Assembly (NCBI GenBank): GCA_029220445.1
Contig: GCA_029220445.1_3666.1
DNA length: 64,000 nucleotides
Direction: 5' to 3' (one strand)
Source of the DNA: a phage
Numbering within the stretch: the first letter of the stretch is position 1; each line of letters starts with the position of its first letter. The position numbers were made by a program, and so were the translations under genes. Below the pieces are notes generated by a model. That model had not been told where the DNA came from and ran no database searches. It worked only from the letters and a program-made list of their open reading frames with translations. Shown here piece by piece: positions 1 to 64,000 of this stretch.

Positions 1-35
1 ACACGCTGCAAAATTCAAGTAAACTAGACACAAAA

Positions 36-54
36 GGCGGGAATGTTTCCCGCC
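36..54 (+). promoter_or_regulatory. GC-rich 5' leader stem-loop (ggcgggaatgtttcccgcc) of first early cassette
   Basis: Perfect inverted repeat ~20 nt upstream of RBS and ATG at 74; same hairpin plus CA-rich leader recurs before most early ORFs. Confidence 0.5.
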
Positions 55-73
55 AGCACAAAGGAAAAAGATC

Positions 74-478
74 ATGAATAAGAACGTACGCCGCATCATG
101 AACGAGTTGGCAAACGATGAAAAAATTATTGACATGCATTTGATCAACATTTGCCGCCGTTGTGTAACATATAACAACCGCGCCGCAAAAGCGCGTGAGA
201 TGAACGCAAAAGGTACCTTAAAGCCATTCCAGGTGGTGGTAAAGGCCATTAAAGATGTAACTAATACGGCAAACCAGGTACAGGGGAACACCAACGAGAG
301 TACCAATATTGATCCGGCTTACATCATGAAACGGATCCGGACCTGCAAGAACAAAGAGCAAGTGTATAATATCATAGACTGGTTGGATTCTATGGGCGAT
401 GTGGTTTACAATAGGTTTTCTGCAGCTATCGAGATCCAGCTTGACAGGTTGGACGGTAAAGTACTGAAAACTTACTAA
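74..478 (+). CDS. hypothetical early protein (134 aa)
   Basis: ORF preceded by leader hairpin and purine-rich RBS; no recognisable motif. Confidence 0.6.
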   Translation: MNKNVRRIMNELANDEKIIDMHLINICRRCVTYNNRAAKAREMNAKGTLKPFQVVVKAIKDVTNTANQVQGNTNESTNIDPAYIMKRIRTCKNKEQVYNIIDWLDSMGDVVYNRFSAAIEIQLDRLDGKVLKTY

Positions 479-480
479 GT

Positions 481-526
481 TTATTTTTAGATGGCCTTGA
501 CTTCAGGGCCATCAATAAAGTAAACT
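481..526 (+). repeat. conserved intergenic stem-loop element, copy 1 (TTATTTTTAGATGGCCTTGACTTCAGGGCCATCAATAAAGTAAAC)
   Basis: Near-identical copies at 1103-1147 and 4845-4890, stem-conserving variant at 1438-1478; sits directly after a stop codon. Confidence 0.7.
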
Positions 527-559
527 AATCTCAACTAAGCGAAAAAAGGGGGCTTTAAG

Positions 560-679
560 ATGAGCACTACACGCCAATACACAAAGGTAACTATTATCGT
601 TTGCGTTGTCGGTTACATCCTGGCGCAAATGTTAATGAGTAGCGCTAACAGTTTTGCAAAATTTTTCTTAAATTTTTAA
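560..679 (+). CDS. small hydrophobic peptide (39 aa), putative membrane protein
   Basis: ATG 8 nt after AAGGGGG RBS; hydrophobic core; below ORF-track size cutoff; stop overlaps -35 of next promoter. Confidence 0.3.
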   Translation: MSTTRQYTKVTIIVCVVGYILAQMLMSSANSFAKFFLNF

Positions 680-707
680 TTGACAAACTAACTTAGATCG
701 ATATACT
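680..707 (+). promoter_or_regulatory. sigma70-like promoter (TTGACA-N16-TATACT)
   Basis: Hexamers with 16-bp spacer upstream of leader hairpin and ORF at 759. Confidence 0.6.
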
Positions 708-758
708 TAAACACGTAAACGGGAAAACTTCCCAGAGCACACAAAAGGAGAAAACACC

Positions 759-1100
759 ATGACTACTATGACCGCCGCAGAAAAAGCTATGCAGATCGCC
801 GCGCTGAAAAAACAGATCGCAGACCTTGAGAACAAGATCGATAACTTTGAAATCGACGAGGACAAGTACGACGAAAACTATGATGAATGGTTAGACGAGA
901 TCTACGGCGAAATTATGATCGGAAACATTTCTTTTCTTCCGTCGCGTATCCTCAAGGAGCTAGATCCTATCGCTTACCGCTGCGGATTTAGCGACTACAT
1001 CGACAGCCTGGATATTGAGGAAGATGAAGAATACCAGGAACTACAGACAGAGTTAGAAGAAGCAAAAGAAGATCTTGCGGAGCTGGAAGAAAACGAGTAA
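759..1100 (+). CDS. hypothetical acidic early protein (113 aa)
   Basis: ORF with GGAG RBS; strongly acidic C-terminal half. Confidence 0.6.
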   Translation: MTTMTAAEKAMQIAALKKQIADLENKIDNFEIDEDKYDENYDEWLDEIYGEIMIGNISFLPSRILKELDPIAYRCGFSDYIDSLDIEEDEEYQELQTELEEAKEDLAELEENE

Positions 1101-1102
1101 GA

Positions 1103-1147
1103 TTATTTTTAGATGGCCTTGACTCCAGGGCCATCAATAAAGTAAAC
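1103..1147 (+). repeat. conserved intergenic stem-loop element, copy 2
   Basis: Sequence identity to 481-526 and 4845-4890. Confidence 0.7.
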
Positions 1148-1189
1148 TTTATACTGTTAACACTGAACTAATTCAGAGGAGTTAAAACC

Positions 1190-1435
1190 ATGGCAGCACT
1201 AATCACCAAATATTATGCCCCTACCAACACCAAAAGCGCCCGTATCATGGTAAAAGGCTTCGGACGTAAAAAGGTTTACACCTGGGATTATGCCTTAGAC
1301 ACGGAAGACAACTACACCAACGCGATGACCGATTTTATTAATGATCTGAACACGCGGATCTTGACAAATTATAAAATTACCGACATTGCCTATATAGGGG
1401 AAGGCGGGATCTGTTTTGTCGGTATCGTCAAATAA
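1190..1435 (+). CDS. hypothetical early protein (81 aa)
   Basis: ORF with GAGGAG RBS. Confidence 0.55.
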   Translation: MAALITKYYAPTNTKSARIMVKGFGRKKVYTWDYALDTEDNYTNAMTDFINDLNTRILTNYKITDIAYIGEGGICFVGIVK

Positions 1436-1437
1436 GC

Positions 1438-1478
1438 TGTTTTTTCGGTGGTCCTGGTAGCAGGGCCATCTATAAAGA
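1438..1478 (+). repeat. conserved intergenic stem-loop element, variant copy 3 (different loop, compensatory stem)
   Basis: GGTCCTGGTAGCAGGGCC hairpin plus conserved CATCTATAAAG flank; stem preserved while loop differs. Confidence 0.55.
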
Positions 1479-1510
1479 CAGTTTATCAACACAATGAAAG
1501 GAGAAAGTAC

Positions 1511-1858
1511 ATGATCAGCGGGGCAAGTTTTATTATTGGCGCTATTGCTACGGCTTTAATTGTAAACAAGATCCAATCTAAAAACGAAAAAGAGAGCAAC
1601 GCGCTCACAGAATACCCATTTTGGGTATTCAACGACAATGAAGACTACATTATCAAGTACAAGAATGAGAAGGGCGACCAGGTAACACCGCGACCGATCC
1701 CAGCTTACAAGATGCAAGAAACACTATACCGCCTAAAGGCTGGAGGCGCAAAAATCGTAGACTTTTGGGGATATGATTGCAAGGATCAGGAGGTTATAAA
1801 GCGCCGTATCCGGGCTATTCAGGCCAATATTGAAGTTAGCAAGGGGGGGAATATATGA
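1511..1858 (+). CDS. hypothetical membrane protein (115 aa)
   Basis: ATG 1511 preferred over track start 1448 (which lies in the repeat element); GGAG RBS; N-terminal hydrophobic helix. Confidence 0.55.
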   Translation: MISGASFIIGAIATALIVNKIQSKNEKESNALTEYPFWVFNDNEDYIIKYKNEKGDQVTPRPIPAYKMQETLYRLKAGGAKIVDFWGYDCKDQEVIKRRIRAIQANIEVSKGGNI

Positions 1859-2052
1859 AGATTAATTTTGAGAAGATTGTAAAGCGATCTCATGATTCCA
1901 AAGAGCTGCCGGAACGACGCCAGCGTAACAATAAACTGAATAAGCCGAAAAGATTTGGGAAGATCTGGCGAAATCACTATGATCGCAAATTACCCAGCCT
2001 GCTTTTGGAACGTGAACGACAAGCGGAACGATACCGCCACAAAGACAAATAG
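1855..2052 (+). CDS. hypothetical basic protein (65 aa)
   Basis: ATGA start/stop overlap with upstream gene; Arg/Lys-rich. Confidence 0.45.
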   Translation: MKINFEKIVKRSHDSKELPERRQRNNKLNKPKRFGKIWRNHYDRKLPSLLLERERQAERYRHKDK

Positions 2053-2058
2053 CAACCA

Positions 2059-2086
2059 ACGCCCCGCCATTGTGCGGGGTTTTTAT
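2059..2086 (+). terminator. intrinsic terminator (ccccgc-loop-gcgggg + T-run)
   Basis: GC stem-loop followed by TTTTTATTT just after stop at 2052. Confidence 0.7.
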
Positions 2087-2233
2087 TTCTATCCTACGAA
2101 TAGCGCCCATGGTTGGCCCCACAAACGCCACAAAAGCCCCTACCTATGCAATCCCCTTTATTAACCTGAAAACATCACCCAGGGCCGTTTTATGGTGTTA
2201 AAAAATATCATTGACAGTGATTTTATTTAAAGC

Positions 2234-2262
2234 TTGACACCTTGGAATAGTCCGGATATACT
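2234..2262 (+). promoter_or_regulatory. sigma70-like promoter (TTGACA-N17-TATACT)
   Basis: Consensus hexamers upstream of ORF 2298. Confidence 0.65.
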
Positions 2263-2297
2263 AACCACATCAAAGCAAGGAGGAAGGAGTAAACGCC

Positions 2298-2558
2298 ATG
2301 CGTAAATTAAAAAATTTTGATAAAGTTGATGTTGTCCTGAATAATTTTTACTACTGCAATAACAAGGCCATTTGGTGGCGTGATAGTTCCACCGATAAAG
2401 TCAAGGCGCGCTTTCTCCAGGGGCACTGGCAAGGCCGTCCAGTGATTAAAATCATGGGGCAATTGGTAGCGTTTAAAAATTGCCACCGTGTTGATGACGT
2501 TGAAGAGATTTTAAGCATTTTGCGCCACAATAATTTAAAAAATAGTGTTGACAAGTAA
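2298..2558 (+). CDS. hypothetical early protein (86 aa)
   Basis: ORF with AAGGAGG RBS. Confidence 0.6.
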   Translation: MRKLKNFDKVDVVLNNFYYCNNKAIWWRDSSTDKVKARFLQGHWQGRPVIKIMGQLVAFKNCHRVDDVEEILSILRHNNLKNSVDK

Positions 2559-2575
2559 ATCTCGATAAGTATACT
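2548..2575 (+). promoter_or_regulatory. sigma70-like promoter (TTGACA-N16-TATACT), -35 overlaps last codons of upstream ORF
   Basis: Hexamers followed by leader hairpin ggcgggaaaacttcccgcc and RBS. Confidence 0.65.
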
Positions 2576-2632
2576 TAAACATACAGGCGGGAAAACTTCC
2601 CGCCACTAACAAAGAAAACAGGAGAAAATATC

Positions 2633-3256
2633 ATGACCACCGTTAACATTACCACAGGTTGCAATTTATCTTTCGACGTGCTGACCGACGAACAAAAAGA
2701 AAAAGCTATTGAAATGGTCCGCGAAAGAGAAGAACACAGCGGAGAGGATTTTTTCGCAGAAAGTGTAATTGAATATTATAAAGAACAAGTTTTTCCAGAG
2801 TACGGCCTTGAAGATACCGATGTACATTGGTCCGGCTTTTGGTGCCAGGGTGACGGCGCGTCAATCAGTGCTGAAAACGTGGATTTAGAAAAATTCTTGC
2901 GTAAAGTAAAGGCCCTGACCAAGTTCCGATCAATTCGTCACTTGTTCGGCACAATGCACGATGGCGAGTTATCAGCCAGTATTGAACGCGACAAGTACAG
3001 CCGTTACAGCCATGAAAACACTGTAAGCGGATACATTGATACCACCTGGCTAGATCTGACCGCCAAACAAGAAAACAAAGTGGAAGACCTGGAAGAGCTG
3101 ATCACCGAGACGGTACGGGAGCTATCCCGCAAGGTTTACGTAGACCTGGAGGAGGCCTATCTAGAACAGTTCACTACCGAAAACCTGATCGGCCTTATCG
3201 AGGCCAATGATTGGCGGTTTGATGTGGATGAATATGGCGAGATGACTTTTTCATAA
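2633..3256 (+). CDS. hypothetical acidic protein (207 aa)
   Basis: ORF with GGAG RBS; acidic; no confident family assignment. Confidence 0.65.
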   Translation: MTTVNITTGCNLSFDVLTDEQKEKAIEMVREREEHSGEDFFAESVIEYYKEQVFPEYGLEDTDVHWSGFWCQGDGASISAENVDLEKFLRKVKALTKFRSIRHLFGTMHDGELSASIERDKYSRYSHENTVSGYIDTTWLDLTAKQENKVEDLEELITETVRELSRKVYVDLEEAYLEQFTTENLIGLIEANDWRFDVDEYGEMTFS

Positions 3257-3264
3257 ATAAAGTG

Positions 3265-3292
3265 TTGCAATAACCTAAAAACCTGCTATATT
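3265..3292 (+). promoter_or_regulatory. sigma70-like promoter (TTGCAA-N16-TATATT)
   Basis: Hexamers followed by leader hairpin ggggcaagacgcttgcccc. Confidence 0.55.
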
Positions 3293-3345
3293 AAAACTCA
3301 AGGGGCAAGACGCTTGCCCCCACACAAAACAAAGAGGAAAACATT

Positions 3346-3726
3346 ATGAAAAACACTACTAAAGCTATTGACACCGTTATGTTTAACCTGGTTACCTTTC
3401 GCGAGGATATGAAAGATCTTCCACGTGAAACAGTGTGCGATCACATTGAAAACTATCGCAAACTAATCAAAGAGTTACCTTTAAAACGTGACCAGTATGC
3501 GGCTAACGCTATGCTCAACGCCATGATCAAAAAGATGATTCAGTGTGATTTAACCCTGGCCTATGATTATGCAGGTGGTCGTTTTGCAGTATACAATCAG
3601 CCCGTGCCCGGTATGGGCACCACCGAAGAATTGCACGCGTTAAATCTGAAGCAAGATGTATGGGATAACATGCCCCGCGTGGTGGTGTGGGCAGAAAGCG
3701 GAAAGATTTACGGCGACAATTTTTAA
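3346..3726 (+). CDS. hypothetical early protein (126 aa)
   Basis: ORF with AGAGGA RBS. Confidence 0.6.
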   Translation: MKNTTKAIDTVMFNLVTFREDMKDLPRETVCDHIENYRKLIKELPLKRDQYAANAMLNAMIKKMIQCDLTLAYDYAGGRFAVYNQPVPGMGTTEELHALNLKQDVWDNMPRVVVWAESGKIYGDNF

Positions 3727-3790
3727 TCAGGTAACAGGCGGCATATTTGCCGCCTTATTGTTAATCAGAACTGTAAAAGAGGTACATAGA

Positions 3791-4162
3791 ATGGAATTTA
3801 TTATTTTGGCTATATTAGTTGCCTTGTTTAACGCCTGGATCGCTGGCAAGATGGGCAGATCCGCCTTTTTATGGTTTATTATATCTATTTTCCTGGGAGT
3901 GGTTGCAACTATTGTATTGGTTATCCTTGCAATTGTTGACAAGGGGAATAATAGAAAGGGTAAAGTATTTTCAGACCTGTACGACGCTCAAACATTTGTC
4001 AACGCCTACTACAGCGATCTTCCAGTCTCCCTACGTTGCAGCCTTGCACAACAGGTTTTCGATGAAGCTAAAACCAGAGATCACGCCCATGAGATTTGTT
4101 TAACTGAGGCGGATCGCCTATTTGAGAGGAATAGAAAATATGTGGACCAGCCGTTTAAATAA
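3791..4162 (+). CDS. small membrane protein (123 aa, two predicted TM helices)
   Basis: ATG 3791 with AGAGG RBS preferred over overlapping track start 3656; hydrophobic N-terminal 60 aa. Confidence 0.5.
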   Translation: MEFIILAILVALFNAWIAGKMGRSAFLWFIISIFLGVVATIVLVILAIVDKGNNRKGKVFSDLYDAQTFVNAYYSDLPVSLRCSLAQQVFDEAKTRDHAHEICLTEADRLFERNRKYVDQPFK

Positions 4163-4381
4163 TGCCACGTTAATTAATCCCTTTAGTGAAGATTTGAAGC
4201 CAGCCGCCTGGCGCGATGGATTCAATAACGAAAGCTTTATTTTCAGGCCTGATCTTAAGGAATTTTATAACAATGGATCGAACAACGACAGAGATAATTT
4301 TTCTTGTAATGTGCGTGGTGATAATACTCCTGGGGGCCATTGCAAACCACGTCACTGCTAACAGGAGGGAAGGGGGAGACG

Positions 4382-4501
4382 ATGACAACCAAGGATAAGC
4401 CCCGCACCGATAAGGTGCGCCGTGTTATGGTATGGCTTGAGATCATCGCCCTTGAAATATTGTTAGGCGTAGGGATGTACTTTATCGCTGTAAGTAACTG
4501 A
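4382..4501 (+). CDS. small hydrophobic peptide (39 aa)
   Basis: Strong RBS AGGAGGGAAGGGGGAG before ATG 4382; C-terminal TM segment; followed by GC hairpin and T-run. Confidence 0.35.
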   Translation: MTTKDKPRTDKVRRVMVWLEIIALEILLGVGMYFIAVSN

Positions 4502-4558
4502 TAACGGCCCCCAATCCCTGGGGGGCTTAACTTTTTCAAAAATTTTTCTTCCCGGGTG

Positions 4559-4586
4559 TTGCAATCCGGTCCGGAATGTGGATAAT
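4559..4586 (+). promoter_or_regulatory. sigma70-like promoter (TTGCAA-N16-GATAAT)
   Basis: Hexamers upstream of leader hairpin ggggagctaatcccc and ORF 4643. Confidence 0.55.
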
Positions 4587-4642
4587 AACAATCAACGGGG
4601 AGCTAATCCCCACCACCACAAAAACCAGAAAGGAGAAACAAA

Positions 4643-4843
4643 ATGAGCAACAATATCCGCGTTATTAACTTCAAAAAAGAAGAAAAAATTGCCGTGCTGA
4701 TTGACGGTCAAGAAATCTTCAAGGGCGACTATGAAGATCATCAAACGGCGATTAGTATCACTCGCGTGATTGGTTACCATAATTTTTACCCCCAAGGCGC
4801 TGAGGCAGCGGTTAAACGAATCAAAGAGATTGTAGGCCTGTAA
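4643..4843 (+). CDS. hypothetical early protein (66 aa)
   Basis: ORF with AGGAG RBS. Confidence 0.55.
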   Translation: MSNNIRVINFKKEEKIAVLIDGQEIFKGDYEDHQTAISITRVIGYHNFYPQGAEAAVKRIKEIVGL

Positions 4844-4844
4844 A

Positions 4845-4890
4845 ATTTATTTTTAGATGGCCTTGACTCCAGGGCCATCAATAAAGTAAA
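4845..4890 (+). repeat. conserved intergenic stem-loop element, copy 4
   Basis: Identical core to copies at 481 and 1103. Confidence 0.7.
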
Positions 4891-4936
4891 TTTAAACCCT
4901 GTTAAAATACCACGCAGTTAACAAGGAGTGATAGAC

Positions 4937-5236
4937 ATGTTTATCCAGGCTAATAATCTTTATTTCTTTGATGGTCAGATCGTAGATGGTGTGGAAGTGG
5001 AGATCACCGGGTGCCCTGGCGGTCAGGCTATGACTTTTCGGAATAATGCCTTTGATGATTCTCATATCGTTATGAGAATGGAAGTTACGAAGCTGGATGA
5101 CAAGAAAACACTTATTGACTATTCTGTGAAAGATCATCCAGACTACCGCATGATCCATGGTGATTTGTGCACTGTTGACCGTGACAAGGTGGGCGGCATC
5201 GTGATCGCTATTGTGAACGATGTTTTCTCAAACTAA
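4937..5236 (+). CDS. hypothetical early protein (99 aa)
   Basis: ATG 4937 with AAGGAG RBS (track GTG start 4928 lies inside the RBS). Confidence 0.55.
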   Translation: MFIQANNLYFFDGQIVDGVEVEITGCPGGQAMTFRNNAFDDSHIVMRMEVTKLDDKKTLIDYSVKDHPDYRMIHGDLCTVDRDKVGGIVIAIVNDVFSN

Positions 5237-5253
5237 CTTCAGCAGGTGATTTT

Positions 5254-5604
5254 ATGAAAGTCAAACTATATTACCTTAATGAGCTTAACCCCCTTGCCCA
5301 GGTCCGCGCCCTAGCTAATACCTTGATTTGTGAGAAATCTGTATATTGTGTTGAGCTTAACGCCATGCGTGAACGTCTCAAAGGTGGTTACTTTAACATC
5401 CATGCCGCCATCAACGGCCTGAATATGGAATTTATCCGTTTACGTAACAGCCGCCGGAATCTGGCAAGAATGGAACAAGATCCGGCCCACCTTCGTAAGC
5501 TGGTTATTGAAAATCATCTGATGTTTAATGCCGATGGTGATTATTACCATTTTCACCGCAGACGCTGGTACCGTGGCGGCAATACAGACAAGAATGCAAA
5601 ATAA
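5254..5604 (+). CDS. hypothetical early protein (116 aa)
   Basis: ORF closely following previous gene. Confidence 0.55.
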   Translation: MKVKLYYLNELNPLAQVRALANTLICEKSVYCVELNAMRERLKGGYFNIHAAINGLNMEFIRLRNSRRNLARMEQDPAHLRKLVIENHLMFNADGDYYHFHRRRWYRGGNTDKNAK

Positions 5605-5642
5605 GGCCCCTAGCAGGGCCTGCAGCAATATAATCACATAAA

Positions 5643-5675
5643 GGCCATGCAACCGCATGGCCTTTATTATTTTGG
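5643..5675 (+). terminator. intrinsic terminator (ggccatgc-loop-gcatggcc + T-run)
   Basis: 8-bp GC stem followed by TTTATTATTTT. Confidence 0.7.
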
Positions 5676-5722
5676 CGTTACAACGGCATACGAGGCGCTT
5701 AAAAAAATTTTTAAAGAAGTAC

Positions 5723-5750
5723 TTGCATCATTCCCGACAATATGGATAAT
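5723..5750 (+). promoter_or_regulatory. sigma70-like promoter (TTGCAT-N16-GATAAT)
   Basis: Hexamers followed by leader hairpin gggggaggccccc and ORF 5808. Confidence 0.55.
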
Positions 5751-5807
5751 AAGAGTTGTCGAGGGGGAGGCCCCCAATCATTGACCAGATAGATAGGAGT
5801 TAAAATC

Positions 5808-6092
5808 ATGGCTATTGTTACCGCTGGCGATGTAGTAGAAATGGAAGCAAAATACTTAAAAGCGGGTATGCATATCCTACGGAATGATCAAGAGTTATTA
5901 TTAACGATGGTTGACTATAATCCCGGCCAGGATTATCCAAGCATCGACTACTTTTTTGAGTATGTTGATGAAGAGTTAAAAGAGGATGAGGCCTATTGCG
6001 GTGAGTTCTGCAACTTCTTTTGTCCTGATGAGGTTGTAAAGGTTATTTATCAACCTGGCGTAGCTTTCCCGCTGCACGCTATCAATAAATAA
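5808..6092 (+). CDS. hypothetical early protein (94 aa)
   Basis: ORF with AGGAG RBS. Confidence 0.6.
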   Translation: MAIVTAGDVVEMEAKYLKAGMHILRNDQELLLTMVDYNPGQDYPSIDYFFEYVDEELKEDEAYCGEFCNFFCPDEVVKVIYQPGVAFPLHAINK

Positions 6093-6147
6093 ACCTGGCG
6101 GGGCCGAAAAGGCCCCCAATTATGAAAATAAAGAGAGGTAAATCATC

Positions 6148-6381
6148 ATGATGGAACAAATTAAACGCGCTGAGGCTATTAATGGCAATGTGATCTATTT
6201 TGTCAGTAAAAACGAAAAAGGCGTACCATATGCGGCGGTAATAGTACAACCTGACGGCGATTATTGGTTTACTGTGTACGGCGCTTATTCTTTTGGGCGT
6301 CCAGTGCATGATAAAATTTTGAAAGTAGCGAACCCTACCGGGAAGAATATCACAGCAGAAAAATTTTTTGAAAATAGTTGA
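6148..6381 (+). CDS. hypothetical early protein (77 aa)
   Basis: ORF with AGAGAGG RBS; stop codon embedded in next -35. Confidence 0.55.
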   Translation: MMEQIKRAEAINGNVIYFVSKNEKGVPYAAVIVQPDGDYWFTVYGAYSFGRPVHDKILKVANPTGKNITAEKFFENS

Positions 6382-6405
6382 CATGACCGTATAAAACTGT
6401 AATAT
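6378..6405 (+). promoter_or_regulatory. sigma70-like promoter (TTGACA-N16-TAATAT)
   Basis: Hexamers; -35 overlaps TGA stop of upstream ORF. Confidence 0.55.
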
Positions 6406-6456
6406 ATAAATCAAAGGGAGCAACAAGCCCCACCAACCACAAAGAGGATAAAAATC

Positions 6457-6636
6457 ATGGCTATTATTGCAAAGACTGAGATCGTAGGCTTAGATTCTAT
6501 TCTCCTCGCATATGAGGAAGCTATAGAAATGTATGTGGTTTCCTATGGTGAGTATATCCGTGAATATAAATCTATTGATCTGGCTTTTGAATGTTATATT
6601 CGCCAGGTAAATAAAGCATATGATGATTATCGTTAA
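6457..6636 (+). CDS. hypothetical small protein (59 aa)
   Basis: ATG after leader hairpin and AGAGGA RBS; below ORF-track cutoff. Confidence 0.4.
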   Translation: MAIIAKTEIVGLDSILLAYEEAIEMYVVSYGEYIREYKSIDLAFECYIRQVNKAYDDYR

Positions 6637-6642
6637 AATAGT

Positions 6643-6670
6643 TTGACAACAATTACAAATCGGGTAGAAT
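6643..6670 (+). promoter_or_regulatory. sigma70-like promoter (TTGACA-N16-TAGAAT)
   Basis: Hexamers followed by leader hairpin and ORF 6728. Confidence 0.55.
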
Positions 6671-6727
6671 GTATTTCGTAGGGGAGACAAGCGCCCCATT
6701 AAACGCAACAGGAAGAGGATAAACACC

Positions 6728-6973
6728 ATGAAAAGCAATAAAGGTTATAACGGTTACAAAAACAAAACTCATTGGAATGTAAGCCTTTGGATTAATAACG
6801 ATGAGTCATTGTACCGGTTGGCCCAAGGCTTTATTAACGCTAATGCTAATCGTAATGATGCGGCGCGGGATATGATGCTTTTTCTGGAGCTAACCGGACA
6901 AGATAAGACCCCGGACGGCTTCAAGTACAGCACTACGGCGATCCGTTCCGCGATGGTTGGAATGAAACACTAA
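6728..6973 (+). CDS. hypothetical early protein (81 aa)
   Basis: ORF with GGAAGAGGA RBS. Confidence 0.55.
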   Translation: MKSNKGYNGYKNKTHWNVSLWINNDESLYRLAQGFINANANRNDAARDMMLFLELTGQDKTPDGFKYSTTAIRSAMVGMKH

Positions 6974-7050
6974 AATCACATAGCCGCCTTACCCTGGGGC
7001 TGTAGTAGCGGCCCCATGAATAAGGTTACTAACAGAAGAGAATAAACACC

Positions 7051-7155
7051 ATGAAACAGAAATTAATCGATGCAGTGATCTTGGTTATTGCCCTTGATAT
7101 TGGCCTGATTGCAACCATGTCTAATATGATCTTGTCTTCCAACGGTATCGGGTGA
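7051..7155 (+). CDS. small hydrophobic peptide (34 aa)
   Basis: ATG after leader with AGAAGAG RBS; hydrophobic; short. Confidence 0.25.
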   Translation: MKQKLIDAVILVIALDIGLIATMSNMILSSNGIG

Positions 7156-7164
7156 GGTTGGCAA

Positions 7165-7380
7165 ATGATCACTAACAAAACAGGCAAAACGGAATTTTTA
7201 CGCAACTTACAGATCGGCAAGCCTGAGATCTGGTATTGCACTAAAACACCACGTGACGAAATGAAAGACTTCACCGCCACGCTACAACGGGTAAAGATAT
7301 CCATCACGCAGAAAAAGGCCTTGATAGTGGTGGAAGGTGAGATCCCCCAAACCGTTGTTATAGTTGAGCGTACAGCATAG
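7165..7380 (+). CDS. hypothetical early protein (71 aa)
   Basis: ORF immediately downstream of the small peptide. Confidence 0.45.
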   Translation: MITNKTGKTEFLRNLQIGKPEIWYCTKTPRDEMKDFTATLQRVKISITQKKALIVVEGEIPQTVVIVERTA

Positions 7381-7471
7381 TTTAATTTATACCGATACCC
7401 GAAAATTAACCAACAAAGCATAAACAGGCGGTTACCGCCGCCTTAAACGTAGCAGAAAGAGGATAGACACA

Positions 7472-7756
7472 ATGAAAAAGATGATCGCAGTGGTTGCCCT
7501 GGTTGTTGGACTTAATGCGCCTGTAATGGCTAAAGAGCTGGCAAAAGAGGTTGATCTAACGGATATCCATGCCGTCAATCAAATCGGGGTTACTTATCGC
7601 TTATGCCTTGCCGCTAAAACTTTCCAGGACGGCACGACAGAGTACTACGGATTCGAGGGTATCCGGTGCGGTGAGCTTGCTCGCGACCTTAAGGAAGATC
7701 CAGAGCTGGAAGATCTGCCCATCACCGTAAACGGTAAAGCTTACGTAAACCGTTAA
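7472..7756 (+). CDS. secreted/periplasmic protein with N-terminal signal peptide (94 aa)
   Basis: MKKMIAVVALVVGLNAPVMA signal-like N-terminus; AGAGGA RBS. Confidence 0.6.
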   Translation: MKKMIAVVALVVGLNAPVMAKELAKEVDLTDIHAVNQIGVTYRLCLAAKTFQDGTTEYYGFEGIRCGELARDLKEDPELEDLPITVNGKAYVNR

Positions 7757-7758
7757 CC

Positions 7759-7893
7759 ATGAGAAAGATAATCATCACCTTGGGGATTGTGGCGGGATCG
7801 CTGGCGCTCTTTCCCCTTATGGTTAGGTATGTGCTGATCAGTATTGTCCTGGTAGTCAGTGATCTATTGGAAACGGTTGGCACCTTGTTTTAA
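7759..7893 (+). CDS. small membrane peptide (44 aa)
   Basis: ATG 2 nt after upstream stop; hydrophobic throughout. Confidence 0.3.
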   Translation: MRKIIITLGIVAGSLALFPLMVRYVLISIVLVVSDLLETVGTLF

Positions 7894-7906
7894 AGAGCGA
7901 TAAAAA

Positions 7907-8098
7907 ATGAATGTCGAACAAGTTAGAAAGGTATTGGCGGTACTGCGTTATCATAATCATAGAAAGGTCATAGACGATCCTGATTATGTCGATTCAAACC
8001 TGGAAGAGGATACACTACAAGCCATAAGTAACATGCAAGAATTGCTAAAGCGCATGACAGAGAAAAACCGACCGGACTACATAGGCGAAAAAATATAA
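7907..8098 (+). CDS. hypothetical early protein (63 aa)
   Basis: ORF followed by intrinsic terminator. Confidence 0.5.
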   Translation: MNVEQVRKVLAVLRYHNHRKVIDDPDYVDSNLEEDTLQAISNMQELLKRMTEKNRPDYIGEKI

Positions 8099-8112
8099 TA
8101 TTTATAAACTAC

Positions 8113-8144
8113 AAAACAGGGCTTGCAATGGTCCTGTTTTTTGT
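8113..8144 (+). terminator. intrinsic terminator (acaggg-loop-cctgt + TTTTTTG)
   Basis: Stem-loop plus T-run after ORF 7907-8098. Confidence 0.65.
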
Positions 8145-8225
8145 TATACTTATTCCACGGCAGGCACCTGGCGACGGGAGGAGACAATCACCGGGCCTGC
8201 CTGTCATATAAGAACTATAAAAACC

Positions 8226-8254
8226 GTTGACATCTGCCATGGGGTGGGGTAACA
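8226..8254 (+). promoter_or_regulatory. sigma70-like promoter (TTGACA-N17-TAACAT)
   Basis: Hexamers followed by leader hairpin gggcaaaagtgccc. Confidence 0.5.
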
Positions 8255-8309
8255 TTTATCTTGAAGGGGCAAAAGTGCCCACACAACACCCAAGAGAGAG
8301 GAAAACATT

Positions 8310-8582
8310 ATGTCAAGCTGGATTAATCAAGAAGTCGAATCACGTTTTAATGCTATATGGGATCTCATCGAAAAAGAGGACGGAACATCAAGCCCCTACC
8401 TCAACAATTTGGAATTCCATTTTGTGGAAGCGATGAACGCAGAACATGATCACGAAGGTGGCGCGGATGAGTTCGCTAAAGGTTATGGCTTTAACAATGC
8501 CAACGAAATGATCGAGGCGGTAGTACTCCAGGCTGAGGAAGATTATCAATTAAAAACGCTTGAATTCTGCCGCCGTAAGTAA
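8310..8582 (+). CDS. hypothetical early protein (90 aa)
   Basis: ORF with AGAGAGG RBS. Confidence 0.6.
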   Translation: MSSWINQEVESRFNAIWDLIEKEDGTSSPYLNNLEFHFVEAMNAEHDHEGGADEFAKGYGFNNANEMIEAVVLQAEEDYQLKTLEFCRRK

Positions 8583-8642
8583 TAAGATAATGACACGGGC
8601 CAAAAGGCCCACTAATCAGAACCACACAAAGAGAGAAAGAAA

Positions 8643-8861
8643 ATGACAACCCGTAAAATTAAAGTTGTTTGCATTGAATCGACTGGGGGCGCTTTTGTAG
8701 TTGGTCAGGAATATAATGCGGTTTTAATGGGTACGGATTGGAAGGTTAAAGGCCTTAATGGTTACGAGTACGGCACTACTTGCGGCTTGCGTGGTCGAAT
8801 CGGATACGTGAGTTTAGACAATAAAGAAAAATTTGTTTTCGACACCCTTGTGAGTAAATAG
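8643..8861 (+). CDS. hypothetical early protein (72 aa)
   Basis: ORF after leader hairpin gggccaaaaggccc and AGAGAGA RBS. Confidence 0.55.
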   Translation: MTTRKIKVVCIESTGGAFVVGQEYNAVLMGTDWKVKGLNGYEYGTTCGLRGRIGYVSLDNKEKFVFDTLVSK

Positions 8862-8938
8862 CATGAATTGCTAAAGACTGATCTGCGAACTGCTGTATTA
8901 TCAACTAATCAAAACGAACCACATAAAGAGGAAACATC

Positions 8939-9202
8939 ATGAAACGTCTGGATCAGCTTAAATTAGTTCAGTACATGGCCTACAGAATTCTTGAAGTCCA
9001 AAAAGGTAGCAAAAAAGAGGTTTGCGAGAAAGCTTATAAGATCTTTACCCGCAAAAAAGATGACTGGATGCTACGCCAGACCAAAAAGGCTGACATCTTG
9101 GGGTACCTGGAAGAAGAGATCCGCCTTGAAGAGCAAGAAGAGATCCGCCGTAGTGAGGCAGATTATCAGGCAGCTTGGGAAAGCTGGATGAGTAACAAAT
9201 AA
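8939..9202 (+). CDS. hypothetical early protein (87 aa)
   Basis: ORF with AGAGGA RBS; charged, helical-looking. Confidence 0.55.
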   Translation: MKRLDQLKLVQYMAYRILEVQKGSKKEVCEKAYKIFTRKKDDWMLRQTKKADILGYLEEEIRLEEQEEIRRSEADYQAAWESWMSNK

Positions 9203-9269
9203 TACAACAAGTTACATGGTCAGGGGGCAATAAAGCCCCTTGATCGCATAAAAATTATGCCATCCTTGG

Positions 9270-9298
9270 TTGACAAGGATCGGCAGTTTTGCTATATT
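9270..9298 (+). promoter_or_regulatory. sigma70-like promoter (TTGACA-N17-TATATT)
   Basis: Near-consensus hexamers upstream of ORF 9347. Confidence 0.65.
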
Positions 9299-9346
9299 CT
9301 TTTTGAAGGGAAGTTGTAAGAAAATTAACTAAGAGGTAAAAACACC

Positions 9347-9766
9347 ATGAACATTAAATCTAATAATCCGGCATATAGCTTTGATAACGCTTTTTGTCAC
9401 GGTCCGGCGGCGAAAGGATTCGAAATCGATGGTAAACTAATTATTGTCAATGTTGACGGGGAAGAGGTTGCAGTATATCCGGTAGCAGACGTTAAAAGCC
9501 GTTTACAATGCCGCATTGATGTTACCGCCTATCAGCTTGATCCGGTCCGCATAGTTGCCCTGGTCCTGGAGGAAGAAATTAAAGCCATGCATCATAGCAA
9601 CAAGTTTATCGGTGACGCTCAGGATAATATGAAGGTATGCCGCTATAAAGTTAATGAAGTGCTTAAAGAATATGGATTTAAGGATCTGATGATCAAACGT
9701 GATGAAAAATTCCGCTACCGTAACGACCTGGCAAATCGGATTTTTGAAATATACGAATCATTATAA
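9347..9766 (+). CDS. hypothetical early protein (139 aa)
   Basis: ORF with AGAGG RBS; last gene of plus-strand early block. Confidence 0.6.
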   Translation: MNIKSNNPAYSFDNAFCHGPAAKGFEIDGKLIIVNVDGEEVAVYPVADVKSRLQCRIDVTAYQLDPVRIVALVLEEEIKAMHHSNKFIGDAQDNMKVCRYKVNEVLKEYGFKDLMIKRDEKFRYRNDLANRIFEIYESL

Positions 9767-9784
9767 TTTTTTAACTGAATTATC

Positions 9785-9809
9785 AAGGGGCTTAGGCCCC
9801 TTTCTTTTT
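9785..9809 (+). terminator. intrinsic terminator (aggggc-tta-gcccct + T-run)
   Basis: Hairpin plus TTCTTTTTG immediately after ORF 9347-9766. Confidence 0.7.
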
Positions 9810-10399
9810 GTCTGCTCTTCCCCCTACCATAAACGGCCCTACCTGGCAAGTGGAATAATTGACGAGCCATCAATCCCACACACTGTACAAATATACATGT
9901 AAAATAGCTATTGCATAACCTTTCATTGTGTGGTAGCAGGGCTATTTTTACCCGTTTTCCCTTCCAAAATTGCACGTAATGCCGCTATTGCACAAATTTT
10001 AACCTGATGCAGATCTTCAATATCTTGTCAACAAATAAAAATTCTTATAAGTCATACACTTACACCAACACAAAAGCGTTTTCTACGTGAAAAATCGAGT
10101 ATAACTATAGCCGCCAGATCTCAGAATTTACGTACGCTCACCATTCTATAGCCTGCTAAGTATTTATTCCAACCATAGAATAATGGAATAGTCAATACCT
10201 GCATAAAATAATTATTCGTTTAAATTGCATAACATAAATCAGCCAGGGTGTCAACATTTTTCGTAAACAGTCCGAAATTATCGCTGTGAATTATCATAAA
10301 CAGAGAAATCTTTAGTCGTCTAATGTTTACTGTACGTTACTATACTGACTGGAATCATTAGATGACTAAGAGAAAGATAAGAAATAATTAACAATACAA

Positions 10400-11160
10400 T
10401 TATTTTATCTGTAACAATAAGGCAACTATGCAAACGAATGGCATGGCGCGACGGAGTCGCGACATAATATAAAAGCAGTAACCATCACCCCCGTGATAGT
10501 TTGTCTGCAAACTATTAATCAGATCATAGTTGCCTTGTATTTAGTTAATCATGACATAACAAGCAAGGCAACTATAGATCTGCTAATAGTTGCCCTGCTT
10601 TTATATTATGTCACCTATTGTAAACCAGTTAATTGTCAGCTTGTTGGCTGTTAGCTTGTCAATTGTTATCTTGTTAATTGTTTTCATGCAAACGAATGGC
10701 ATGGCTTATCATCTCTGTGTAAACAGTCAATCATGTAAATGATAAGTATGTTAACAGTTATCCATGTAAACTATTAGACATGTAAACTATTGAGAATGTA
10801 AACAGTAAAGGGCGTGAACAGTAAGCGAGGGAATAGTAATAGCGTGAATAGTGACAGCGTAAACAGTCAGGCATGTCAATTAAGTCTAAAGTGTCAAAGG
10901 TGTCATATTATGTCACCAGTATGCCCAGTATGTCAGACAAGTTTTTCTCCTCTTTGTCAAGTGCTGCATGAAAAATTTACAAGCTGGTATGGTAGCATTT
11001 TTGCGGTCCTGTTTACATTCAGTAATGTATGTATAATCCTTGTTGTGTGGGCGCTTAGACGTCTAGACGGTTGGAAGTCCACAGGTCAATATCTAATCTA
11101 TCGGCTGCTAACTATATCCCACACAAATAGTAAGAAATATAATTGTTATGTGTGTAAACA
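10400..11160. repeat. iteron/palindrome array in gene-free region (GGCAACTAT x4 in inverted pairs; 20-bp direct repeat ATGCAAACGAATGGCATGGC x2; ~10 copies of GTAAACAGT/ATGTAAACTATT-type iterons)
   Basis: Direct and inverted repeats read from sequence; no credible ORF; candidate replication origin or regulator-binding array. Confidence 0.6.
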
Positions 11161-11459
11161 GTAACTCATGTTATCAATCCCTGTATGTATCGCCAGTGGT
11201 GCGCATAATGGGTATTATGTTAAATTGCCCGTAATGATAATGGTTCTCACAATGATATGTATTCTCATTCCCCCACACAAAATAGATTGCAAATGTTGTG
11301 CCACTGTGTGAACGGCCTCACCTATTAATTTGCCTCACTGCCTCGATATTTGAGAATTGTTATAAGAATGAGAATGATTCCCATTTCGTCCGCCTGGCAG
11401 CACTCCTGTAGGACAAGCACAAAATCGTGGCATAGCTGGACCTGTTCAGATATTTCTGG

Positions 11460-11700
11460 CTGGCTCTTCAGGTCTGTGTGGGAAAAGCCAACCCCCTCCG
11501 GCGGCGGGGAGGGTGTCAATTAAAAAATTTACGGGGTATATGAAGCGCTCTTCAGGTAAGGCATGTACTATGGGATGAAACCCTCTTCAGGCAATGATAT
11601 TTGTGGGTGTGATATTTGCTGGAAAGCCAGATATGACGGGACTCCCGGCGGGGCAGGGGTAGTACAGACAGGGAAAATATGGGGATGTAGTTGGGTGAAT
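11460..11700. repeat. GC-rich palindromes (ccctccggcggcggggaggg; cccggcggggcagggg) with recurring CTCTTCAGG motif
   Basis: Motif at about 11463, 11547, 11583 and again near 11996; region lacks ORFs. Confidence 0.45.
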
Positions 11701-12355
11701 TGATCGGGCAGGTAGAGTATGGAATATGTTACAAGTATGTTAAATATGGAGGGTGAATATCTGCAGGATTTGTGTGTAAAATCAAAGACTTAAGTAGTGT
11801 TGTGGTATTTTCTATAAATAATTCAAGTTTAATAGGTAATATTTGTCTCTATCCACTTTGTGTGGTAAACAAATTCAAATGAGATTGGTTTACAAGTGTA
11901 TACATAATATACAAATTAAAGATACAAGAAACCCCCCCTCCCCCTTCGGCTACCATTCACCTTTTCCTCTGACTGGTACTTAAACACTTATTCAGACTCT
12001 TCAGGTTATCACCCATATACCATATGGCAGTGACTGGTGTCCTCCGGCCCCTCTTTCGTCACCCGTCCGCTTCGCCATGCTAATGCCATAGCCAAATGTT
12101 CGGTTGTTCACCCTGTTCACTCAGGTGTATCTCCATACCCCTTCAAACCGAAGAGAACAGAAAACCCGAATTACTCGGTAAAAGAAAAGAGAAGAACTTA
12201 ATTTTATCAGGATAGGCAAGAATGTCAAGGCATGACTGCTCACTAAACAAGCAAACAGTCATGTGTGGGAGGTAAGTGATTGTGGTGGTAGGAAATTTAG
12301 TTGAAAGATGTGTTATAGGTGCTTCCAGCACTTTAGCCTGGCAGCTAATTGTGTG

Positions 12356-12571
12356 TCAGTCCAGCGGTTCATCCTCTACTTCACTGAAATCAATGTTCAT
12401 GGTCTCTTCCCAACCATCGATCTCAGCACAAGAGTGGAGTTCTTTAGGGTTTACTCCCAAAGCCTCAGCAACAGAGTCTATATTTAACACCTCTGGCAGG
12501 TATGATTCATCGAATTCAAGGTAAATCAGGCCACGAGTGTTGTCAACTCCACCAAATATTTCTATCTTCAT
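12356..12571 (-). CDS. small acidic protein (72 aa), member of MK[IV][KE]-start acidic family
   Basis: ATG 12571 with AGGAGA RBS (track start 12637 is upstream extension); acidic C-terminus. Confidence 0.45.
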   Translation of the reverse strand: MKIEIFGGVDNTRGLIYLEFDESYLPEVLNIDSVAEALGVNPKELHSCAEIDGWEETMNIDFSEVEDEPLD

Positions 12572-12691
12572 GAAATCTCCTCTGGAAATGAGAGTGTGAA
12601 CAGGGTTTATACGTTCCAATGCACTGGAATTATGCACGTTTGCCTCTTCAGACCATGCTTTAGCATGAGGAACCTGTGTGGGCTCGGTGCT

Positions 12692-13105
12692 TCATAGTCT
12701 ACCACCCCTGAACTCTTCGTGCTCAGGCATAATAGAGAACCAGATATCTACGATGTCTTCCCACGTTAGGTCATCAGCCTCAGGATCTACCTGGAGCGAA
12801 GATGGAGAATCTTCAGAATCGAAGTTTTCCTCTTTCACTGGCTCAGCCAAGGGACATATAGTCACTCCTTTGGATGTCTCTTCAAATGCATGTGTGTTTA
12901 TCATGTTCCACCCGTGAGTATTCCGGCAACAGCCACTATGGACGTAATGATCATCAGGATCACCACCAAAACCTCTGACAATGTTTTCATTGTGTGTCCC
13001 ATATTCTCCAAACGATGTGTGGATACTATCACTGGAGCGGAAATGTGTCAACAGAAACGTCGCGAGGGTTTGGTTAAAATCCGAGCGTATGGTGATTTGG
13101 GTCAA
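12692..13105 (-). CDS. hypothetical protein, start uncertain (up to 137 aa)
   Basis: ORF with acidic C-terminal half; no clear RBS; may start at internal Met (12904). Confidence 0.3.
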   Translation of the reverse strand: MTQITIRSDFNQTLATFLLTHFRSSDSIHTSFGEYGTHNENIVRGFGGDPDDHYVHSGCCRNTHGWNMINTHAFEETSKGVTICPLAEPVKEENFDSEDSPSSLQVDPEADDLTWEDIVDIWFSIMPEHEEFRGGRL

Positions 13106-13264
13106 AACGGACGTGCGTTCTCGCTACGCTCGAAATATAAAGTTGTTTGTAGGAAGCTCTTAAACGCTCTGTAATGAGATTAACTACCCAAGGTATTCAA
13201 TCGTGCACCAGACAAAGAAAAGGACGCCACAGAGCGTCCTAGGTGTCTTAAATTTGATATTTTG

Positions 13265-13564
13265 CTATACCCATGAGGGCTTATCAAGGTTGGAGTAGCT
13301 AAAAGGTGTCAAAAGGTGACTGTCAAAATCTCTCAAACTATCCAGATCTTTTTCCTCGTCCTGGCACCATCTGTGCCTACATTTATTGTTGTAGTGCATA
13401 GAATGCATAGCGTTCTGCAACTTAACAGGTACAAGTGATTCAGGAGTAGATAGTATTGTTGGGTATGCCAGAACCACCTCAAACAGTGGAAACACATCGA
13501 AACTAAAGTCTACCTCTGCAGAGGTTGATGGCATATAGGAGTATTTAGCCGCCTTTGTAGACAT
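13265..13564 (-). CDS. hypothetical protein (99 aa)
   Basis: ATG 13564 with GAGGTGG RBS. Confidence 0.45.
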   Translation of the reverse strand: MSTKAAKYSYMPSTSAEVDFSFDVFPLFEVVLAYPTILSTPESLVPVKLQNAMHSMHYNNKCRHRWCQDEEKDLDSLRDFDSHLLTPFSYSNLDKPSWV

Positions 13565-13572
13565 AATCCACC

Positions 13573-13899
13573 TCACACAGGTTTGATAATACCTTTACCG
13601 AATAACTCTTTGTATCTAATCTTGTCCGGATCCCACTCCTTGATAATTTCGAAGACAATATCCAACCCTGGGATAATCACTTCTCCAGTGTCAAGTTTGG
13701 CAAGAACAAAACCGGAAGGTTGAATGGTTTCCCAGTTGCGACGATTGGAATAGAAGACCTCGAAAATATCACCGACCTTGATCTGTTGATCAAGATGTTC
13801 AAGATTCTCTTTCATATAGACGCAGCGTATTTTTCGTGCAGGCCATAGACCACCTGCATCACGTTCATTCAATTCTTTTACAGTGATCGGTATACCCAT
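13573..13899 (-). CDS. hypothetical protein (108 aa)
   Basis: ORF on minus strand. Confidence 0.5.
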   Translation of the reverse strand: MGIPITVKELNERDAGGLWPARKIRCVYMKENLEHLDQQIKVGDIFEVFYSNRRNWETIQPSGFVLAKLDTGEVIIPGLDIVFEIIKEWDPDKIRYKELFGKGIIKPV

Positions 13900-13920
13900 C
13901 TCAAATCTCCTTCATAGATA

Positions 13921-13950
13921 GTAAAAAGAGGGGCCCAAGCCCCTCTTTGT
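13921..13950 (-). terminator. intrinsic terminator for minus-strand transcripts (agagggg-loop-cccctct + T-run on minus)
   Basis: GC hairpin followed by T-run on minus strand after ORF 13953-14258. Confidence 0.55.
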
Positions 13951-13952
13951 CA

Positions 13953-14258
13953 TTATTCTACAGAGCGTTTGAACAGAATGTCTGCCTCAGACATGTGCTC
14001 AACCTCTTCTTCGATTTTAGCTCGACGTTTTTCAGCCTCATAGCGAATATCGAACTCGGTAGCCACCAGAGATTTGATGAATTTAGGAGAATACAGGTGA
14101 TCCTGCTTCTCAACGAGAATGATATCCTTAATGGCATCTTTCAGATCTTTAATCTGAAGCTGGAGTTCCACCAGTTCTTCGATTGTTTTGCGAAGGCGAT
14201 CACGTTCTGCAGTGTCAGAAGGAAGAGAGGTGAACAGTTCAACTTTAGATTTAGCCAT
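13953..14258 (-). CDS. hypothetical coiled-coil protein (101 aa)
   Basis: ORF; heptad-like charged sequence. Confidence 0.5.
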   Translation of the reverse strand: MAKSKVELFTSLPSDTAERDRLRKTIEELVELQLQIKDLKDAIKDIILVEKQDHLYSPKFIKSLVATEFDIRYEAEKRRAKIEEEVEHMSEADILFKRSVE

Positions 14259-14286
14259 AGTAAGAGTCTCCTTATGTTGTTTTAAA

Positions 14287-14538
14287 TTAACGTTCTACAA
14301 AAATACCGTTCAGTTCAATAACCAAGAATTTCTGGTCTTCACTATCGTCTCGTGCCAGCACCTCACAGACGTATCGGTCATCCCCATCATCATCGCAGTC
14401 AAATACAAGACTGAGGACTTTATCATGATAAACTTTCGCCACTACCGCCTCGTAAGTATTGCCGATTGTGAATCCAAGATAATCTCCAATGCATTTGACA
14501 ACAACATGATCACCAGCATTCAAGTCAATCTTCGTCAT
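14287..14538 (-). CDS. small acidic protein (84 aa)
   Basis: ATG 14538 with AAGGAG RBS; acidic stretch DCDDDGDD. Confidence 0.5.
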   Translation of the reverse strand: MTKIDLNAGDHVVVKCIGDYLGFTIGNTYEAVVAKVYHDKVLSLVFDCDDDGDDRYVCEVLARDDSEDQKFLVIELNGIFVER

Positions 14539-14693
14539 TACTGCGCTCCTTGGGTAATAATACTGTATGTAAAACTTTAACCAGAGATGTGAATAACGCC
14601 CCAAAACACACCGATAGCGCTAAAACAGACAAGGCCATCATTAAAGCTTCAGTAAAATCAGTCACCCCTCACCTCTTGTTAGTCACTATACTG

Positions 14694-14957
14694 TCATTTA
14701 TCCTTGCCGTCAAGAACTTTTTTAAATCTTTCAGGGATATCGCCTGTTCTTAGATAGCTCATGACCTCACAAGGTTCCCACTTAAATTTCTTACAAAGCA
14801 GGGCGGCTGAGATTGTTTCATTGCGAAAAGAAAGGATATTAATATCCCATTCTGAGAACCCCAACTTCCGAAGGGTAGCTACAGAAATCCTCACCGCAAC
14901 CCAGCAGCAAAAACATGCAACAAACGCCACTGCTATAACCCACATCAGGATGTTCAT
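14694..14957 (-). CDS. small membrane protein (87 aa, N-terminal TM helix)
   Basis: Hydrophobic N-terminus WVIAVAFVACFCCWVAV. Confidence 0.45.
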   Translation of the reverse strand: MNILMWVIAVAFVACFCCWVAVRISVATLRKLGFSEWDINILSFRNETISAALLCKKFKWEPCEVMSYLRTGDIPERFKKVLDGKDK

Positions 14958-15046
14958 ACAAGCACCTTACTGAAATACAAGACACAGTGTTAAGGTTACT
15001 GACCAGCAAATAATTAATAGTGCCGTTGCAACCTTGGCAAGATTTA

Positions 15047-15334
15047 TCATAGTGCCTCTAAGATTTCATATCCTTCTGGTCGGAATACAAGCCACTCCGT
15101 GGCTCCGTTTGGTCGATACGCTTTATACAGAACAACCTGATCTCGGCACATGCACATGGCTACATAGTTTTCATCCACACCTGCAGCCTGCATTGCATCT
15201 TCTTCTCCGGCAACCGCCTTGCTTACAACTTCCTTGGTAGGAAGGTGTGCGATCAGCTCGTCACCATCATTAATTCCAAAATGGCTTAGTTCTCCATTGG
15301 TATCTTTAATCTTAATCTTAACCAGATCTTTCAT
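15047..15334 (-). CDS. small acidic protein (95 aa), acidic-family member
   Basis: ORF; MKDLVKIKIK start, ends YEILEAL. Confidence 0.5.
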   Translation of the reverse strand: MKDLVKIKIKDTNGELSHFGINDGDELIAHLPTKEVVSKAVAGEEDAMQAAGVDENYVAMCMCRDQVVLYKAYRPNGATEWLVFRPEGYEILEAL

Positions 15335-15663
15335 TAGTCTTTCTCCAGGTTCAAAGGCCCTAAGATTTCATATGCCAGATTAGAAGCTACCAGAGGATCT
15401 TCTGCATCTTTAGTATTGTACCACCCGTGAATAACCAGAGCCCCACTTTGTTTAATGTCCAACTGGAACTCTTCTGCCGTTTCCTCATCCAGCTCCAAGA
15501 TTTCCATAAGGTATTTGATGTTAGGAAGGTATGCAGCTGTTACAGTTCCCTCCACCAAACCTTCGGGCCAACCTACATCTGGATGACAAGTAGGAACCAG
15601 GTTGGTCAGCTTAATGGTGTACGCTTTTTCTGCACGAGCCTTCAGTAACGGGTCAATCTTCAT
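15334..15663 (-). CDS. hypothetical acidic protein (109 aa)
   Basis: ORF; start/stop overlap with neighbours. Confidence 0.5.
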   Translation of the reverse strand: MKIDPLLKARAEKAYTIKLTNLVPTCHPDVGWPEGLVEGTVTAAYLPNIKYLMEILELDEETAEEFQLDIKQSGALVIHGWYNTKDAEDPLVASNLAYEILGPLNLEKD

Positions 15664-16013
15664 TATTCGTCCTCCTCTTCGGTGCCTGCTTCCAGCAATA
15701 AGTTAAGAATATCTTCTGCACAAGGCTCATAGAACTCTTGGCCTTCATTATCGATGATTTTGTAGTCATCTCCACGAATAATCAGAGGATCACTCTCAAA
15801 ATTATCAAGACCTTTAACAACGACAACACGATCAATTGCCATCATTGTAAGAACTTTATCGACATCTTCCTCTGCTACACCATACTGCAGCAGAATGTCT
15901 TTAGTAGGAGGAACAGCATCCACCACAACACCGTTACCAAAACCTTCCGGGAGTTTAGCTAAAATATCTTCCGGAACCACATTCACATCAAAACCGGTAA
16001 TTTCTACTTTCAT
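15663..16013 (-). CDS. small acidic protein (116 aa), EGFGN-motif family member
   Basis: MKVEITG start; PEGFGNGVVVD motif shared with ORF 16014-16274. Confidence 0.5.
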   Translation of the reverse strand: MKVEITGFDVNVVPEDILAKLPEGFGNGVVVDAVPPTKDILLQYGVAEEDVDKVLTMMAIDRVVVVKGLDNFESDPLIIRGDDYKIIDNEGQEFYEPCAEDILNLLLEAGTEEEDE

Positions 16014-16274
16014 TTACAGCACCTCTTCGTCAACTACTTCATAAAAATGGCCTGGGATTGCAATAGCGTTCTCACCTTCACCTACAAACACAGTTCCGTC
16101 AAGAATCAACATCATAAGAATTTCTGGAATATCCTCTTCCGGAACGTTGCCAAAACCTTTAATCAGCGTGTAGGTTGGAAGATTTACCTCTAAGATGTCA
16201 CCATCTTTAGAGCGGAAATCAACACCATCCTGAATCTCTGCCATTTCAAGGTTTTTCAGTTTAATCTTCATCAA
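16014..16274 (-). CDS. small acidic protein (86 aa), EGFGN-motif family member
   Basis: MKIKL start; KGFGNVPEEDIPEIL motif; ends EVVDEEVL. Confidence 0.5.
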   Translation of the reverse strand: MMKIKLKNLEMAEIQDGVDFRSKDGDILEVNLPTYTLIKGFGNVPEEDIPEILMMLILDGTVFVGEGENAIAIPGHFYEVVDEEVL

Positions 16275-16350
16275 TCAGTCTCCCGTCTTGTTAAGATGAA
16301 GGTATTATTTCACACAGGGTTGGTGTTGTCAACACCTGTGTGCAAGAAAA

Positions 16351-16746
16351 TTACTGAAACAGTGCGGATAAATTACCTTCTGGTGGGAACTTATCTGCCA
16401 AAAACGGTGTTAGCACAGTAGCCTTCTGAAGATCTGGGGTCCACTCGTTGTTCAGAACATCCCAGTAGTACGCAATGTTGCTGTGTGGGTGCCGCATTAC
16501 GAACTTTTTCCCTTCGTAGTCATCTGAAACCTCTACAGAAGAAATAACAACAGAATCTTCAAGGGTTTCTTCATAGAAAGATCCGCCTTCAAATTTCCAA
16601 CGAGATGCAAGAGCCCCTGCCTTGAACGCTGCAGATAACGGACTGTCGGCAAGAACATACATTTCTTGCACTCTGTCGCTGCGATCTTTACTTCTTACGT
16701 TGTACACAGTATCTGAGCTATACTCAACACGGTATAGGCTTACCAT
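16351..16746 (-). CDS. hypothetical protein (131 aa), paralogue of ORF 18553-18951
   Basis: Shared C-terminal block HP-S-YW-WTP with 18553-18951. Confidence 0.5.
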   Translation of the reverse strand: MVSLYRVEYSSDTVYNVRSKDRSDRVQEMYVLADSPLSAAFKAGALASRWKFEGGSFYEETLEDSVVISSVEVSDDYEGKKFVMRHPHSNIAYYWDVLNNEWTPDLQKATVLTPFLADKFPPEGNLSALFQ

Positions 16747-17078
16747 TACCGCACCTCCTCAATAACTTCCACATCTGAACCTACCACAAATGCAAAAGGA
16801 CAGGTTTCATGAAAGACATCCGGATCGCCGCCAAGCTTGCTAACAATTTCTCCACCACTAATAAACACAAGCTCACCGATATTCATCAGATTGCTGAAAT
16901 AGTATCCATAATGATTGAAGAATGCAGCAGGGTCAGGTAGACTAGTAGCCTCAAGTTCTACATCTGTTGAGATTACTTTCTTATCATAACCTCTCGCCTT
17001 CTGAGATGCAAGATCCGCAGAATCTTCAGGCGACCGGAGATGCACAGGAATTGTTTCACCAATAAAGCGTACTTTCAT
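16746..17078 (-). CDS. small acidic protein (110 aa)
   Basis: ATG 17078 (MKVRFIGE) preferred over TTG at 17105; ends VEVIEEVR. Confidence 0.5.
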   Translation of the reverse strand: MKVRFIGETIPVHLRSPEDSADLASQKARGYDKKVISTDVELEATSLPDPAAFFNHYGYYFSNLMNIGELVFISGGEIVSKLGGDPDVFHETCPFAFVVGSDVEVIEEVR

Positions 17079-17082
17079 ATTA

Positions 17083-17346
17083 TCACCCAACAACCATAGC
17101 TTCAAAAGGGGTCATGAACGAATAAACGGCATCATCATCTGCTTCAGGGAATGCTCCCAAAGACTTCATGTCTGAGCCCTTGACAAATACAAGGTTTTGA
17201 TCAAAAGCTTCTTGGGGATCAATCCGATACATATTTCGTAGAATATCGCTTACCTCCTCATCAAGAGGTGAGTATGCTGTGCACGTTTTTCCGATCAAGC
17301 TTTGAGAATCAGGGTATCCACCTGAAGTTTTAAAATAAACAATCAT
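17083..17346 (-). CDS. hypothetical protein (87 aa)
   Basis: ORF on minus strand. Confidence 0.5.
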   Translation of the reverse strand: MIVYFKTSGGYPDSQSLIGKTCTAYSPLDEEVSDILRNMYRIDPQEAFDQNLVFVKGSDMKSLGAFPEADDDAVYSFMTPFEAMVVG

Positions 17347-17437
17347 ATAGTATCACCTCTGGTAAGAGATTGGGATTCCTTTCCCACAAATAATTACAAA
17401 TCTTCCTTATCGAGGAAGTATGCTAATCCAAGCAGGA

Positions 17438-17707
17438 TTATTCCTCTACAATCTCATACACATCAGGAGTTACAATCAACTCTTCTCCGTTACCCGGTGC
17501 AACAAACACCACCAAACCTTCAGGTGTGTGCTTTTTAGCCATCTCGATAACATCTTCGCGCAGAGCTGGCTCCATCAGATCAAAACCTTCACCCAGGGCA
17601 TCACTAACCACCTTCATATAGTCCACTGGTTGTGCTTCAACAATCATGCCTTCAACCAGTCCACAGTTTTTGTCTGCCAGCTCAGTTTTGAATAATTTAA
17701 TTTTCAT
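17438..17707 (-). CDS. small acidic protein (89 aa), acidic-family member
   Basis: MKIKLFK start; GEGFDL motif; ends YEIVEE. Confidence 0.5.
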   Translation of the reverse strand: MKIKLFKTELADKNCGLVEGMIVEAQPVDYMKVVSDALGEGFDLMEPALREDVIEMAKKHTPEGLVVFVAPGNGEELIVTPDVYEIVEE

Positions 17708-17844
17708 TTAGAGGTCTCCTCAATTATTTGATATTAATAGCCGTAACCTAACACATTAACTACAATTGCGATTGCAAACATAATTTCAAAGCATGCAATC
17801 TCTACATTTGGGACTAATTTCTTAATCACACCCATTGTAGCACC

Positions 17845-18162
17845 TCATTCTCCAAAGTCAATCTTTACTTTGCCTTTCCCCTTACCTTTCTTTCCACCAC
17901 ATTTAGCCAGCTGACGTGCTGCAACATCTACCATACGGTCAGTTGCCTCGTAAGCATCACTGCCTTTAGCTTTGGCAATAACTTCTTTTCCAGAATTGTC
18001 AAAAATGAACGCCATAACTTCCTGGTGATCATTTTCAACTTTTACACTCACACGTGCATAGTTGGCAGAGGGGTGCAAACGCTCCAGCTTAGACATTTTG
18101 TGGGAAATGAAAGACACCATACCTTCAGTGATTTCTACGTTGCCAGTGATTTCAATTTGCAT
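17845..18162 (-). CDS. hpf: ribosome hibernation promoting factor / RaiA (YfiA) family homologue (105 aa) with Gly/Lys-rich tail
   Basis: N-terminus MQIEITGNVEITEGM and later KLE, KVE, ARQLAK blocks align with E. coli HPF (MQLNITGNNVEITEAL ... LARQLTK) from memory. Confidence 0.7.
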   Translation of the reverse strand: MQIEITGNVEITEGMVSFISHKMSKLERLHPSANYARVSVKVENDHQEVMAFIFDNSGKEVIAKAKGSDAYEATDRMVDVAARQLAKCGGKKGKGKGKVKIDFGE

Positions 18163-18244
18163 AACGTGTTCCTTTTAAAGAAGAGGGAACCAAACCCTCT
18201 TTGAAAACAATGATACTAAATCTGAAGCGTTGTGTCAACAGTTT

Positions 18245-18535
18245 TTACAGATTGTTGTCGATAGTATTTAAAATATCTACAGCAAGATCTGCCATTTTTC
18301 GAACATACTCTGCAAACTCAACAGGATCCTTGATCAAAGAATTTACAGGGTCGTACCCTAGAGCGTTCAAAATGGCTGCAGCATCTACAACCTTTTCATC
18401 ATTTGCAAAGATCTCTCCGTCAAACTTATAGGTCCATTTTGAGTCAATCTTGGCAGGGCATGGCTGGTCCATGCTTGTTACACCATCGTCTTTAACCTCT
18501 CCTGCGTTATCAATATTCAGAACTAAATCCATCAT
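18245..18535 (-). CDS. hypothetical acidic protein (96 aa)
   Basis: ORF on minus strand. Confidence 0.5.
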   Translation of the reverse strand: MMDLVLNIDNAGEVKDDGVTSMDQPCPAKIDSKWTYKFDGEIFANDEKVVDAAAILNALGYDPVNSLIKDPVEFAEYVRKMADLAVDILNTIDNNL

Positions 18536-18552
18536 AGTGGCACCTCACTGTT

Positions 18553-18951
18553 TCAGTTTAGCTTTTCTTCAACAACCCCATAGCTTGGGACAGAATCAAG
18601 AGCTTTCTGGTTTAAAAGTGGTGTAGCAGAATCTGCAAACGGTGTCCAAGTTTTTGTTCTGGAATTCCAGTAATGCTTCACTCTGGAATCTGGATGCACT
18701 ATAACAAAAACTTTTTCACTTGTCAACACATTAATTTCTTCTACACCCTTGCTGATAATTTCTCCGTCATAGCCCCCAGTCTGGTATCCTTCGTACCAGG
18801 TTCTTGCATAGGCATAGCCAGCCTGCCAGCATGCAGCCTCCTCCGAGGTGGAGACTACGTAGAAGTCCTTCTCAAATTCCGGAATACGCCCTTGCTTTAC
18901 GCTCCAAGCTCCGCGAATTTTCATTGTAACTTTGAACAGTTTATTTTTCAC
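18553..18951 (-). CDS. hypothetical protein (132 aa), paralogue of ORF 16351-16746
   Basis: Shared motif VHPDSRVKHYWNSRTKTWTP vs RHPHSNIAYYWDVLNNEWTP. Confidence 0.5.
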   Translation of the reverse strand: MKNKLFKVTMKIRGAWSVKQGRIPEFEKDFYVVSTSEEAACWQAGYAYARTWYEGYQTGGYDGEIISKGVEEINVLTSEKVFVIVHPDSRVKHYWNSRTKTWTPFADSATPLLNQKALDSVPSYGVVEEKLN

Positions 18952-18963
18952 AACGGTTACCCA

Positions 18964-19218
18964 TCACAGCTCTACAATATCTGCATCTGACCCTACCCCA
19001 AAGGCATAATAGGACTCTTCCCCGAAATAATATTCAGGTGCACCAGCGGTGATCAGGTCTGATCCTAAGATAAACACCACGTTGTGGCCTACATAACTGT
19101 GATGTTGCCGCACAGGATCATCCCACGGCAACCCTTCAAAGTATACCGCAGGGACGACCTTTCCTTTCAGGAAGGATTGCCCCAAGTAGACGTTAGAATC
19201 AAGAATTTTAACCTTCAT
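18964..19218 (-). CDS. small protein (84 aa), MKVK-LDS / GK-V / DL-AGA paralogue family (A1)
   Basis: Aligns by eye with 19208-19435 and 22767-23000. Confidence 0.55.
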   Translation of the reverse strand: MKVKILDSNVYLGQSFLKGKVVPAVYFEGLPWDDPVRQHHSYVGHNVVFILGSDLITAGAPEYYFGEESYYAFGVGSDADIVEL

Positions 19219-19435
19219 GATCGTCCTCCACTATCTCTACATCCTCACCTAGGGCAAAGTTGTAGGTCCACTGACTGTCAAAGCATTCCTGAGATGCACC
19301 AGCGGCAATAAGATCTGCCCCTTTTATTTTTAAAAGGTCAGGGTAATCTTCGTTAGGGACAGCAGTAAACACTTTCCCCACTAAAGGCTCCTGACCAATA
19401 TAGAATCTTGAATCTAAAACTTTAACTTTCATCAA
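19208..19435 (-). CDS. small protein (75 aa), paralogue family A2
   Basis: MMKVKVLDSRFYIGQEPLVGKVFTAV ... DLIAAGAS; overlaps A1 start. Confidence 0.55.
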   Translation of the reverse strand: MMKVKVLDSRFYIGQEPLVGKVFTAVPNEDYPDLLKIKGADLIAAGASQECFDSQWTYNFALGEDVEIVEDDHEG

Positions 19436-19719
19436 CGGTCTCCATCAGGTGGTTGTGGGACGTAAACACTGTTACGAATATCGTCCGCAGTATAGTAATA
19501 AGTGTCTCCAACCCTATCTCTGGCTGCAATGTACTCTGCTATACCAATAAGTGCCATTGATTTGGTGGCGTATCTTCCCCACTCGTTAGCTCCCCAGTAG
19601 AATTTAGACCAATAGGGAATAAGACCGAACAAATATACCTTTTGACGAACTTCCCAGTAAGTGCCTTTCCCGACAAGTTTAAACTCAACTTCACCACTGT
19701 TAATCTTTTTCATTATCAA
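19432..19719 (-). CDS. hypothetical aromatic-rich protein (95 aa)
   Basis: ATGA overlap with neighbours. Confidence 0.5.
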   Translation of the reverse strand: MIMKKINSGEVEFKLVGKGTYWEVRQKVYLFGLIPYWSKFYWGANEWGRYATKSMALIGIAEYIAARDRVGDTYYYTADDIRNSVYVPQPPDGDR

Positions 19720-20012
19720 TCTCCCTCTACCGTGGTCGGATTGTCAGTAAGAAATTGAGCATTAGCTGGAGGCACACCTGACATTTTCCACACGACCATA
19801 AGTTTGTAACCAGGCACTCTATTAAGCGCAGATCGAGTAGAGTTTGTGCACGTATACTTTCGCTTTCCAAACCCGTTCTCCATCATAATCCAGTACCCAG
19901 TATCTTTGTCACCAGGTATTGGTAGACCACCTTCATCAACCCACTGAATGGACCACGGCACGATGGCTACAGCTTTATATTTAAACTTTTTAAACCACTC
20001 AAAAAGTTTCAT
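19716..20012 (-). CDS. hypothetical protein (98 aa)
   Basis: ORF, overlapping start/stop. Confidence 0.5.
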   Translation of the reverse strand: MKLFEWFKKFKYKAVAIVPWSIQWVDEGGLPIPGDKDTGYWIMMENGFGKRKYTCTNSTRSALNRVPGYKLMVVWKMSGVPPANAQFLTDNPTTVEGD

Positions 20013-20197
20013 AATTCAGCCTCGCTTGGCAACTCTTCCACCTTAACATGCCGAAAAGTGTTACCGTAATGGTTGATCCATGACATCAGCTCACTTTCTT
20101 GCTCTTCCTCTGGGATGAACTCTCGAATACTGACAAGTTTTAAGAAAACCCAATCACAATCTGCACCCATTCTACCAGACAGACAATAGTGCTTCAT
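20009..20197 (-). CDS. hypothetical protein (62 aa)
   Basis: ORF, overlapping start/stop. Confidence 0.4.
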   Translation of the reverse strand: MKHYCLSGRMGADCDWVFLKLVSIREFIPEEEQESELMSWINHYGNTFRHVKVEELPSEAEL

Positions 20198-20216
20198 AAA
20201 AACCCTCCATCCTGGT

Positions 20217-20417
20217 TTAGAATACTGCCTCTTTTAATGATCCAAGGAGCAGCAGGTGTGAAATCTGATCCACATCCATGGTAGATTCAATCTCCTCTTT
20301 TTTGAAAGGTTCTCGGCAAAACAGTACTACATTTGGGTTTTCGCTACGCACTATATAATACAGATCGTTCAAATCATTCTCATAGTAGGTATTAAATTTA
20401 AGAATTTTGTCACTCAT
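20217..20417 (-). CDS. hypothetical protein (66 aa)
   Basis: ORF on minus strand. Confidence 0.4.
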   Translation of the reverse strand: MSDKILKFNTYYENDLNDLYYIVRSENPNVVLFCREPFKKEEIESTMDVDQISHLLLLGSLKEAVF

Positions 20418-20701
20418 TTTCTAATCCTCTTCTTAGATTTTTGTGCAGAAACGCTTTCTGCAATACGAGACAGGCGTTCTTCTGAAGCTTTACCTACCCC
20501 AGGTTTCTTGAGCGGGTTATCTTTATGACCGCAATCCAATTGGATGCTAGATACCTCCCCAACCTTGTAAGTCAATTCTAACAAAAGGTTGTCGTCCTTG
20601 TCAAATGTTTTTACGATAAATTTTTTATCGTCCTCCTGAACTTCATACCTAGTACCTGCAGTATACAGCATGGTGCCATCAGTGTAGGATATCCAAATCA
20701 T
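20414..20701 (-). CDS. hypothetical basic-tailed protein (95 aa)
   Basis: ORF, overlapping start/stop. Confidence 0.5.
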   Translation of the reverse strand: MIWISYTDGTMLYTAGTRYEVQEDDKKFIVKTFDKDDNLLLELTYKVGEVSSIQLDCGHKDNPLKKPGVGKASEERLSRIAESVSAQKSKKRIRK

Positions 20702-21045
20702 TGCACCTCCTTCTGCTGCAACAGCATTAACTCTTTGTTGGAAATCTTTACTGCTGTCTTTATTGTTCCATCTTCACGGAACCACGACCAGAATTCTACA
20801 GTGTCACCACTATCAAGCAAGGCATGACCATGGTAAAAATCCTTGTCCTTAGACAGTTTCTCATCTATATCTGCATCGACACACTCGTGATCCATAGCAT
20901 TTTGCCTGAATGCATCGGTTATGCCAATGCATGCCTTGCTCTCAAGACTGGTATATCCGATATCTTTTAATTCAGTTTCCCAAGTCCAGTATCCTACAAA
21001 AGCCACAACAGCTACCCACATTAATATCGATTTAATCTTTGACAT
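20698..21045 (-). CDS. membrane-anchored/secreted protein (115 aa)
   Basis: N-terminal hydrophobic segment ILMWVAVVAFVGYWTW. Confidence 0.5.
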   Translation of the reverse strand: MSKIKSILMWVAVVAFVGYWTWETELKDIGYTSLESKACIGITDAFRQNAMDHECVDADIDEKLSKDKDFYHGHALLDSGDTVEFWSWFREDGTIKTAVKISNKELMLLQQKEVQ

Positions 21046-21105
21046 TCTCTCTACCTCTTTCTTAATTTGTTTAATTATGGCACATCCTTTGTGCCTTGTT
21101 GCACA

Positions 21106-21567
21106 CTACTTAAACAACAGTTCAAAATAGTGCAAAATTAACAGAAGTTGAATTACGCCTAGCACAACAGCAAGTATGTTAATCTTAGAATCAAAAAACT
21201 TCTTAACTTTTACCCTAAAAGGTTCCTTAATGTCCTTTACGATCCTATCTATAGATGACCTCATATCCCTGATTACCATCCTGAACATTAAAGACGGATG
21301 ATCCCTCTCTGTAACGGAATCGAAAACATACTCTCTTTGATCACAAGGGCCGCCAGCTCTGCGTATTAACCTCTCCACAGAGACCTCGTACGACACACCT
21401 GTAACGTAATCATCTATGACAAGGAGTGACGGGTCTTTATCGTCCAAGGGTATCAAAGTTATCTTTCCAGATTTTGTTAAAATTTCTCCTTTTTCAAGTA
21501 AGGTGTACCAATGCTCTCTGCCAAGACTGTTGAGGCACGTTTTTACATATTTAACAAACATCGTCAC
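21106..21567 (-). CDS. tail-anchored membrane protein (153 aa)
   Basis: C-terminal hydrophobic helix ILAVVLGVIQLLLILHYF. Confidence 0.5.
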   Translation of the reverse strand: MTMFVKYVKTCLNSLGREHWYTLLEKGEILTKSGKITLIPLDDKDPSLLVIDDYVTGVSYEVSVERLIRRAGGPCDQREYVFDSVTERDHPSLMFRMVIRDMRSSIDRIVKDIKEPFRVKVKKFFDSKINILAVVLGVIQLLLILHYFELLFK

Positions 21568-21749
21568 CCCTCATCGCACGTCTGATATAACCACTCTATA
21601 AAATCTTGATACCATTCGCCCTCTGAGCGCTCCGTAGGCCAATAATCTTCACCCTCTCGTGCATTAAAATCTGAGTATTCAACTTTCCACTCCTTTACCA
21701 GCTCGTGGAGAAGGTTTTCAGCCTGCTCTAAAGATTTATTTTTTGCCAT
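21564..21749 (-). CDS. hypothetical acidic protein (61 aa)
   Basis: ATG 21749 with AAAAAGGAGACAGCA RBS (track start 21767 is an extension). Confidence 0.45.
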   Translation of the reverse strand: MAKNKSLEQAENLLHELVKEWKVEYSDFNAREGEDYWPTERSEGEWYQDFIEWLYQTCDEG

Positions 21750-21968
21750 TGCTGTCTCCTTTTTCAAGATAGTTATACATCAGAACTGCACCACCTAAGA
21801 TGGCTACCAGTAACAATACCCCAGATAGCATCTCAATAAACATGGCTTGAAACACTGGAAGGTCTCCCTAAATTAACGCACCATTTTAAATACATGCTCT
21901 TTTCCCATAAAGGTGCCTGGCTAAGATCTGCGTAGAACGCAATCTCTTTAAGAACAGTATAAACAGTT

Positions 21969-22205
21969 TTAGGTGCGGTCTCCATCCCTACTCTCCTTTT
22001 TCTCCTTACGGATATTCTTGTAGTAATCAACTAGGCACATTATTACAATGAAGATAACAATAGGCCAAAAAGGTGCAGCAGTGATGATGGTGATAAAATC
22101 ATCAAACTCCACCTTTCGTCTAGCTAAGATGCATACACCTGTCAAGAATACCGCTGTTATAACGGCTATTACCAGGTAACCTATTAGCACAGCATTTATA
22201 CTCAT
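21969..22205 (-). CDS. small membrane protein (78 aa, two TM helices); holin-like topology but unassigned
   Basis: Two hydrophobic helices, charged C-terminal tail. Confidence 0.45.
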   Translation of the reverse strand: MSINAVLIGYLVIAVITAVFLTGVCILARRKVEFDDFITIITAAPFWPIVIFIVIMCLVDYYKNIRKEKKESRDGDRT

Positions 22206-22236
22206 TAGTCCTCCCTTTTGTAGGTTAAATTATATA

Positions 22237-22770
22237 CTACAGATGGTTGCTTATGGTGTCAAGAAAATTATCTCGTTCTTTCTCGGAGTTTTCACGGGTG
22301 TAGCTGAAAAACATATCTAGAATAACCTTATTGATATATTCCAGCTCCTCTGTGTTCAGGTACTTAGCAGGATCTACAATGACATCCCAAATATCATACA
22401 GACCACACTCATGATATCCATAACGCCACTCAATTGTCAAGCTGAGCGGCAAATCTTTACCGTCACAAACAACCTTCCATCTACATATGTTGGTATCTGG
22501 GCGTATCTGTGCACGGTATACCTGTACAAAATCCAATTTGAATTTGAGGTATTCGTCATGCAATTTAAGCACAAAGCTCTCGATTTGTGGAGACACTTTT
22601 GCAGCAAACTGTGCGTATTTGTATTTGCACTGGATGATCTTTCTGCGTTTTGCAGTTAAATTTTTTGCCGCCAGTTGTTCTTCAGTGTATCTCCACCTAC
22701 GATCAACAAACGCAACAGGGTCTTTGTCCCCATAGAGGTCTTCCCAGTTAATCAGAAGCATACCTGTCAC
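22237..22770 (-). CDS. hypothetical protein (177 aa)
   Basis: ORF on minus strand. Confidence 0.55.
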   Translation of the reverse strand: MTGMLLINWEDLYGDKDPVAFVDRRWRYTEEQLAAKNLTAKRRKIIQCKYKYAQFAAKVSPQIESFVLKLHDEYLKFKLDFVQVYRAQIRPDTNICRWKVVCDGKDLPLSLTIEWRYGYHECGLYDIWDVIVDPAKYLNTEELEYINKVILDMFFSYTRENSEKERDNFLDTISNHL

Positions 22771-23000
22771 TCCTCCACAACTTCAAGGCCTTTACCGCCT
22801 CGCTCTGGCAGATTACTTAAAGATAGGTAATACATATAATCAGGAGAGATCCTGCCAGACTCTGCACCTGCAGATAGTAAATCTTTTCCCTTAACCATGA
22901 CAACATTATCGTTTGCAGATAGTCGTTTTGCTTCCACAATTTTACCAACGCAGTCAACCAAGGAAGGGTACCCTAAATCTGTAAGAAATTTAACTTTCAT
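22767..23000 (-). CDS. small protein (77 aa), paralogue family A3
   Basis: MKVKFLTDLGYPSLVDCVGKIVEA ... DLLSAGAES; ends LEVVEE. Confidence 0.55.
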   Translation of the reverse strand: MKVKFLTDLGYPSLVDCVGKIVEAKRLSANDNVVMVKGKDLLSAGAESGRISPDYMYYLSLSNLPERGGKGLEVVEE

Positions 23001-23039
23001 GCTACCTCCTACTTCTACCGTCCCTGGTAAGATAAATTA

Positions 23040-23438
23040 TTACTGAACAAAGCGCGGAGCTGGGAAGGATAACTCTTCTAAAGAGAAGATTTCATTCCCC
23101 ACAATCCATGTTGCAGGATCATCTGGGTTGACTGGATAGATAATCATCACCTCGTCAGTGTTACATACCCGCTTTTTACCTGTGGAGTCATCAGCAACCA
23201 GCATGCGCGGTTCTTCAGAAATGCACAGGTAGCCTCCTCGGCCCACTGTTCCTTCCACAGGGTCTTGCCCTTTGATCACGATGATTATCTTCTCTCCTGA
23301 GGCGATATTACCTTGCACACTCACCGTTTGACCAACCTTGGATGTGCCAATCTTAGTGACTTCGAACATTACATCCCTAATTACTGTTGCATAATCGCCA
23401 GACACTTTCTTACCTTCTTTAGTGATCTCAATCTTCAT
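23040..23438 (-). CDS. hypothetical protein (132 aa), MKIEIT start
   Basis: ORF on minus strand. Confidence 0.55.
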   Translation of the reverse strand: MKIEITKEGKKVSGDYATVIRDVMFEVTKIGTSKVGQTVSVQGNIASGEKIIIVIKGQDPVEGTVGRGGYLCISEEPRMLVADDSTGKKRVCNTDEVMIIYPVNPDDPATWIVGNEIFSLEELSFPAPRFVQ

Positions 23439-23707
23439 ACACTGGGCTCCTTAAATGAATCTATGTAATCAATTAAATCCCAAGCATCCCTATGACCTGT
23501 CAGAGGGTATACTTCTCCAAGAGGGATCATAGCAATAAGTCTATCAAAAACCCAATCTGGACGCAACATTTTATGGTGATACTCCCACTCACCTTCTACA
23601 GACTTTTTCTGAGTGATCAGGATCTCTGTGTAGTGTTTCGCCTGTCTTGAGTAGATTGAGAATGACTTGTACATAAATGGCCCCCTCTTGTTGAAAACAA
23701 AATACAC
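23435..23707 (-). CDS. hypothetical protein (90 aa)
   Basis: ORF, overlapping start/stop. Confidence 0.5.
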   Translation of the reverse strand: MYFVFNKRGPFMYKSFSIYSRQAKHYTEILITQKKSVEGEWEYHHKMLRPDWVFDRLIAMIPLGEVYPLTGHRDAWDLIDYIDSFKEPSV

Positions 23708-23709
23708 TA

Positions 23710-24024
23710 CTACCAGGTCACTGTCAAGTAGGCAACTGTGTTATTTTTCTCCGGAGAGATGCCAACAACATCCACCTGCAGGCCTCCTGCCCTCAAATCC
23801 CCAACAATGTGTGGGAAGTAGTCTGAGAGATGCGAGGGTAGATTTATCGAAAATCCGCATCCCAGAAAGCCTGCTAACGCTTTATTTTGTATCTCCCCTA
23901 CAATCGCATCATAAATGGAGTTAAGCTCGTCAGGGAGCGTTACAGGACGTTTTAGCGCTAACTGGTGTAATTTGTCCTTAGCACTCATTTTCATTTCAGG
24001 TCTACCTCTGGTGGTGCCAACCAC
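23710..24024 (-). CDS. hypothetical protein (104 aa)
   Basis: ORF; overlaps downstream methyltransferase start by ~30 nt. Confidence 0.45.
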   Translation of the reverse strand: MVGTTRGRPEMKMSAKDKLHQLALKRPVTLPDELNSIYDAIVGEIQNKALAGFLGCGFSINLPSHLSDYFPHIVGDLRAGGLQVDVVGISPEKNNTVAYLTVTW

Positions 24025-24524
24025 ATAAATGGCGGCAAGCCTAAACGGTTTTTCTTATCCCACACAAAATATGCATATGCTTGCCCGTCAGTTCTACCAT
24101 TTGATTGAAATGACGGACGCTTAGATATTGTGATCACAGTGGTAGGTGCATTATCAAGCCACCATTCAAATCTGGCTTTGCTTTCCAGAAAATTAAGACG
24201 TAAAAGCATAATAACTACGTCAGCATCTTTCAACGCCTTGTCTACAAACTCACGAGCTAAGCTGTATGGTGGGTTGGTGATAATACAGTCAACATGGTTG
24301 TATTCTGTATTCAGATAGTCAACACCTTCTTGGATTTCTCCCCATGCAGATCCTAACGGCATACGGGAGTAGAACACACCTGAGGCACTATTCCTGCAAG
24401 GCTCTAAGTAGGTCCAGTCTTCTGGGAACGGAATAAGGTCATACAGCCCTTCTGCACACCACTCCGGTGTCACATACTCATCGTAGGCGTTACGTTGTTC
24501 ATCAGGTTTTCTAGCACAAGTCAT
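23991..24524 (-). CDS. DNA N6-adenine methyltransferase-like (177 aa)
   Basis: Catalytic NPPY motif (CIITNPPYSL) and upstream EPCRNSASGVF SAM-binding-like block; same motif order as the MTase at 39340-40158. Confidence 0.6.
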   Translation of the reverse strand: MTCARKPDEQRNAYDEYVTPEWCAEGLYDLIPFPEDWTYLEPCRNSASGVFYSRMPLGSAWGEIQEGVDYLNTEYNHVDCIITNPPYSLAREFVDKALKDADVVIMLLRLNFLESKARFEWWLDNAPTTVITISKRPSFQSNGRTDGQAYAYFVWDKKNRLGLPPFMWLAPPEVDLK

Positions 24525-24539
24525 GCAAATCTCCAGATC

Positions 24540-24568
24540 ATAAAAGCCCTCCGAAGAGGGCTTTAGAA
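24540..24568 (-). terminator. intrinsic terminator for minus-strand transcripts (agccctc-ttcg-gagggct + T-run)
   Basis: Perfect hairpin with T-run on minus strand after ClpP-like gene. Confidence 0.6.
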
Positions 24569-24575
24569 TTAATGT

Positions 24576-25625
24576 TTAAACTTCTTCGACAATTCCTGCA
24601 CCCAGGATTTTTTCATTGAGCTCTTTTGCTGTTTTAATAATATTATCTACCAGACGCTTGCGAGTCTTATCTTTCACCTTAACCTCTTCACCGCCGTTCA
24701 GAGTAGTCTTCAATTGAGACAGAATATCCTGAAGTTCAACGACAGAGAATCTCTGCAGATCTTCTGAAGTAATCTCACCCAGGGCAATTCGGACGGTCTC
24801 GCCACTTTCCATCTGCAGATTCAGGAACACAGTGTGAACATCACCTTTCGAACCACCCGCTTTTGCAGATTCAACAGCATGAACTAACTCATCTAAAGAT
24901 GTGCACTGGTGAATCTCCGGAAGACCTGCTTCACCTAACACGCCTTCTTCATCACCTTTTGCCAGAAGCTTTTTCGGTTTTTGTCCGTTCTGGATGCGTT
25001 GTATGTTGCCTTCATCCAGAATAATAGCTCCAGTGCGTGCTGCCAGCTCTTCTCCGTCCAACCACACTTCGCCACCAGCTGTGATGGATGCGATCTCATC
25101 TTCTGTCAGCACCCCACCGTAGTATTTTTCGATTAAGCGTTCGAAATGTTTTTTCCAGTAGCTGACCTGAGTATTCATGTTCACACCGTTACCATAAGTG
25201 CCACCTTGGTAGTAGTGGAACATAAACTCTGTGTCCGGAGCCACAGTGCGTTCTTTGCAACCCAGCCATAAGATTGTTCCCGCAGAGCAGCACATCCCTT
25301 CAGCATGTGCAACAACGCTTGCCTGAGACTCGCGGAATGCCTGCAGATAAGCCATTGCAATGTTCACGCAACCCCCAGGACTATTGATGATCACCCGAAT
25401 GCTTTCTTCCGGCTGAGCCATACGGATCGTCTGCAGACGAGACATATGATCTTGTAAGTCTTCCAAATCGTCGATATAAAGAACGTGGTCAACAACTGGT
25501 GTTGGGTAGCTGTATGTTTCCATAATACCACCCGGCATACCGAACATTTTATTACTCATAGGTTCGAAACCGTTCTGTTTTTCTTTCATGCCGTGTACCA
25601 TGGTGCTACGAGGTGTTAAATTCAT
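24576..25625 (-). CDS. ClpP/S14-S49-like serine peptidase with ~130-aa C-terminal extension (349 aa)
   Basis: INSPGG, GMCCSAG (Ser position) and MFHYYQGG (His position) match ClpP-fold motifs. Confidence 0.65.
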   Translation of the reverse strand: MNLTPRSTMVHGMKEKQNGFEPMSNKMFGMPGGIMETYSYPTPVVDHVLYIDDLEDLQDHMSRLQTIRMAQPEESIRVIINSPGGCVNIAMAYLQAFRESQASVVAHAEGMCCSAGTILWLGCKERTVAPDTEFMFHYYQGGTYGNGVNMNTQVSYWKKHFERLIEKYYGGVLTEDEIASITAGGEVWLDGEELAARTGAIILDEGNIQRIQNGQKPKKLLAKGDEEGVLGEAGLPEIHQCTSLDELVHAVESAKAGGSKGDVHTVFLNLQMESGETVRIALGEITSEDLQRFSVVELQDILSQLKTTLNGGEEVKVKDKTRKRLVDNIIKTAKELNEKILGAGIVEEV

Positions 25626-25685
25626 GAGAAATCCTTAATATTGGAAGTTGAAAGCTATTTATTTAAACCTGATTCACATTTACCT

Positions 25686-25997
25686 TTATTTAGCAATCAC
25701 TATAGAGTACTTACGATTGTCAGAAGCATCGCAGCTCAATGATTGCCAGTCTACCACATACCACGTATCATTGTCAACAATCACTTTATCGCCTGTTCTG
25801 TAGCAGGTGCTGCTTTCAATAATCCGAGACTCGATAAAGAATCTGTGTCGGCGCTCACGTAGCAACGCTAAGTTGATTATATTGCCACCACTGTCCTTGA
25901 TCCATACATTCTTGGATCCTTTATATGCCAGAATTGTCTCGCCGTTATAGACAAACAGGCAGTATATTTTATTTAGTTTCTCTTGTATTGTGGCCAT
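25686..25997 (-). CDS. hypothetical protein (103 aa)
   Basis: ORF on minus strand. Confidence 0.5.
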   Translation of the reverse strand: MATIQEKLNKIYCLFVYNGETILAYKGSKNVWIKDSGGNIINLALLRERRHRFFIESRIIESSTCYRTGDKVIVDNDTWYVVDWQSLSCDASDNRKYSIVIAK

Positions 25998-26100
25998 ACT
26001 ATCTCCTTCTCCTTGTCTTGTCCGATAATAATATCTAAAGCTTACCTGTTTGTCAACAACTGTTTTAGATATTTAAGGGTGGAATAACCACCCTTCTGTA

Positions 26101-26889
26101 TTACTCGGAAACAGGGGTCCAAATATGATTTGCACGATCCTCTATAAGATTGAGAGCAATCTGACGACCCAACCCGGAACGAACGACATCGTCTGGACTA
26201 TCAAAGCTGATCATTCCAACCTCGGGATCTGGATGACGAGTAAAGAAATCCGTCACCCATGCAAGGCCAGATTTACCAGGGATGTCACGTTGGCTATTAT
26301 CGCCCATAATTACAAGGGTGGCCTGATCAGAGATCCTTGTGATAATTGACAACATTTCTTCAGGGTTAGTTTGCTGTGCCTCGTCAATCAGGACAAAGCA
26401 TCGCTCATCGAAACTACGACCACGAATGCTTTCAACCTCACAAATCTCGATACGGCTGTTCTGACCGTCTCCCAGCATTGCGGCAAAAGCACCTTTGCCA
26501 ACACGACGACAAATCGTGTCCATCATGCTTCGAAGATAGGGCCACAGTTTCTGCATTGCATTTCCAGGTTTAAATCCTGAAGTCTTTCCTGTCTGAACGT
26601 AAGGACGTGCAACAATGATCTTATCAATCTCGTTCTTACGCAGAAGATCACCTGCATATGCAGATGCCATGAATGTCTTACCGGATCCAAACACACCGTT
26701 TACAATAATAATCTTACGTGACCCTAGATAATCAAGATACTTTTGCTGCTTCTTATTCATTGGTCTGAGAGCTGGAGCGGTGTGCTCTCTTTCGTCAGCA
26801 AATTTCTCAGCAGCCTTACGCAGGCGATCAGATTTGCGAGCCTCTCTAGCCTCATCACGCATGCGTTTTGTTTCTTTAGCTCGACCCAT
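26101..26889 (-). CDS. phoH: PhoH-like ATPase (262 aa)
   Basis: Walker A GVFGSGKTF, IIVARPYVQTGKTSGFKPG and LIDEAQ...MGDNSQRD blocks typical of PhoH family. Confidence 0.75.
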   Translation of the reverse strand: MGRAKETKRMRDEAREARKSDRLRKAAEKFADEREHTAPALRPMNKKQQKYLDYLGSRKIIIVNGVFGSGKTFMASAYAGDLLRKNEIDKIIVARPYVQTGKTSGFKPGNAMQKLWPYLRSMMDTICRRVGKGAFAAMLGDGQNSRIEICEVESIRGRSFDERCFVLIDEAQQTNPEEMLSIITRISDQATLVIMGDNSQRDIPGKSGLAWVTDFFTRHPDPEVGMISFDSPDDVVRSGLGRQIALNLIEDRANHIWTPVSE

Positions 26890-26927
26890 GTTGGTACTCC
26901 TTTCAGATTGAGATGTGCCAAGTACTT

Positions 26928-27278
26928 TTACTGCAACAGTTTTTCAATAGCCGCTTCCATGCTGCTTGCAACAGCCTGAACTCGGATATTCATCTCTTCT
27001 TGGTGGATCAGCTCCTTAAGCTCTTTAATGGTAAATTCTTTAGAGAAACCTTCCACCATAATCTTGTGCAAGGCTTCTTGCGTGTCTACTTGCAAGAACT
27101 TTTCCAGTTTGTTGGCAGAGGCTTCTAAATCAGCCCGAATACGAGGGTCATCTGTGCGATTCAGCATTAGACGTAAGCCATCGAGATTAGTAGAAATAGC
27201 GTCTGCATGTTGAGTAACTAACCGTGGCAAAATGAGATCTACAAACTTATTAGCCAAATCGATACGTTCTTGTGTCAC
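26928..27278 (-). CDS. hypothetical helical protein (116 aa), GTG start
   Basis: GTG start overlaps stop of upstream small basic ORF. Confidence 0.5.
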   Translation of the reverse strand: MTQERIDLANKFVDLILPRLVTQHADAISTNLDGLRLMLNRTDDPRIRADLEASANKLEKFLQVDTQEALHKIMVEGFSKEFTIKELKELIHQEEMNIRVQAVASSMEAAIEKLLQ

Positions 27279-27388
27279 TGTTGCACCCCCTCTTCATCCT
27301 CATGATATTTCTTTTCGCGCTTGTGTTTTTTCTTAAGCTCAAGCGCAATCTCTTTTTTGTACGCCTTCTTCAAGGCTTTTTTAGCCAT
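27275..27388 (-). CDS. small lysine-rich protein (37 aa)
   Basis: Strong AGGAGG RBS 7 nt before ATG 27388; below ORF-track cutoff. Confidence 0.4.
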   Translation of the reverse strand: MAKKALKKAYKKEIALELKKKHKREKKYHEDEEGVQQ

Positions 27389-27450
27389 TTGGCACCTCCT
27401 CTGCTTTCATTACGCTAATTATAACCAACTTAACAAAGCTTTGTCAACAA

Positions 27451-27924
27451 TTAGTCAACCTGAACCCAACCATCTGCTGCCTTTTTAAACATTCTTTGGT
27501 TATCACTACCTCTGAAGGGTTTTTTGGTGGGGTTATCTTTTTCGTACTTACCATCCATAATGTAATCGACACTATCTTTAATGTAATCGGGAACCTCTTC
27601 AAACAAATACCCTGTGTACACCCAGATAGTTTTTGTGTTGCCGAAGTGTTCACGGATAGCGCGAATGATCGAGTACATACCATCAATATTGTAAGGCGCT
27701 AAAGGTTCGCCACCGCATAATGTAACGCCAGTAATGTGTTTCGGCTCTATAGAGTGAAGTATGCTCTCAATAGTGTCATTTGTTAACGGTTCCCCTTTAG
27801 CTGGTGACCAAACACTTTTGTTTTGGCAACCGACGCAGTGATGTGGGCAACCAGAACAGAACACCGTTGTCCTAATGCCTGGGCCGTCAACCATGCTACA
27901 CTCTATAATATTAACAACATTCAT
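27451..27924 (-). CDS. nrdG: anaerobic ribonucleotide reductase activating protein (radical SAM)
   Basis: N-terminus DGPGIRTTVFCSGCPHHCVGC with Cys cluster; 157 aa; next to nrdD. Confidence 0.8.
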   Translation of the reverse strand: MNVVNIIECSMVDGPGIRTTVFCSGCPHHCVGCQNKSVWSPAKGEPLTNDTIESILHSIEPKHITGVTLCGGEPLAPYNIDGMYSIIRAIREHFGNTKTIWVYTGYLFEEVPDYIKDSVDYIMDGKYEKDNPTKKPFRGSDNQRMFKKAADGWVQVD

Positions 27925-28157
27925 TCCTTATCCTCTTTTAGGTAAGGATATTCAGGCCCACAATAAGCTCTATCCAAGAAAACAGCTTCTTCCCCTCTGG
28001 AATCAGTAGATCTATAATACCCATCACCATGGTAACTAACGAACCAGTGGCACCCATCATCGCTTTCTACTGTTGTGGCTCTGTCCGAATGAAAGATAAT
28101 TTCGTAATCCTTACCGAATGTAAACCATCTGTTAGCTTTTACACAGACACCTATCAT
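27921..28157 (-). CDS. hypothetical protein (78 aa)
   Basis: ORF between homing-endonuclease-like gene and nrdG. Confidence 0.45.
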   Translation of the reverse strand: MIGVCVKANRWFTFGKDYEIIFHSDRATTVESDDGCHWFVSYHGDGYYRSTDSRGEEAVFLDRAYCGPEYPYLKEDKE

Positions 28158-28477
28158 AAGGAACCTCTCTTCTGTGATGTGCTTCTATTCAAGATAAACC
28201 TATAAAAGTCCATTTGATGAAGCCGTATAACTTTTTATACTTACGCTTCAGTGCTAACAATTTTATCTTGATTTTCTTGATAGATTTCCGCATTTCGACC
28301 CCTTATGCTTATAAGTACTCCGCATCGCATTCAGGGCAATGACAAATAAAATCGTCCAGTGCCTTGCACCAACGAAGATTGCAACGACAACCACACTTGC
28401 AAATTTTATAAATACCTGATGACATACTGCACCTCCTTAGTTAATAGCATGTTTAAGATATGCATATCTTTCTACAA

Positions 28478-29605
28478 TCATTTACCACAAATCTTCTTGT
28501 ATACCTCTTCTACCGTGTCAAACACTTCAGGCCTGTAGTAGAAAAACTCAGTGCTACCGTCAAATTTTACAGGAAAGTTTATTTTATACTTGCTGAAGGC
28601 CTTATGCACAGATTTTTCTAAATCTGCCATGTTTTGAGTTGATCCTTCCCACGTTTTCGCCAGGTAGAGATCATAAATACCTGCCCCTGCCCTTTTGGCA
28701 CTTTTCAATATCCTATCTTTTCTCTCTTCGACACTGACGCTAATACCGATCTTCATAAGTGTTGGTACTTCTAAGTCATCAACCATAATGTAAAGTTTGC
28801 CGTGATTGTACGATAAAAAGCCGTAGTTAGCACATCTAGGGCACCCATGTCCTTGCTTGAGCCTAATAGGAGCAGGAGACCATTCATAATCACAAATCTT
28901 ACATCTACATAATACTTTTGCACTACCGTTTTTAATTTTTCCAAGCACTTTAATACTTGGATTGACAACCTTTATATGCCCTACCCATTCCACATGGGAT
29001 CTCTTTGCATTGCCTTTACATCTAGGACACCCATGCCCTCGTTTAAGATGGGATGGTCTTGCTAGCCATTCATGACTGCAAATTTTGCATCGTGCCAATA
29101 CTGGTGTATCGCTATTTTTAACTCTTTCTACTATTTCAATATATGTATTTTTCTTCGTTATGTCCTCGACCCACTCGGTATGGGCTATAGCTCTGCTTTG
29201 TGCGAATTTTAGCTTGCCGCATCTAGGGCACCCATGTCCTTGTTTAAGAAGATAAGGCATTGCTGACCATTCATGACTGCAAATTTTGCAGCGGCACGGC
29301 ACTTTTGTTCTGCAGCTTATTATTTCTCCAATCACTTCGACATAAGGATTGACCTCTTGGATAACATTCAACCACTCCTTGTGTGGTATAATGTGGCTTT
29401 GTGCCATTTTTAGCTTTCCACATTCCCGGCAGCCTCGTCCTGCAAGGTGTTGGTGGGTAGCTTGTTCAAATTCTCCATGATATGGGCAGATAATTATAAC
29501 CTTGGTGCAGGCATTTACATACTCAACCTTAGAGTAATCATACTTATCTCCATGAACTGCTTTTGCCTTCTTTATAAACTCATCTGTTGTAAGTTTTCTG
29601 GACAC
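28478..29605 (-). CDS. putative free-standing homing endonuclease-like protein: four tandem zinc-ribbon repeats plus C-terminal GIY-YIG-like (T5orf172-type) domain
   Basis: Repeats CPYHGEF...GRGCRECGK / CKICSHEW...GHGCPRCGK x3; C-terminal GKLYIM...KIGIS...R block; inserted between nrdD and nrdG. Confidence 0.6.
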   Translation of the reverse strand: MSRKLTTDEFIKKAKAVHGDKYDYSKVEYVNACTKVIIICPYHGEFEQATHQHLAGRGCRECGKLKMAQSHIIPHKEWLNVIQEVNPYVEVIGEIISCRTKVPCRCKICSHEWSAMPYLLKQGHGCPRCGKLKFAQSRAIAHTEWVEDITKKNTYIEIVERVKNSDTPVLARCKICSHEWLARPSHLKRGHGCPRCKGNAKRSHVEWVGHIKVVNPSIKVLGKIKNGSAKVLCRCKICDYEWSPAPIRLKQGHGCPRCANYGFLSYNHGKLYIMVDDLEVPTLMKIGISVSVEERKDRILKSAKRAGAGIYDLYLAKTWEGSTQNMADLEKSVHKAFSKYKINFPVKFDGSTEFFYYRPEVFDTVEEVYKKICGK

Positions 29606-29671
29606 TGCTGAACCTTCTTAGCTCTAATCTTTGAACTAAGTGTGCCACATCCTTGTGGCTTTTGTCAAGTA

Positions 29672-31795
29672 TCAGCAACCACAACTTCCGTAGTGCTTAA
29701 CCCGTTCTATAACTTCCGCTTGCTTACCTTTATTGTAAGGACGGGAGTTAGGACTGGAAAGGTATCCAGACACTCTTCGGATCACTGAGATATATTGTTC
29801 ATCGTGGCATCCGCACGCAGGGCAGCAGAACCCTTTAGCTGTTGCACTGAACTCACCAGAGAAACCACACTTGAGACATTTATCCACAGGTTGGTTAATA
29901 CCAAAATACATAATGTGTTTATACCCGAAGTCAACAAGAGCCTCTAAAGCATCAAGGTTGTTTTTCAGGTTAGGTGTCTCTACGTATCCGATGTTGCCAC
30001 CGGAGGAGATCATAGCAAAACCTTCCTCATACTCCCACTTATCAAAAGGAGAGCTATTGATCCATACTGGCTGATGGAAACTGTTGGTGAGATATTCATG
30101 CTCGTGCTTTAACACTTCTGGATATTCACGATCCAGACAGGTTGCAGCTTTATAGCATAGACTCTCAGAAGGAGTGCCGTACAAGCTAAATGCTAGTCTA
30201 CTTTCCTTCTTGTATCGCTCACAAGCATCTCTCATGTGCTGAAGGATTCCAAGAGCTAAAGCCTTGTCACCTTCTCTGCCCAAAATCTGACAGGTTTCAT
30301 ACACACCAATGTACCCAATGCTGATGGAAGCGTACCCGTCATAGAAGAGTTTATCAATACTCTCTTCAGGGTCCAGGCGAGCAAGAGCGCCTTCACACCA
30401 CATGATAGGGTTCTGCCCTGCCTTTGTCCCTTTTAGACGATTAACCCTTACAAGGTGAGCCTCGTATGCAAGATCCAGGTATTCGTCAAGAACTGCAAAG
30501 AAATCAACACCTTCCGTTTTAGCTTTTGCCGCAATCATTGGCAGGTTAAGGCTAACAACGCCTAAGTTAAATCTGCCAAGGTATTTCTCCTCGCCTGTTT
30601 CCAAGTCATTGTATTTGCTAAGAAAACTCCGGCAACCCATGCTCGTTACTTTACCATCTGTCGAGCCTGTCACTTTACGATTTAGTGGAACAGAAACAAA
30701 GTCAGGATAAATCCGCTCTGCAGAGCATTCCAGAGCTAATCGTTTCAAATCATAGTTAGGATCTCCAGGGTTCATGTTGACACCCTCTTCTAGGAAGAAC
30801 AACACTTTAGGGAACACAGGTGTGATACGTTCTTCACCAAGACCCATTTTGTGGACTTTCAAGTAGTTTTTGGTAATCATTCTACCAAAGACTGAGGTGT
30901 CCAGACCTAAACTTAATGTGATGAATGGGGTTTGCCCGTTGACAGAAGTTAACGTATTGATTTGATAGAGCAAAGTCTGCATGCTGTCAAATACGTCTTT
31001 ATCTGTCATCTGCATTGCAACAGTCTCAGCATCTGGCAACCAATGTTCCTGGCAAAATTTAAGGTTCTTCTCATAAGTCGCCTCAGCATACTGTGCCAGA
31101 TAATGATCAATATGGCTCATAGTCTGACCCCCATATTGAGCACTAGCTACCGCACTAGAGATTTGGCTAAGGATTGTTGTTGCAACCCCTATTGACTTCG
31201 GCTTACTGACATGGGCGTTACCAATGTTGAATCCGTTTTCCAACATATCTGGATAATTTACCAAACAACAGTTTGTTAACGGACTGATCAAGTAGTCAAG
31301 ATCATGCACATGGATGAAGCCTTTATTGTGCTCTTCTGAGACACGGTCTGGCAGGATCTGTGTTGATGCAAGGTGTTTGCTAAGGATGCCTGCAAGCAGG
31401 TCACGATGAGTGTGTACATGATTGGTAGGCTTATTTGCGTTTTCTTTTGTAAATTCATCACAAGTTCGATCCAAGAAGCCACTAATATCTGCAAGCAGTT
31501 TTCCACCTGCCTCTCTGTTATTATCTCTTGTCTGTCTATACTGGATGTATTCTCTGGCTGCACATTTTAAACCCATATCCATAAGAGCATCTTCAACAAG
31601 GATATGGATATTTTTTACAGAGATCGTGCACTGGTCGGTTGGTAGATTGTTAGCAACAACTTCATTAACCGCACAAGCGATCCGGTAAGCTTCTTCTTCA
31701 GTATGTCCAGACTCAAGTAAGGCGGACTCTGCCGCCTTGATCACCTTAATTCCGTTATAGACCTCTTCTCTACCGTCCCGTTTTACAACTTTCAC
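29672..31795 (-). CDS. nrdD: anaerobic ribonucleoside-triphosphate reductase (class III)
   Basis: 707 aa; C-terminal glycyl-radical motif RVSGY and Cys cluster; adjacent nrdG. Confidence 0.9.
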   Translation of the reverse strand: MKVVKRDGREEVYNGIKVIKAAESALLESGHTEEEAYRIACAVNEVVANNLPTDQCTISVKNIHILVEDALMDMGLKCAAREYIQYRQTRDNNREAGGKLLADISGFLDRTCDEFTKENANKPTNHVHTHRDLLAGILSKHLASTQILPDRVSEEHNKGFIHVHDLDYLISPLTNCCLVNYPDMLENGFNIGNAHVSKPKSIGVATTILSQISSAVASAQYGGQTMSHIDHYLAQYAEATYEKNLKFCQEHWLPDAETVAMQMTDKDVFDSMQTLLYQINTLTSVNGQTPFITLSLGLDTSVFGRMITKNYLKVHKMGLGEERITPVFPKVLFFLEEGVNMNPGDPNYDLKRLALECSAERIYPDFVSVPLNRKVTGSTDGKVTSMGCRSFLSKYNDLETGEEKYLGRFNLGVVSLNLPMIAAKAKTEGVDFFAVLDEYLDLAYEAHLVRVNRLKGTKAGQNPIMWCEGALARLDPEESIDKLFYDGYASISIGYIGVYETCQILGREGDKALALGILQHMRDACERYKKESRLAFSLYGTPSESLCYKAATCLDREYPEVLKHEHEYLTNSFHQPVWINSSPFDKWEYEEGFAMISSGGNIGYVETPNLKNNLDALEALVDFGYKHIMYFGINQPVDKCLKCGFSGEFSATAKGFCCPACGCHDEQYISVIRRVSGYLSSPNSRPYNKGKQAEVIERVKHYGSCGC

Positions 31796-32070
31796 TTTTT
31801 CTCTCCAAAACCATTCTTAACAAAAGAGATGAAATCGTCGGCACCGCCTATATGGACACTTTCAAGATTGCTTTCTAAGAAGATCTGCGGCAACGTTCTG
31901 GGTACGATTGGACTGCACTTCTCAATAAGCTCTTCTTTTGTGTAACCCTCGCCAAGTGTCTTATATACAAAAGGCAGACCTTTACTGACTGCAAATTCTT
32001 TTGCTCTTACACAATGTGGGCAGTTATCTTTACCGTAAATAATAAAGAAAAAAGATTTTTCACAGCTCAT
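31792..32070 (-). CDS. glutaredoxin/thioredoxin-like redoxin (92 aa)
   Basis: CPHC active-site motif in IYGKDNCPHCVRAK; between nrdB and nrdD. Confidence 0.7.
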   Translation of the reverse strand: MSCEKSFFFIIYGKDNCPHCVRAKEFAVSKGLPFVYKTLGEGYTKEELIEKCSPIVPRTLPQIFLESNLESVHIGGADDFISFVKNGFGEKK

Positions 32071-32073
32071 GTA

Positions 32074-33162
32074 TTAAAACTCCCAAATTTCTTCTTCAGC
32101 GTCATTAACAGTTGTGTTGACGCGGTAGTCAGTGTTCGACATTTCTTGGTTCGCCGTCTGTTGCAATGAAGGTTTCATCCACACCTGCATAAACGGTAGA
32201 GGGTCCTTTGTTGGCGGCACAAAGTCTTTGTCGATGCCGTAGTAATCATAAATCGGTGAGCAGTTATAGTCAACCCATTCTTTAAGCAACGGTGAGTTAA
32301 GACCTATAATCGCTCTTCCTTCGCTGAAAATATAGTCACTCCAACCGTACTCTTTGGTTCGTACTTCATCAAGAATCTCTTTTAACTCCCCTTTTATCTC
32401 AAGGAAGCTTTTCTCCCATGCTGGATCATTAAGCAGGATATCAATGATGGCAAAATCACCTTTCGAGTGTAGCATTTCGTCAAGCATGATTTTTTGAACA
32501 AGCTGCGCCACCTGAACAAAAATACCCTGTTCAGCTACTGCGAAAGTGCATGCAAAACTTGCAATAAACTCAATACTTTCCAGAGCTAAAAGTGCAAAAA
32601 GCGCTCTAAGAATGCATTTCCGCACAATATCTTCTTCAACACTAGAAGGATCCAGTCGGTATTTTGCACCAATAACCTCAAGCTCTTGCATGTACTTGAC
32701 AATAACGCCAGATCTGCTCAGAACGTTTTGGTTTTCCTGAATCTCTTCTATAATCTCACGGGCATTGGGGAGGCATTGTCTAACAATCTCTGAGTAAGTT
32801 AGTGCGTGAAGAACTTCAATCTCTGACTGTTTCATCAATAGAGTGAAAAGCTCACTATTAGTGATGAATGGTGAAAAGAGGCAGATGATCGATCTTGCCG
32901 CAACGCTATCAGCCTCCCATTGCCACATCAAGGTCTGCACCATTACATCATAAGTTGACTTGGAGCATGTTACAAAATCTGAAATAGATTGCGACAAATC
33001 CACTTCATCCTCTGCCCAGTCTTGTTCTTTTTGTTTTTTGTACAGTTCGAACAGTTGTGGATATTTTTTGTTGATAGAGTCGTACATACCCATTTGCTGT
33101 CCCAGAAACAGCGGATAGTCACCAGTTTTATGAGCGGTGTTCTCAGCATTAAATACAGCCAT
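32074..33162 (-). CDS. nrdB: ribonucleotide reductase class Ia small subunit
   Basis: Di-iron/tyrosyl-radical family by context and length; ATG 33162 with GAGGTAG RBS preferred over track start 33222; directly downstream of nrdA. Confidence 0.85.
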   Translation of the reverse strand: MAVFNAENTAHKTGDYPLFLGQQMGMYDSINKKYPQLFELYKKQKEQDWAEDEVDLSQSISDFVTCSKSTYDVMVQTLMWQWEADSVAARSIICLFSPFITNSELFTLLMKQSEIEVLHALTYSEIVRQCLPNAREIIEEIQENQNVLSRSGVIVKYMQELEVIGAKYRLDPSSVEEDIVRKCILRALFALLALESIEFIASFACTFAVAEQGIFVQVAQLVQKIMLDEMLHSKGDFAIIDILLNDPAWEKSFLEIKGELKEILDEVRTKEYGWSDYIFSEGRAIIGLNSPLLKEWVDYNCSPIYDYYGIDKDFVPPTKDPLPFMQVWMKPSLQQTANQEMSNTDYRVNTTVNDAEEEIWEF

Positions 33163-33200
33163 TATTCTACCTCTAAAATGGGGCCGAAGCCCCTTTAAAA

Positions 33201-35516
33201 TTATAGTGCACAGCTTTCGCAATACGGATCTTCAACTGAACTATCTGCAATCAAAGGATAGTTCTTTCTGGTTTCATCTTCAGCCTGTTTCTTGGCATGA
33301 AGTTCCTCTGCCAAGGAGTCACCCGCACCAACCCTGGAGTTTAAATAATACCATGTCTTCATTCCGAATTTAGTGGCACGGATAAGGTACCCTAGCTGCT
33401 CCTTCATTGAAATTTTACCATCTTTCAACTTGGTGTAGTCTATGTATAAATCCGCGCTGATTGCCTGACCTGTAAATTTTTGAATCACAGCATACATATC
33501 GATCATGTCGTTAGTATCAACGTCCCAAGCCGAGGTGTAATACTCTTTCAACTCATCATAGTCAGGAACGATAAACAGCACCTGCCCTTGTGGCGACTTT
33601 TTAAAGATAATGTGCTCACGGACAGGATAAACCCCGTTAGTGGTGTTTGTTGCCAGCGAAGAGCTTTCATTAGGCATATATGCTTCAAGAACGCTATTAC
33701 GTAGCCCACCATTTTCAATGATTTCTTTACGTAACCCTTCCCAATCCTGTTTAAGAGAAGGATCTTTCACCACGCTATCGACCTCTTTGTTATAGGTGTC
33801 GATTGGTAACCAACCCTCCGGGTATTTTGTTTTATGCATCCACTCACAGACACCACGCTCTTTTGCCAATCGTAAACTTGCCTTATGCAAACTGTAGCTG
33901 TGAAGTTCTGCAAGATCGTGAACAAGCTGTTTACTTTCAGGAGATCCGTAAGTAACCTTGTGGCTGGCAATAAAATGTGCAACATTGGTAAGGCCAACTC
34001 CGATGGATCTGCGTTTTTTAACAGTGCTCTCCATATTTTCATACGGATATGTCATGATTTCCATAACATTGTCAATCATAAGCACCGTGTAATATGCAAC
34101 ATCCTCATACTCCTCTGGGGTAACCCTTCCGGCTACAAGGGATGACAGGAAGCACAATGCAACTTCGCCATCATCAACATCGTGCTTGAAGATATTACGC
34201 ATATCTGAATAGCCTTTTGTCGGGAGGGCTATTTCTGCACACAGGTTACTTGAATAGATCACATCTTTAAAAGGTGTATGTCTATTCATCTCATCTGTCC
34301 AATATACGTACAGTCTTCCCACCTCGGTACGCTGCGTGATCAGCTCAACAGCAAGATCTCTAGCTCGGATCCATGTTTTAGGAATACTGTCATCTTTAGC
34401 GATACGATCAACCTCTGCATCAAACTCCTCCATAGACATGGTGAAGATACCCTCATGCAGTTGAGGAGCGTGCTTATAAGAAACAAGCATCCAATCTAAA
34501 TTCTTAGCCACACGGTTGATAAACGACCTATTAATACCGATGGAGTAGTCCATGGTGTTGATTCTTTTTGAAGCAACAGTCATAGGGTTTCTCAAACGGA
34601 TTAGCTCATCAATCTGCGGGTCCAGTGCAAGGAATGATACTGTTGCAGAACCGCCACGTGATTGTTGTCTGTTCTCCTTAACACCAGCATCAATACCTCG
34701 ATAATATGGAATCTTACCCATATGTTTAATAGTGTTACCACGAACACCATCGCCTGCAGATCTTGAGGATAAGTAGTAGCCGATACCTGCTTGGTTAACC
34801 GTCATTGTGTACGCAACTTCACGTGCCACACCAATAGATTTTGCTGTATCGTCAGCTTTTATTACACAACAAGATGCATACCCTGTCTTACCTGTGCGCA
34901 GCCCGTTTAAGTACGGTGTCGGGGCATTGATCTTTAAGTCGGACAGATAAGTGTATAATTTTACAACATCGTTGATACGACGTTCTTTCGGCATATTCTT
35001 CATGACAGCCATTGCTATCCCCATAAACATCATCTGGGGAGATTCAAACAAGGTGTCTTTAAGAGTATCCTTGATCCCGTATTTGTCGCGAAACTGTTTA
35101 AGGACTGCATAGCCATAACCGAGATCTTTACTGTGGTCAATAACAGCGTCTAAAGTGTTTAGCTCGGTAAAGCTATAACCCATATCCTCCCAATAACCTT
35201 TCTCAACCATGTCATTGTAAAATGATGGTAAGGAAGGGATCTTTGTAAACCCTCCAAAAGCCTCTTTATAGATCTGACCAATAAGAACACGACCAGCCAT
35301 ACGGGAATGTGCTTCGTCTTTACGGCTAACACAAGAGTCTATAATAGCTTGGTTAACTTCTTTGGTTGTACATCCATCATACAACCGCTTGTAGGCATCC
35401 AGTGCAATATGTGACCAATTGCCGTTACCGTCGTCACCGAAAATAGCTGCCTTATTTAAACGTTCTGGATCGAATGCCACTTCACATCCGTTGCTTTTAA
35501 TTACCTTGGTGATCAA
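33201..35516 (-). CDS. nrdA: ribonucleotide reductase class Ia large subunit
   Basis: 771 aa; N-terminal ATP-cone; conserved RNR alpha blocks (LNSRVGAG, NLCAEI). Confidence 0.9.
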   Translation of the reverse strand: MITKVIKSNGCEVAFDPERLNKAAIFGDDGNGNWSHIALDAYKRLYDGCTTKEVNQAIIDSCVSRKDEAHSRMAGRVLIGQIYKEAFGGFTKIPSLPSFYNDMVEKGYWEDMGYSFTELNTLDAVIDHSKDLGYGYAVLKQFRDKYGIKDTLKDTLFESPQMMFMGIAMAVMKNMPKERRINDVVKLYTYLSDLKINAPTPYLNGLRTGKTGYASCCVIKADDTAKSIGVAREVAYTMTVNQAGIGYYLSSRSAGDGVRGNTIKHMGKIPYYRGIDAGVKENRQQSRGGSATVSFLALDPQIDELIRLRNPMTVASKRINTMDYSIGINRSFINRVAKNLDWMLVSYKHAPQLHEGIFTMSMEEFDAEVDRIAKDDSIPKTWIRARDLAVELITQRTEVGRLYVYWTDEMNRHTPFKDVIYSSNLCAEIALPTKGYSDMRNIFKHDVDDGEVALCFLSSLVAGRVTPEEYEDVAYYTVLMIDNVMEIMTYPYENMESTVKKRRSIGVGLTNVAHFIASHKVTYGSPESKQLVHDLAELHSYSLHKASLRLAKERGVCEWMHKTKYPEGWLPIDTYNKEVDSVVKDPSLKQDWEGLRKEIIENGGLRNSVLEAYMPNESSSLATNTTNGVYPVREHIIFKKSPQGQVLFIVPDYDELKEYYTSAWDVDTNDMIDMYAVIQKFTGQAISADLYIDYTKLKDGKISMKEQLGYLIRATKFGMKTWYYLNSRVGAGDSLAEELHAKKQAEDETRKNYPLIADSSVEDPYCESCAL

Positions 35517-35743
35517 TTTGCTTCCTCCACTTCATTAACGTATTTATCAAGGCAGGTATCAGTATCTTGCTGGATAAAGGTATCCTCTTCTACAGAGATA
35601 TTTATAATTTTACCTGTATACTCGTCATAATAAACATCATCATACATTTTAATATCGTTTGTCAGGCCGTTGAACCAAAGCCAACCAACATACTCTGCCC
35701 GACTTGCAAAACCAAGATCCTTCCACTTGGAGTTATGACTCAT
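35513..35743 (-). CDS. hypothetical protein (76 aa)
   Basis: ATG 35743 with AAGGTGG RBS preferred over overlapping track start 35821. Confidence 0.4.
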   Translation of the reverse strand: MSHNSKWKDLGFASRAEYVGWLWFNGLTNDIKMYDDVYYDEYTGKIINISVEEDTFIQQDTDTCLDKYVNEVEEAN

Positions 35744-35753
35744 CTTCACCACC

Positions 35754-36215
35754 TTAGCTTTCAATACCGAATAATTTTTCCAGGCGATGCAGATCTTCAA
35801 AATTGAAAGGTTCATCAACAATATGAATATCTTCAGCCTTTTCAGATTGTTTTGTATACTTTCTTACATTAACACGATCCTCTACAGGGATATCATACGG
35901 AAGATCTTGAACAAGCATTGCCTCACCGGGTGCTTTATCTACATCTAAAATATCTACACCGTTATACATTTGCGGGTATCTAAAGTCTGCACGCATGACA
36001 CCAGCAAATACATCTGCCTTTCGATAATGTGTTGGCTTATTTTTGCATCGAACGTTTTTTCCACGAAGAACATCAATACTTTTTAAATCAAACCCTACGG
36101 CAAAGAGTGCAGCTCGGAGACCGTTTCGTGTGCGAACGTTAAACCCGGGAACGGTAGATAGGAAATCCAAAGTAACTGAAATAAATGTCTTTTTAGGAAT
36201 CATAACATTACTCAT
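35754..36215 (-). CDS. hypothetical protein (153 aa)
   Basis: ATG 36215 with GGAGA RBS; track start 36254 lacks RBS. Confidence 0.5.
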   Translation of the reverse strand: MSNVMIPKKTFISVTLDFLSTVPGFNVRTRNGLRAALFAVGFDLKSIDVLRGKNVRCKNKPTHYRKADVFAGVMRADFRYPQMYNGVDILDVDKAPGEAMLVQDLPYDIPVEDRVNVRKYTKQSEKAEDIHIVDEPFNFEDLHRLEKLFGIES

Positions 36216-36313
36216 ATCTGTCTCCATTTCTGGCTCACTAACAAAGTGAGCCATTATTATAGATTATCTGATACTATTAGTCAACACAAAAGTTACCTAT
36301 CGCTGTGATAGGA

Positions 36314-37297
36314 TTAACCTTTCACGAAGTGGTTATTAAGCAGTTGTCTGTGCTGAACCCACCCACAAAAGTTGGCAGACCAGAATTTACCATCACGGTC
36401 TTGATGGGTTACACCTTCCTGCCAAGTACTGATGTCTTGTGTGATTTCACATGAAGACAGGTAGTAGTTTAAACGTTCCATTGCGTTATCGTGATCCATA
36501 GGTGTTGCCTGGTGCTCGTAAGGGCTTGCATGAATACGATCCCCACCAATCAATTTTTTAGCCACACTGTCTGCCTTTTCAAACGTGCTGTCAATATTTC
36601 GATAAGATACTTGTGCACAGCAACTAGCACTGATAGACAGAGCTTCTTTAGTATCGAGAATGCAGAGCTTTCCTTCTGTGTCACGCACAGCGTAGTTAAA
36701 CTCTCCGTCCAAATAAACGTGCTCTACATATGGGGTGTGCCATTGACCCGGTTTAAGGATTTCAGGAGTGCTATTCCCAAGAGCCTCCCACATACAATTA
36801 GCCAACATCTGAATCGTAGGATCCGCATCGTGCCAGCAACGGAGGTGGAAAAAATTGTTCCACTCGGTGCTTGTTACAACTGTTTTCATGCGCTGAAAAG
36901 GCTCCACTAAGCGGTTACATACTTGCTTATGGTAACCAGCAAGTGCGAACTTCTCTGCATGCCAAGCGGCGTTTTTTGCAGCCTCTTTCCAAAACTCTTC
37001 AGGAGTTAGCTCCATGTCAGTGTACTCTACACGGATCTTTTGATCGTGTTCCCCACCATCCTCCATTCCTCGCTTATTTACACCGAAGCGAACTGGCATT
37101 GCCGGATTCTCCACAATCTGTTGCAGCATCTTGCCGACAGGTACTGCACGGGAAGACATGGCGTTTCGGCTGAACACTCGGTGCGTCATAAGCTCTGAGT
37201 GAATAATTCGAGGATACTCTAGTTCAAAAGTGGTGATACGCTTACCTTTCTCGGAAATGCTGTCAGCAATAATCTTTGCAGTGCACAGTTTTAGCAT
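36314..37297 (-). CDS. thyX: flavin-dependent thymidylate synthase
   Basis: ThyX signature HR-x7-S (THRVFSRNAMSS); 327 aa. Confidence 0.8.
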   Translation of the reverse strand: MLKLCTAKIIADSISEKGKRITTFELEYPRIIHSELMTHRVFSRNAMSSRAVPVGKMLQQIVENPAMPVRFGVNKRGMEDGGEHDQKIRVEYTDMELTPEEFWKEAAKNAAWHAEKFALAGYHKQVCNRLVEPFQRMKTVVTSTEWNNFFHLRCWHDADPTIQMLANCMWEALGNSTPEILKPGQWHTPYVEHVYLDGEFNYAVRDTEGKLCILDTKEALSISASCCAQVSYRNIDSTFEKADSVAKKLIGGDRIHASPYEHQATPMDHDNAMERLNYYLSSCEITQDISTWQEGVTHQDRDGKFWSANFCGWVQHRQLLNNHFVKG

Positions 37298-37497
37298 TAT
37301 TTAGCTCTCCTTGTTTTAATTTTGGAAATTTCGTCTGGGTTTATGTTGGCCTTAAATGCAAGGTATCTGTTGAACATGTCAGAGCACATATCTTGGGTGA
37401 TCCTAGAGGCATACACTAGCTTACCTCCCAGATCATACACCTCTAGCCAGTCACCGTATCTGACTACAGGATCGCCACCTTTAGAACATCTGCCCAT
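37297..37497 (-). CDS. hypothetical protein (66 aa)
   Basis: ORF with stop/start overlap to thyX. Confidence 0.45.
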   Translation of the reverse strand: MGRCSKGGDPVVRYGDWLEVYDLGGKLVYASRITQDMCSDMFNRYLAFKANINPDEISKIKTRRAK

Positions 37498-37498
37498 T

Positions 37499-38092
37499 TC
37501 AAATACCTTCTAAAAACTTTCCTATTTTATACCAGCTATTAGCGGTATAGTCAACACTGACCTTTAACTCCTCGAATTGCTCATAAGGCGTATCTTTTAG
37601 GATTTTAATAACTTCAGGTCGTGAAGCGAATTGGTTCAGGTATTCATGCCTGTCATCAATTATAACATCTACAGCCACATTTCCTTTGAAATGTGTGGCG
37701 TAGAAGCCGTGGCCCTGGGTGTGATCGTCCAGATCCATAAAATCACTGGTCCAACGCTTTAAGAACCTTGATTTAGATGCAAGGTGGCCTTTCTTGCATA
37801 CCGAGATAAATGCAAGCTTGTGACCACGAGCCACCAAATCTTTCATAACCTCAATAGCCCCCTCTTCAGGCTTAAGGAAGTCGTAGAGGAACGGGTCACT
37901 CCAGAAATCAAAAGGCCCTATGATGTTTTCTTTGGGGCGATCAGGCCAATACTTCGACAGATCGTAATACATTAGCCCATTAGAAGGTTTAGCGACTGTC
38001 TTACTGGCTGGACCATACAAACGCTCCAACCACTCCCACCATGCTGTTCCTGAATCTACCAGTGTCAAATCTACATCAATTCCGATTAACAT
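37499..38092 (-). CDS. HAD-superfamily phosphatase, 5'(3')-deoxyribonucleotidase-like (197 aa)
   Basis: HAD motif I DxDxT (IGIDVDLTLVDS); nucleotide-metabolism neighbourhood. Confidence 0.5.
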   Translation of the reverse strand: MLIGIDVDLTLVDSGTAWWEWLERLYGPASKTVAKPSNGLMYYDLSKYWPDRPKENIIGPFDFWSDPFLYDFLKPEEGAIEVMKDLVARGHKLAFISVCKKGHLASKSRFLKRWTSDFMDLDDHTQGHGFYATHFKGNVAVDVIIDDRHEYLNQFASRPEVIKILKDTPYEQFEELKVSVDYTANSWYKIGKFLEGI

Positions 38093-38700
38093 TCTTCTTG
38101 GGCCTCTTTAGCATCAATATACTTGCACACAATCTCCGATGCACACTCCCAAGGTGCACCTTCAGGGTTTACAACATCAAACTCAACCCCTTTTATTCCG
38201 TTCTTTTCCAGACTTAGATAGGTTCTGGAATCATTTCCCCAGTCATATCCTACACGGTGAATACGGAACAACAACAGATCTCCACCTGTGCTGTATGCGT
38301 ACTCGCTAAGGCATGCCAGCTCCTCTTTGAATCCACCATCGGAGTAAACAATAACCCCTTTACTTTCAGGAAAATCTTTCTTCAAAGATGCGACTGCGGC
38401 TTTACCGAAAGCATCTTCACCAAAGATAGGTTTAATCAGATTTTCACTACAATGGATCATCCATTTTCGCGGAGAAACATGCTTGCCGTCTATCATTAAG
38501 AAAGGGCAAGGCTCTTCTTTGTAGTGGCGGTCATAAAGTGCATTCCAGAGTTGAGGAGTTACACCAGCTGCCTTAATTGCCACACTGAAGAGCATTTCCT
38601 TAACCTCACGGTGGTGTGAGTTAGGAATAGCTTCCAACAAGAGATCTGCAATGTGATCCTTACCACTGCTGGGTGGGGCGTTAAGAACAATAATATCCAT
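38086..38700 (-). CDS. P-loop deoxynucleoside monophosphate kinase-like (204 aa)
   Basis: P-loop variant NAPPSSGKD resembling T4 gp1-type SGKD kinases. Confidence 0.55.
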   Translation of the reverse strand: MDIIVLNAPPSSGKDHIADLLLEAIPNSHHREVKEMLFSVAIKAAGVTPQLWNALYDRHYKEEPCPFLMIDGKHVSPRKWMIHCSENLIKPIFGEDAFGKAAVASLKKDFPESKGVIVYSDGGFKEELACLSEYAYSTGGDLLLFRIHRVGYDWGNDSRTYLSLEKNGIKGVEFDVVNPEGAPWECASEIVCKYIDAKEAQEEC

Positions 38701-38903
38701 TAAAAACCTCCGTGGTATTCTTCAACTGCATCAATAATACTTTTACACTTATCTACCAGCTCGTTAGCCACTACAGCATCGTCTTCCCAAACAGCCTCCT
38801 CAATCTGATCAAGCAATGATCGCATCTTACTCATCATTTCTGGGATAAAGTTTTCTGAAAAGCTGTCTGGAATTGTTAACTCTAGTGTCATTTCGGTCTC
38901 CAA
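38700..38903 (-). CDS. hypothetical acidic protein (67 aa)
   Basis: ORF with overlapping stop/start. Confidence 0.45.
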   Translation of the reverse strand: METEMTLELTIPDSFSENFIPEMMSKMRSLLDQIEEAVWEDDAVVANELVDKCKSIIDAVEEYHGGF

Positions 38904-38918
38904 TCATACTATGCGTTA

Positions 38919-39377
38919 TTAGAAGTTTGTTTTTACACGTCCCTTCTCATCAACCTCGTTGTTAGCTAAAAGCGTTACAAAGTCTGTGAAACGAACATGA
39001 AGAACCCTTTTCTTATCAAGGTATCCTAAAGCCACCCCTGAGAAATTTAGCATCAAAGGGGCTAAAGAAGCTCTGGCACTGAAATGCTGTTGTTCTACCC
39101 TTCCAACACCCTTAGTGTAGGATGGGTTAAGATTGTAAGTTCTGAATCCCAGTTTTGTTGGAGCTTTAGAATTAAAAACGACTTTATAGCGTTTCTTACT
39201 CAACTTATGCTCCAGGATAAGCATTCCCTTATCACCTTTGATAAGTTGAAAATCTGTAAAGTGCTCTTTTAAGACGAAAGGTAGTGCCAGTCCCATCGCC
39301 TGTCCTCTTTGTACCGCTGTCTCACCAAAAGCTTTTGCATCAGTAAGTTCTTTGGTCAAGTCTATGCTTTTGATCAT
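38919..39377 (-). CDS. hypothetical protein (152 aa)
   Basis: ORF on minus strand. Confidence 0.5.
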   Translation of the reverse strand: MIKSIDLTKELTDAKAFGETAVQRGQAMGLALPFVLKEHFTDFQLIKGDKGMLILEHKLSKKRYKVVFNSKAPTKLGFRTYNLNPSYTKGVGRVEQQHFSARASLAPLMLNFSGVALGYLDKKRVLHVRFTDFVTLLANNEVDEKGRVKTNF

Positions 39378-40158
39378 ACCTGGTCTCCAAAATGTATTGT
39401 AGTTCTTTCTTACCTATACTCTTCATTCCAGCAGTCTTACCTGCTTCTTCTTGAAAAGAAGAATAGCATTCAGCAAACACTCTGTCAACACCGTTAACTA
39501 AAGATTTTATGAAATATGTTGATTCTTCAGATTTTGGGTCATCATCCCCCAATACTTTTCCAGCATTATACCCAACACGTCTTACACAGAAGTCGTAGTC
39601 ATCTGGTGTGCTAAAAGAAAATAACTTATTCTCTCCAATCTCTACAGGATCCCTATTGCACGCCTTTTTCTCCCAAATTTGGAAAACACATGGCACGTCA
39701 TAAGGTTTGCCATTAAGTAAAAACGAATTCTTAGGGCACCTTTCGCTGTAGACAAGGTGCATCGACATGTCCAGTTTGTTTGCAAAAAATATTTTTTCAA
39801 ATGTCCGTGGCAAGATGAAGGCTATAGCCCCTCCAAGCTCTAGCAATGATGCACAATGGTTAAAGAATTTGCAAGCTAAGGATGAATTCTTGCCAAATGG
39901 TGGGTTACCTATGAAGACATCTGCCTTGGGATGCACCTCCAAGAAGTTTGCCTGAATGCACGGTGTTGGTCCTTCAAATTCAGGATCTGGTACTAAATCG
40001 TACGACAGTATCTCTGAAAATAGTTTTGAAAAAGAACCCCTTCCAGCAGAAGGCTCAACGTATGCACAATTCCCATACTTATCTTTTACTTTACCAACAA
40101 GATATTCTGCATACTCAGGGTTTGTGTAATATTTGTCGTTGGACTCTTTCTTACTCAA
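39340..40158 (-). CDS. DNA N6-adenine methyltransferase (272 aa)
   Basis: SAM-binding motif VEPSAGRGSF and catalytic FIGNPPFGK. Confidence 0.7.
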   Translation of the reverse strand: MSKKESNDKYYTNPEYAEYLVGKVKDKYGNCAYVEPSAGRGSFSKLFSEILSYDLVPDPEFEGPTPCIQANFLEVHPKADVFIGNPPFGKNSSLACKFFNHCASLLELGGAIAFILPRTFEKIFFANKLDMSMHLVYSERCPKNSFLLNGKPYDVPCVFQIWEKKACNRDPVEIGENKLFSFSTPDDYDFCVRRVGYNAGKVLGDDDPKSEESTYFIKSLVNGVDRVFAECYSSFQEEAGKTAGMKSIGKKELQYILETRYDQKHRLDQRTY

Positions 40159-40167
40159 AGTGCCTCC

Positions 40168-40196
40168 AAAAGGAAAAGGGAGGCTTGCGCCTCCCT
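40168..40196 (-). terminator. intrinsic terminator for minus-strand transcripts (gggaggc-ttgc-gcctccc + T-run)
   Basis: Perfect hairpin followed by TTTTCCTTTT on minus strand. Confidence 0.6.
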
Positions 40197-40203
40197 ATAC
40201 TTG

Positions 40204-41187
40204 TTAGATTATCTGAATCAGGGTGTTTTTCATCTCTTCTCTGGTACGGATGTTGTTACGATCACGAACAACAGATCCACAACCTTCACAGCGGTATGTT
40301 TTAAATGCACTCAGCTGAGTATATGCCAAAGCTTCTTCCTCGTGAAGGTGTTCTCCACCACAGCGTGGGCAACGAACCTTTGGCTCCTCGTCCTGGTAGT
40401 ACAATGACATGTTTGGGTGCTGCTTAGCAAACGGGCGAGCCAGCAAATACAGTCCTTCCAGAGACAGGATATCACCAACATTATACTCACGCATCTGTTT
40501 AAATGCCTCAAGATCACCATGGACACACTTGATCCACATTTCAAATGTGTGATCAATCAGTTTCTGTCGGGCCAGTTGGAAGTATTTGCATGCATACTCC
40601 AAAGTGTTTGCATTCAAACGAAATGCCTTTTTGATCATTTTAAGGGTGTCAACATCTTTGTAGGGGCTTGTTGGAGGCAACCCGTGAAATGCAAATCGTT
40701 GGTTGGCCCACCCGCAGTCAAAACCTGAATTGTGGGCTACTGCGACATCGCATTTATCCAGATAATACCACAAATCCTGAATCAATTCGAGATCATTGTG
40801 AATATCCTCATCCCACATTTTGTAATCAGGAAGAGCGCAGTCAACCACACTAGGACTGTCTAACCACTTACCTGCGAAAGTTAGCATGTAGGGCATAATT
40901 TCAATACCGCAGGTTTGAATGTTGGTCTTATAGTGCCCAAAGAACCAGCCGTTTGTTGGAGATGTCTCTGTATCATACACCCAAACTTTAGCACCTTTGT
41001 GCTCTTCAAGGAAGCGCTCCGTTGCTTCTCCTACAATCTCTGACATATTCTCTTGTGCACGTTTAAGCTGTAGTCGGATCCAGCTCTCACGTGACTCACG
41101 GCCTAAAAATTCACGAGCAATTTGTCTATTAGTGTATCCCTGTTGCTTTAGTGTTAAAATTTGCTCAAGAGTTAACTTTGTCATCAT
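40204..41187 (-). CDS. DEDD-type 3'-5' exonuclease-like protein with N-terminal HTH and C-terminal zinc ribbon (327 aa)
   Basis: Exo I-like YDTET, Exo II-like AHNSGFD, HTH LKQQGYTNRQIAREF, CPRCGG...CEGCG. Confidence 0.55.
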   Translation of the reverse strand: MMTKLTLEQILTLKQQGYTNRQIAREFLGRESRESWIRLQLKRAQENMSEIVGEATERFLEEHKGAKVWVYDTETSPTNGWFFGHYKTNIQTCGIEIMPYMLTFAGKWLDSPSVVDCALPDYKMWDEDIHNDLELIQDLWYYLDKCDVAVAHNSGFDCGWANQRFAFHGLPPTSPYKDVDTLKMIKKAFRLNANTLEYACKYFQLARQKLIDHTFEMWIKCVHGDLEAFKQMREYNVGDILSLEGLYLLARPFAKQHPNMSLYYQDEEPKVRCPRCGGEHLHEEEALAYTQLSAFKTYRCEGCGSVVRDRNNIRTREEMKNTLIQII

Positions 41188-41199
41188 CGTTAAGATTCC

Positions 41200-41421
41200 T
41201 TAGTAAAACTGAAGAATGTCTTTTAAAGCGAAGTCACGATATTCGCCCTTGTCTACATCGAAGGCACGCATCAACCACTGCTCTTCTTTATGATACTCTG
41301 TAGAGCCAAACCATAAATTAGGCTCAGTAACGCAGCGATCTGCAACAACACCTTTCCAGTTACGGTATTTCATCCTGATCAGAACTGAATCGCAAGGATT
41401 GAATACCTTTTTCATCCCCAT
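41200..41421 (-). CDS. hypothetical protein (73 aa)
   Basis: ORF; overlaps 3' end of upstream gene, start uncertain. Confidence 0.4.
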   Translation of the reverse strand: MGMKKVFNPCDSVLIRMKYRNWKGVVADRCVTEPNLWFGSTEYHKEEQWLMRAFDVDKGEYRDFALKDILQFY

Positions 41422-41965
41422 AGAAATCTCTCTCCTCAGTTTTCTTTATAAACTCCTGCATGTAGAACTCAATAGCCTCATGCTTGGTGCACTCCGGATT
41501 AATGACAAGATTGAGATCTGATTCTGCTCGTGCAATGATCGTAGCTTTAGAGCATCTCCTCAAGAACTTTGTCATATCATCTCTGTAGTTTTTGTGGAGC
41601 GGGAAGTCGCTGTAGTCTTTCTCCAAATAGTCAGCCATCCGGCGCAACGCCTCTGATAAACTGCAATCTGTATACTCGTTACAGTATTTCATCCAGTATT
41701 TAAGCACATACCCCTCAAAGGTATTAGTGCATTGGGACAAAACACCCCTGCAACGACCAGTCAGATGGTCATGATCCAAACAAGGCTTACGAAGTGGCTC
41801 GCACAAGATAGGATCAAGACCATCCTGCTCCTCTGACAATTCTTTTCGAAAGTTGGCTATGTCCTTAGAATCTTTTAACCACCCGTTATGAACGGGGGCT
41901 TTGACAGCTTTCTTTCTTATTTTACGCTTTGCGATAATCCCTCCAGATGCGCCCTGCCTATCCAA
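41360..41965 (-). CDS. T4 endonuclease VII-like junction-resolving nuclease (start uncertain)
   Basis: CLDHDHLTGRCRGVLSQCTNTFEG matches EndoVII H-N-H-like core (HLDHDH...G.VRGLLC..CN..EG). Confidence 0.55.
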   Translation of the reverse strand: MDRQGASGGIIAKRKIRKKAVKAPVHNGWLKDSKDIANFRKELSEEQDGLDPILCEPLRKPCLDHDHLTGRCRGVLSQCTNTFEGYVLKYWMKYCNEYTDCSLSEALRRMADYLEKDYSDFPLHKNYRDDMTKFLRRCSKATIIARAESDLNLVINPECTKHEAIEFYMQEFIKKTEERDFYGDEKGIQSLRFSSDQDEIP

Positions 41966-42546
41966 TAAGCATCTGCGAGATCGGCCTTACCTTGTACCAA
42001 ATTGATCCCATCTAGGAACCCAGGTTCAGATACTTCGCAGGCCTTAACCATCAACTTTTTATCCATCGTAACAGGTTTCTTCACAGTATGCTCTTTACCT
42101 GTCTTTTTGTCAAGCTTTTTCTTCTCCTCGAAAGCAAGTTCCTCAGGAAGATGACCACGAGCAAACTTTTTGGCAGTTGTTGGTGTCACTGTGTGGACCT
42201 TAAACAGGCCGTCATTTTCACAATCAGCTAAGGCATCCCAAAGCATAACTTCAAGACCGTAAAACAACCCAGCCAGTTCACGTGTGGCATCCCCGCGTGA
42301 TCCAAAGGAAAGCCCTTCCATAACTACAGTGTCAACGCCGTGCGTGTGGATATAATATCTGACCTGTTTGCAGATCCAGTCAATACGCTCAGCAGCTGTT
42401 GCAAAAGAAACCGTCCCTGGTTTCTTCTCTTTTGCAGATGAGCTTTGAGTTCGTAACACAACCTTATGAACAGGCTTTCCATCGTCCCATACAACGCAAG
42501 CTGTGTGTGTCAACGACTGGTCTATGGATAATAGACGCTCTCTCAT
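41917..42546 (-). CDS. RuvC-like Holliday junction resolvase (209 aa)
   Basis: LSIDQSLTHTA (Asp motif), VVMEG (Glu), ADLADAYWI (D..D) in RuvC order. Confidence 0.6.
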   Translation of the reverse strand: MRERLLSIDQSLTHTACVVWDDGKPVHKVVLRTQSSSAKEKKPGTVSFATAAERIDWICKQVRYYIHTHGVDTVVMEGLSFGSRGDATRELAGLFYGLEVMLWDALADCENDGLFKVHTVTPTTAKKFARGHLPEELAFEEKKKLDKKTGKEHTVKKPVTMDKKLMVKACEVSEPGFLDGINLVQGKADLADAYWIGRAHLEGLSQSVK

Positions 42547-42878
42547 GCTTCCTCATCCTCCTCTCCTTCATCAGGAGCATAAGCCTTATCTTTGAACAAT
42601 ACGAGAGAGCAAAGCTTAACATCTGTTTCCACACTGGTGAACATGCATAACCGCTCGCCCTCAATCAGCTCACAATCCTCTTTTAAAACAGCAGACCATA
42701 CACGGTCATCTGCGTAATCATCCGTGTACAGGATGTATGAAATGGTGTCATCTTCATACAACCGCCACATACCTGTGGCAACAACGAATGTATTTTTTGT
42801 TTTAAGTGTCCCTGTTGTGTGATCATCCTCAAAAACAGCTTCCATAATTGCGTTATCTACAGAATTTTTAGTCATCAA
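42543..42878 (-). CDS. hypothetical protein (111 aa)
   Basis: ORF with overlapping stop/start. Confidence 0.5.
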   Translation of the reverse strand: MMTKNSVDNAIMEAVFEDDHTTGTLKTKNTFVVATGMWRLYEDDTISYILYTDDYADDRVWSAVLKEDCELIEGERLCMFTSVETDVKLCSLVLFKDKAYAPDEGEEDEEA

Positions 42879-44014
42879 ATTGCTCCAACATTTCTAAGAA
42901 CGTTAACAAGTTTTGTTTGATCATTGAATGTTCGCTTCATATACAAACAGTCAAAAATTATACTCATCCATTGACCTACGGAGATTCTACGATCAATACC
43001 ATTGAAGTCAGTATACTTAACAACACCTTTCGGGAACCACTTCTTGTACTGATCAATAATAGCCACCCACATCTCCTTTGGAGTGCTGCACTGAGACAGT
43101 AGGTAGAATGCTGAGGCATCTCCGAACTTACCCTTACCGATAAGTCCTTGATACGGCTTGATGTTGTCAGCAGAGTCACCACACAGCATTTGGTATCCGA
43201 AGAACAGCATTCCGTAACCACCAACCTCTCCATTAGGCTTCATGAAGATGTTCCCCATACCGTTATCGATCAGCATAGGGGTTTCCCTTACAAAATCTCC
43301 CTTATCGTTTCGCATGGGATCGAACACAAGCCCCGGTAGTGTTCTTTGGTCCTTATCAATAGAGATAATAAACTTGTTGAACTTACCTGTTTTTTGGTAG
43401 TGGTTCCAACCTTCAAATTGCTGGATAGCTAACCAGTCATCAGCCTCGATACCGTTGATCACTTGAGCATTATACTGCTTTTGGAGATACTGTCTTGCAT
43501 CTTCAAGCAGCAGTGGTCGAAGAGTATTGTTACGGTTGGCTTTATATCTTTCCGGCATGGGAAGATCTAGTCTGAAATTACCTGTGCCTCCAAGTACCCC
43601 CACGCACCGATCTTCCGGAATACCGAGATAATTAAGGACTGCATTAGCTTTACACTTAATTGTGTGCAAGCAATTCTCTACAGGATCAGGGGTTTGGATA
43701 TCCAAGACATCGAAATCTTCTCGTGTCCACGGAATAAACTCCTTGCCAGCCTTTTTACATGCAGCTTCACGGTTGGTATTCTCAGCTTTTAACCAACCAC
43801 CAACGGTGTTCTTCTGCCGCCCCCAGAACTCTGTTCGTGTTTTAAACATCTTCTTACGTCCGGAGGCTTTGTGTGTTACCTCAATTGTCCTTTTTTCACA
43901 ACTTGCTGCAGCTTGATATGCAACCTGATCGAAGTCATAATAAACTATAGCGTCAGGTTCAAGAAGATCAGCCAGACAATCTATGGACTCAATAAGTGGA
44001 TATTCTCTACTCAA
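42875..44014 (-). CDS. 5'-3' exonuclease / flap endonuclease (FEN, RNase H-like)
   Basis: GIEADDWLA and H3TH-like LCGDSADNIKPYQGLIGKGK motifs. Confidence 0.7.
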   Translation of the reverse strand: MSREYPLIESIDCLADLLEPDAIVYYDFDQVAYQAAASCEKRTIEVTHKASGRKKMFKTRTEFWGRQKNTVGGWLKAENTNREAACKKAGKEFIPWTREDFDVLDIQTPDPVENCLHTIKCKANAVLNYLGIPEDRCVGVLGGTGNFRLDLPMPERYKANRNNTLRPLLLEDARQYLQKQYNAQVINGIEADDWLAIQQFEGWNHYQKTGKFNKFIISIDKDQRTLPGLVFDPMRNDKGDFVRETPMLIDNGMGNIFMKPNGEVGGYGMLFFGYQMLCGDSADNIKPYQGLIGKGKFGDASAFYLLSQCSTPKEMWVAIIDQYKKWFPKGVVKYTDFNGIDRRISVGQWMSIIFDCLYMKRTFNDQTKLVNVLRNVGAI

Positions 44015-44315
44015 AGACCCTCCTGTTAGTTATTCTGCAAGATGGTTGGATGCTGTAATGGAATGCATCATCACTTTCTGCAATAAGTGACTCAACATCC
44101 CAATACTTTTCAAAAAGGAACGGATTAGAACCCCAGTGATGAGTTATTTTCATCAAGGAGTCTGGTATCAGATAACCAGAGATCTTAACTACATCGCCAG
44201 GTTGAATTGTGTTTTCATGAAGGTTGCTTGCCTTCTTCAGGATCATACCTTTATGATTCTCGTTTGCATACAACTGGACAATATCTTTATCTTCAACAAT
44301 AAAAATTTTAAGCAT
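44007..44315 (-). CDS. hypothetical protein (102 aa)
   Basis: ORF on minus strand. Confidence 0.5.
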   Translation of the reverse strand: MLKIFIVEDKDIVQLYANENHKGMILKKASNLHENTIQPGDVVKISGYLIPDSLMKITHHWGSNPFLFEKYWDVESLIAESDDAFHYSIQPSCRITNRRVFE

Positions 44316-44374
44316 ATCTAGTTCTCCTGGTTTATAAATATCTGAACGATAATATCAGATTAATAACACTTTTG

Positions 44375-44668
44375 TCAAGACTTTTTAGTCTTTCTTGGAG
44401 AGCTTTTTGTTGATCTTTTCCTTTTGTGGTAGATTCCAAGTGCAGCGTTTTCTTGGGCGCACGTTTTAACAGTTCTCAGACAAGAACTTTCAGCTTTAGG
44501 CAGGTTTAACTCCCACCAACCAAGCCAGTAAAGTTCTGATTCAGACAACTGCTCAGATTCAGCCTTCCGATACAAGGTTCGCATACCTCTGATGATATCG
44601 TCCAGAGGTGTATCGAATACAAAAGCTGTCTTATCGAATTTCTCTTTTACAGGTCTCTTAGCCATCAA
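44375..44668 (-). CDS. hypothetical basic protein (97 aa)
   Basis: ORF; Lys/Arg/Ser-rich C-terminus. Confidence 0.45.
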   Translation of the reverse strand: MMAKRPVKEKFDKTAFVFDTPLDDIIRGMRTLYRKAESEQLSESELYWLGWWELNLPKAESSCLRTVKTCAQENAALGIYHKRKRSTKSSPRKTKKS

Positions 44669-45122
44669 GGTAACCCTCTATCCACGAAAAGTCAGTCTTC
44701 CATTCTGGAACTTTACTAAGCTCACGCCACTCTGCAAAGCAGTCTCGGTAATACGCCTCTGCCATACCTTTGGTGATCTTATTCACCTTAGCCAACTGAT
44801 TAACTGCCTGAGCATACTTTCCACGGATATTTGCTAACCCAGGATGCACCGATGTGTGACAATCTGGGCACAACGCTATCAGTCCGACAAGCCGGATCAC
44901 TCCCTCTTCGAAAGTGTAAAGTTCATGGCACTCCACTGGATGTTTGCTACCTTTACCGCCGCACACCTCACAAGTGTAGTTGGCTTCTCTATAGCACTTC
45001 TTACGGATCTTATCCCACTCACTCTTCTTCACAGCGTTTCGGAGGTTATTATACCAAGCTGTTTCTGGGATCAATTGCACAATAAGCCTGCGTTCAGACT
45101 TCATTAAACGTCCGTCTTCCAC
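44658..45122 (-). CDS. zinc-binding protein, HNH-like Cys/His pattern (154 aa)
   Basis: CEVCGG...ECHE...CPDCH...VH spacing resembles His-Me finger; not confirmed. Confidence 0.45.
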   Translation of the reverse strand: MEDGRLMKSERRLIVQLIPETAWYNNLRNAVKKSEWDKIRKKCYREANYTCEVCGGKGSKHPVECHELYTFEEGVIRLVGLIALCPDCHTSVHPGLANIRGKYAQAVNQLAKVNKITKGMAEAYYRDCFAEWRELSKVPEWKTDFSWIEGYLDG

Positions 45123-45131
45123 GTATCCTCC

Positions 45132-45338
45132 TCATTCAAAGAAATGGGTGCGAGGGCAGGAACCTGCCTCACCTTGTTTCACAAGTTCGTAGAGCTCACC
45201 TTGGCTTGTCTCATAAAGGCAAATACGTTTACCATTGTCCCGATATACATCGACAAGATACGCTGTTTCACCTGCAAACACGACACCACAGGCCAGACAT
45301 GCTGCCATGAACAAAATTGCCAACAGAAAATCTTTCAT
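45132..45338 (-). CDS. small secreted protein or lipoprotein (68 aa)
   Basis: Signal-like N-terminus LLAILFMAACLACGVVFA; directly downstream of endolysin. Confidence 0.5.
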   Translation of the reverse strand: MKDFLLAILFMAACLACGVVFAGETAYLVDVYRDNGKRICLYETSQGELYELVKQGEAGSCPRTHFFE

Positions 45339-45401
45339 GGTTAAACCCTCCTAAACATTTTATGAGGTAAAAATACCACGTCCGTGTGGTTATGTCAATG
45401 A

Positions 45402-45872
45402 TCAATCAAGGACAACACCGCCTGCCTTTTTAAACACCTCGATCAACTTCTCAATCTTCTGTTCATGCTGACCATATCCAGCACCAGGTAACGAAGCCCA
45501 GCGGGAACGGCATTTATGGATAGCCTCGTGGATACGCCCTTCGTCAATGTCAGCGAGAGCCTTGCACTCACGGATCAGTTGCAACGCAATCTTGTCCTGA
45601 CTGGCAGGGCCAAAATCTGGTAATCCTAACTGTTTCATATAGTGTTTAGCAAACTTCTCCAAAACCTGGTAACGCCCAGCAGCGGAGGAGGTAAGTTTAG
45701 CATTTAGCTTAACGTAAACACCGGGGTGCTTGCTGTAATCGCTGAACAGCTTGCCGCCGACTATGACATCGTACCCCCGATCCTTGGTAGGTTGTCTACC
45801 ATTATCTGTGCCTTCCGAATATGCGATCATATCCAAGAAAGCTTTTCGTTGAACATTTTTATCAAGTTTCAT
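45402..45872 (-). CDS. endolysin, lambda R-like lytic transglycosylase/lysozyme (156 aa)
   Basis: QRKAFLDMIAYSEGTDNGRQ...GYDVIVGG...WASLPGAGYGQ blocks match lambda R from memory. Confidence 0.85.
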   Translation of the reverse strand: MKLDKNVQRKAFLDMIAYSEGTDNGRQPTKDRGYDVIVGGKLFSDYSKHPGVYVKLNAKLTSSAAGRYQVLEKFAKHYMKQLGLPDFGPASQDKIALQLIRECKALADIDEGRIHEAIHKCRSRWASLPGAGYGQHEQKIEKLIEVFKKAGGVVLD

Positions 45873-45995
45873 TTTTCATACTCTCCAGTTTACTCATAAC
45901 TAACCCGATCAACAACACTGCATAGTGTGGTTATGTAGGTGCCAATTGAAAACCATCATTCAATTGGTTACCGTTACCTACTAGACCTTCCTACA

Positions 45996-47261
45996 TTATT
46001 CCAGCACCTCCCAAGTTTCTGGATTAAGATTGCGGAATGCGATACCCACAGGGAATTGAGGCACACCGTCCACCGTACGCTGTTGGAATTTTATCGTGAT
46101 AAATTTGCCAACATATGAGCAGCATTTTTCGTAGTTCCTTACGGCAAAAGTGCCTTTCATTTTGCATTTGCATTGTGTCCCATCTTTCTCTTCGCAGATA
46201 AGAACACCTTCCCCGTTTTTATCTTTTTCAACACCGATCACTTTTGCTTCAACATCGGTGAACAGTTTCCACTTGAGCAGATCAGTAGAGCGTTGACCGT
46301 ATTCGTAGGTGCCACGGAAGTTACGAATAATAGATCCTTCATAACCTTCCTGCATGTACTGTCCGATGGAGTTGCGAACCTCTTCCTCGTTGTAGGCGAT
46401 CTTGAAAGGAACACCCTCGACGTTGGTGAGATGGTTAACTTCACAATAATCAATAACTTCCTGAAGATTTGTGGCCCGATCTTCCCAGCGATGGATGCAA
46501 TCAGGAACATCGAACACCATCAGTTTCAGGTCATAAGAGCAGTAACCTCCATACCGATCAGAATCACGGACAGGTTCTTCATAAACCGGATGATCAACCT
46601 TGTTGAAGTCTTTCCATGTCTCCTCTCCGGCCTTGATCGCTTTCTCACGGCGTTTTATGTCTGCCATGAAATCCTTATCAATTTCTTTCTCAATGTCTTC
46701 CAGACTACGCCATTTCTTAACGAGGGAGGTTATTTTCTGCAACGGTAAACCGTGAATGTAGAACTCCCCATCAAATTCATCAAAGCCTGTTTCTTCATGC
46801 AGGTCTTGTAGCTCACGGAGGATGTTACCTTTCGGCTCATACACTTTGTTACCGCGAGAGATGAATTTAGGTACACCGTCTACGAATTTGACAAAGCAAC
46901 GGTTCCCGTCAAGTTTGTGTTGCAGGTGGCATGGATACACAATAGCGTGTGGTTTTTTCGAAGCATCTTGCGCCAGCATAGGTGAAATGTCAATGGCCTC
47001 AAGGTCTTCGACATTTTCTTTGTAACCCAGCCGGACTTGCTTTTCCCATTTAGACTGCGCCTCTAAAACAGCTTGTTCTTCTGCTGTAGTTTCGTTGGAT
47101 CGCCCGATGTTTTTGGCTTCACATTTTGTGGTTTTTGATTGTACAGCGCCACCAACCCTGCCGAACACAACAATAACCTCGTTGCCGCTTGTATCTACTT
47201 TCCACATCTGGATGGACCCGTCTTTATTGCGAGCATAAAGTGTTGTTTTGAATTGATGCAT
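45996..47261 (-). CDS. ATP-dependent DNA ligase (421 aa)
   Basis: Motif I KLDGNR, motif IV EGSIIRN, motif V LLKWK. Confidence 0.7.
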   Translation of the reverse strand: MHQFKTTLYARNKDGSIQMWKVDTSGNEVIVVFGRVGGAVQSKTTKCEAKNIGRSNETTAEEQAVLEAQSKWEKQVRLGYKENVEDLEAIDISPMLAQDASKKPHAIVYPCHLQHKLDGNRCFVKFVDGVPKFISRGNKVYEPKGNILRELQDLHEETGFDEFDGEFYIHGLPLQKITSLVKKWRSLEDIEKEIDKDFMADIKRREKAIKAGEETWKDFNKVDHPVYEEPVRDSDRYGGYCSYDLKLMVFDVPDCIHRWEDRATNLQEVIDYCEVNHLTNVEGVPFKIAYNEEEVRNSIGQYMQEGYEGSIIRNFRGTYEYGQRSTDLLKWKLFTDVEAKVIGVEKDKNGEGVLICEEKDGTQCKCKMKGTFAVRNYEKCCSYVGKFITIKFQQRTVDGVPQFPVGIAFRNLNPETWEVLE

Positions 47262-47530
47262 TACTCTACCTCTTCCTTAAAAATTTTAAACATCTCTTCT
47301 TTACTCATTACCAACCAGTCACCCATAAAATCAACAAGCCAATCACCCTGGTACAAGACTAGGTTACCAAACGGCTCTACAAGCTCACACATACGACGAA
47401 GATCTCTGGTCCGAACAGGTGACGATGTAAACACACCTGTATCAATCCACCGTTGCAGATCAGATACTGATGAAGAGCTTCCGTCAAACTGGTGTGCTTC
47501 TACAGGTTTAGCAAGATTAAATAACGGCAT
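47261..47530 (-). CDS. hypothetical protein (89 aa)
   Basis: ORF with stop/start overlap to ligase. Confidence 0.45.
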   Translation of the reverse strand: MPLFNLAKPVEAHQFDGSSSSVSDLQRWIDTGVFTSSPVRTRDLRRMCELVEPFGNLVLYQGDWLVDFMGDWLVMSKEEMFKIFKEEVE

Positions 47531-47825
47531 TGCAGTCCTCCTTCTCTAATAGGTCTTTTATCGGGTAAACAAGCAGGTGTGGATCGTAATAATTTATAGT
47601 TTTATTCTGCCACACTATGAACTTAATTACAACTAAATTTACCACATCTTTATCTCCATGTAGTCCAACACACAGATTTGTCCATATTTTGTGGTTGAAT
47701 ACTTTGCTGTCGATGTAGATCTTAGTGTCAAACTTATCCTCTATCCTACCTATAAATTTAACCAATTCTTTCATCTGATCTCCAAACACAGCATCGTTTT
47801 CAAGATCTCTGGAGTGCTTGTACAT
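47517..47825 (-). CDS. hypothetical protein (102 aa)
   Basis: ORF on minus strand. Confidence 0.45.
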   Translation of the reverse strand: MYKHSRDLENDAVFGDQMKELVKFIGRIEDKFDTKIYIDSKVFNHKIWTNLCVGLHGDKDVVNLVVIKFIVWQNKTINYYDPHLLVYPIKDLLEKEDCNAVI

Positions 47826-47888
47826 AACTTTCTACCTCACTTGCATACTTTCCGAAACAAGTAAAGCCGGGTAATCCCGGCTATGTTG

Positions 47889-48602
47889 TTAAATATACTC
47901 TGTTACATCCTTGAAGCTCGAAGGCTTCATAATCTTACCTTTATTGTCAAGGAATATGATAACTTTATTACCGTTGTAGAATTCTTCCTTGGCAACAAAA
48001 CCTTCATATCGACCATCAAAGCGTCGTTCAAGATCTTTAATCTCCAACTCGATTAGTTGTTCAGCAGGCATATCTGCACTGGCACCGTGTGAATACCGTA
48101 GATGGTTGACCCGTGCAAACTTGCTGTCATTCGATTTGAGAACCTTACGCATCATCCCGCACACATCGCCGCGAAGCTGGAACAGCAAAGCTGTTGACAA
48201 CTCTGCTAAGCGGTAAGCAGACGCTCTTTGCTTAGAGGTGTTTTTCGCAGCGATCAGTGTATCATAGAACTCGCCGATCTTGAACTTAATACCTCGCGGA
48301 TTATCAAACAGGTTTGACCACTTTTCGTGATTATCATTAACAAGATAAGCGGCATAACTTGTGACAACGTGAAGATCGCAGGCCTCTTTTAGCAGGTGAT
48401 CTCCACCATCACCTTTCTCCAGCTCTTCCAAAACCTCATTGAACTCTTCCTCAATGAAGCTAAGCTGTAATTCGAATGGTGTGTATGATTTTTTCACTTT
48501 AGCTGCCACACGGTTCCAGTTTTCCACCCAATTGGCAGACCAAAGGTAGTTTTCAGGCTGAGACAGTTTTTCCAGGTTGTCGATCAGTTTAGTATTCAGC
48601 AT
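47889..48602 (-). CDS. MazG-like nucleotide pyrophosphohydrolase (237 aa), tentative
   Basis: EExxE ... ExxD pattern (FIEEEFNEVLEELEKGD...LKEACDL). Confidence 0.4.
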   Translation of the reverse strand: MLNTKLIDNLEKLSQPENYLWSANWVENWNRVAAKVKKSYTPFELQLSFIEEEFNEVLEELEKGDGGDHLLKEACDLHVVTSYAAYLVNDNHEKWSNLFDNPRGIKFKIGEFYDTLIAAKNTSKQRASAYRLAELSTALLFQLRGDVCGMMRKVLKSNDSKFARVNHLRYSHGASADMPAEQLIELEIKDLERRFDGRYEGFVAKEEFYNGNKVIIFLDNKGKIMKPSSFKDVTEYI

Positions 48603-48615
48603 TAAAGGTCTCCTT

Positions 48616-49377
48616 TTAAAGTTCCATAAAGTTTTCTACAGTTTCAATAAATGCTTTATCAGAGAAAGCGTCAACAGCACCGTTAAACCATACAGGGATC
48701 CCGCGATCCTCATATTGATAAAGGTCGCTACGTGAAATGCCACTTCCATCTGCACTCTGCGAATCATACTTGTTTACAATCAGCAGTTTTGTTCCTTTAC
48801 AAGTAGCAGGAAACAATTCCCAGTTAAAATTAATAACTGTGTTAGAACAACCCACTAGGATCACCATATCATTGCTGGTGAGAGATGTCAACAGGTCATA
48901 CATGTCTGTATACTTAGGAGCAACCTCACCGAAGAACACTACATTGGGCTTAACCCAAGTATACTTGCCTGTATCTACCTCCGTGTATCCGATATTTTTA
49001 ATTACATCATTACCTTCAGCATCTTCGTAGGTGATTTCAGGCAAATACCCGTGGACATGTAAAATATCTTCATGTTTTACACCAGCACGCTCCAGCAAAT
49101 CATCTACATTGGTGGTAAGGTTGATCACACGACCAGACCAGCGGGAATACCACTCAGCGATCCGAAGATGTGCAAGGTTAGGATCAACACTGCCCAGAGC
49201 TACACGACGTGCATTGTAAAAGTCATGCACCTTATAGTAGTTCTTGGCAAAGGTGTGGATGTTGCACACCTCATCGATGCTGAAATTCTCCCACATTGCA
49301 GTGCTACCAGATCGGAAGGTGGGAATACCAGATTCTGCGCTCAAACCAGCACCAGAAATAACAATAAGTCGTCGCAT
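48616..49377 (-). CDS. Sir2-family (sirtuin-like) NAD-dependent enzyme lacking the canonical Cys4 zinc ribbon (253 aa)
   Basis: GAGLSAESGIPTFR, FYNARR, TTNVDDLLERAG, HVHG, VVFFGE, ILVGCS in sirtuin order; no CxxC pairs between HG and VVFFGE. Confidence 0.7.
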   Translation of the reverse strand: MRRLIVISGAGLSAESGIPTFRSGSTAMWENFSIDEVCNIHTFAKNYYKVHDFYNARRVALGSVDPNLAHLRIAEWYSRWSGRVINLTTNVDDLLERAGVKHEDILHVHGYLPEITYEDAEGNDVIKNIGYTEVDTGKYTWVKPNVVFFGEVAPKYTDMYDLLTSLTSNDMVILVGCSNTVINFNWELFPATCKGTKLLIVNKYDSQSADGSGISRSDLYQYEDRGIPVWFNGAVDAFSDKAFIETVENFMEL

Positions 49378-49385
49378 AAATGTCC

Positions 49386-49736
49386 TTAGTAGATGTTTTG
49401 TTTGATCTCTATTCCAAACTTCTTGAATGAGTCAGCAGCAAGCATAAATTTACGAGCTGCCGATGGATTAGAAGTATGCACGAAAATAATCACGTTGTCA
49501 ATAAGTGGTGGCTTTCCGAATACAAGTTTCTCCTCTAGCGCAGAGAAGCAGTCGTACCCTTCAAGAACTTCACCTAGATCATTGTCAAAATACCATTCAG
49601 ATACGCGTCTGTAGAGCTTTCTCTTATCATTAAGAAAATCCATAAATTCAGAAGAATTCTTTAGCCACAGAGCGTCTGGGAGTCCATAATCTGACGGATC
49701 TCTAAAATCATCAAGCCACACAATCCACTTCTTCAT
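49386..49736 (-). CDS. hypothetical protein (116 aa)
   Basis: ATG 49736 with GAGGA RBS; IVWLDDFRDP ... FDNDLGE motifs, no family assigned. Confidence 0.5.
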   Translation of the reverse strand: MKKWIVWLDDFRDPSDYGLPDALWLKNSSEFMDFLNDKRKLYRRVSEWYFDNDLGEVLEGYDCFSALEEKLVFGKPPLIDNVIIFVHTSNPSAARKFMLAADSFKKFGIEIKQNIY

Positions 49737-50668
49737 TGCATATAGTCCTCGTTGTGGAAATAGCAGTCCAGTATCTCGCGACGCTCCTGCTCTAATAAGC
49801 AATTCCACACATCTTCTGTATAGTTGCTACGAATAAATTTTACCATACCGTAAAACTCCTCGTCAACACGTTTAAAAATATCGTCATCCCAAATCTTCCA
49901 TGCTTTACCTCTCATTACGGCCTTCCGTGCCAAATAGTATGGAGACTTGATCTTCAGCTGCAGGTCATAAGGGCAGTAAGGCTTACGGATCATATACCCT
50001 TCGCCCCTTGTTTCTGCAGCTAATTCTTTTGCATAGCTGAACGGGATTTCACGCACAGTGTGAGGACGTTTTGCACCAAGGTATTTGGCAATCCCATCTA
50101 AAGCTGCTTCTGGTAGCATTATTCCAGAATCATTATATCTGCAACCTATCAAATATGCGCCATGGTCTTCTTGAACAATATGCGGATCTGAAGGGTGACA
50201 AATTTCAAACATGAATGTCATGTTTTCATTGCCCATAACCTTCTTGATAAGATCTAAATTACCACATTGCTCTTGGATGGTTTCCTTTGCAAGGTTACAA
50301 TATGGAGAATCAAGAGACCCGGTTGTTGAGAACAATAGTTCACCTTTATGAGATGATACCACACCGAGGAATCCGTTCTTTTTCTCTACCGCAGTAACAA
50401 GTTTACTGTCCGGTAGGTTGGTGGAGTTTTCTCCTAAGTTGAATACTTTTGTGAAAGGCCATGCCACAACATTCCCCTCATTGCCAACAACAATACCTCG
50501 GCACTCCAGTAAACGCGGAGACAAATGCCACAGATTGTTGTAGAATACTTTTCTGGCATATTTATAGATCTTTAATCCAAGATCTGGATAATACCGACTG
50601 GTTACAAGACCTTTGTCTACTAGGTCATCTGCATTAAAATACTTCATCATACGTTCCTCATTTGTCAT
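49733..50668 (-). CDS. polynucleotide ligase of the covalent nucleotidyltransferase family, probable RNA ligase (311 aa)
   Basis: Motif I EKKNGF, motif IV EGYMIRK, motif V LQLKIK; divergent from kinase/phosphatase genes. Confidence 0.5.
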   Translation of the reverse strand: MTNEERMMKYFNADDLVDKGLVTSRYYPDLGLKIYKYARKVFYNNLWHLSPRLLECRGIVVGNEGNVVAWPFTKVFNLGENSTNLPDSKLVTAVEKKNGFLGVVSSHKGELLFSTTGSLDSPYCNLAKETIQEQCGNLDLIKKVMGNENMTFMFEICHPSDPHIVQEDHGAYLIGCRYNDSGIMLPEAALDGIAKYLGAKRPHTVREIPFSYAKELAAETRGEGYMIRKPYCPYDLQLKIKSPYYLARKAVMRGKAWKIWDDDIFKRVDEEFYGMVKFIRSNYTEDVWNCLLEQERREILDCYFHNEDYMQ

Positions 50669-50768
50669 TTTGTCAGTCTATCCTGCCACACAAATAACCT
50701 AGTGTCAACACTTGAAATTAACAAAACAGTTAGGTATACTATCATTAAAATTAAAACGGAGGATTGCT

Positions 50769-51179
50769 ATGTCTAAAATGCTATATATCGTGCGTGGTCT
50801 GCCAGGGTCTGGCAAATCAACACTGGCAAATGCGCTATCTTTAGAAGGTCTGTATCCACATTTTGAGAACGACATGTTCTGGTATGACGATGACGGCAAT
50901 TACAACTGGGATGCAAGTAAAGTAACACTCGCAGCAAAATGGTGCAAAGATAACGTAGAAGATATGATGAGTATGGGATACGACCGTATCGTGGTAAGTA
51001 ATACGTTTACAAAAGAAAAACATGTGCAGGAATATGTTGACATGGCAATCAGTCATGGGTATAGTTATACCGTGATCGTGGTTGAAAACCGCCACGGTAA
51101 TAAAAGCATTCATGATGTTCCAGACAAGGTTGTGGATCGTATGGAACGCCAGCTTAAAAACTGCATTAAACTTAAATGA
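50769..51179 (+). CDS. polynucleotide 5'-kinase-like P-loop kinase (137 aa)
   Basis: Walker A GLPGSGKST and VVSNTFT block resemble T4 Pnk kinase domain; ATG 50769 with GGAGG RBS. Confidence 0.6.
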   Translation: MSKMLYIVRGLPGSGKSTLANALSLEGLYPHFENDMFWYDDDGNYNWDASKVTLAAKWCKDNVEDMMSMGYDRIVVSNTFTKEKHVQEYVDMAISHGYSYTVIVVENRHGNKSIHDVPDKVVDRMERQLKNCIKLK

Positions 51180-51186
51180 GGAATGT

Positions 51187-51741
51187 ATGAAATACTTTGT
51201 AACAAGCGACACACACTTTCTCCACCAGCGGGTCATGGAGTTTGATTCATGTCAAAAACACAGATCTCAGTATGATCACAATCTTGACAGTATGAATGCG
51301 GGAATCATCGCCGAGTGGAACTCTGTTGTGTCACCTGCAGACACTGTGTTCCACTTGGGAGATATTGCGTGCACTAATGATAAGAATATCAACAAATTAC
51401 TTCCAGATATTCTAGATATGTTGAACGGACATATTATTCTTGTTCGTGGCAACCATGACACAAGGACGACTGTCAGAATTATGAAAGAGTTCTATCACGA
51501 GGTTGTAGATTATTACGAGCTTCGCCACAACAAGAATTTGATCTGTATGAGCCATTACCAATTTGCAAAGTGGAACAGAAAGCCTCACGGATCAGTCCAA
51601 CTGTTCGGTCATGCTCACGGAACCACACAACAGTTGTTTGGCAGGCAGCTTGATGTCGGTTGGGATGTGTGGGGGAGACTCTTACCATTAGAAGAGGCAT
51701 ACCGTACTGCAATGAGTTTTGATATTGACAGCAGGGAGTAA
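51187..51741 (+). CDS. calcineurin-like metallophosphoesterase (185 aa)
   Basis: SDTHF, GD, GNHD, GHAHG motifs; ATG 51187 with GAGGA RBS. Confidence 0.65.
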   Translation: MKYFVTSDTHFLHQRVMEFDSCQKHRSQYDHNLDSMNAGIIAEWNSVVSPADTVFHLGDIACTNDKNINKLLPDILDMLNGHIILVRGNHDTRTTVRIMKEFYHEVVDYYELRHNKNLICMSHYQFAKWNRKPHGSVQLFGHAHGTTQQLFGRQLDVGWDVWGRLLPLEEAYRTAMSFDIDSRE

Positions 51742-51788
51742 TCCCTGCTATTTTAAAGAAAATTGCCACACAAGGAGAATCAGGAGAT

Positions 51789-52139
51789 ATGAAAGATGGG
51801 GATAAGCTGCTATATCTTAAAGTCCCCCTTGAAATACTGTCTATGTCAAAAGTTTTGAATGACACAACTGGGGAGGTTGTTGTTCTTGACTTGTATGACA
51901 AGATCGTATACTGCTACCTGCACAACTGGTATAAACTTGGAGGAAATTCACGCTTCACACCCAGCACAAGGAAAATTGCAGCAGATGTTGGGATAAAGAA
52001 AACAAAAGCAGCAGCGTGCGTTAAAACTTTAGAATGTGCAGGATTGGTTGAAACATCCACACAGGGGAGAGGTAAAAGATGCACATTTTCCAAAGTTTTG
52101 CCACCAGAAAAAGTTATTCGAATGTCAACAACTGGTTAG
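51789..52139 (+). CDS. helix-turn-helix DNA-binding protein (116 aa)
   Basis: STRKIAADVGIKKTKAAACVKTLECAGLVE HTH/winged-helix-like segment; upstream of palindromic operator array. Confidence 0.55.
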   Translation: MKDGDKLLYLKVPLEILSMSKVLNDTTGEVVVLDLYDKIVYCYLHNWYKLGGNSRFTPSTRKIAADVGIKKTKAAACVKTLECAGLVETSTQGRGKRCTFSKVLPPEKVIRMSTTG

Positions 52140-52213
52140 ACCAGTAAAAACTTAAATATCTGTACTATAAGGATTCGTATGTTTTATGTTCGCTCTGGAA
52201 CAGAGGTTAGTAA

Positions 52214-52297
52214 CTGTCCGTGATACGGACACTACTGTCCGTCACGCGGACACATCTGCCCGTAATACGGACACTAACTGTCCGTGATACGGACACA
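52214..52297. promoter_or_regulatory. array of four palindromic operator-like sites (GTCCGTnAnACGGAC) at ~21-22 bp spacing
   Basis: Four tandem copies read from sequence, each an inverted repeat; followed by AT-rich inverted repeats to ~52440. Confidence 0.65.
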
Positions 52298-52439
52298 TAA
52301 AGAATATAACTAAAATAACTAAATAATAAAAAATAAAAGATCTAGTACTTATGGTACTAAAGTACATATACTTAACTTATGTAGAATATACTAGATCCTA
52401 AGTACCATGTTTTAAATTTATTACTTACTGTAGGTAGTG

Positions 52440-52740
52440 TCGGCCCTTCATTGGCACTCGCCTACGAGGGGCGAGATGCCGGGCCTCCGTAGTGCACACA
52501 TGCAGGTCTGTTAACATGTGTGGGAGCGAAGCGATAGCGCAGGCCAAAGGCCGAGCACTAATGTGGACCACCGACGAAAGCTTGCCAGCGCCGTAAGGAG
52601 TCGGTTGAGAGCCTCCCGCGCGAGTTTGGATAAAGTTTATGTGTGGAAACGGACAATGAGGCCCCTAAATCGCTCCACAGCCATATAAACTATACCAAGT
52701 AAGGCAATCGCACCAGTTTGATAGAAAAGCTCGTTACAAA
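52440..52740 (+). ncRNA. GC-rich, ORF-free island with multiple hairpins; candidate structured RNA or structured 5' leader of ORF 52783
   Basis: Local GC well above neighbouring sequence; stems cacacatg/catgtgtg, ctcgcc/ggcgag, ggcc-aaa-ggcc; no ORF of 60 aa or more on plus strand. Confidence 0.3.
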
Positions 52741-52782
52741 GCGATACAGTGAGTTTTTCTATAACTTGAAGAGGAGGCAGCT

Positions 52783-53361
52783 ATGAGTCCACGCAAAGAT
52801 GACCGTGAAAAGATTGCAAAACGTTATCAGAATGAAGAACAGATGGAGAAAACTTTCAAGTGGAAGCCAGGTTTCCAGCGTAATCATTCTAACGCTCGTG
52901 ATCGTAAGCATCCGGATAAGTGGTTAACACCGCCAAATGATGGCATGCAGGTTGGTGATGAGAAGGAGCTGTCACCTGGAAAAGATGGCAACTACATTCG
53001 CACTAAGGAAGCAGGTCCAAAGGATGACAGCTATCTTGTAGATAAGGTTCTTGATGGTATTGATGTAGATGTTGACACTGCACGAAACCTTTTTCTTGGT
53101 TGGTATCGTACAGGGTTTTTCGACATCAAGGCGATTCGTCGTGTTTGTGATATTAAAAAGTCTGCCTATGATGATGACTCTCTACATCGCACTCTGAGAC
53201 AATACTCAGAGAGATACGGTCATCCAGTTATCACTCTTGACGATATTAACGAAGTGATGTATCATGCAGAGGTTGTTGCAGGTAGATTCGGTGATGCATA
53301 TCTCGGTATTCTTTCTGCAAAAGATGAGGTGATGTTAAATAAAATTTACTATGAACGCTGA
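52783..53361 (+). CDS. hypothetical protein (192 aa)
   Basis: ORF with GAGGAGG RBS. Confidence 0.55.
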   Translation: MSPRKDDREKIAKRYQNEEQMEKTFKWKPGFQRNHSNARDRKHPDKWLTPPNDGMQVGDEKELSPGKDGNYIRTKEAGPKDDSYLVDKVLDGIDVDVDTARNLFLGWYRTGFFDIKAIRRVCDIKKSAYDDDSLHRTLRQYSERYGHPVITLDDINEVMYHAEVVAGRFGDAYLGILSAKDEVMLNKIYYER

Positions 53362-53560
53362 GGAGCGCTTAATGAACAACCCGGTAGCAAAGAACTGTAA
53401 TAAGTTCAACAAGTCTGCAATTCACACTGACAGGAAAAAGAGCTGGTCTCCTGACATTGACGAGGAGCTTGAGAGTTACTTTGAAGACCTGGTCACTAAT
53501 GCAGATGAGGTTGCGATTAAAGAATACGCAGACAGGAAGGATAAGGCCGGAATCTGTTGA
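53351..53560 (+). CDS. hypothetical protein (69 aa)
   Basis: Start overlaps upstream stop; TGA stop embedded in next -35. Confidence 0.45.
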   Translation: MNAEERLMNNPVAKNCNKFNKSAIHTDRKKSWSPDIDEELESYFEDLVTNADEVAIKEYADRKDKAGIC

Positions 53561-53585
53561 CAAAAATAGTGTTACCTGATAAGAT
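53557..53585 (+). promoter_or_regulatory. sigma70-like promoter (TTGACA-N17-TAAGAT)
   Basis: Hexamers upstream of ORF 53637. Confidence 0.55.
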
Positions 53586-53636
53586 CTGCAATATGATGTG
53601 ATGCAATTTTAACTTACGAGGTCTACAGGTAATGCT

Positions 53637-53879
53637 ATGTTTAAGGTTAAGCTCGTTTTTCGTTCCATGAATGAGGATTATTTAGAAGATGAAGGTGAAT
53701 TTCGTGCACTGGATGATGCAATAGATTTTGCCAACGACTTAGCTTGTATGAATACAGGTTATGGGCTATGTTGTTGGGATGGTGGTGTTCAGATCGGTGA
53801 TAGCAAGATCTTCTACTTCTACCCTGAGCCTGATAACAAACAAATTAAGTATGTTTTATTTATTTGTGCTTTACAATGA
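53637..53879 (+). CDS. hypothetical protein (80 aa)
   Basis: ORF downstream of promoter. Confidence 0.5.
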   Translation: MFKVKLVFRSMNEDYLEDEGEFRALDDAIDFANDLACMNTGYGLCCWDGGVQIGDSKIFYFYPEPDNKQIKYVLFICALQ

Positions 53880-53939
53880 GGTTGTTTTCGTGTATCATGA
53901 TTAATATCCAATTTAAAGATGAATTTGATGGCTTTATCT

Positions 53940-54165
53940 CTGGATGCTTTGAAACAGGGTTCGGAGAAGGCTGAGTTCCCCTTAGAGGGCTTGATAGTGC
54001 ACCACACTTAAAATGGTAGGGGCAGCCAGCACATGACGATGTGACCCCAGCCAACCTGTAACAAGGTCGAGCCGAAGCGCGGGTAATAGGCCTCTGGTAA
54101 CCCACTTGTTGGGTCTTGCTGGTCCAGGACGCTGGACAAGTCGCAGGGAATACCACCCTGCGGCG
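53940..54165 (+). ncRNA. GC-rich, ORF-free island with nested hairpins (two GACG-loop hairpins); candidate structured RNA
   Basis: Stems cacat-gacg-atgtg, gtccag-gacg-ctggac, caggg-aatacca-ccctg and long-range ggctg/cagcc pairing; preceded by TTTACA-N17-TATCAT promoter-like sequence. Confidence 0.3.
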
Positions 54166-54168
54166 AAC

Positions 54169-54197
54169 TTGACAATCAGTATTTGCTATGATAAAAT
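54169..54197 (+). promoter_or_regulatory. sigma70-like promoter (TTGACA-N17-TAAAAT)
   Basis: Hexamers upstream of ORF 54226. Confidence 0.6.
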
Positions 54198-54225
54198 CCA
54201 CCTATCACGTGATAATGGAGGAAAC

Positions 54226-54564
54226 ATGGCGGATACAACTAAAAAGCGTCGCCGTAGAGGCAGACCTCTGAAAGAGGAGTCCAACGCCATTCAGCTAGAG
54301 AAGAACATCCTTGATATGAAGGAATCTTTTATAGCGATGGTTCCAGAAGCTCACAAAGTTTTAAGAGAGCTGATGTTGGACCCGAAAACCAAACAAAATA
54401 TTCGTCAAAGCATTGCAGAGTATGTTCTTGATAAGGCAGACCGAATGCAGGAAGAATATGATGAGATGTTTGGTGAAGAGGAAGAGGTGGTAGTGGAAGA
54501 GGCTGAAAAACCAGCACCTTTTATGCCATTTACTACAGAAATACAGCCTGTTAGCAATAGCTAA
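54226..54564 (+). CDS. DNA-binding-like protein with basic N-terminus and acidic C-terminus (112 aa); candidate small terminase subunit
   Basis: ATG 54226 with GGAGG RBS; KKRRRRGRP N-terminus; TerS call is from position and composition only. Confidence 0.45.
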   Translation: MADTTKKRRRRGRPLKEESNAIQLEKNILDMKESFIAMVPEAHKVLRELMLDPKTKQNIRQSIAEYVLDKADRMQEEYDEMFGEEEEVVVEEAEKPAPFMPFTTEIQPVSNS

Positions 54565-54660
54565 AATATTTTCTTGACAAACTTTGCTTAACAGTGTAAT
54601 ATTGTAAACATGGTCTCCCACCTTTTCTGGCGGCTAAGGTGTAAAAGAAAGCCACCCAGT

Positions 54661-54735
54661 GCCCTGTTAGCTTAGTGGATAAAGCAGCGGCCTTCTAAGC
54701 CGTTGACACTGGTTCGAGTCCAGTACGGGGTGCCA
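54661..54735 (+). tRNA. tRNA-Arg (anticodon UCU)
   Basis: Manual cloverleaf: acceptor gccctgt/acggggt, anticodon loop cttctaa, T-loop ttcgagt, CCA encoded. Confidence 0.8.
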
Positions 54736-54739
54736 AATT

Positions 54740-54826
54740 GGGGAGTTATCCCGTAGAGGTAGCGGTGTAGACTGTAAATCTATTGTCATTGCGACTCGGG
54801 TGGTTCGACTCCACCACTCCCCACCA
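54740..54826 (+). tRNA. tRNA-Tyr (anticodon GUA), type II with long variable arm
   Basis: Acceptor ggggagt/actcccc, anticodon loop ctgtaaa, T-arm ggtgg-ttcgact-ccacc, CCA encoded. Confidence 0.7.
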
Positions 54827-54940
54827 AATTTATATTTTTAGATGCATAAATAATACAGATAATGGCATTGATATTTATCGTCGTTTATACTAGTCACTAA
54901 CTGCTCGAAAATCAGTGTCATTATCAGTATAATTTATAAA

Positions 54941-55031
54941 GGAGGGTAGGGAGCAATGGTGCTCAAGCGGTCTTGAAAACCGTCCCGTTGAGGATGACTC
55001 GATGATGGTTCGATTCCATTACTCTCCGCCA
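54941..55031 (+). tRNA. tRNA-Ser (anticodon UGA), type II with long variable arm
   Basis: Acceptor ggagggt/actctcc, anticodon loop cttgaaa, T-loop ttcgatt, CCA encoded; position 8 is A (unusual). Confidence 0.65.
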
Positions 55032-55129
55032 CATTGTTGACCTTGTAATTAAGCGAAAGCCGGAAGCAGAACCGGATTATCAAATGTTACAGTCGTCATC
55101 GCCGACTAGCAACATGGTCAACATACTGA

Positions 55130-55226
55130 GCTAGGTAAGCCCTTTGGCAAGGGCGAGGATTTTTAATCCTGAAAATAGACGAGGTAGTCGTTGAATACAT
55201 AGGTGGTTCGATTCCATCACCTAGCA
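55130..55226 (+). tRNA. atypical tRNA-like element (97 nt): normal acceptor, D and T arms, 4-bp anticodon stem with loop tttttaa (UUU, Lys-like) and ~30-nt extra arm; may be a pseudogene
   Basis: Acceptor gctaggt/acctagc perfect; D arm gccc-tttggcaa-gggc; T arm ggtgg-ttcgatt-ccatc; no CCA. Confidence 0.35.
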
Positions 55227-55233
55227 CCTTTTT

Positions 55234-55309
55234 GCTGATGTAGCACAATCGGTAGTGCAATTGATTTGTAATCAATAGGTTGTAGGTTCAAGTCCTGCCA
55301 TCAGCACCA
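55234..55309 (+). tRNA. tRNA-Thr (anticodon UGU)
   Basis: Acceptor gctgatg/catcagc, D stem gcac/gtgc, anticodon arm attga-tttgtaa-tcaat, CCA encoded. Confidence 0.8.
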
Positions 55310-55310
55310 A

Positions 55311-55385
55311 GGCCCTGTAGCTGGAAGGTTCAAGCAAGCGACTCATAATCGCCAGACGGTGGTTCAATTCCACCCAGGGCCACCA
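55311..55385 (+). tRNA. tRNA-Met (anticodon CAU; elongator, or Ile2 if lysidine-modified)
   Basis: Acceptor ggccctg/cagggcc with G1-C72, anticodon loop ctcataa, T arm ggtgg-ttcaatt-ccacc, CCA encoded. Confidence 0.7.
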
Positions 55386-55396
55386 AATAGTAAATA

Positions 55397-55473
55397 CTCC
55401 GCGTAGCTCAGCTTGGTAGAGCGCCTGATTTGGGATCAGGAGGTCGAGTGTTCGAATCACTCCGTGGAGACCA
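55397..55473 (+). tRNA. tRNA-Pro (anticodon UGG)
   Basis: Acceptor ctccgcg/cgtggag (C1-G72 as in tRNA-Pro), anticodon arm cctga-tttggga-tcagg, T-loop ttcgaat, CCA encoded. Confidence 0.8.
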
Positions 55474-55519
55474 CTTTCAGTTATACTTTAAACATATACA
55501 AACAAAAGGAACCTTTAAA

Positions 55520-55789
55520 ATGTATACACTTAAAATTGTAGAGCGTGTAAATCCAACTCATACCGTAGATTTTCGTGACGATTTCAATCCTCTGGCTGTA
55601 AATCTTCGAGAGTCATATCATGAACTCAGCTGCGATGCAGTGGTGGTCTTTTTTGAAGACAACTCTGAAGGGGCGGTAGCTTGTGTTGTTGATAGTGAGC
55701 AGAAGTTTTATATTTACAGAGATGTAGATGCATACTTGATGAATGAAAATGCAGTTACTGTTAGAATCATCCACCGAGTGCCTCGATAA
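55520..55789 (+). CDS. hypothetical protein (90 aa)
   Basis: ATG 55520 with AAAGGA RBS just after tRNA cluster (track start 55430 lies inside tRNA-Pro). Confidence 0.5.
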   Translation: MYTLKIVERVNPTHTVDFRDDFNPLAVNLRESYHELSCDAVVVFFEDNSEGAVACVVDSEQKFYIYRDVDAYLMNENAVTVRIIHRVPR

Positions 55790-55842
55790 GTATTAGTCTC
55801 CTTTTAGTTAGTTTCGATCTATTTAGGTTACTCAATTTTAAC

Positions 55843-55877
55843 CCGCCCCGTTAGCTGTATAGCTGCGGGGTTTTTTC
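55843..55877 (+). terminator. intrinsic terminator (ccccg-loop-cgggg + TTTTTT)
   Basis: GC stem and T-run after ORF 55520-55789. Confidence 0.65.
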
Positions 55878-55894
55878 GTTTCTGGAGCCTTAAA

Positions 55895-56293
55895 ATGATT
55901 TCAGTTTTAACATGGCTGAGTAGGTATAGAGGGATCATAAAAGGTTTAGTTTTTGCAGCTGCGATAGGTACAGCTTATCTTGGAGCCGTGTATTGGTTTA
56001 ACTCTAAGCTTAATGATGCCTACCAAGAAGGTGTGTCAGCAACAGAGTTAAAGTGGGAACGGATCCTTGATCAGCAACAAAAGCAGGCCGACAAAATTAA
56101 AATGGGCCACGCAGAGGAGGTTAAAAACCTTGAAAAATCCCTTTCTGACCTGCAGGATAAATTAAATATGGCTGAGAAGGCAGGTAAAGAAAAGCAGATT
56201 ATTTACCTCCAATCACCTGAGGGTAAGAAGTCAACACTCCCTGATCAGCTTATAGATATTTATAATGAGAGTATTAATCAGGAGGGTCGATGA
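55895..56293 (+). CDS. inner-membrane spanin component, Rz-like (132 aa)
   Basis: N-terminal TM helix then charged coiled-coil periplasmic domain; ATGA overlap with lipoprotein gene. Confidence 0.55.
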   Translation: MISVLTWLSRYRGIIKGLVFAAAIGTAYLGAVYWFNSKLNDAYQEGVSATELKWERILDQQQKQADKIKMGHAEEVKNLEKSLSDLQDKLNMAEKAGKEKQIIYLQSPEGKKSTLPDQLIDIYNESINQEGR

Positions 56294-56577
56294 GAGTTGC
56301 TGCACTGTTTATTGTGTGCTTGTTATTGTGTGGGTGTGCAACCAGCGTTGAGAGAGAATACAAGATTGACCCTCCAGATGTAGGAAGGTTGATTGTTAAA
56401 CCCCCGGAAGGTGCCATGAAACCACCTGCTAAAGCTATACCTTTAAAGAAAGGTGCGCCAGATGCGGTGAATTCTGGCATTATGAGGGATAATAATCTGT
56501 CTTGTAGCAATGATAGAGCTAAATTGATCATTTTGCAAGACTATATTAGAACACTGTTTCCAAAGGAGAGAGGTTAA
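56290..56577 (+). CDS. outer-membrane lipoprotein spanin component, Rz1-like (95 aa)
   Basis: Signal peptide with lipobox LLCGC; proline-rich mature region. Confidence 0.6.
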   Translation: MRVAALFIVCLLLCGCATSVEREYKIDPPDVGRLIVKPPEGAMKPPAKAIPLKKGAPDAVNSGIMRDNNLSCSNDRAKLIILQDYIRTLFPKERG

Positions 56578-58124
56578 TGTCTAAGATTTACGGACCGTGT
56601 TCTGAAAAGCAGAAGATGATCCTAGAAAACGATGCAGATATTTTGGTAATCGGCGGTGCCGCAGGGTCTGGCAAGTCGTTCCTCTTGCAGTTGATGCCGC
56701 TTAAAATTATTGATGACCCCCACAGCTCTGTGGTTATGTTCCGAAGAACAACCCCGCAGTTGGAAGGTGAGGGTGGACTATGGCCTAAAGCAGTAGCTAT
56801 TTATAGTGATCTGCCTGAAAACATTAAGCCAAAGTTTAGAGAGAAGGATCATAAGTTCATTTTTCCACGGTTTGATCCGAGCACTGGCAAGTGGGATAGA
56901 AGCAAAAAGGGAGCTGTTGTAAAATACTGCCACATGGAGTATGTACAAGATAAGCTTAACCATCAGGGGCTTGAGTACACCATGGTTTGCTTCGATGAGG
57001 GCACGCAGTTCGAATGGGAGCAGATAGACTATCTGATGTCTCGTCTGCGATCTCAGTCAAAGTATCCATCAAGAATGGTTATCAGCTGTAACCCCGATTC
57101 AGAACACATGCTTGCCAAACTGGTTAGATGGTGGTTGGACGATGAAGGGTATCCAGATCCGGAGAAATGCGGTAAGAAAAGATATTTTATCCGACGCGAC
57201 GGTGAATTTATATGGGGAGACTCTAAAGAAGAGTTGATAGAGAAATACACCACGGTTAACGGACTGGGTGTGGAGATCAAGCCAAGACCGTTGTCATTCT
57301 CGTTTATAGGCGCAACAATATTCGATAATCCTGTCTGCTTAAGAGACAACCCAGAATACCTTGCTTTCCTTGAAGGTCTGCCGGAACTGGAAAAAGCTCA
57401 ACTTCTTCATGGTAACTGGTTTGCAAAGCCTGAGGGTGCAAACTATTTTCAAAGATCTTTCCTTCGTGATGCCGATAGAGTACCCCTTGGATCAGTATCT
57501 TGCAGGGCATGGGATAAGGCAGGAACCGAGAGAACTTCCGGTAATAAATTTCCTGACTTTACCGCCAGTATTAAGGTAAGTAAAGATAGCGACGGCTTTT
57601 ATTACCTGTCCGGTGATTATTGTCCTGAGAACGTGGATGACGGGAGGTATTCCACAGGTCTGGAAGGCAAGTTCTGTAAAAAGGCTGGTGAACGAGATGT
57701 GATCATCAGGAAACAGGCGCAGTTTGATGGTGATGATTGCATAATCGTATTCTCTGTGGACCCTGGTCAGGCAGGTAAGAGTGAGTTCTTAACCTCATCC
57801 AGATCCTTGCTCGCCGAAGGGTTCAGGGTTGAAGAAGACCCAATGCCTTCCAACAAATCTAAACTGACAAGGTTCTCACCTTTTGCCAATCTTGCACAAC
57901 AAGGAATGGTGAGGATTGTAAAATCCAGTTTCCATCCTGATACTCTGGAAGCATTTCTGACTGAACTTGAAAAATTCAACGGGGAAAGATCAACATTTAA
58001 CAGAAAAGACGACTGGGCAGACTGTGTAGCTTCTGCGATTAATTTCCTGGAGAAAGAGGAGGTAGCACTTCCTTGTGTGATTCCATCAATCTCATCACCT
58101 TCTATGTTCAAGCGTTTTATCTAA
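56577..58124 (+). CDS. terminase large subunit (515 aa)
   Basis: N-terminal Walker A ILVIGGAAGSGKSF, Walker B-like MVCFDEG, C-terminal nuclease-like region; precedes portal gene. Confidence 0.85.
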   Translation: MSKIYGPCSEKQKMILENDADILVIGGAAGSGKSFLLQLMPLKIIDDPHSSVVMFRRTTPQLEGEGGLWPKAVAIYSDLPENIKPKFREKDHKFIFPRFDPSTGKWDRSKKGAVVKYCHMEYVQDKLNHQGLEYTMVCFDEGTQFEWEQIDYLMSRLRSQSKYPSRMVISCNPDSEHMLAKLVRWWLDDEGYPDPEKCGKKRYFIRRDGEFIWGDSKEELIEKYTTVNGLGVEIKPRPLSFSFIGATIFDNPVCLRDNPEYLAFLEGLPELEKAQLLHGNWFAKPEGANYFQRSFLRDADRVPLGSVSCRAWDKAGTERTSGNKFPDFTASIKVSKDSDGFYYLSGDYCPENVDDGRYSTGLEGKFCKKAGERDVIIRKQAQFDGDDCIIVFSVDPGQAGKSEFLTSSRSLLAEGFRVEEDPMPSNKSKLTRFSPFANLAQQGMVRIVKSSFHPDTLEAFLTELEKFNGERSTFNRKDDWADCVASAINFLEKEEVALPCVIPSISSPSMFKRFI

Positions 58125-58226
58125 GTGTTGCCAATCTTAATTAGATGTGGTAGAATAGAGTAATCGGAGATACTAGCCCTCTAACACGAGGGCTATTTTG
58201 TTATACTGTTTTGAGGGGTAAAGCTT

Positions 58227-59783
58227 GTGTCCAAAAAGAACCGCAGGAAACACAACGCCACAGCCAAAACTGTGAATAAATCTGGGAACGCAGGCGCACC
58301 AACTCATAATGTTCGTATGAGTGAGATCGGTTCTGGCGCACTTTCCCAAATTATGGCAGAATCGCAATCTATGATGGTTGAGGAATTGCGTTGGCCTCAG
58401 CTGATTGCCACAGTGGAGACTATGAAATGTGATTCCACAGTTGCTACTGCCTTAGATACAAAATATGTTTTCATCACGAAAGCATTCAATGATTTTAAGA
58501 TCCTTTATAATGTTAAAAGTGAAGACTCTAAGAAAGCTGCTGAGCTTATAGAGTATTCTTTGCGTAATTTGGCAAACCAACAAACTCTTCGAGATATTGC
58601 AAGAAGCGCAGCTACCTTTAACGAGTATGGTTTTTCACTGTTTGAGAAAGTATACCGCAGAGAGAAAGAAGGTAAATATGCCGGGATGCTTCTTATTGAT
58701 AAAATTGCATTCCGACCTCAGGCCAGTTTGTCCAGATCAGAGCCGTTTGTCTTTGACAAGAATAGTAGAACACTGACAGGTATTTATCAGTCACCTAATG
58801 CATTTCTAAACACTCAGAATGCACGCTGGGCTGGACCTCTTGCTGCAATGCCTTCAAAAGGCTTTAATGAGCCTGAAATTTTCATCCCTGCTAAAAAGCT
58901 TATGCTCATGACCCTGTCAGGAACAGAATCTAACCCTGCAGGTGTGTCACCGATGATAGGTTGCTACAGATCTTTCCGTGAGAAAGTTCTGATTGAAAAC
59001 CTTGAGGTTGTTGGCTGTTCCAAAGACCTTGGTGGTGTGCTTGAGCTGAAAATTCCTTCCAATATTTTGAACAAGGCCAGCATTGACCCGAATTCAATGG
59101 AAGGGAGAATGGTTGCAGACCTTATGCTTGACGCAGCAAACGCCCATAGTGGTGAGCAAAGTTTCTTTATACTTCCGTCTGATAGAGATAAGTCTGGTAA
59201 AGAGCTTTACTCCATGACCCTGAAGGGGGTTGACGGTATGGGTAAGCAATATTCCACTAAAGATTTGATCGATGCCCGTAAGAAGGCGATTCTTGACCGT
59301 TTCGGTGCTGGCTTTATTAACCTCGGTAACGATAACGTTGGATCCTTCTCTCTGTCTGAGTCAAAACAGTCTATCCATGGTCATTTTGTTCAGCGTGATA
59401 TAGATATTATCACTGAAGCCTTCAATAAGGATCTTATTCCACAGCTTCTGGCATTGAATGGTATCATCCTTGAAGATGATGATATGCCTAAACTGAAACC
59501 TGGTCTGATTGAAGAGGTGGACATGGAGAGCTTCTCCAAGTTTGTCCAGAGGATCGGTGCTGTAGGTTACTTGCCAAAAACTCCTGCAGTAATTAATAAG
59601 ATTCTTGAAGTAGGCGGGTTTGATGAAAGATTTGACGAGGACATGGATCAGGAAGAGCTGATGAAGCTCTTGGGCCAGGACATCAGTAGGGCTGGTGATG
59701 GAATGGCTGCAGGATCCACTGGTAACGGCACTTCTAAGATGTCATCAACCAGAGATAATTCCATATCCAACATGGAAAATTAA
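58227..59783 (+). CDS. portal protein (518 aa), GTG start
   Basis: Size and position between terminase and head-assembly genes; GAGGGG RBS before GTG 58227. Confidence 0.7.
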   Translation: MSKKNRRKHNATAKTVNKSGNAGAPTHNVRMSEIGSGALSQIMAESQSMMVEELRWPQLIATVETMKCDSTVATALDTKYVFITKAFNDFKILYNVKSEDSKKAAELIEYSLRNLANQQTLRDIARSAATFNEYGFSLFEKVYRREKEGKYAGMLLIDKIAFRPQASLSRSEPFVFDKNSRTLTGIYQSPNAFLNTQNARWAGPLAAMPSKGFNEPEIFIPAKKLMLMTLSGTESNPAGVSPMIGCYRSFREKVLIENLEVVGCSKDLGGVLELKIPSNILNKASIDPNSMEGRMVADLMLDAANAHSGEQSFFILPSDRDKSGKELYSMTLKGVDGMGKQYSTKDLIDARKKAILDRFGAGFINLGNDNVGSFSLSESKQSIHGHFVQRDIDIITEAFNKDLIPQLLALNGIILEDDDMPKLKPGLIEEVDMESFSKFVQRIGAVGYLPKTPAVINKILEVGGFDERFDEDMDQEELMKLLGQDISRAGDGMAAGSTGNGTSKMSSTRDNSISNMEN

Positions 59784-59850
59784 AAATTATCAACACAGGG
59801 GGTTGCAAAACCTCCTTTGGCGTGATAAAATAATCCACATGGGGAATAAT

Positions 59851-60270
59851 ATGCCACAGGAAGAAATGATTTCCTACGAAATCATCTACGAGCCTGACAC
59901 TAAAGATGCTCACGGTGAGTGGATGAGTAAAGACACCATCAAAAAGGCTAAAGATAACTGGGACGCAGCATACGCCGCAGGCCTAGTTTCTGAGAACCTT
60001 TTCCACTTGACCTCTACAGATGCTTTCACCATTGAAAAAACGTGGATTCAAGAAGAGTTTGATGTTGTAGTAATTGGCACTGAGCAGGTCATCAAGGCTG
60101 GCTCTTGGGTTGCTAAAGTTAAATACCATAATCCTGAACTATGGGAAGCTAAGAAGGCTGGCATTGTTGGTGGCCTAAGCATTCAGGCAACAGGTAATGT
60201 TGATGAAGAAACTGGTGAAATTACCAACGTAAACTTCGGGATCAGTGTTGTAGAAGAGGGCAATGAATAA
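59851..60270 (+). CDS. candidate prohead protease, HK97-type (140 aa), tentative
   Basis: DAHGEWMSKDTI resembles the D-x-H-G-D block of S78 proteases; position between portal and scaffold; ATG 59851 preferred over track start 59695. Confidence 0.35.
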   Translation: MPQEEMISYEIIYEPDTKDAHGEWMSKDTIKKAKDNWDAAYAAGLVSENLFHLTSTDAFTIEKTWIQEEFDVVVIGTEQVIKAGSWVAKVKYHNPELWEAKKAGIVGGLSIQATGNVDEETGEITNVNFGISVVEEGNE

Positions 60271-61247
60271 TGTCTGAAAAAACGATTACTATTAAAGAGA
60301 AGGGGATTGCCCTGTGCCACAAGGCGCAAGGCTATAGCGCTAACAATAGACCTGTATCTCTTTTGATGAAGAGTGATCTTAAGCCTGAGCAGTTAACAGA
60401 CGATATTGTTAAGGCACTTCGCCAAGTTACTGTGGAGCTTAGTTTTGAAGAATACCTGCGTCGTTTCTTCGATATGTGGTATGATGATGCTAAAGCACTT
60501 GCACACATGCTTGGTTTTGAGATTGAAGAGGAGGCTTGGGCTAAAGAGCATCCTGATTGGGAATGGGCGCAAGCTGACGCAGAGTCTTGTATTGCATGGC
60601 TGGAAGAGCGTTGTGATAACGTGACCATTCATAAGGCTGCAAAAGAAGGCAAGCAGCTTAGTGTGGTAGATCAGTACAGCCTGTTAAAAACACAACAGAT
60701 TTTTGAACAAGTAACCGCTGATCTCTTCGATAAAGAAGGGAACCTGATCAAGGCGGTACAGGAACCTGCTGAGGTGGATAAAACTACCGAGGTGGATGAT
60801 GTTGCAAAATCCGCAAATACCGAGGAGAATCCGGTGGACGTAACCAAAACTAAAGAGTATCTGGATCTGCTGAAGCAAGTAGAAGAGCTGAAAGCAACCC
60901 AGAGTAAAGCTGAAGAAATCATCAAGGCCCAGGTTGAAGTTGAAAAAGCTAAAATGCTGACTAAGGCTCAAGCTTTAAGCTTTGTTGGTGAAGAAGATCA
61001 CGCAACCCTGGTTGACTTCATGCTGGAAAAAGCTAACGAACCTATCGTAGCTATGCTGGAGAAAGCTCAAGCAAAAATTGAAGAGCTGGAAGCAGAGGTG
61101 CATAAAACTAAAGAAGAGTTTGCCACCACTGAACATGGTAATGATGGCGAACCTGTTGTGGATGATATTGCAAAATCCGCAGAAGAAATTCTTGCTGAAA
61201 ACGTTGCAAAAGCACTTGCTCGTGCACGTGCAGAATCTAACAAATAA
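60270..61247 (+). CDS. putative scaffolding protein (325 aa)
   Basis: Acidic, helical/coiled-coil composition; immediately upstream of decoration and capsid genes. Confidence 0.5.
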   Translation: MSEKTITIKEKGIALCHKAQGYSANNRPVSLLMKSDLKPEQLTDDIVKALRQVTVELSFEEYLRRFFDMWYDDAKALAHMLGFEIEEEAWAKEHPDWEWAQADAESCIAWLEERCDNVTIHKAAKEGKQLSVVDQYSLLKTQQIFEQVTADLFDKEGNLIKAVQEPAEVDKTTEVDDVAKSANTEENPVDVTKTKEYLDLLKQVEELKATQSKAEEIIKAQVEVEKAKMLTKAQALSFVGEEDHATLVDFMLEKANEPIVAMLEKAQAKIEELEAEVHKTKEEFATTEHGNDGEPVVDDIAKSAEEILAENVAKALARARAESNK

Positions 61248-61267
61248 GACATTAACGGGGGAAATAA

Positions 61268-61657
61268 ATGATTACCGCTCAATATTCTGATATCGTGCTC
61301 GGCAAAGTTGATTCTAGCGATGCTGGCTACAATTTTAAAGAGATGGAAATTACACTGACAGAGCACCATCATGCTGGTACTGTTGTAACAAAAACTGGCA
61401 CTATCGCTAACGATGATGGCTCAGACGTTTATGGCGTTCTCGTAGACCGAGCTCTGGTAAAAGATGCAGGAAAAGTTCATCTCGCTGAGCCTCTGCAAAC
61501 AGGTCAGAAATATAAACTGGTTGTTGCAGTTCATGGTGTTACCTTTGCAAAAGATAAGCTGCTGGGGTCTAACGGTGAAGCAGCTAAGCAGGCTGTTCTT
61601 GAAAAGCTGGAAGCTCTGGGTAACAAAGTTCACGTCCAGACTCTTGGTGAAGAGTAA
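61268..61657 (+). CDS. putative head decoration protein (129 aa)
   Basis: Small protein directly upstream of major capsid gene (lambda D-E-like order); AGGGGGA RBS. Confidence 0.4.
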   Translation: MITAQYSDIVLGKVDSSDAGYNFKEMEITLTEHHHAGTVVTKTGTIANDDGSDVYGVLVDRALVKDAGKVHLAEPLQTGQKYKLVVAVHGVTFAKDKLLGSNGEAAKQAVLEKLEALGNKVHVQTLGEE

Positions 61658-61705
61658 GTCCTAAATTGTTCGGGAAAATATTTAAGTTTTACTTTGGAGA
61701 AATAA

Positions 61706-62713
61706 ATGATTACTCGTAAAGATGAATTTGGCATTGTTGATTTAGGTGCTACTCTGGACCTTGTTCCGCGTCAATTCCGCCTGATTACTGGTATGGATCT
61801 GTTCGAAACTCGTCTCGGCACCTCAACAATTGCTCAGATCGAGCGTGTTGATGAAGTTGTAACAGACATTCCGGCACGCCGTCGTGGTGGTGAGCGTAAC
61901 TACGTTGGTAATGAACGTGCTCAGGTTAAAAACCTGAACATCCCGTTCTTCCCTCTGGATAAAGGCATCACTGCTGCAGATGTTCAGAACTTCCGTCGTT
62001 ACTTCACTCCTGATGCTCCGAAAACTGTTCAGGACGTAGTAACCCGCGTTGTTCGCCGTATCCGTGTTTCCCATGAAGCACTGCGTGAGAAAGCGCTGTT
62101 CCAGGCTATTCTGGGTAAATCCTATGCACCTGGTGACGCTACCTGCCAGTATGACTACTACACTCTGTGGGGTGTGGATCAGAAGTCTGTTGAGATTGAC
62201 CCTGCAAAAGCAGATCAGGACCCCATGGAGGTTCTGGAAGAAGCTCGTCTGCACATCGCACTGCAAGCTGGTGATAACGCAGCTGGCTATCGCATCGTAG
62301 CCCTGTGCTCACCGGAGTTCTTCAGTGCTGTTACCCATCACCCGCTGGTAGAACTGGCATACACCTATTACGGCTCTGCTCAGGAACCTCTGCGTCGCCG
62401 TCTGGGTGCGGGTGGTCAAGACAGCGTATACCGTGTGTTTGAGCATAAAGGTATCACCTTTATCGAAGATATCTCTGGCAATATTCCTAAGAAAGAGGCT
62501 CGCATCCTGCCGATGGGTATTGATCAGATGTTCCAGCTGCACTTTGCTCCGGCAGACGATGTTAACGAAGCAAACACTCCAGCACAGGAACTGTATATGT
62601 GGTATAAACACTCTGCATACCTGCGTGAAGAGAAGATTGAATCTGAAACTTCCATGCTGGCAGTTAACACCCGTCCAGAGCTGGTTGTTAAAGCAACTCT
62701 GAAAAGTGAATAA
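61706..62713 (+). CDS. major capsid protein (335 aa)
   Basis: Size, position after portal/scaffold/decoration genes, strong RBS and downstream terminator. Confidence 0.75.
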   Translation: MITRKDEFGIVDLGATLDLVPRQFRLITGMDLFETRLGTSTIAQIERVDEVVTDIPARRRGGERNYVGNERAQVKNLNIPFFPLDKGITAADVQNFRRYFTPDAPKTVQDVVTRVVRRIRVSHEALREKALFQAILGKSYAPGDATCQYDYYTLWGVDQKSVEIDPAKADQDPMEVLEEARLHIALQAGDNAAGYRIVALCSPEFFSAVTHHPLVELAYTYYGSAQEPLRRRLGAGGQDSVYRVFEHKGITFIEDISGNIPKKEARILPMGIDQMFQLHFAPADDVNEANTPAQELYMWYKHSAYLREEKIESETSMLAVNTRPELVVKATLKSE

Positions 62714-62737
62714 TCACTAAGGTGATTCATCCCATAT

Positions 62738-62768
62738 GGGGAGGGGGTTCTCCCCTCCCCTTTTTATT
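62738..62768 (+). terminator. intrinsic terminator (ggggaggggg-ttct-cccctcccc + TTTTTATTT)
   Basis: Strong GC hairpin and T-run right after capsid gene. Confidence 0.8.
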
Positions 62769-62793
62769 TATTAGGGTTTAACAGGAGTGTCCC

Positions 62794-63621
62794 GTGAAGA
62801 GAGCTGTATATCCAGTCGAGTATGATCCTCTATTAAGAGTTTTCAACAATCAGTTAAGTTTTTATCAATTTTTATCACAATACAATCCAGAAATCAATGT
62901 TGGTTTATCAGCCCTGCTGCCACCAACAGAATTCGTTATTGGCAGTGTTCACTATCCGTGCAGAACGATTGTAGACTTCTTCGAGAAGATTGCAAAACAC
63001 ACAGGCCTGCCAATTGATACTGGTATCTCAACTATTCGTATGGGTGTTATTCTTCTGTTCTTCACAGAGAACCTTGATGAAAGCACTTTAACACTGCAAA
63101 GCGGTGATGTCAATATCACACTCACCCCGTCAGTGTTTAAAGAGGTAGATGCGGCTTTCCAAGTTTCCGTGGCAGAGGGCCATCTATGGGACCCTGTAGG
63201 GATGCCTAAAAAAGTGACCATAAACGATGAGCAATGCAACATTGTTTATGAAGAAGATACCCAAACTTTCACCATTGAGTGGCCTAAGAAACGTTCTCAG
63301 GTTGTAAATCTTGGACTGGTCTCTACGATAGCTCCACCGCCTGAACCAGAGCCGGAGCCACCTGTAGGTCCTACTGAACCTGGTGGTGACGGTGAAGTTA
63401 CTGTAGCAGATCCGCAAGATGTGACTGTATCCTCTTCCTCATTTGTAGCCGTTGAGAATAAGGATGAAATCCTTAAACAGGCCGCAGATCTTAACAACGA
63501 AGATGACAAAAGTGGTTCAAAAGATGCACTCCAAACCTTCGCTAAAGAGTACGGTGTTACCTTAAGTAAGGCAAAAACTTTCCAAAATATGATGAAAGAT
63601 TTTGAGGCTGCACTGGCATAA
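62794..63621 (+). CDS. hypothetical structural protein with Pro/Glu-rich linker (275 aa), GTG start
   Basis: AGGAG RBS before GTG 62794; PPPEPEPEPPVGPTEPGG linker; in late structural block. Confidence 0.55.
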   Translation: MKRAVYPVEYDPLLRVFNNQLSFYQFLSQYNPEINVGLSALLPPTEFVIGSVHYPCRTIVDFFEKIAKHTGLPIDTGISTIRMGVILLFFTENLDESTLTLQSGDVNITLTPSVFKEVDAAFQVSVAEGHLWDPVGMPKKVTINDEQCNIVYEEDTQTFTIEWPKKRSQVVNLGLVSTIAPPPEPEPEPPVGPTEPGGDGEVTVADPQDVTVSSSSFVAVENKDEILKQAADLNNEDDKSGSKDALQTFAKEYGVTLSKAKTFQNMMKDFEAALA

Positions 63622-63628
63622 TTTTGTT

Positions 63629-63668
63629 AAGGCCCCTTCCAAATCAGGAATGGGGCTTTATTTTTACG
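63629..63668 (+). terminator. intrinsic terminator (ggcccc...ggggc + TTTATTTTT)
   Basis: Hairpin with T-run after ORF 62794-63621. Confidence 0.6.
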
Positions 63669-63680
63669 AGGTATTTTCAA

Positions 63681-64000
63681 ATGGCATGGTATGAAGATGA
63701 AGAGATTATCCCGTCACCGCCTAACCATGATGGTGTAGTCGATACCCCAGAAGAACCACCAAAAGAAGATCCTGTGCCTCCGGAACCTGATCCAGACCAA
63801 CCTCTTATTGATATTATGAGGTTATTGCTTGGCAATGTTGATGAGGAAACTCTCCCTGATGAGGTAATTAAAACATTCCTTGACATGGAGAAGTTGAAAC
63901 TAAATTATCCGGCAGATCCTGATAAGCTACCGCTGCTTAAGTACAATGTTCTTGTGCAACTTGTGCGGTGGCTGATGATGCAGGAAGTGTCCAGTGGTAA
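63681..64000 (+). CDS. hypothetical protein, 3'-truncated by window end
   Basis: ATG 63681 opens a frame that runs to the window edge; Pro/Glu-rich N-terminus. Confidence 0.45.
   Translation, partial: MAWYEDEEIIPSPPNHDGVVDTPEEPPKEDPVPPEPDPDQPLIDIMRLLLGNVDEETLPDEVIKTFLDMEKLKLNYPADPDKLPLLKYNVLVQLVRWLMMQEVSSG

Follow-up and report, generated by a model that had tools for sequence, protein, structure and literature searches.

The first 9,810 nucleotides of the 64,000-nucleotide stretch of DNA analysed here (the window, by which all positions are numbered) carry, ahead of small open reading frames (ORFs), an arrangement of promoter, GC hairpin and A-rich leader that is real and much more frequent than chance would give. 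Cassettes of two types that differ in structure, class A and class B, are present in this region; they are a variant of the "PeSL" (promoter-early stem-loop) mobile regulatory cassettes of T4-like phages, the closest known system, described in RB49/phi1, and the kind of element is largely already known. The source of the window is an rV5-like E. coli phage (Vequintavirus), with approximately 95% identity to FFH2 and further rV5-like phages. We lean towards reading these units as portable PeSL-type expression cassettes in which the hairpin provides a base-paired mRNA 5' end and the repeated sequences drive ORF shuffling.

A class A unit begins with an AT-rich stretch and a sigma70 promoter close to consensus; after about 10 nt come a G-run/C-run hairpin, the leader, a strong SD and the ATG. 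The preliminary description of this DNA had proposed the full arrangement for at least twelve early ORFs; it was confirmed in part, with ten full units instead (before the ATGs at 74, 759, 2633, 3346, 4643, 5808, 6457, 6728, 8310 and 8643) and three promoterless ones, all on the plus strand. For ORF 74-478 (unit 1-73) the -35 is truncated at the window edge, and the -10 TAAACT (20-25) is followed by the hairpin GGCGGGAATGTTTCCCGCC (36-54) and leader (55-73); FFH2 has the complete promoter, TTGACA-N16-TAAACT. ORF 759-1100 (680-758) has TTGACA (680-685), TATACT (702-707) and a weak, 5-bp hairpin, GGGAAAACTTCCC (721-733), before its leader, and promoter P192 is annotated here in the rV5 record. 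Hairpins of 8 bp precede the leaders of ORF 2633-3256 (2548-2632; TTGACA 2548-2553, TATACT 2570-2575, ggcgggaaaacttcccgcc 2586-2604) and ORF 3346-3726 (3265-3345; TTGCAA 3265-3270, TATATT 3287-3292, ggggcaagacgcttgcccc 3302-3320, leader CACACAAAACAAAGAGGAAAACATT), both hairpins being present as first quoted. ORF 4643-4843 (4559-4642) has TTGCAA (4559-4564), GATAAT (4581-4586) and GGGGAGCTAATCCCC (4597-4611), and ORF 8310-8582 (8227-8309; P168 of the rV5 record) has TTGACA (8227-8232), TAACAT (8250-8255) and GGGCAAAAGTGCCC (8267-8280), each with its leader following. Only 8 of 12 consensus positions are matched by the promoter of ORF 5808-6092 (5722-5807), where a weak -35, CTTGCA (5722-5727), and GATAAT (5745-5750) precede GGGGGAGGCCCCC (5763-5775) and the leader, and by that of ORF 8643-8861 (8560-8642), where TTGAAT (8560-8565) and TAAGAT (8583-8588) form a weak promoter that overlaps the upstream stop and the hairpin GGGCCAAAAGGCCC (8597-8610), also present as first quoted (gggccaaaaggccc), is followed by the leader ACTAATCAGAACCACACAAAGAG. 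The stem-loops had been called perfect; those of ORF 6457-6636 (6378-6456; TTGACA 6378-6383, TAATAT 6400-6405, hairpin 6416-6431) and ORF 6728-6973 (6643-6727; TTGACA 6643-6648, TAGAAT 6665-6670, hairpin 6681-6697, then leader) are imperfect here, the former reading GGGAGC..GCCCC against a perfect GGGGC..GCCCC in FFH2 and rV5. An overlap of the -35 with the preceding stop codon, proposed for several units, is confined to 6378-6383 (TGA inside TTGACA); at 680 the -35 abuts the stop and at 2548 it lies in the last codons.

The three promoterless units, for which no credible promoter was found upstream, are a hairpin and leader before ORF 6148-6381 (6100-6147; GGGGCCGAAAAGGCCCC 6100-6116), ORF 7051-7155 (6995-7050; hairpin 6995-7016, with U-G pairs among its 9 bp) and ORF 7472-7756 (7426-7471; AGGCGGTTACCGCCGCCT 7426-7443), the last having a different hairpin upstream of its orthologue in phAPEC8. 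A hairpin is missing at three other ORFs that do have a promoter and/or leader: ORF 2298-2558, with tandem consensus promoters and a leader (2211-2297; -35 at 2211 and 2234, TATACT 2257-2262; P186 in the rV5 record) and no hairpin, ORF 9347-9766, with a promoter and leader (9270-9346; TTGACA-N17-TATATT 9270-9298; P164 in the rV5 record) and no GC hairpin, and ORF 8939-9202, with a leader (8862-8938) in which ACTAATCAAAACGAACCACATAAAGAGG repeats the leader at 8611-8635.

Enrichment was scored with a strict composite: a promoter matching at least 9 of 12 positions, followed, from a point 8-14 nt past the -10, by a perfect stem of 5 bp or more, 4 or more of them GC pairs. Four such composites lie in 1-9810, against 0.04 +/- 0.2 in 200 dinucleotide shuffles, none of which reached 4; there is one per strand in the other 54 kb, none on the minus strand of 1-9810, and the arrangement is absent from the minus-strand gene array of the window. 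The genomes of tuntematon, J. alia and EJP2 hold 15, 10 and 6 (approximately 0.05 in shuffles). The gap between -10 and hairpin is 8-13 nt (median 10) in the window and 6-16 nt (mode 10-12) in other phages. Transcription from sigma70 promoters usually starts 5-9 nt past the -10, leaving about 1-6 (typically about 3) unpaired nucleotides ahead of the stem, and it is from this usual distance only that we infer a position of the hairpin at the mRNA 5' end; this predicted geometry fits the earlier suggestion that the hairpin stabilises the mRNA. The spacing could be this tight simply because a hairpin has to be fitted in after the -10 and before a leader that needs to remain open. That leader, of 19-34 nt from hairpin end to ATG, had been described as CA-rich, and is better called A-rich, U- and G-poor and unstructured (A 54%, C 18%, G 17% and T 11%, against 32/20/23/25% in the region), with an unpaired probability of 0.73 at the ribosome-binding region versus 0.61 in shuffles. 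A common SD context, AAGGAG or AGAGGA and then an A-rich spacer, closes the cassettes.

Class B units, of which there are four, one of them degenerate, consist of a 47-nt hairpin that contains the -35 within a 19-bp interrupted helix. They precede ORF 560-679 (479-526; helix 479-525, TTGACT 497-502, TAAACT 521-526), ORF 1190-1435 (1101-1148; helix 1101-1147, TTGACT 1119-1124, TAAACT 1143-1148) and ORF 4937-5236 (4845-4892; helix 4845-4891, TTGACT 4863-4868, TAAATT 4887-4892), the latter two labelled 'terminator' in the Murica record; before ORF 1511-1858 (1436-1482) the -35 is lost (CTGGTA), and compensatory changes have kept the fold despite this loss. Pairing held in 97.4% of cells, four pairs had changed on both sides, and all one-sided changes were of the G-U type; covariation was 0.239 versus 0.147 when shuffled (0/500) and at most 0.07 for slid controls. 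Class B is a conserved RNA helix around the -35, and may serve to form or process the ends of transcripts that enter from upstream. A terminator-like hairpin (8113-8140), with a T-run after it, also encloses the -35 of a promoter (unit 8113-8150; -35 TTGCAA 8123-8128, -10 TATACT 8145-8150), and Murica has a different hairpin in its place. A canonical hairpin and T-run terminator ends the array (9785-9802), and further ones lie at 2061-2080, 3736-3755, 4506-4527 and 5638-5667; the six terminator-like hairpins of the region have 5-7 T within 8 nt past the stem.

In the original PeSL model such hairpins are terminators or attenuators of upstream transcription. They would shield strong promoters that follow one another and keep read-through low, and that they also occur in the downstream transcript would be incidental. 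The PeSL211/210 stem-loop was reported by the PeSL authors to cut lacZ expression as strongly as rrnB T1, and by analogy this activity, although known for one stem-loop, would count against a 5'-stabiliser. In both RB49 and CR3 the promoter spacer is the usual place of the hairpin, before a U-containing -10 box. A hairpin there cannot be a 5' stabiliser, which speaks for a shared role on DNA or on transcripts from upstream; class B and the 8113-8140 hairpin likewise precede or enclose promoters, and were called terminators by Murica's annotators, and the three promoterless hairpins sit just past stop codons. Unlike PeSLs, the hairpins of the window lie mostly inside their own promoter's transcript and lack a U-tract (class A hairpins have 0-3 T in the next 8 nt and none at six cassettes), so that the class A hairpin is no efficient terminator: efficient termination there would silence the gene served. 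U is depleted rather than enriched in the leader, and a fixed distance from the -10 is unnecessary for a terminator. For the hairpins at large, we regard termination as unlikely.

Comparison of orthologues supports the favoured reading in so far as structure is kept rather than sequence. Loops changed at 0.60 events per column versus 0.225 in stems (p = 2e-4), but against it stems were no better conserved than their flanks (0.20-0.23). Class A stem changes were mostly to G-U, plus one paired insertion: in alleles of the ORF 3346 cassette, G-U changes and the insertion of a paired C+G leave the pairing intact, with no double-sided compensation in the tool alignment of these alleles. The positions that flank GGGAA..TTCCC pair in 32/37 and 29/37 contexts of that family, as both C-G and G-C. 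Stems differ among cassettes (GGCGGGAA.., GGGGCAAG.., GGGCC.., GGGGA..), with at least six unrelated sequences in the region. Since hairpin sequences differ and loops vary freely between orthologues, which argues against one sequence-specific binder, the proposal of a shared regulatory target drew little support. The palindromes might act as DNA, either as an operator, spanning roughly +3 to +22, of a dimeric repressor that shuts off early transcription, or as a cruciform or recombination signal of a site-specific enzyme. Repressor roadblocks typically sit at such a place, shortly after +1, half-sites of the GCGGGAA-N3-TTCCCGC family are found in four genera (Vequintavirus, Phapecoctavirus, Justusliebigvirus and Asteriusvirus), recombination junctions fall inside cassettes, and the PeSL authors left site-specific recombination possible. 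This seems improbable, as no single binder would see all the unrelated stems, the G-U changes pair in plus-strand RNA but break a DNA palindrome, and the junctions, in leader, -35 and SD and at no fixed hairpin point, fit homologous recombination.

We attach a similarly low probability to class-wide post-transcriptional control through hairpin and leader as a shared target, whether of an RNA-binding regulator such as a translational repressor or of a nuclease such as RNase III or a T4 RegB-like endonuclease that cuts at GGAG/SD motifs. The common architecture and SD context would permit it, class B resembles T7-type RNase III sites in size and internal loop, and conservation of TAGGGCGG in Stephanstirmvirinae cassettes exceeds what pairing alone requires; but RNase III would need longer stems than the 5-9 bp of class A, loops, where proteins usually make contact, vary most, no candidate regulator was found, and the region's ORFs had no Pfam or PHROG function except for one T7 gp1.1-like protein. 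That the hairpins are functionless relics, copied along with one ancestral promoter-leader cassette by duplication and gene conversion, is very improbable even though the sequence shared by cassettes extends past their functional boxes, there are several degenerate hairpins (759, 6457, 6728) and three ORFs with good promoters lack one (2298, 9347 and, in this genome, 8939), since independent unrelated stems occupy the same position, pairing is kept while loops drift, and the design persists over four or five phage lineages of approximately 65-80% or no DNA identity.

This recurrence takes in Phapecoctavirus, Justusliebigvirus, a jumbo Asteriusvirus and Certrevirus CR3. Where relatives differ by an inserted or deleted gene or by an exchanged cassette, the breakpoints lie within cassettes. 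Gene 8643-8861 is missing from FFH2 and Murica, with the junction within the repeated leader: the insertion/deletion (8639-8903) is flanked by two leader copies (8611-8635 and that of ORF 8939), and in both phages the ORF 8643 cassette directly drives the next gene. The 6728 gene cassette is missing from rV5; between -35 and SD (spacer, hairpin, leader) it is replaced relative to FFH2 and rV5 and resembles phAPEC8 cassettes. In tuntematon the shared ORFs stand in scrambled order, bearing different cassettes. At the level of sequence, these comparisons show the repeated promoter, hairpin and leader acting as recombination junctions for ORF gain, loss, re-ordering and acquisition of new cassettes.

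On the favoured reading of portable expression cassettes, the hairpin most likely serves stability and insulation by providing every mRNA with a base-paired 5' end. Base pairing at the 5' end makes RNase E act much more slowly, and E. coli mRNAs are stabilised by stem-loops at the 5' terminus (review PMC3997798, its references 92-95). The hairpin would slow decay by RNase E that depends on RppH and the 5' end, and would insulate the open ribosome-binding leader from sequence upstream, and the same protection for each cistron released from a read-through transcript would explain the three promoterless units. The hairpin is weakened or lost in several natural alleles (6457 and 6728 in the window, 74 in JLBYU08, 8310 in S127), so it is not essential for every gene. 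The region 1-9810 would be the distal, hyperplastic part of the unit transcribed by host RNA polymerase, made of small ORFs with no annotated function, each behind a portable PeSL-type cassette, and the shuffling of ORFs via these cassettes is seen, as judged from the genomes compared, to run both within and between unrelated coliphage lineages.

When every intergenic region was folded and promoter boxes and hairpins were then located, ten ORFs of the plus-strand early region at 1-9810 (named here by ATG position: 74, 759, 2633, 3346, 4643, 5808, 6457, 6728, 8310 and 8643) were found to be preceded by what we call a class A cassette, consisting of a promoter-like site, a GC hairpin, a leader, a Shine-Dalgarno (SD) sequence and the ATG. 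Three further ORFs (6148, 7051 and 7472) carry the hairpin and leader without a credible promoter, ORFs 2298, 8939 and 9347 have a promoter and/or leader alone and no hairpin, and ORFs 560, 1190 and 4937, with a degenerate copy at 1511, are preceded by a different element, class B, in which a 47-nt helix is built around the promoter -35. The preliminary description, which had given at least twelve ORFs the same arrangement, was therefore slightly overstated, with ten full units and 13 having hairpin plus leader, and it had merged two types; the three hairpins that it quoted were all recovered, at 2586-2604, 3302-3320 and 8597-8610. The leader that it called CA-rich would more aptly be termed A-rich and U-poor: A, C, G and T make up 54%, 18%, 17% and 11% of it, compared with 32%, 20%, 23% and 25% of the region.

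By sequence match, eight of the ten class A units have a promoter at 9/12 or better with 16-17 nt spacing, TTGACA occurring in five, and the 25 nt 5' of the -35 are 64-88% AT, compared with 57% for the region. The gap from the -10 to the class A hairpin is 8-13 nt (median 10), the G-run precedes the C-run in all 13 hairpins (MFE -5.5 to -17 kcal/mol), 19-34 nt lie between the hairpin end and the ATG, and an SD and ATG stand at the 3' end of every unit, with an unpaired probability for the RBS region of 0.73 versus 0.61 in shuffles. The G-run of the hairpin at 5763-5775 has grown to about 17 G in its V18 orthologue, and at another site slur16 has a run of about 11-12 G; these expansions may reflect slippage at a homopolymer, or may be artefacts of how the deposited genomes were sequenced.

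For enrichment analysis, a strict composite was defined as a promoter matching at 9/12 or better, with a perfect stem beginning 8-14 nt past the -10 that has 5 bp or more, 4 or more of them GC pairs. Four such composites were found in 1-9810, against 0.04 +/- 0.2 in 200 dinucleotide shuffles, none of which reached four (approximately 100-fold enrichment), so the repeated arrangement is above chance. One strict composite per strand was found in the other 54 kb of the window and none on the minus strand of 1-9810, and a scan of the minus-strand gene array at 10-54 kb found the cassette design to be essentially absent. In FFH2 almost no cassettes occur over the 19 kb that precede the position where the window starts, which confines them to approximately the final 11 kb of the unit. 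Two promoter-then-hairpin composites on the minus strand, at 18238-18181 and 13984-13925 in the convergent array, have a T-run 3' of the hairpin (AAGAGGG..CCCTCTT CTTTAAAA and AAAGAGGGGC..GCCCCTCTTT TTAC) and are more like promoter-proximal attenuators or terminators than class A units.

Bases 1-10000 of the window match rV5-like coliphages, FFH2 being the best match (95.4% identity over 97% of the query; 295 phage records in all), and on the plus strand 1-9810 forms the last part of the rV5 transcription unit "genes 10-1-238-164". In their predictions for this unit, Kropinski et al. listed sigma70 promoters and terminators and described no composite element. All ORFs of the region are annotated as hypothetical in FFH2, rV5 and Murica, and Pfam and PHROG scans of them assigned no function, with the sole exception of a T7 gp1.1-like ORF at 1855-2052. 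This 65-aa ORF matches Pfam PF08200, "Bacteriophage 1.1 protein" (E = 4.6e-11), and is translationally coupled to ORF 1511-1858 via an ATGA overlap. Downstream, 9810-12000 is AT-rich and essentially non-coding (GC 32-36% at 9.9-10.8 kb), lies between two convergent gene arrays and is the counterpart of the "non-coding" box on the rV5 map; it holds five copies of GTAAACAGTnnnnCATGTAAAn (10719-11175), several inverted repeats and two exact copies of ATGCAAACGAATGGCATGGC at 10428 and 10686, and looks origin-like or regulatory. A plus-strand tRNA cluster of seven genes (Arg-tct, Tyr, Ser, Thr, Met, Pro) lies at 54661-55473, and in it is a 99-nt tRNA-like gene (55130-55228) to which ARAGORN gives a four-base anticodon, "atcc".

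To compare conservation of structure with that of sequence, eleven window hairpins were aligned with their orthologues from nine other Vequintavirus genomes. Changes were concentrated in the loops, at 0.60 events per column, against 0.225 in the stems (p = 2e-4) and 0.20-0.23 in the flanks, and those in stems were mostly pairing-neutral: C-to-U or A-to-G changes giving G-U pairs at 3346, 4643 and 7472, a U-G/C-G exchange at 7051 and a paired C+G insertion at 3346 in SYGMH1. The few disruptive changes affect hairpin 74 in JLBYU08 and terminal pairs at 8310 and 8643. Formal covariation of class A is weak, because structural alignment of nine alleles of the 3346 hairpin gave no double-sided and two one-sided changes, in an alignment spoiled by indels. 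The GGGAA-N3/5-TTCCC family is widespread; of its 37 distinct contexts, 32 are paired at the first flanking position and 29 at the second, and the pairs include both C-G and G-C. Interior mismatches across all distinct hairpins comprised five G-U and two A-C, counts too few to judge strand-specific RNA selection, and an Rfam scan gave no match at the gathering score (best hits 25-34 bits, cut-offs 58-94).

The cassettes also mark places where close relatives differ. Segment 8639-8903, containing ORF 8643-8861, is missing from FFH2 and Murica, where the next gene is driven directly by the cassette with the 8597 hairpin, and the junction of this indel falls within a duplicated leader, ACTAATCA..CACA.AAAGAG. 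Segments 5251-5593 and 6653-7033 are missing from rV5, in which the cassette of FFH2's 6728 orthologue instead drives the 7051 orthologue. In the window itself, the -35-to-SD segment of the 6728 cassette has been swapped for a phAPEC8-like spacer, hairpin and leader. This gives three indels and one cassette swap with junctions in the leader, -35 or SD, a small sample limited to the cassettes. The ORFs held in common with tuntematon (76-93% identity) occur there in a different order and with different cassettes. Viewed at the level of sequence, these comparisons show a composite that exists as a repeated and enriched unit, fixed in position, with its structure kept, and that coincides with recombination junctions.

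This behaviour is that described for promoter-early stem-loops (PeSLs), the mobile regulatory cassettes of the T4-like phages RB49/phi1, T4/PST and KVP40/nt-1 (Arbiol et al. 2010, PMC2839356; Comeau et al. 2014, PMC4122927). PeSLs are intergenic units of approximately 80-100 bp that combine a consensus sigma70 promoter and an AT-rich stretch with a polyG/polyC stem-loop and end in an SD and ATG. They occur in many copies within a region of small ORFans, and at them close relatives differ by insertions, deletions and replacements with junctions inside the motif; the promoter, polyG-polyC stem-loop, AT-rich stretch, SD and ATG, ORFan cluster and indel junctions were each found here. The RB49 leader is likewise A/C-rich, and the class B elements, together with an element at 8113 (a terminator-like hairpin at 8113-8140 with a T-run, enclosing a -35), fit the PeSL subclass in which the stem-loop overlaps the -35. 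There are three differences. The carrier is a Vequintavirus, outside the published scope of T4-like myoviruses. The stem-loop lies mainly 8-13 nt past the -10 and would be transcribed from its own promoter, whereas in RB49 most stem-loops overlap the -10 or stand between it and the -35, and the stem-loop of the published fifth subclass is described as before the start site. Class A also lacks a U-containing tail, so the terminator role published for PeSLs would not suit it. By the sequence-level and recombination definitions of PeSLs, the cassettes are a putative variant of these elements outside T4-like phages. Our literature search found no description of PeSL-type or promoter-hairpin cassettes in rV5-like phages or Vequintavirus.

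The comparison with related phages proposed in the preliminary description revealed the same architecture, which was even clearer in others. The Phapecoctavirus phages tuntematon and phAPEC8 have TTGACA-N16/17-TAAGAT/TAAACT, approximately 10 nt ending in TAG, GGCGG..., a leader and an ATG; Justusliebigvirus alia and the jumbo Asteriusvirus EJP2 have it too, and the design is found in Stephanstirmvirinae, Asteriusvirus and Certrevirus. Strict composites numbered 15 in tuntematon, ten in J. alia and six in EJP2, against about 0.05 expected, and the hairpins of the other phages start 6-16 nt past the -10 (mode 10-12). In Certrevirus CR3 the hairpins are mostly between -35 and -10 with a few downstream, and direct reading of the RB49 PeSL region found the hairpin between -35 and -10 to be the usual form. 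Four ORFs of the window (2633, 3346, 6728 and 7907) match DNA of EJP2's terminal early region (genome 349 kb) at 66-80%, and other small ORFs within 2633-8098 match Phapecoctavirus at up to 93%, which points to a pool of early ORFs common to unrelated coliphages.

Existing annotation has divided the element. In the phAPEC8 record (NC_020079), the 20-mers labelled "putative promoter determined with PHIRE", having earned the label of phage promoter by their repetition, are that phage's class A hairpins; one example, GTAGGGCGGCAATGGTGCCG, stands at 556-575, 1787-1806 and 3202-3221. These 20-mers lie directly 3' of a MEME-predicted host promoter and approximately 21 nt before the ATG, a placement that shows them to be the hairpin downstream of a predicted sigma70 promoter and not promoters. 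In the Murica record, class B elements are labelled terminators and class A hairpins are without annotation. The phAPEC8 "PHIRE promoters" and some rV5-like "terminators" are parts of one composite element.

As to what the class A hairpin does, sigma70 transcription would start 5-9 nt past the -10, placing the hairpin approximately 1-6 nt from the predicted 5' end of the mRNA, with 1-6 unpaired nt predicted for a +1 at 7-8 nt past the -10; our literature search found no start-site or transcriptome results for rV5-like phages. In E. coli, 5'-terminal stem-loops stabilise the ompA and papA mRNAs (Emory, Bouvet and Belasco 1992, via PMC3997798), and a base-paired 5' end slows RNase E (PMC3997798). 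The arrangement here, a stable hairpin a few nt from the predicted 5' end and then an accessible RBS region, resembles these stabilisers and would match the geometry known to be required for protection from 5'-end-dependent RNase E, with the open A-rich leader expected to keep the RBS accessible. The promoterless units would fit as well, since each cistron cut from a read-through transcript would also begin with a hairpin. The element differs from ompA and papA in being repeated on more than ten genes and mobile and in that its 5' end is a predicted one, and some of the predicted 5' tails, which reach up to about 6 nt at 759 and 5808, may exceed the length that allows protection.

As RB49 and CR3 hairpins usually lie in the promoter spacer, there may instead be a role common to all PeSL subclasses, exerted on upstream transcripts or on DNA, and the tight spacing may come partly from packing constraints. 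The class A hairpin is, like an intrinsic terminator, an intergenic GC-rich stem-loop, and the region holds six ordinary terminator-like hairpins too, but the 8 nt after these contain 5-7 T and those after class A hairpins contain 0-3. Because the hairpin is part of its own transcript and U is depleted in the sequence behind it, we infer that it is unlikely to be an efficient terminator. Several hairpins score as terminator-like on the minus strand, but with weak T-runs, and backup termination against antisense transcription from the convergent unit was dropped with nothing in its support. Also set aside were N4-type hairpin promoters (sigma70 boxes lie upstream, and we know of no virion RNA polymerase in this phage group), boxA/nut-like antitermination signals (the leaders have no U-rich boxA core after the hairpin) and Rho rut sites (the C-rich, G-poor stretch is just 15-20 nt or so and is translated at once).

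Class B is an RNA structure, and this is well supported. Its helix consists of 9 + 10 bp interrupted by a 2x3 internal loop, at a z-score of -5 to -7, and across 16 distinct copies 97.4% of cells are paired, four pairs are changed on both sides, and covariation is 0.239 versus 0.147 in shuffled alignments (0/500), with slid controls at 0.07 or below. Where just one side has changed, the change is always of the G-U type; together with an invariant U-G pair, this assigns the fold to plus-strand RNA. The copy at 1436-1482 has lost the -35 and kept the helix. T7 early genes are separated by RNase III processing sites (R sites), interrupted helices in the polycistronic early transcript. Class B resembles these in being an intergenic helix of about 19 bp with a small asymmetric internal loop on a polycistronic early transcript, and with approximately 20 bp, an internal loop and conservation as RNA it is, by structure, a candidate RNase III site; unlike the T7 R sites, it encloses a promoter -35. 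RNase III was dropped for class A, whose stems of 5-9 bp are far too short. For class B and the 8113 element, termination or attenuation of upstream transcription is plausible. At the counterpart of 8113-8140, Murica and JLBYU08 have another hairpin, GGGG-TTGACTTGTTCGG-CCCC, again enclosing a -35, which reads as another case of replacement, here by a structural analogue. In the window, the promoter at this place (TTGCAA 8123-8128, TATACT 8145-8150; context 8113-8226) is followed by a structured RNA of approximately 50 nt at 8155-8205 (MFE -23.8, z-score -2.96) that ends before the promoter at 8227 and may be a small RNA or leader; its core, GGCAC..GGGGGAGACAATCACC, is kept in rV5-like phages, with approximately 81% identity in phAPEC8 and tuntematon.

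A wider reading, which we offer as speculation and think rather unlikely, is that the hairpin-leader unit is a horizontally exchanged "universal expression cassette" common to unrelated coliphage lineages, namely Vequintavirinae, Stephanstirmvirinae, the jumbo Asteriusvirus and Krischvirus, whose paired 5' end would exempt early phage mRNAs from 5'-end-dependent RNase E decay that the phage perhaps stimulates, and whose repeats would let ORFans hop between families ready for expression. Such cross-lineage "self-marking" by a 5' hairpin would be tied to RNase E stimulation of the Srd type; rV5 gp11 is reported to be a homologue of T4 Srd, which activates RNase E against host mRNAs. If the hairpin does act as a 5' stabiliser and insulator, each cassette, with its promoter, 5' hairpin, open leader and SD, would be a compact natural expression unit, independent of context, of the kind that synthetic biologists build by hand. 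The PeSL concept, in which regulatory repeats serve as currency when ORFs are exchanged, would then apply not just to T4-like phages but also to at least four further groups of coliphages, and would help to account for the sharing of pools of small early genes for host takeover.

Follow-up and report, generated by a model that had tools for sequence, protein, structure and literature searches.

The window analyzed here is a stretch of 64,000 nt from an rV5-like E. coli phage, and a 44-nt element is repeated within about 4.4 kb of its early region. A genome-wide search for copies, which the preliminary description of this DNA had called for, was carried out using covariance models with filters off, and it found exactly four in the 64 kb, all on the + strand. 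At all four copies the element starts 2–3 nt past a stop codon. Copies 1, 2, and 4 belong to one subtype (type A) and copy 3 to another (type B). The copies, their parts, and the adjacent features are as follows:

476–478 (+), stop codon of the ORF at 74–478, 2 nt upstream of copy 1
481–524 (+), copy 1, type A; lower stem 481–487/517–523, internal loop 488–489/514–516, upper stem 490–499/504–513, loop 500–503 (ACTT); embedded hexamers TTGACT (−35) at 497–502 and TAAACT (−10) at 521–526
525–1102 (+), cassette between copies 1 and 2, with an ORF at 560–679, a canonical promoter at 680–707, and an ORF at 759–1100
1098–1100 (+), stop codon 2 nt upstream of copy 2
1103–1146 (+), copy 2, type A; lower stem 1103–1109/1139–1145, internal loop 1110–1111/1136–1138, upper stem 1112–1121/1126–1135, loop 1122–1125 (ACTC); hexamers TTGACT (−35) at 1119–1124 and TAAACT (−10) at 1143–1148
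1433–1435 (+), stop codon 2 nt upstream of copy 3
1438–1481 (+), copy 3, type B; same two-helix fold as the others (−21.7 kcal/mol), loop GTAG; −35 hexamer absent, and a short UUUAU behind the full hairpin
4841–4843 (+), stop codon 3 nt upstream of copy 4
4847–4890 (+), copy 4, type A, same sequence as copy 2; hexamers TTGACT (−35) at 4863–4868 and TAAATT (−10) at 4887–4892

The preliminary description had reported three identical copies at 481, 1103, and 4845 and a divergent one at 1438. The position at 1103 was exact and that at 481 was correct, but copy 1 has one mismatch to the other two (C to T in the loop), and the last of the three lies at 4847, 2 nt from where it had been placed. The divergent copy does share GGGCCATC(A/T)ATAAAG with the others and keeps the stem, but its upper stem had been wrongly called compensatory: it differs there by three one-sided transitions, and pairing is preserved only via G.U. 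The double compensatory changes (U-A to G-C and A-U to U-A) are located in the lower stem, which is formed by the T-run and the A-rich flank. The pattern GGGCCATC(A/T)ATAAAG has 4 matches against 0.04 expected, and shuffles of the window gave no match to the 44-mer. The ORFs flanking the element fall into PHROGs of 'unknown function'; Pfam gave nothing relevant for them, and no partner protein could be proposed.

All 44 nt take part in the fold: a lower stem of 7 bp leads through a conserved internal loop to an upper stem of 10 bp (six of the pairs G-C), which is capped by a tetraloop. The lower helix, in which the T-run pairs with the A-rich 3′ flank, had been missed. The minimum-free-energy structure has the same two helices in four of four copies (−19.6 to −21.7 kcal/mol, z −5.5 to −6.4). 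Folding of the minus strand is much poorer, and the copy at 1438 reaches only −8.4 there. From the base upward, members of the family consist of a U-rich/A-rich lower helix, a 2 × 3 internal loop, a GC-rich upper helix of 8–10 bp, and a free top. The lower helix begins directly behind the upstream stop codon and often takes it in; in copy 3, for instance, it can be extended across the stop codon (1430–1437 with 1481–1487). Such an extension is suggestive only, as it has 2.9 contiguous pairs against 2.1 in a control with mismatched partners, a weak excess, and is not strand-biased. Rfam covariance models run on positions 1–10000 gave three chance-level matches (E > 0.1) and none at the gathering score. 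A frameshift or readthrough signal was also considered for the type B run U UUU UUC, and was rejected because the run sits past the stop codon and directly abuts the stem.

The element is limited to rV5-like phages. Its absence from close relatives had been named beforehand as an outcome that would speak against it, but it was found in 121 phage records. There are four copies per genome (4–5 in the family), and no copies were found outside the early region. A second carrier lineage consists of uncultivated contigs of 130–140 kb, the rest of whose early region is barely alignable, and blastn with their loci did not find a cultured relative. Contigs of this lineage include 3300045988_140627 and _159287, OLOT01000016, and ERZ1026772 NODE-16. 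Our first scan of the collection used GGGCCATCWATAAAG and lacked specificity, as about 115 of its 120 loci were chance matches in unrelated contigs. In bacteria and archaea (185,579 species, one genome each) only scattered single pattern matches were found. Searching with the flanking proteins (tblastn) gave scattered distant homologs in unrelated phages and did not reach more distant copies of the element. In phage Gotham, copy 1 has a 5-nt deletion that destroys the 3′ arm, and thus at least that site is dispensable. A prior description of the element was not found in the literature on Vequintavirinae, and the published analysis of rV5 lists it neither as a promoter nor as a terminator.

Comparison of the variants bears out the earlier proposal that the structure is under selection. 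Among 29 distinct variants, 97.6% of the cells are paired, compared with 89.2% in shuffles (none of 500 reached the observed value) and 37–57% when the partner positions were slid, and four pairs have changes on both sides. In 46 flanked variants from the two lineages, pairing at the 16 core pairs reaches 98% on the + strand and 85% on the − strand. The 9-bp upper helix is 99% paired, the 7-bp lower helix 96%, and a 3-bp extension about 85%, with the 2 × 3 loop as the interruption. The core cells comprise 619 Watson–Crick, 101 G.U, and 6 A.C combinations. Since G.U outnumbers A.C by this much, the structure is specific to the + strand, and the element is a sense-strand RNA structure. Both lineages have an invariant sequence in the hairpin middle, YUUUU-N-GRUGG ... 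CCAUC-NAU-AAAG; variation, with compensation, is found at the top and in the outer lower stem.

The copies are also recombination junctions. The cassette at 525–1102 is absent from ECP26, phiWec189, and the IMG/VR contig L094, each of which has one hybrid element with the upstream flank of copy 1 and the downstream flank of copy 2. The loop of the hybrid is the copy-1 variant in phiWec189 and the copy-2 variant in ECP26. Deletions that fuse two copies into one were seen in ECP26, phiWec189, and two metagenomic contigs; in the second lineage, it is L147 that differs from L145 by an event of this kind. As the copies are near-identical direct repeats, gene cassettes are lost or gained by homologous recombination between them. 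The phage rV5_ev146 was tried as a further case of deletion between copies and rejected, as its deletions break elsewhere.

Type A copies probably have promoter activity, judging from their hexamers. In the window (481, 1103, 4847) they read TTGACT-18-TAAACT/TAAATT, a 9/12 match to the consensus, with the −35 hexamer within the hairpin loop; sigma-70 hexamers with 16–18 bp spacing, A at −11, and T at −7 were found in type A only. The weak points are that the match is only 9/12 and that the 18-nt spacer is suboptimal. Loops of 4 and 16 nt are present in the orthologous second-lineage copies L128:2554 and L145:6568, yet both carry TTGACA-17-TAAACT, a 10/12 match. As further weak points, one copy of that lineage reads TCGACA and another TAAACC. 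As DNA, a type A copy would be a sigma-70 promoter in which the T-tract takes the position of an UP element, the hairpin loop holds the −35, and the −10 extends across the end of the lower stem. Transcription is predicted to restart about 7 nt past the −10 (near 533, 1155, and 4899), and transcripts begun there would be without the hairpin. An N4-type hairpin promoter was considered as well and rejected; to our knowledge, rV5-like phages have no virion RNA polymerase gene.

Of the three options in the preliminary description (an RNA processing or stability element, a factor-dependent terminator, or a palindromic protein-binding site), the processing or stability element fits best. On polycistronic early transcripts, the hairpin would act as a processing and/or 3′-end-stabilizing signal rather than as a terminator, and it would most likely be cut by a host endonuclease of the RNase III type, which is specific for double strands. 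In anatomy, the closest parallels are the RNase III processing sites R0.3, R0.5, R1, R1.1, and R1.3 of T7, which are likewise repeated intercistronic hairpins of early mRNA that begin beside stop codons. They too have an upper stem of about 10 bp with a loop of 4–5 nt, an internal loop, and a lower stem that is weak, and their sequence is conserved in the middle and varies at the top. When we folded the T7 early sites, they showed the same 10-bp upper stems, 4–5 nt loops, conserved sequence around the internal loop, and intergenic location. Two of these sites have an annotated E. coli promoter nearby (B at 25 nt and C at 46 nt, measured from the cleavage positions given in the literature). Vequintavirus type A copies resemble R1.1 further in their distal box, with U-A and then U.G counted from the loop, and in a non-Watson–Crick pair at position 4 of the proximal box (PMC1540722). 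By analogy to R1.1, the predicted cut is at the internal loop, CAAU^AAAG, that is, 516^517, 1138^1139, 1473^1474, and 4882^4883. After cleavage, the upstream message would have the 10-bp hairpin at its 3′ end.

The fit to RNase III is imperfect. The enzyme's substrates need about 'two helical turns' of double helix and a minimum of 11 bp from the cut site to the loop (PMC1540722). The helices of the element total about 20 bp, which agrees with the first rule, but the upper stems of 8–9 bp in several second-lineage copies fall short of the 11-bp minimum. The distal-box U.G pair is absent in type B (C-G instead) and in most second-lineage copies, and the preferred proximal box is not matched by the invariant G-C and U-A pairs beside the internal loop. 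Compared with the T7 sites, the proximal-box pairs are different, and the U.G pair is missing or the upper stem shorter in type B and the second lineage. Sequence homology to the T7 sites is also lacking: a search of the T7 early region with our covariance model R2 found nothing. Because RNase III needs little sequence and the hairpin middle is strongly conserved, a different, sequence-specific partner could be indicated.

An alternative is that a dedicated sequence-specific RNA-binding protein, of phage or host, reads the internal loop and the neighboring pairs and controls translation, stability, or antitermination without RNase III. The fixed middle between a top and an outer stem that are free to vary speaks for such a protein, as this constraint exceeds what RNase III normally imposes. 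But T7 RNase III sites are likewise conserved in the middle and variable at the top, and a candidate was not found, as the flanking genes have no informative domains; we consider this alternative unlikely. Recognition as duplex DNA, by a dimeric protein bound to a palindromic operator, is hardly credible. The inverted GATGG/CCATC half-sites and AT-rich flanks would suit it, but the distance between the half-sites, like the hairpin segment enclosed by the two internal loops, ranges from 21 to 36 nt among family members, the sides of the internal loop are unequal (2 vs 3 nt), and the symmetry depends on G.U pairs on one strand. The earlier option of a palindromic protein-binding site is thus disfavored. 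There is also only a slim chance that the element does not regulate anything and is simply a selfish or neutral repeat, whether MITE-like or used for recombination only. Near-identical copies, indels bounded by them, and the degraded copy in Gotham would agree with such a repeat, but it would not account for the single orientation, the fixed placement 1–3 nt past stop codons, or the compensation that preserves structure over two lineages; moreover, there are just 4–5 copies, none of them beyond the early region or in bacterial genomes.

The statement that the element is not a canonical intrinsic terminator held up: the scan, which looked for a stem and a U-run (about 5 of 8, 0–2 nt 3′), flagged no copy on either strand in the window or among the L145 copies. 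Intrinsic terminators also have a GC-rich hairpin immediately past the stop codon, but the flanks of the element are reversed (U-rich 5′, A-rich 3′), with no U-tract behind the strong stem. The upper stem is followed by AAUAAAG, and the full hairpin by at most UUU (no U at all in the copy at 481). The T-run in front of the hairpin is one strand of the lower helix rather than a misplaced U-tract. A leaky intrinsic or factor-dependent terminator or attenuator, in which the 44-nt hairpin with its U-rich tail (UUUAU, UUUGCUAU) halts some polymerases and type A restarts them, is improbable in our opinion. Its support comes from the U-rich tails of type B (GUUUAUCA, UUUGCUAU, UUUGGUGU), the copy 3 ortholog annotated as 'terminator' in the Murica record, and the stem-loops of T4-type PeSL, which terminate (PMC4122927). 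However, a hairpin with a T-run behind it is found at none of the copies on either strand, the helix beside the tail is a weak A-U/G.U stem under the internal loop, and the element is missing from ARNold-based lists for rV5 and Gotham. It is even less probable, and in fact very unlikely, that the element is a plain sigma-70 promoter with an UP-like T-tract and an incidental hairpin. The −35 and −10 matches of type A point that way, as do the PhagePromoter calls on copies in Gotham, where the record annotates the copy 4 ortholog as 'promoter (PhagePromoter)', and the persistence of TTGACA-17-TAAACT despite rebuilt loops. But the fold is kept in type B copies although the −35 is absent, the 5′ arm lies upstream of the −35 and covaries with the spacer of the promoter, and the G.U/A.C asymmetry of 101:6 would be meaningless for duplex DNA.

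Our preferred reading, to which we assign a probability of about 50%, is that of a composite regulatory cassette placed at the boundaries between early genes in rV5-like phages. The structure and the recombination are established, whereas a nuclease and promoter activity are inferred. As a whole the element is best read as resembling the T4 'PeSL', with an intercistronic processing or stabilizing hairpin, an embedded sigma-70 promoter, and a crossover site. PeSL stands for promoter-early stem-loop, and these cassettes are found in T4-type phages (Arbiol 2010, PMC2839356; Comeau 2014, PMC4122927). They too are short composites of a stem-loop, a sigma-70-type early promoter, and an AT-rich upstream tract, several nearly identical copies of them are spread between the small genes of a hyperplastic early region, and indels between close relatives end in them, as they do in our element in ECP26, phiWec189, and L094, and in L147 vs L145. 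In PeSL, however, the stem-loop is a genuine terminator with a T-tract and precedes the promoter, whereas our element has its −35 inside the loop, a U-run before the hairpin in the lower helix, no U-tract, and one promoterless subtype. Its phage lineage is also a different one (Vequintavirus-like), and a common origin is not claimed.

Another parallel is found in the host. REP/BIME of E. coli are repeated extragenic palindromes past stop codons that can shield the upstream message from 3′ exonucleases. The element shares with them the repetition of intercistronic hairpins just behind stop codons, but REP elements are host-borne, have a different sequence, and number hundreds of copies, whereas this family has 4–5 copies and is found in phages only.

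A bolder version of the composite cassette is that one 44-nt sequence serves three functions, as a sequence-specific RNA recognition hairpin, a promoter with its −35 in the loop, and a cassette crossover site; this is tentative, and we think it rather doubtful. The conserved internal loop may then be read by RNase III or by a dedicated phage or host factor that cuts polycistronic early messages into separately stable units. If so, rV5-like phages would have evolved independently, in one unit, a counterpart of both the T7 RNase III sites and the T4 PeSLs. These phages have been isolated widely and are applied against pathogenic E. coli, and we know of no study of their early gene regulation. 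Because the motif is supported by covariation and its cleavage and start sites are predicted exactly, the processing of early mRNA can be tested directly in them. The idea that small regulatory cassettes drive the shuffling of early accessory genes would also be extended to a second phage group, and in phage engineering the element could be a compact cassette boundary with its own promoter. Genome records currently disagree, as the family is labeled 'promoter' in Gotham and 'terminator' in Murica, and annotations could be corrected in more than 120 genomes.

Exactly four copies of the 44-nt hairpin element were found in the 64-kb window, all on the + strand (two covariance models, filters off). 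The four stem-loop copies of the preliminary description are thus real, and they are more structured than was described there. Its starts at 481, 1103, and 1438 stood, but the last copy, placed at 4845, starts two nucleotides later, at 4847.

Copies of the element in the window
481-524, + strand, copy 1, TTATTTTTAGATGGCCTTGACTCCAGGGCCATCAATAAAGTAAA with one mismatch (C to T in the loop)
1103-1146, + strand, copy 2, exact 44-mer TTATTTTTAGATGGCCTTGACTCCAGGGCCATCAATAAAGTAAA
1438-1481, + strand, copy 3, divergent, with GGGCCATC(A/T)ATAAAG in common with the other copies
4847-4890, + strand, copy 4, exact 44-mer TTATTTTTAGATGGCCTTGACTCCAGGGCCATCAATAAAGTAAA

No shuffle of the window contained a match to the 44-mer, and the pattern GGGCCATC(A/T)ATAAAG was matched four times against 0.04 expected. 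As had been noticed, the copies follow early-gene stop codons: each begins 2-3 nt downstream of the stop of a small ORF, and the next start codon is 29-46 nt away. The window shares 93-96% identity with rV5-like E. coli myoviruses in the genus Vequintavirus, such as FFH2, rV5_ev*, APECc02, and the BASEL phages, and small + strand genes make up an early region at positions 1-9000. Near-consensus sigma-70 promoters (TTGACA-16/17-TATACT at 680, 2234, 2548, and others) and ordinary hairpin-plus-T terminators (2061, 3736, 4506, and 5638) occur in this region, while the gene junctions holding the four elements have neither.

As + strand RNA, all 44 nt folded into one structure common to the four copies. 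It consists of a 7-bp lower stem (UUAUUUU/AAAGUAA; UGUUUUU/AAAGACA in the copy at 1438), an internal loop with UA or UC on the 5' side and NAU on the 3' side, and a 10-bp upper stem closed by a tetraloop. Fold energies were -19.6 to -21.7 kcal/mol (z-scores -5.5 to -6.4), and the minus strand folded far more weakly, reaching only -8.4 kcal/mol for the 1438 copy. Therefore, the T-run reported before the hairpin is indeed in that position, but it is one strand of the lower helix. Compensatory changes had been claimed for the stem of the 1438 copy; the lower stem has two double changes (U-A to G-C and A-U to U-A), whereas the upper stem has three one-sided transitions that are paired only as G.U.

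Among 29 distinct variants, 97.6% of the cells at 16 pairs were standard pairs, compared with 89.2% in column shuffles (0/500 reached the observed value) and 37-57% with slid partners. Both-sided changes occurred at four pairs (34 cells). The core of 46 flanked variants contained 619 Watson-Crick, 101 G.U, 6 A.C, and 9 other cells, and 98.0% were paired on the + strand vs 85.0% on the other strand. The middle, YUUUU-N-GRUGG ... (C/U)CAUC-NAU-AAAG, was nearly invariant; the variable parts were the top, with 8-11 bp and loops of 3-16 nt, and the three outermost pairs of the lower stem, and the hairpin segment ranged from 21 to 36 nt. The G.U/A.C strand asymmetry, the single orientation, and this varying length argue for a single-stranded structure of the sense strand, taken to be RNA, and disfavour a duplex-DNA palindrome; they likewise stand against a DNA operator. 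Three extra pairs reaching into the stop codon were ~85% paired and covarying with no strand bias, and are only suggestive of a helix extension.

The element might have been missing from close relatives, which the preliminary description would have counted against it; it was present in 121 phage records, all rV5-like (blastn), with the copies carrying embedded promoter hexamers (type A) usually at three sites in each genome. In phage JEP1, a stretch of 40 kb had the same four copies and none besides. A second lineage, made up of uncultivated contigs 130-140 kb in length (L145, L128/L139, L067, L147, L171, L187, and L251), yielded further variants in pattern scans of IMG/VR and metagenomes and the model searches that came after them. 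These contigs have up to five copies within about 7 kb, and just a few hundred bases of their early regions can be aligned with the window. In bacteria and archaea (one genome per species, 185,579 species) there were only scattered single pattern hits in unrelated taxa, which we read as chance. No Rfam family matched the element, literature searches found no description of it in the rV5-like group, and the rV5 genome paper lists it neither as promoter nor as terminator. Over 6 kb, seventeen "Campylobacter phage" records (MG0656xx, e.g. MG065655.1 and MG065659.1) share ~96% identity with this rV5-like phage of E. coli. Campylobacter jejuni is the stated host in 15 of them; this label looks doubtful, and they are possibly contaminating coliphages.

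In the type A copies (481, 1103, and 4847), TTGACT spans the top of the stem and the loop, and TAAACT or TAAATT follows after 18 nt (9/12 match). In the second lineage, L128:2554 and L145:6568 (contig:position) are orthologous copies downstream of the same upstream gene. Their tops are wholly different, with loops of 4 and 16 nt, and TTGACA-17-TAAACT (10/12) is kept in both. Other type A variants have TTGACA, TTGACG, TTGATA, or TCGACA at the -35 position, and the T-tract lies where the UP-element consensus places an UP element. Since the hexamers are retained in rebuilt tops and the T-tract is so placed, the sequences support a real promoter in type A copies. In the record of phage Gotham, copies were called promoters by PhagePromoter. 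The type B members (1438, L067, L139, L145:3079, L145:7005, and L145:9607), however, have no -35 and still fold, and thus the hairpin is the common denominator of the family and the promoter an addition. A type B copy is annotated as a terminator in the Murica record, so that public records give opposite labels within one family. In Gotham, the ortholog of copy 1 (641-679) lacks 5 nt (GGGCC) of the 3' arm; the deletion destroys the hairpin but leaves TTGACT and the -10 in place, giving a naturally occurring stem-knockout allele that could be compared with relatives.

Two known systems match the element best, each for a separate layer. At the RNA layer its anatomy is closest to the early RNase III sites of T7, which we folded from the T7 sequence at what we take to be the cleavage positions. 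So placed, these sites show upper stems of 10 bp, loops of 4-5 nt, and conserved sequence around the internal loop; they lie between early genes, and the annotated E. coli promoters B and C are a few tens of nucleotides off. The T7 early region had no match to R2, the covariance model of the element, and thus only the architecture is alike. E. coli RNase III substrates are typically two helical turns long, at least 11 bp are required from the cut site to the loop, and internal loops limit cutting to one strand, leaving a protective 3' hairpin (PMC1540722). The distal box is U-A then U.G, and proximal-box position 4 of R1.1 is a non-Watson-Crick pair (PMC1540722). In the type A copies of Vequintavirus, U-A and U.G fall exactly on the distal-box positions when counted from the loop, and position 4 of the proximal box is A x A. 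Type B fits less well, with C-G replacing U.G; the fit is also weaker where the upper stem has 8-9 bp, and two proximal-box pairs are unlike the preferred ones. At the level of DNA and evolution, the element is like the PeSL cassettes of T4-type phages, which pair an early promoter with a stem-loop, are found as several copies within hyperplastic regions, and form the boundaries of indels (PMC4122927). PeSL stem-loops, though, are true terminators upstream of the promoter (PMC4122927).

Beyond the observed structure, strand, distribution, and recombination, we propose that the element is an intercistronic mRNA processing or 3'-stabilising hairpin, which by analogy with RNase III sites would be cut at CAAU^AAAG. 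In type A it would be fused to a promoter that restarts transcription, and it also serves as a crossover site. RNase III-type recognition is the leading specific mechanism, tentatively, with a probability of roughly 0.3. The U-rich tails of type B would suit a leaky or factor-dependent terminator; an intrinsic one is opposed by the lack of a T-run after the strong stem on both strands, in agreement with the earlier view that this is not a canonical intrinsic terminator. The invariant middle could instead point to a dedicated sequence-specific RNA-binding partner, and a plain promoter and a selfish repeat are further alternatives. The element belongs among known kinds of phage regulatory cassette and is not a new category. 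It provides an RNA motif family that is clean and testable, in a phage group of practical importance, and its public annotations conflict.

Recombination between copies was seen in both lineages. Window 525-1102, containing two ORFs and one canonical promoter, is missing from ECP26, phiWec189, and the IMG/VR contig L094, each of which has one element joining the copy-1 upstream flank to the copy-2 downstream flank. The loop variant at the junction is of the copy-1 type in phiWec189 and of the copy-2 type in ECP26, which suggests separate events or conversion. Similarly, the ORF flanked by L145:5935 and L145:6568 is absent from L147, where a hybrid element occupies the junction. Other repeated regulatory sequences are also found at indel breakpoints in the second lineage. 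One repeat of ~45 nt (L145 2625-2670 and 5472-5517; L147 1151-1196) lies at an indel junction and overlaps canonical early promoters (TTGACA-16-TATTAT and TTGACA-16-TATACT); cassette shuffling there extends beyond the hairpin element. Use of the element is not universal, and rV5_ev146 has indels with breakpoints outside elements.

In the first 5 kb, GC-rich stem-loops (36-54, 720-733, 2586-2604, 3301-3321, and 4595-4613) lie within ~6-12 nt of the -10 of most canonical early promoters, namely those at 680, 2548, 3265, and 4559 and one immediately to the left of the window; an A/C-rich leader and then GGAG follow. These look like 5'-terminal stabiliser hairpins of primary early transcripts; several were scored as minus-strand terminators by the promoter/terminator scan, which are probably false calls. 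Furthermore, the 65-aa ORF at 1855-2052 (+ strand) encodes a protein homologous to that of T7 gene 1.1 (above the cutoff for Pfam PF08200, E 4.6e-11), a T7-type early gene within an rV5-like myovirus early region, and its counterpart is also labelled "T7 gp1.1-like" in the Murica record.

Follow-up and report, generated by a model that had tools for sequence, protein, structure and literature searches.

The gene-free zone at positions 9810-12355 of the window, i.e., the whole analysed stretch of 64,000 nucleotides, which belongs to the genome of a Vequintavirus (rV5-like) phage of E. coli, is very probably the physical-end region of this genome, where it forms the genome-genome junction in the replicating concatemer and serves as packaging region. 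A genome-end or packaging-control region was among the candidates offered by an earlier note on this DNA, and this proposal is now strongly supported: a 459-bp direct terminal repeat (DTR) maps to the zone and repeat arrays abut its boundaries (Table 1). The zone corresponds to positions 104014-106572 of rV5, between ORF163 and ORF164. The genome map of the rV5 paper of 2013 labels it as a "non-coding" box, and its authors were unaware that the genome ends fall in this very box (PMC3606486). The zone is present in about 120 independent records and is therefore not an assembly artefact.

The DTR was identified by comparison with close relatives for which the genome ends are determined. The record of EdH4 opens and closes with the same 459 bp, an exact repeat that maps to 10936-11394, and in Gotham a repeat_region is annotated at 1-459 and 136567-137025, the two copies being identical to each other and 93.7% identical to 10936-11394 with the same boundaries; identical sequence is hence found at both virion DNA ends in both phages. 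Compared with the deposited repeats of Gotham, EdH4 and HdK5, which represent the same sequence feature, the identity amounts to 93-95% and the boundaries are identical. Moreover, six records from several laboratories start or stop at query position 1127 or 1585 (window 10936 and 11394), and the records with determined ends (EdH4, HdK5, Gotham, Pr121LW, ECP2303 and the bov phages) break exactly at the two DTR boundaries, the record of Pr121LW beginning at GACAAGTTTTT. Among the 13 genomes compared, the DTR is 457-460 bp long and the junctions are invariant in all 13 (left RTGTCA/GACAAGTT, right CGTCCGCC/WGGCAGC, with the slash at the boundary), and in their alignment conservation switches on precisely at the left boundary. 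In the phage studied here the junctions read TGTCA/GACAAG and CGTCCGCC/TGGCAG. The six records and the 13 genomes thus agree on fixed, sequence-specific and non-permuted boundaries; an exact-pattern scan of IMG/VR for the right boundary returned two loci only. Terminal repeats of 458/459 bp and a single specific packaging start have been published for Vequintavirus (PMC6563267; PMC7471380), and twofold repeat coverage and pile-ups of read starts at the boundaries were reported for Gotham and for KPP-1. By contrast, in a paper from 2026 PhageTerm led to the inference that a Vequintavirus, sequenced as part of a cocktail, packages in headful mode and with partial permutation (PMC13211470). We assign 10936-11394 as the DTR of this phage on the strength of relatives that are 92-96% identical rather than of its own virion DNA.

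Table 1. Sequence features of the gene-free zone and its borders, in window coordinates.
Feature	Position	Strand	Details
Last plus-strand gene before the zone, ORF164 homologue	9347-9766	+	
Intrinsic terminator closing the plus-strand operon	9785-9803	+	Terminator scan; dG -12.9, z -2.7
Conserved AT-rich non-coding spacer, right-end side of the unique sequence	9810-10420		Conservation 0.92-0.97 in the 13-genome alignment
20-bp direct repeat ATGCAAACGAATGGCATGGC, copy 1	10428-10447	+	
Terminator-like hairpin, then CUGCUUUUAUAUUAU	10461-10508	-	Terminator scan; dG -16.6, z -4.1
Terminator-like hairpin, GGCAACTAT-N10-ATAGTTGCC stem	10561-10612	+	dG -19, z -4.3; U-rich tail as in the hairpin above
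TTGT-rich tandem repeats, periods 7 and 15	10617-10684	+	Also delimited as 10628-10682
20-bp direct repeat ATGCAAACGAATGGCATGGC, copy 2	10686-10705	+	20/20 identical to copy 1
Iteron array, about ten (T)GTAAACAGT-like units	10718-10867	+	Spacing 15-16 bp
Five TGTCA units, mostly 9-10 bp apart	10874-10935	+	Final unit directly abuts the DTR on its left
Direct terminal repeat (DTR), 459 bp	10936-11394		Matches both ends of relatives' records; single copy in the collapsed assembly
Two adjacent copies of palindromic box AATGAKAATNATTCYCAT	11233-11268		Inside DTR
Third palindromic box	11367-11385		10 bp inside the right DTR boundary
Variable zone of GCACTCCWGT-like units	11395-11440	+	Just outside the right boundary; units duplicated in some relatives (alignment)
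Three CTCTTCAGG boxes (11464, 11548, 11583)	11464-11591	+	70-190 bp outside DTR
Strongly G-skewed stretch with many G-tracts and GATATTTG repeats (11596, 11611)	11470-11780	+	GC skew up to +0.48
Conserved C7TC5 run (minus strand: G5AG7)	11932-11944	+	Sequence, alignment
Nearly invariant 270-bp block, includes the fourth CTCTTCAGG	11940-12210		Non-coding
Near-consensus sigma-70 promoter-like site, TTGACA-16-TGnTAAAAT	12201-12228	-	Reads leftward toward the DTR
First minus-strand gene, rV5 ORF163 family, 71 aa	12356-12571	-	Right limit of the zone

The genes that border the zone encode small proteins of unknown function, no initiator gene being adjacent, and the operons on both sides read toward the genome ends. 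The right-hand ORF matches phrog_12108 (E 2.9e-51 over residues 23-93), in agreement with the annotations of relatives, and the terminator following the ORF164 homologue is annotated in Murica, EdH4 and Schickermooser as well. Within the zone, the absence of a credible ORF was confirmed: none of the ten internal ORFs of 9810-12355 matched any PHROG family, including the ORF at 12037-12201 that overlaps the nearly invariant block, and five out of five flanking ORFs used as positive control did match (E 1e-46 to 2e-95). The internal ORFs are either disrupted in most of the 13 related genomes or intact only where the DNA hardly varies. Neither ORF integrity across relatives nor PHROG similarity gave signs of coding or decayed genes, and comparison of the relatives revealed no intact genes here. 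The small ORFs called in the zone differ from annotator to annotator. Pairwise conservation of the non-coding blocks is 0.88-0.98, similar to the neighbouring genes and not higher, and conservation alone is therefore weak evidence except for the block 11940-12210. The impression that the zone is more conserved than the genes stemmed from three divergent ORF164 alleles and was discarded, the pairwise identity being comparable to that of the flanks. In a distant blastn search with both flanks, matches were confined to Vequintavirus records.

On the left side of the DTR, at 9810-10935, the GC content is 36% compared to 42.5% for the window. The AT-rich spacer, in which no conserved ORF was found, carries single iteron-like sites at 10263(+) and 10322(-). 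It is followed by the first of the repeats which the earlier note had listed; all of the listed repeats are present, above chance and at most a few bases from where they had been placed. The symmetric arrangement at about 10535 contains an 18-nt inverted repeat GACATAATATAAAAGCAG at 10461-10478 and 10595-10612, which is 100% complementary; GGCAACTAT occurs at 10421(+), 10526(-), 10567(+) and 10586(-) (five in the window, 0.51 expected). The arrangement can be resolved into two terminator-like hairpins placed back to back: as judged from the sequence, the left one would stop leftward transcripts and the right one rightward transcripts. None of 200 shuffles was as stable as the left hairpin, and the counterpart of the right one is annotated as a terminator in Murica (4754-4789). 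A stable GC-containing hairpin directly followed by a U-run marks both of these predicted terminators as well as that at 9785-9803. The two copies of the 20-bp direct repeat flank a clean deletion of 10448-10685 in phage FV3.

The arrays between this module and the DTR vary strongly between genomes. Eight iterons at 10719-10867 lie within two mismatches of the motif and two are degenerate, in line with the ten or so that had been counted before; all five exact copies of GTAAACAGT in the 64 kb fall within the region. The iteron copy number is hypervariable, ranging from 0 to 10 and being 0-2 in FV3, FFH2, V18, PDX and phita32, and the TTGT array is present, replaced or absent in relatives. A sixth TGTCA lies just inside the DTR at 10955, and six copies in 82 bp make this the sole such cluster in the 64 kb; the number of units varies between genomes, whereas the last one is invariant (13 of 13 junctions). 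Iterons, TTGT repeats and TGTCA units together form a hypervariable array which stops exactly where the DTR sets in on the left. FV3 and V18 lack most of the iteron and TTGT arrays and of the terminator module, so that these parts are dispensable. Repeat expansion and recombination have a natural hotspot in this zone.

Inside the DTR and to its right, several short boxes are enriched. The AATGAKAATNATTCYCAT box has six matches in the window compared to 0.42 expected; four of the six lie in the DTR and represent three distinct boxes, since the third, being palindromic, is counted on both strands. Outside the right boundary, the CTCTTCAGG boxes were expected 0.49 times in the window and were found seven times. 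The four copies within the zone, the last at 11997, agree with the earlier description of GC-rich palindromes bearing four such motifs; the palindromes themselves turned out to be weak, as shuffled sequence folds just as well as the hairpins at 11488-11520 and 11636-11668 (z -1.0, -0.04 and +0.74). The three copies outside the zone code for Pro-Glu-Glu in minus-strand genes, and a role of CTCTTCAGG as a genome-wide regulatory motif was rejected. The first box is preceded by GGCTGG, a prefix also seen in two further genera. For GATATTTG, three of the five copies in the window are located within 11345-11618. Further to the right, sampled full-length matches to the block 11940-12210 among about 118 records are 98.2-100% identical. 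The promoter-like site next to it, the top site of the scan, matches the consensus at 11 of 12 positions and has an extended -10 element, and both hexamers are kept in 13 genomes; taken together, promoter-like sites show no enrichment here (14 compared to 10.6 expected).

The layout resembles the ends of T7. In T7, the terminal repeat (1-160) is followed by about 12 CCTAAAG units with 13-bp spacing (175-341), the leftward promoter A0 lies at 224 and phiOR at 39229, and similar units precede the right repeat. Both phages share a short exact non-coding DTR with short-unit arrays directly inside each repeat, left-end unique DNA that holds a promoter (a predicted one in the phage studied here) directed out across the repeat, and an operon that enters the right repeat; as in T7-type ends, the short-repeat arrays adjoin the DTR on its inner sides. 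However, there is no sequence similarity to the junction of T7 with its 160-bp repeat, and the phage studied here is a 137-kb myovirus without RNA polymerase of its own, so that the predicted promoter is of sigma-70 type. Furthermore, with 1.1 and 1.0 kb the flanks devoid of genes by far exceed those of T7, and the genes on both sides read toward the ends, whereas the early genes of T7 read inward from the left end.

By analogy to T7-type packaging, the terminase would recognise cis-acting sites round the junction and cut at the two DTR boundaries, and repair synthesis would duplicate the 459 bp between the cuts to yield the repeat at both ends of each packaged genome. For the individual motifs we infer the following roles in packaging. 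The likeliest protein-recognition sites would be the TGTCA units and the palindromic boxes at the left edge of or inside the DTR, and TGGCAGCA, GATATTTG and the CTCTTCAGG boxes just outside; the small terminase or accessory factors are candidate binders. The iteron and TTGT arrays may be expansion-prone accessory repeats like SRL/SRR of T7, the hairpins at 10461-10612 and the terminator at 9785 might block transcription entering from either side, and the promoter at 12228-12201 could drive a transcript through the junction, comparable to A0 and phiOR. Terminase recognition sites are known as repeated short boxes beside the cut, e.g., the R sites of lambda cosB and the hexamers of P1 pac. As a candidate likeness, several TGTCA copies are found here with approximately helical spacing immediately beside a sequence-specific cut, but in contrast to lambda cosB and P1 pac the cut yields a DTR instead of cohesive ends or a headful series.

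Similar regions exist in related genera. Schickermooser (Phapecoctavirus, 329-bp DTR), KPP-1 (Mydovirus, 514-bp DTR) and A73 (Septuagintavirus) combine a non-coding zone with a short DTR and have the ORF164 homologue and its terminator last before the right repeat, as observed here. For KPP-1, the DTR was classified as T7-type by PhageTerm and is likewise located in a gap between convergent genes (PMC9862379). The DTR-start motif, palindromic boxes, TGGCAGCA, GATATTTG and CTCTTCAGG are shared with these genera. The DTR starts with ATGTCA/GACAAGTT here and with ATGTTG/AGCAAGTT in Schickermooser; CC/TGGCAGCA, followed 70-95 nt on by GGCTGG..CTCTTCAGG, is found both here and in A73, where TGGCAGCAG precedes GGCTGG..CCTCTTCAGG by 95 nt. 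KPP-1 contains GGCTGACACTTCAGGTC, and CTCTTCAGG is enriched near its DTR. Palindromic boxes were found in three genera, as AATGAKAATNATTCYCAT is also enriched at the DTR of KPP-1 and at that of Schickermooser. By contrast, general nucleotide similarity to these phages is absent, the arrays differ in sequence, and the genes that follow the left repeat of Schickermooser are directed inward. A collinear alignment with KPP-1 was ambiguous in either orientation.

A replication origin, which the earlier note had also considered, might coincide with the zone or be contained in it, with an initiator acting on the GTAAACAGT iterons beside AT-rich DNA or with the G-rich transcript (G5AG7) of the 12228 promoter serving as R-loop primer; we regard this as rather unlikely. 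Tandem sites of about 10 bp in regular spacing beside AT-rich DNA are indeed typical of iteron origins such as lambda ori and plasmid oriV, and the array adjoins the left side with its low GC content. The conserved promoter, the nearly invariant block downstream of it and the G-run that its transcript would contain fit an origin, as does the strong local strand skew. A skew change at this place is also seen in the rV5 paper, where it was ascribed to the direction of transcription (PMC3606486), and the skew change does coincide with the switch of transcription direction. Unlike iteron origins, the zone has no constraint on copy number: near-identical viable phages contain between none and ten iterons, the sequence is replaced between such genomes and parts are deleted, so that a conserved initiator-iteron set was not found. 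DnaA and IHF sites are not enriched, as one DnaA-like and one IHF-like match equal the expectation from genome density, and the neighbouring genes offer no initiator.

Another reading, to which we give little credence, is that the zone encodes at least one non-coding RNA, e.g., one that runs leftward from 12228-12201 across the CCUGAAGAG boxes and acts in regulation rather than in packaging. The near-consensus, conserved promoter and the nearly invariant downstream block, which lacks a coding signal, would suit such a transcript, and the leftward terminator 10508-10461 could end it. However, the nearer candidate terminators are weak, a permissive search of 9300-12900 on either strand gave no Rfam family at E<=1, the folding of the conserved block and its surroundings (11925-12196) is ordinary compared to shuffles on both strands (z -1.66 and -0.38), and the block varies too little for covariation. 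The cluster of small RNAs that had been suggested for the zone thus lacks support, whereas a single non-coding transcript is conceivable in view of the one good promoter-like site. A hammerhead on the reverse strand, whose core was suggested by CUGAAGAG, was rejected, as no Rfam ribozyme model matched. Speculatively, and with about the same low expectation as for a regulatory RNA, the block 11940-12210, the outward sigma-70 promoter and G5AG7 could together form a transcription-dependent cis element, whose RNA or R-loop would be needed for duplication of the terminal repeat or for replication start, and at the same time the CTCTTCAGG, GATATTTG and TGGCAGCA boxes of three to four genera could be the terminase recognition code of an rV5/phAPEC8 supergroup. 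That the zone consists of decayed genes or neutral spacer with repeats as functionless slippage products is very improbable: the array copy number drifts freely, parts are deleted in FV3 and V18 and annotators disagree on its small ORFs, but none of the internal ORFs is related to any phage protein family, 13 genomes show no variation in the boundaries and boxes, matches to 11940-12210 sampled among about 118 records share 98-100% identity, and several motifs recur in genera without general DNA similarity.

The packaging-region layout proposed here is T7-like and known in kind; it is not a new kind of system, but a detailed description for this phage group has been lacking. The publications searched give the repeat length only, without description of the flanking arrays, the terminator pair, the boxes or the promoter, and literature searches yielded nothing specific on the region or its origin, nor on transcriptomes from the subfamily. 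Vequintaviruses are in wide use for therapy and biocontrol, and the majority of their deposited genomes open at arbitrary points. An orientation rule for these genomes is to begin at GACAAGTT and to finish at CGTCCGCC, and the boxes round the ends are candidates for cis-acting packaging signals, of use when such phages are rebooted or engineered. A host Fur site was considered for the boxes within the DTR. The 19-bp consensus of the Fur box is GATAATGATAATCATTATC; the boxes match it at 13-14 of 19 positions, a match too unspecific in this window, where 53 sites reach at least 13/19 compared to about 23 in simulations. KPP-1 has a 16/19 match to the Fur box.

As judged by comparison with its relatives, the gene-free interval 9810-12355 of the window (the zone) is accounted for by the terminal-repeat junction of a linear phage genome, a type of feature already known. 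By megablast, 122 phage records match it at 90-99% identity, all of them rV5-like and of the genus Vequintavirus, and terminal repeats of 458 or 459 bp were reported for the vequintaviruses EdH4, HdK5 and Gotham (PMC6563267, PMC7471380). In the similarity search several Vequintavirus records break inside the zone instead of running through it: at window 10936 (query position 1127, counted from 9810) the EdH4 and ECP2303 records end and the Pr121LW record begins, opening with the window's GACAAGTTTTT, and at window 11394 (query position 1585) the HdK5, bov10K2 and bov22_2 records begin, the two breakpoints being 459 bp apart. The EdH4 record carries an exact 459-bp repeat at both ends, which maps to 10936-11394, and in Gotham a repeat_region is annotated at 1-459 and 136567-137025, with identical copies, the same boundaries as in the window and 93.7% identity to the window stretch. 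This direct terminal repeat (DTR) measures 457-460 bp in all 13 genomes of our comparative alignment (10 GenBank records, two IMG/VR contigs and the window), and its junctions read RTGTCA/GACAAGTT on the left and CGTCCGCC/WGGCAGC on the right in every one of them, the slash marking the boundary. These data demonstrate the location and the constancy of the DTR and strongly support the genome end among the three proposals of the earlier note, which had also named an origin of replication and a cluster of small RNAs. The repeat is single-copy in the window, as expected if the assembly collapsed both ends into one; in the window's orientation, virion DNA would start at 10936, go rightward round the genome and end at 11394.

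A contrary report, on a Vequintavirus sequenced as part of a cocktail, used PhageTerm to infer headful packaging (PMC13211470). We regard it as outweighed because several isolate genomes have identical fixed ends, and on account of this report the decisive test is still a direct measurement on the phage of the window. The DTR is already known from GenBank and two papers, and the "non-coding" box from a third: the rV5 map draws the zone as a grey box, "non-coding" and without ORFs, and its authors, to whom the genome ends were unknown, expected bidirectional terminators between genes 163 and 164 but did not find them there (PMC3606486). The rV5 counterpart (104014-106572) is unannotated and lies between ORF164 and ORF163, on the plus and minus strand of the window, respectively. 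In the literature searched we found no account of how the Vequintavirus DTR relates to this box, or of the finer anatomy: hypervariable arrays that stop at the cut site, the pair of terminators, boxes shared across genera and the invariant block with its promoter.

That the zone is free of genes, as claimed from the sequence earlier, holds: apart from those in nearly invariant DNA, internal ORFs are broken in most of the 13 aligned genomes, and PHROG families are matched by none of the ten internal ORFs versus all five flanking ones. Every repeat named before was found as well, and all are in excess of chance: an inverted repeat of 18 nt with perfect arms, GGCAACTAT as four half-sites, a direct repeat of 20 bp, tandem repeats rich in TTGT, iterons resembling GTAAACAGT (about ten, spaced 15-16 bp) and four CTCTTCAGG boxes. 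In the window, CTCTTCAGG occurs seven times (0.49 expected) and GGCAACTAT five times (0.51 expected), while the five exact copies of GTAAACAGT are confined to the zone; the three CTCTTCAGG copies beyond the zone sit in minus-strand genes and encode Pro-Glu-Glu. A k-mer enrichment scan added the recurrent motifs TGTGTGGG/CCCACACA and ATATTATGT. The weakest of the earlier claims concerns the "GC-rich palindromes", because their folding is no more stable than that of shuffled sequence.

Across the 13 genomes, 9850-10550, the DTR and 11550-12355 are well conserved. Conservation drops sharply over 10550-10935, a drop that stops exactly at the DTR boundary, and again in two brief stretches immediately to the right of the DTR. 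TTGT repeats and iterons lie in the variable stretch, as does a series of TGTCA units. The window has six of these within 82 bp, mostly 9-10 bp apart, as the sole such cluster in 64 kb, and the last unit before the DTR is invariant in all 13 genomes. The iteron-like copy number differs between genomes (0 to 10), as does the spacing of the DTR from the inverted-repeat arm (97 to 330 bp). FV3 (L011) has a clean 238-bp deletion of 10448-10685 between both 20-bp direct repeats, with the whole terminator-pair module gone, and V18 is without most of the arrays, so neither the arrays nor the symmetric module is required. In rV5 and phita32 this module is interrupted at 10557 by an insertion of 33 bp. 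The conserved non-coding blocks are about as similar between genomes as the neighbouring genes and not more so (pairwise identity 0.88-0.98 and 0.93-0.99, respectively), 11940-12210 being the exception. Identity also varies along the zone: 9810-10613 is 100% identical to 'Campylobacter phage C5' and 93.9% to WalterGehring, 11397-12355 is 99.8% identical to WalterGehring, and PDX matches the left side at 93% and the right side at 99%. As read from sequence, 10613-10920 is a recombination breakpoint.

Upon folding, the symmetric arrangement resolves into two strong hairpins. Both are followed by the U-rich tail CUGCUUUUAUAUUAU, which is what had been seen as an 18-nt "inverted repeat". The stem of the plus-strand hairpin is built from two of the GGCAACTAT half-sites, and the homologue of this hairpin is marked as terminator in the Murica annotation. 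Together with a terminator at 9785-9803, the pair would most simply halt transcripts that enter the terminal region from either direction.

Terminator-like hairpins and elements on the right-hand side of the DTR
Feature	Position	Strand	Details
Terminator-like hairpin	10508-10461	minus	dG -16.6, z -4.1
Terminator-like hairpin	10561-10612	plus	dG -19, z -4.3
Variable patch of GCACTCCWGT-like units	directly outside right DTR boundary		
Three CTCTTCAGG boxes	+70 to +190 from right DTR boundary		
Strongly G-skewed stretch	beyond variable patch at right DTR boundary		GATATTTG repeats
C7TC5 run	between G-skewed stretch and invariant block		
Invariant block	11940-12210		fourth CTCTTCAGG box
Promoter-like site	TTGACA 12228-12223; TGnTAAAAT 12206-12201	minus	16-nt spacer; best of region

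The invariant block is 98.2-100% identical in sampled full-length matches among about 118 records, and the promoter-like site, directed at the DTR, is conserved in 13 of 13 genomes. In relatives there is an additional intergenic CTCTTCAGG, the fifth, near 12644; the window deviates from it there by one mismatch. As in T7-type phages, terminase would cut the concatemer at both DTR boundaries and the 459 bp between the cuts would be duplicated by synthesis; the boxes adjoining the boundaries may be recognition sites, the arrays accessory and slippage-prone, and a transcript starting from the promoter-like site at 12228 would cross the junction. An origin of replication could share the region, but DnaA and IHF host-factor sites are not enriched in the zone. 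A non-coding RNA could do so too, but the zone has no Rfam match and the invariant block folds unremarkably against shuffles; both of these earlier proposals seem improbable.

The terminal-repeat junction resembles that of T7. At the left end of T7, about 12 CCTAAAG units spaced 13 bp apart (175-341) come after the 160-bp repeat, with the leftward E. coli promoter A0 at 224; at the right end, phiOR (39229) and gene 19.5 come first, then similar units (about 39620-39740) and finally the repeat. In both phages a short non-coding DTR is adjoined inwards by arrays of short repeats, and a promoter (promoter-like site in the window) faces outward on one side while an operon enters from the other.

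Beyond Vequintavirus, the nucleotide search gave no match, but the layout and a number of short motifs are found again in other genera. The DTR of KPP-1 (Mydovirus), 514 bp and T7-type by PhageTerm (PMC9862379), likewise lies within a convergent low-coding gap, with CTCTTCAGG enriched (five matches at no more than one mismatch versus 0.76 expected); some 300-500 bp away from this DTR lies an inverted repeat of 21 nt with perfect arms. In Schickermooser, a Phapecoctavirus from another subfamily, the genes preceding the right DTR (329 bp) end with an ORF164 homologue (90% identical) and a terminator, and the DTR starts ATGTTG/AGCAAGTT, compared with ATGTCA/GACAAGTT in the window (PMC6563267). 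A73 (Septuagintavirus) has CGTGCC/TGGCAGCAG and, 95 nt later, GGCTGG..CCTCTTCAGG, where the window has CCGCC/TGGCAGCAC and, 70 nt later, CTGGCTGGCTCTTCAGG; GATATTTGTGGG is common to both. Furthermore, the palindromic box AATGAKAATNATTCYCAT shows enrichment within or beside the DTR in all three genera with a located DTR (the Vequintavirus window, KPP-1 and Schickermooser). Such motifs, which persist amid DNA that is no longer recognisably similar, are the strongest candidates for protein-recognition sites. The palindromic boxes (window 11230-11385; L014 3495-3516 and L017 1484-1505, in or near terminal repeats of other genera) match the E. coli Fur box at 13-16 of 19 positions. The Fur protein of the host might bind to phage ends; the resemblance is too unspecific in the window to be relied upon and better in KPP-1. 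In A73 (L022, 5848-6013 and 6700-6860), a direct repeat of about 55 bp may straddle the left DTR boundary, and an own array of CTCTGTGGNCAA-like units lies on the other side of the repeat; terminal arrays therefore differ between genera in both sequence and side.

The ORF164-family gene (9347-9766) belongs to phrog_12277, a PHROG without assigned function; its Phapecoctavirus homologue shares about 90% protein identity and the adjacent non-coding DNA is unrelated. Labels deposited elsewhere read 'DNA translocase' (one record) and 'Rel homology domain' (Murica). The first minus-strand ORF (12356-12637) is listed as 93 aa from GTG; since the family profile is limited to residues 23-93 and the annotations of relatives give 71 aa, its real start is probably the ATG at 12571. 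Among the matching records, 19 (GenBank MG0656xx) are titled 'Campylobacter phage' and name C. jejuni as host. They share 92-99% identity with rV5-like phages of E. coli and are probably mislabelled or contaminant genomes. GATC is scarce in 9810-12355, with five sites versus about 15 expected from window density. Seven tRNA genes cluster at 54661-55473, in which ARAGORN calls, at 55130-55228, a tRNA of 99 nt whose anticodon has four bases (atcc) and whose type it leaves undetermined.
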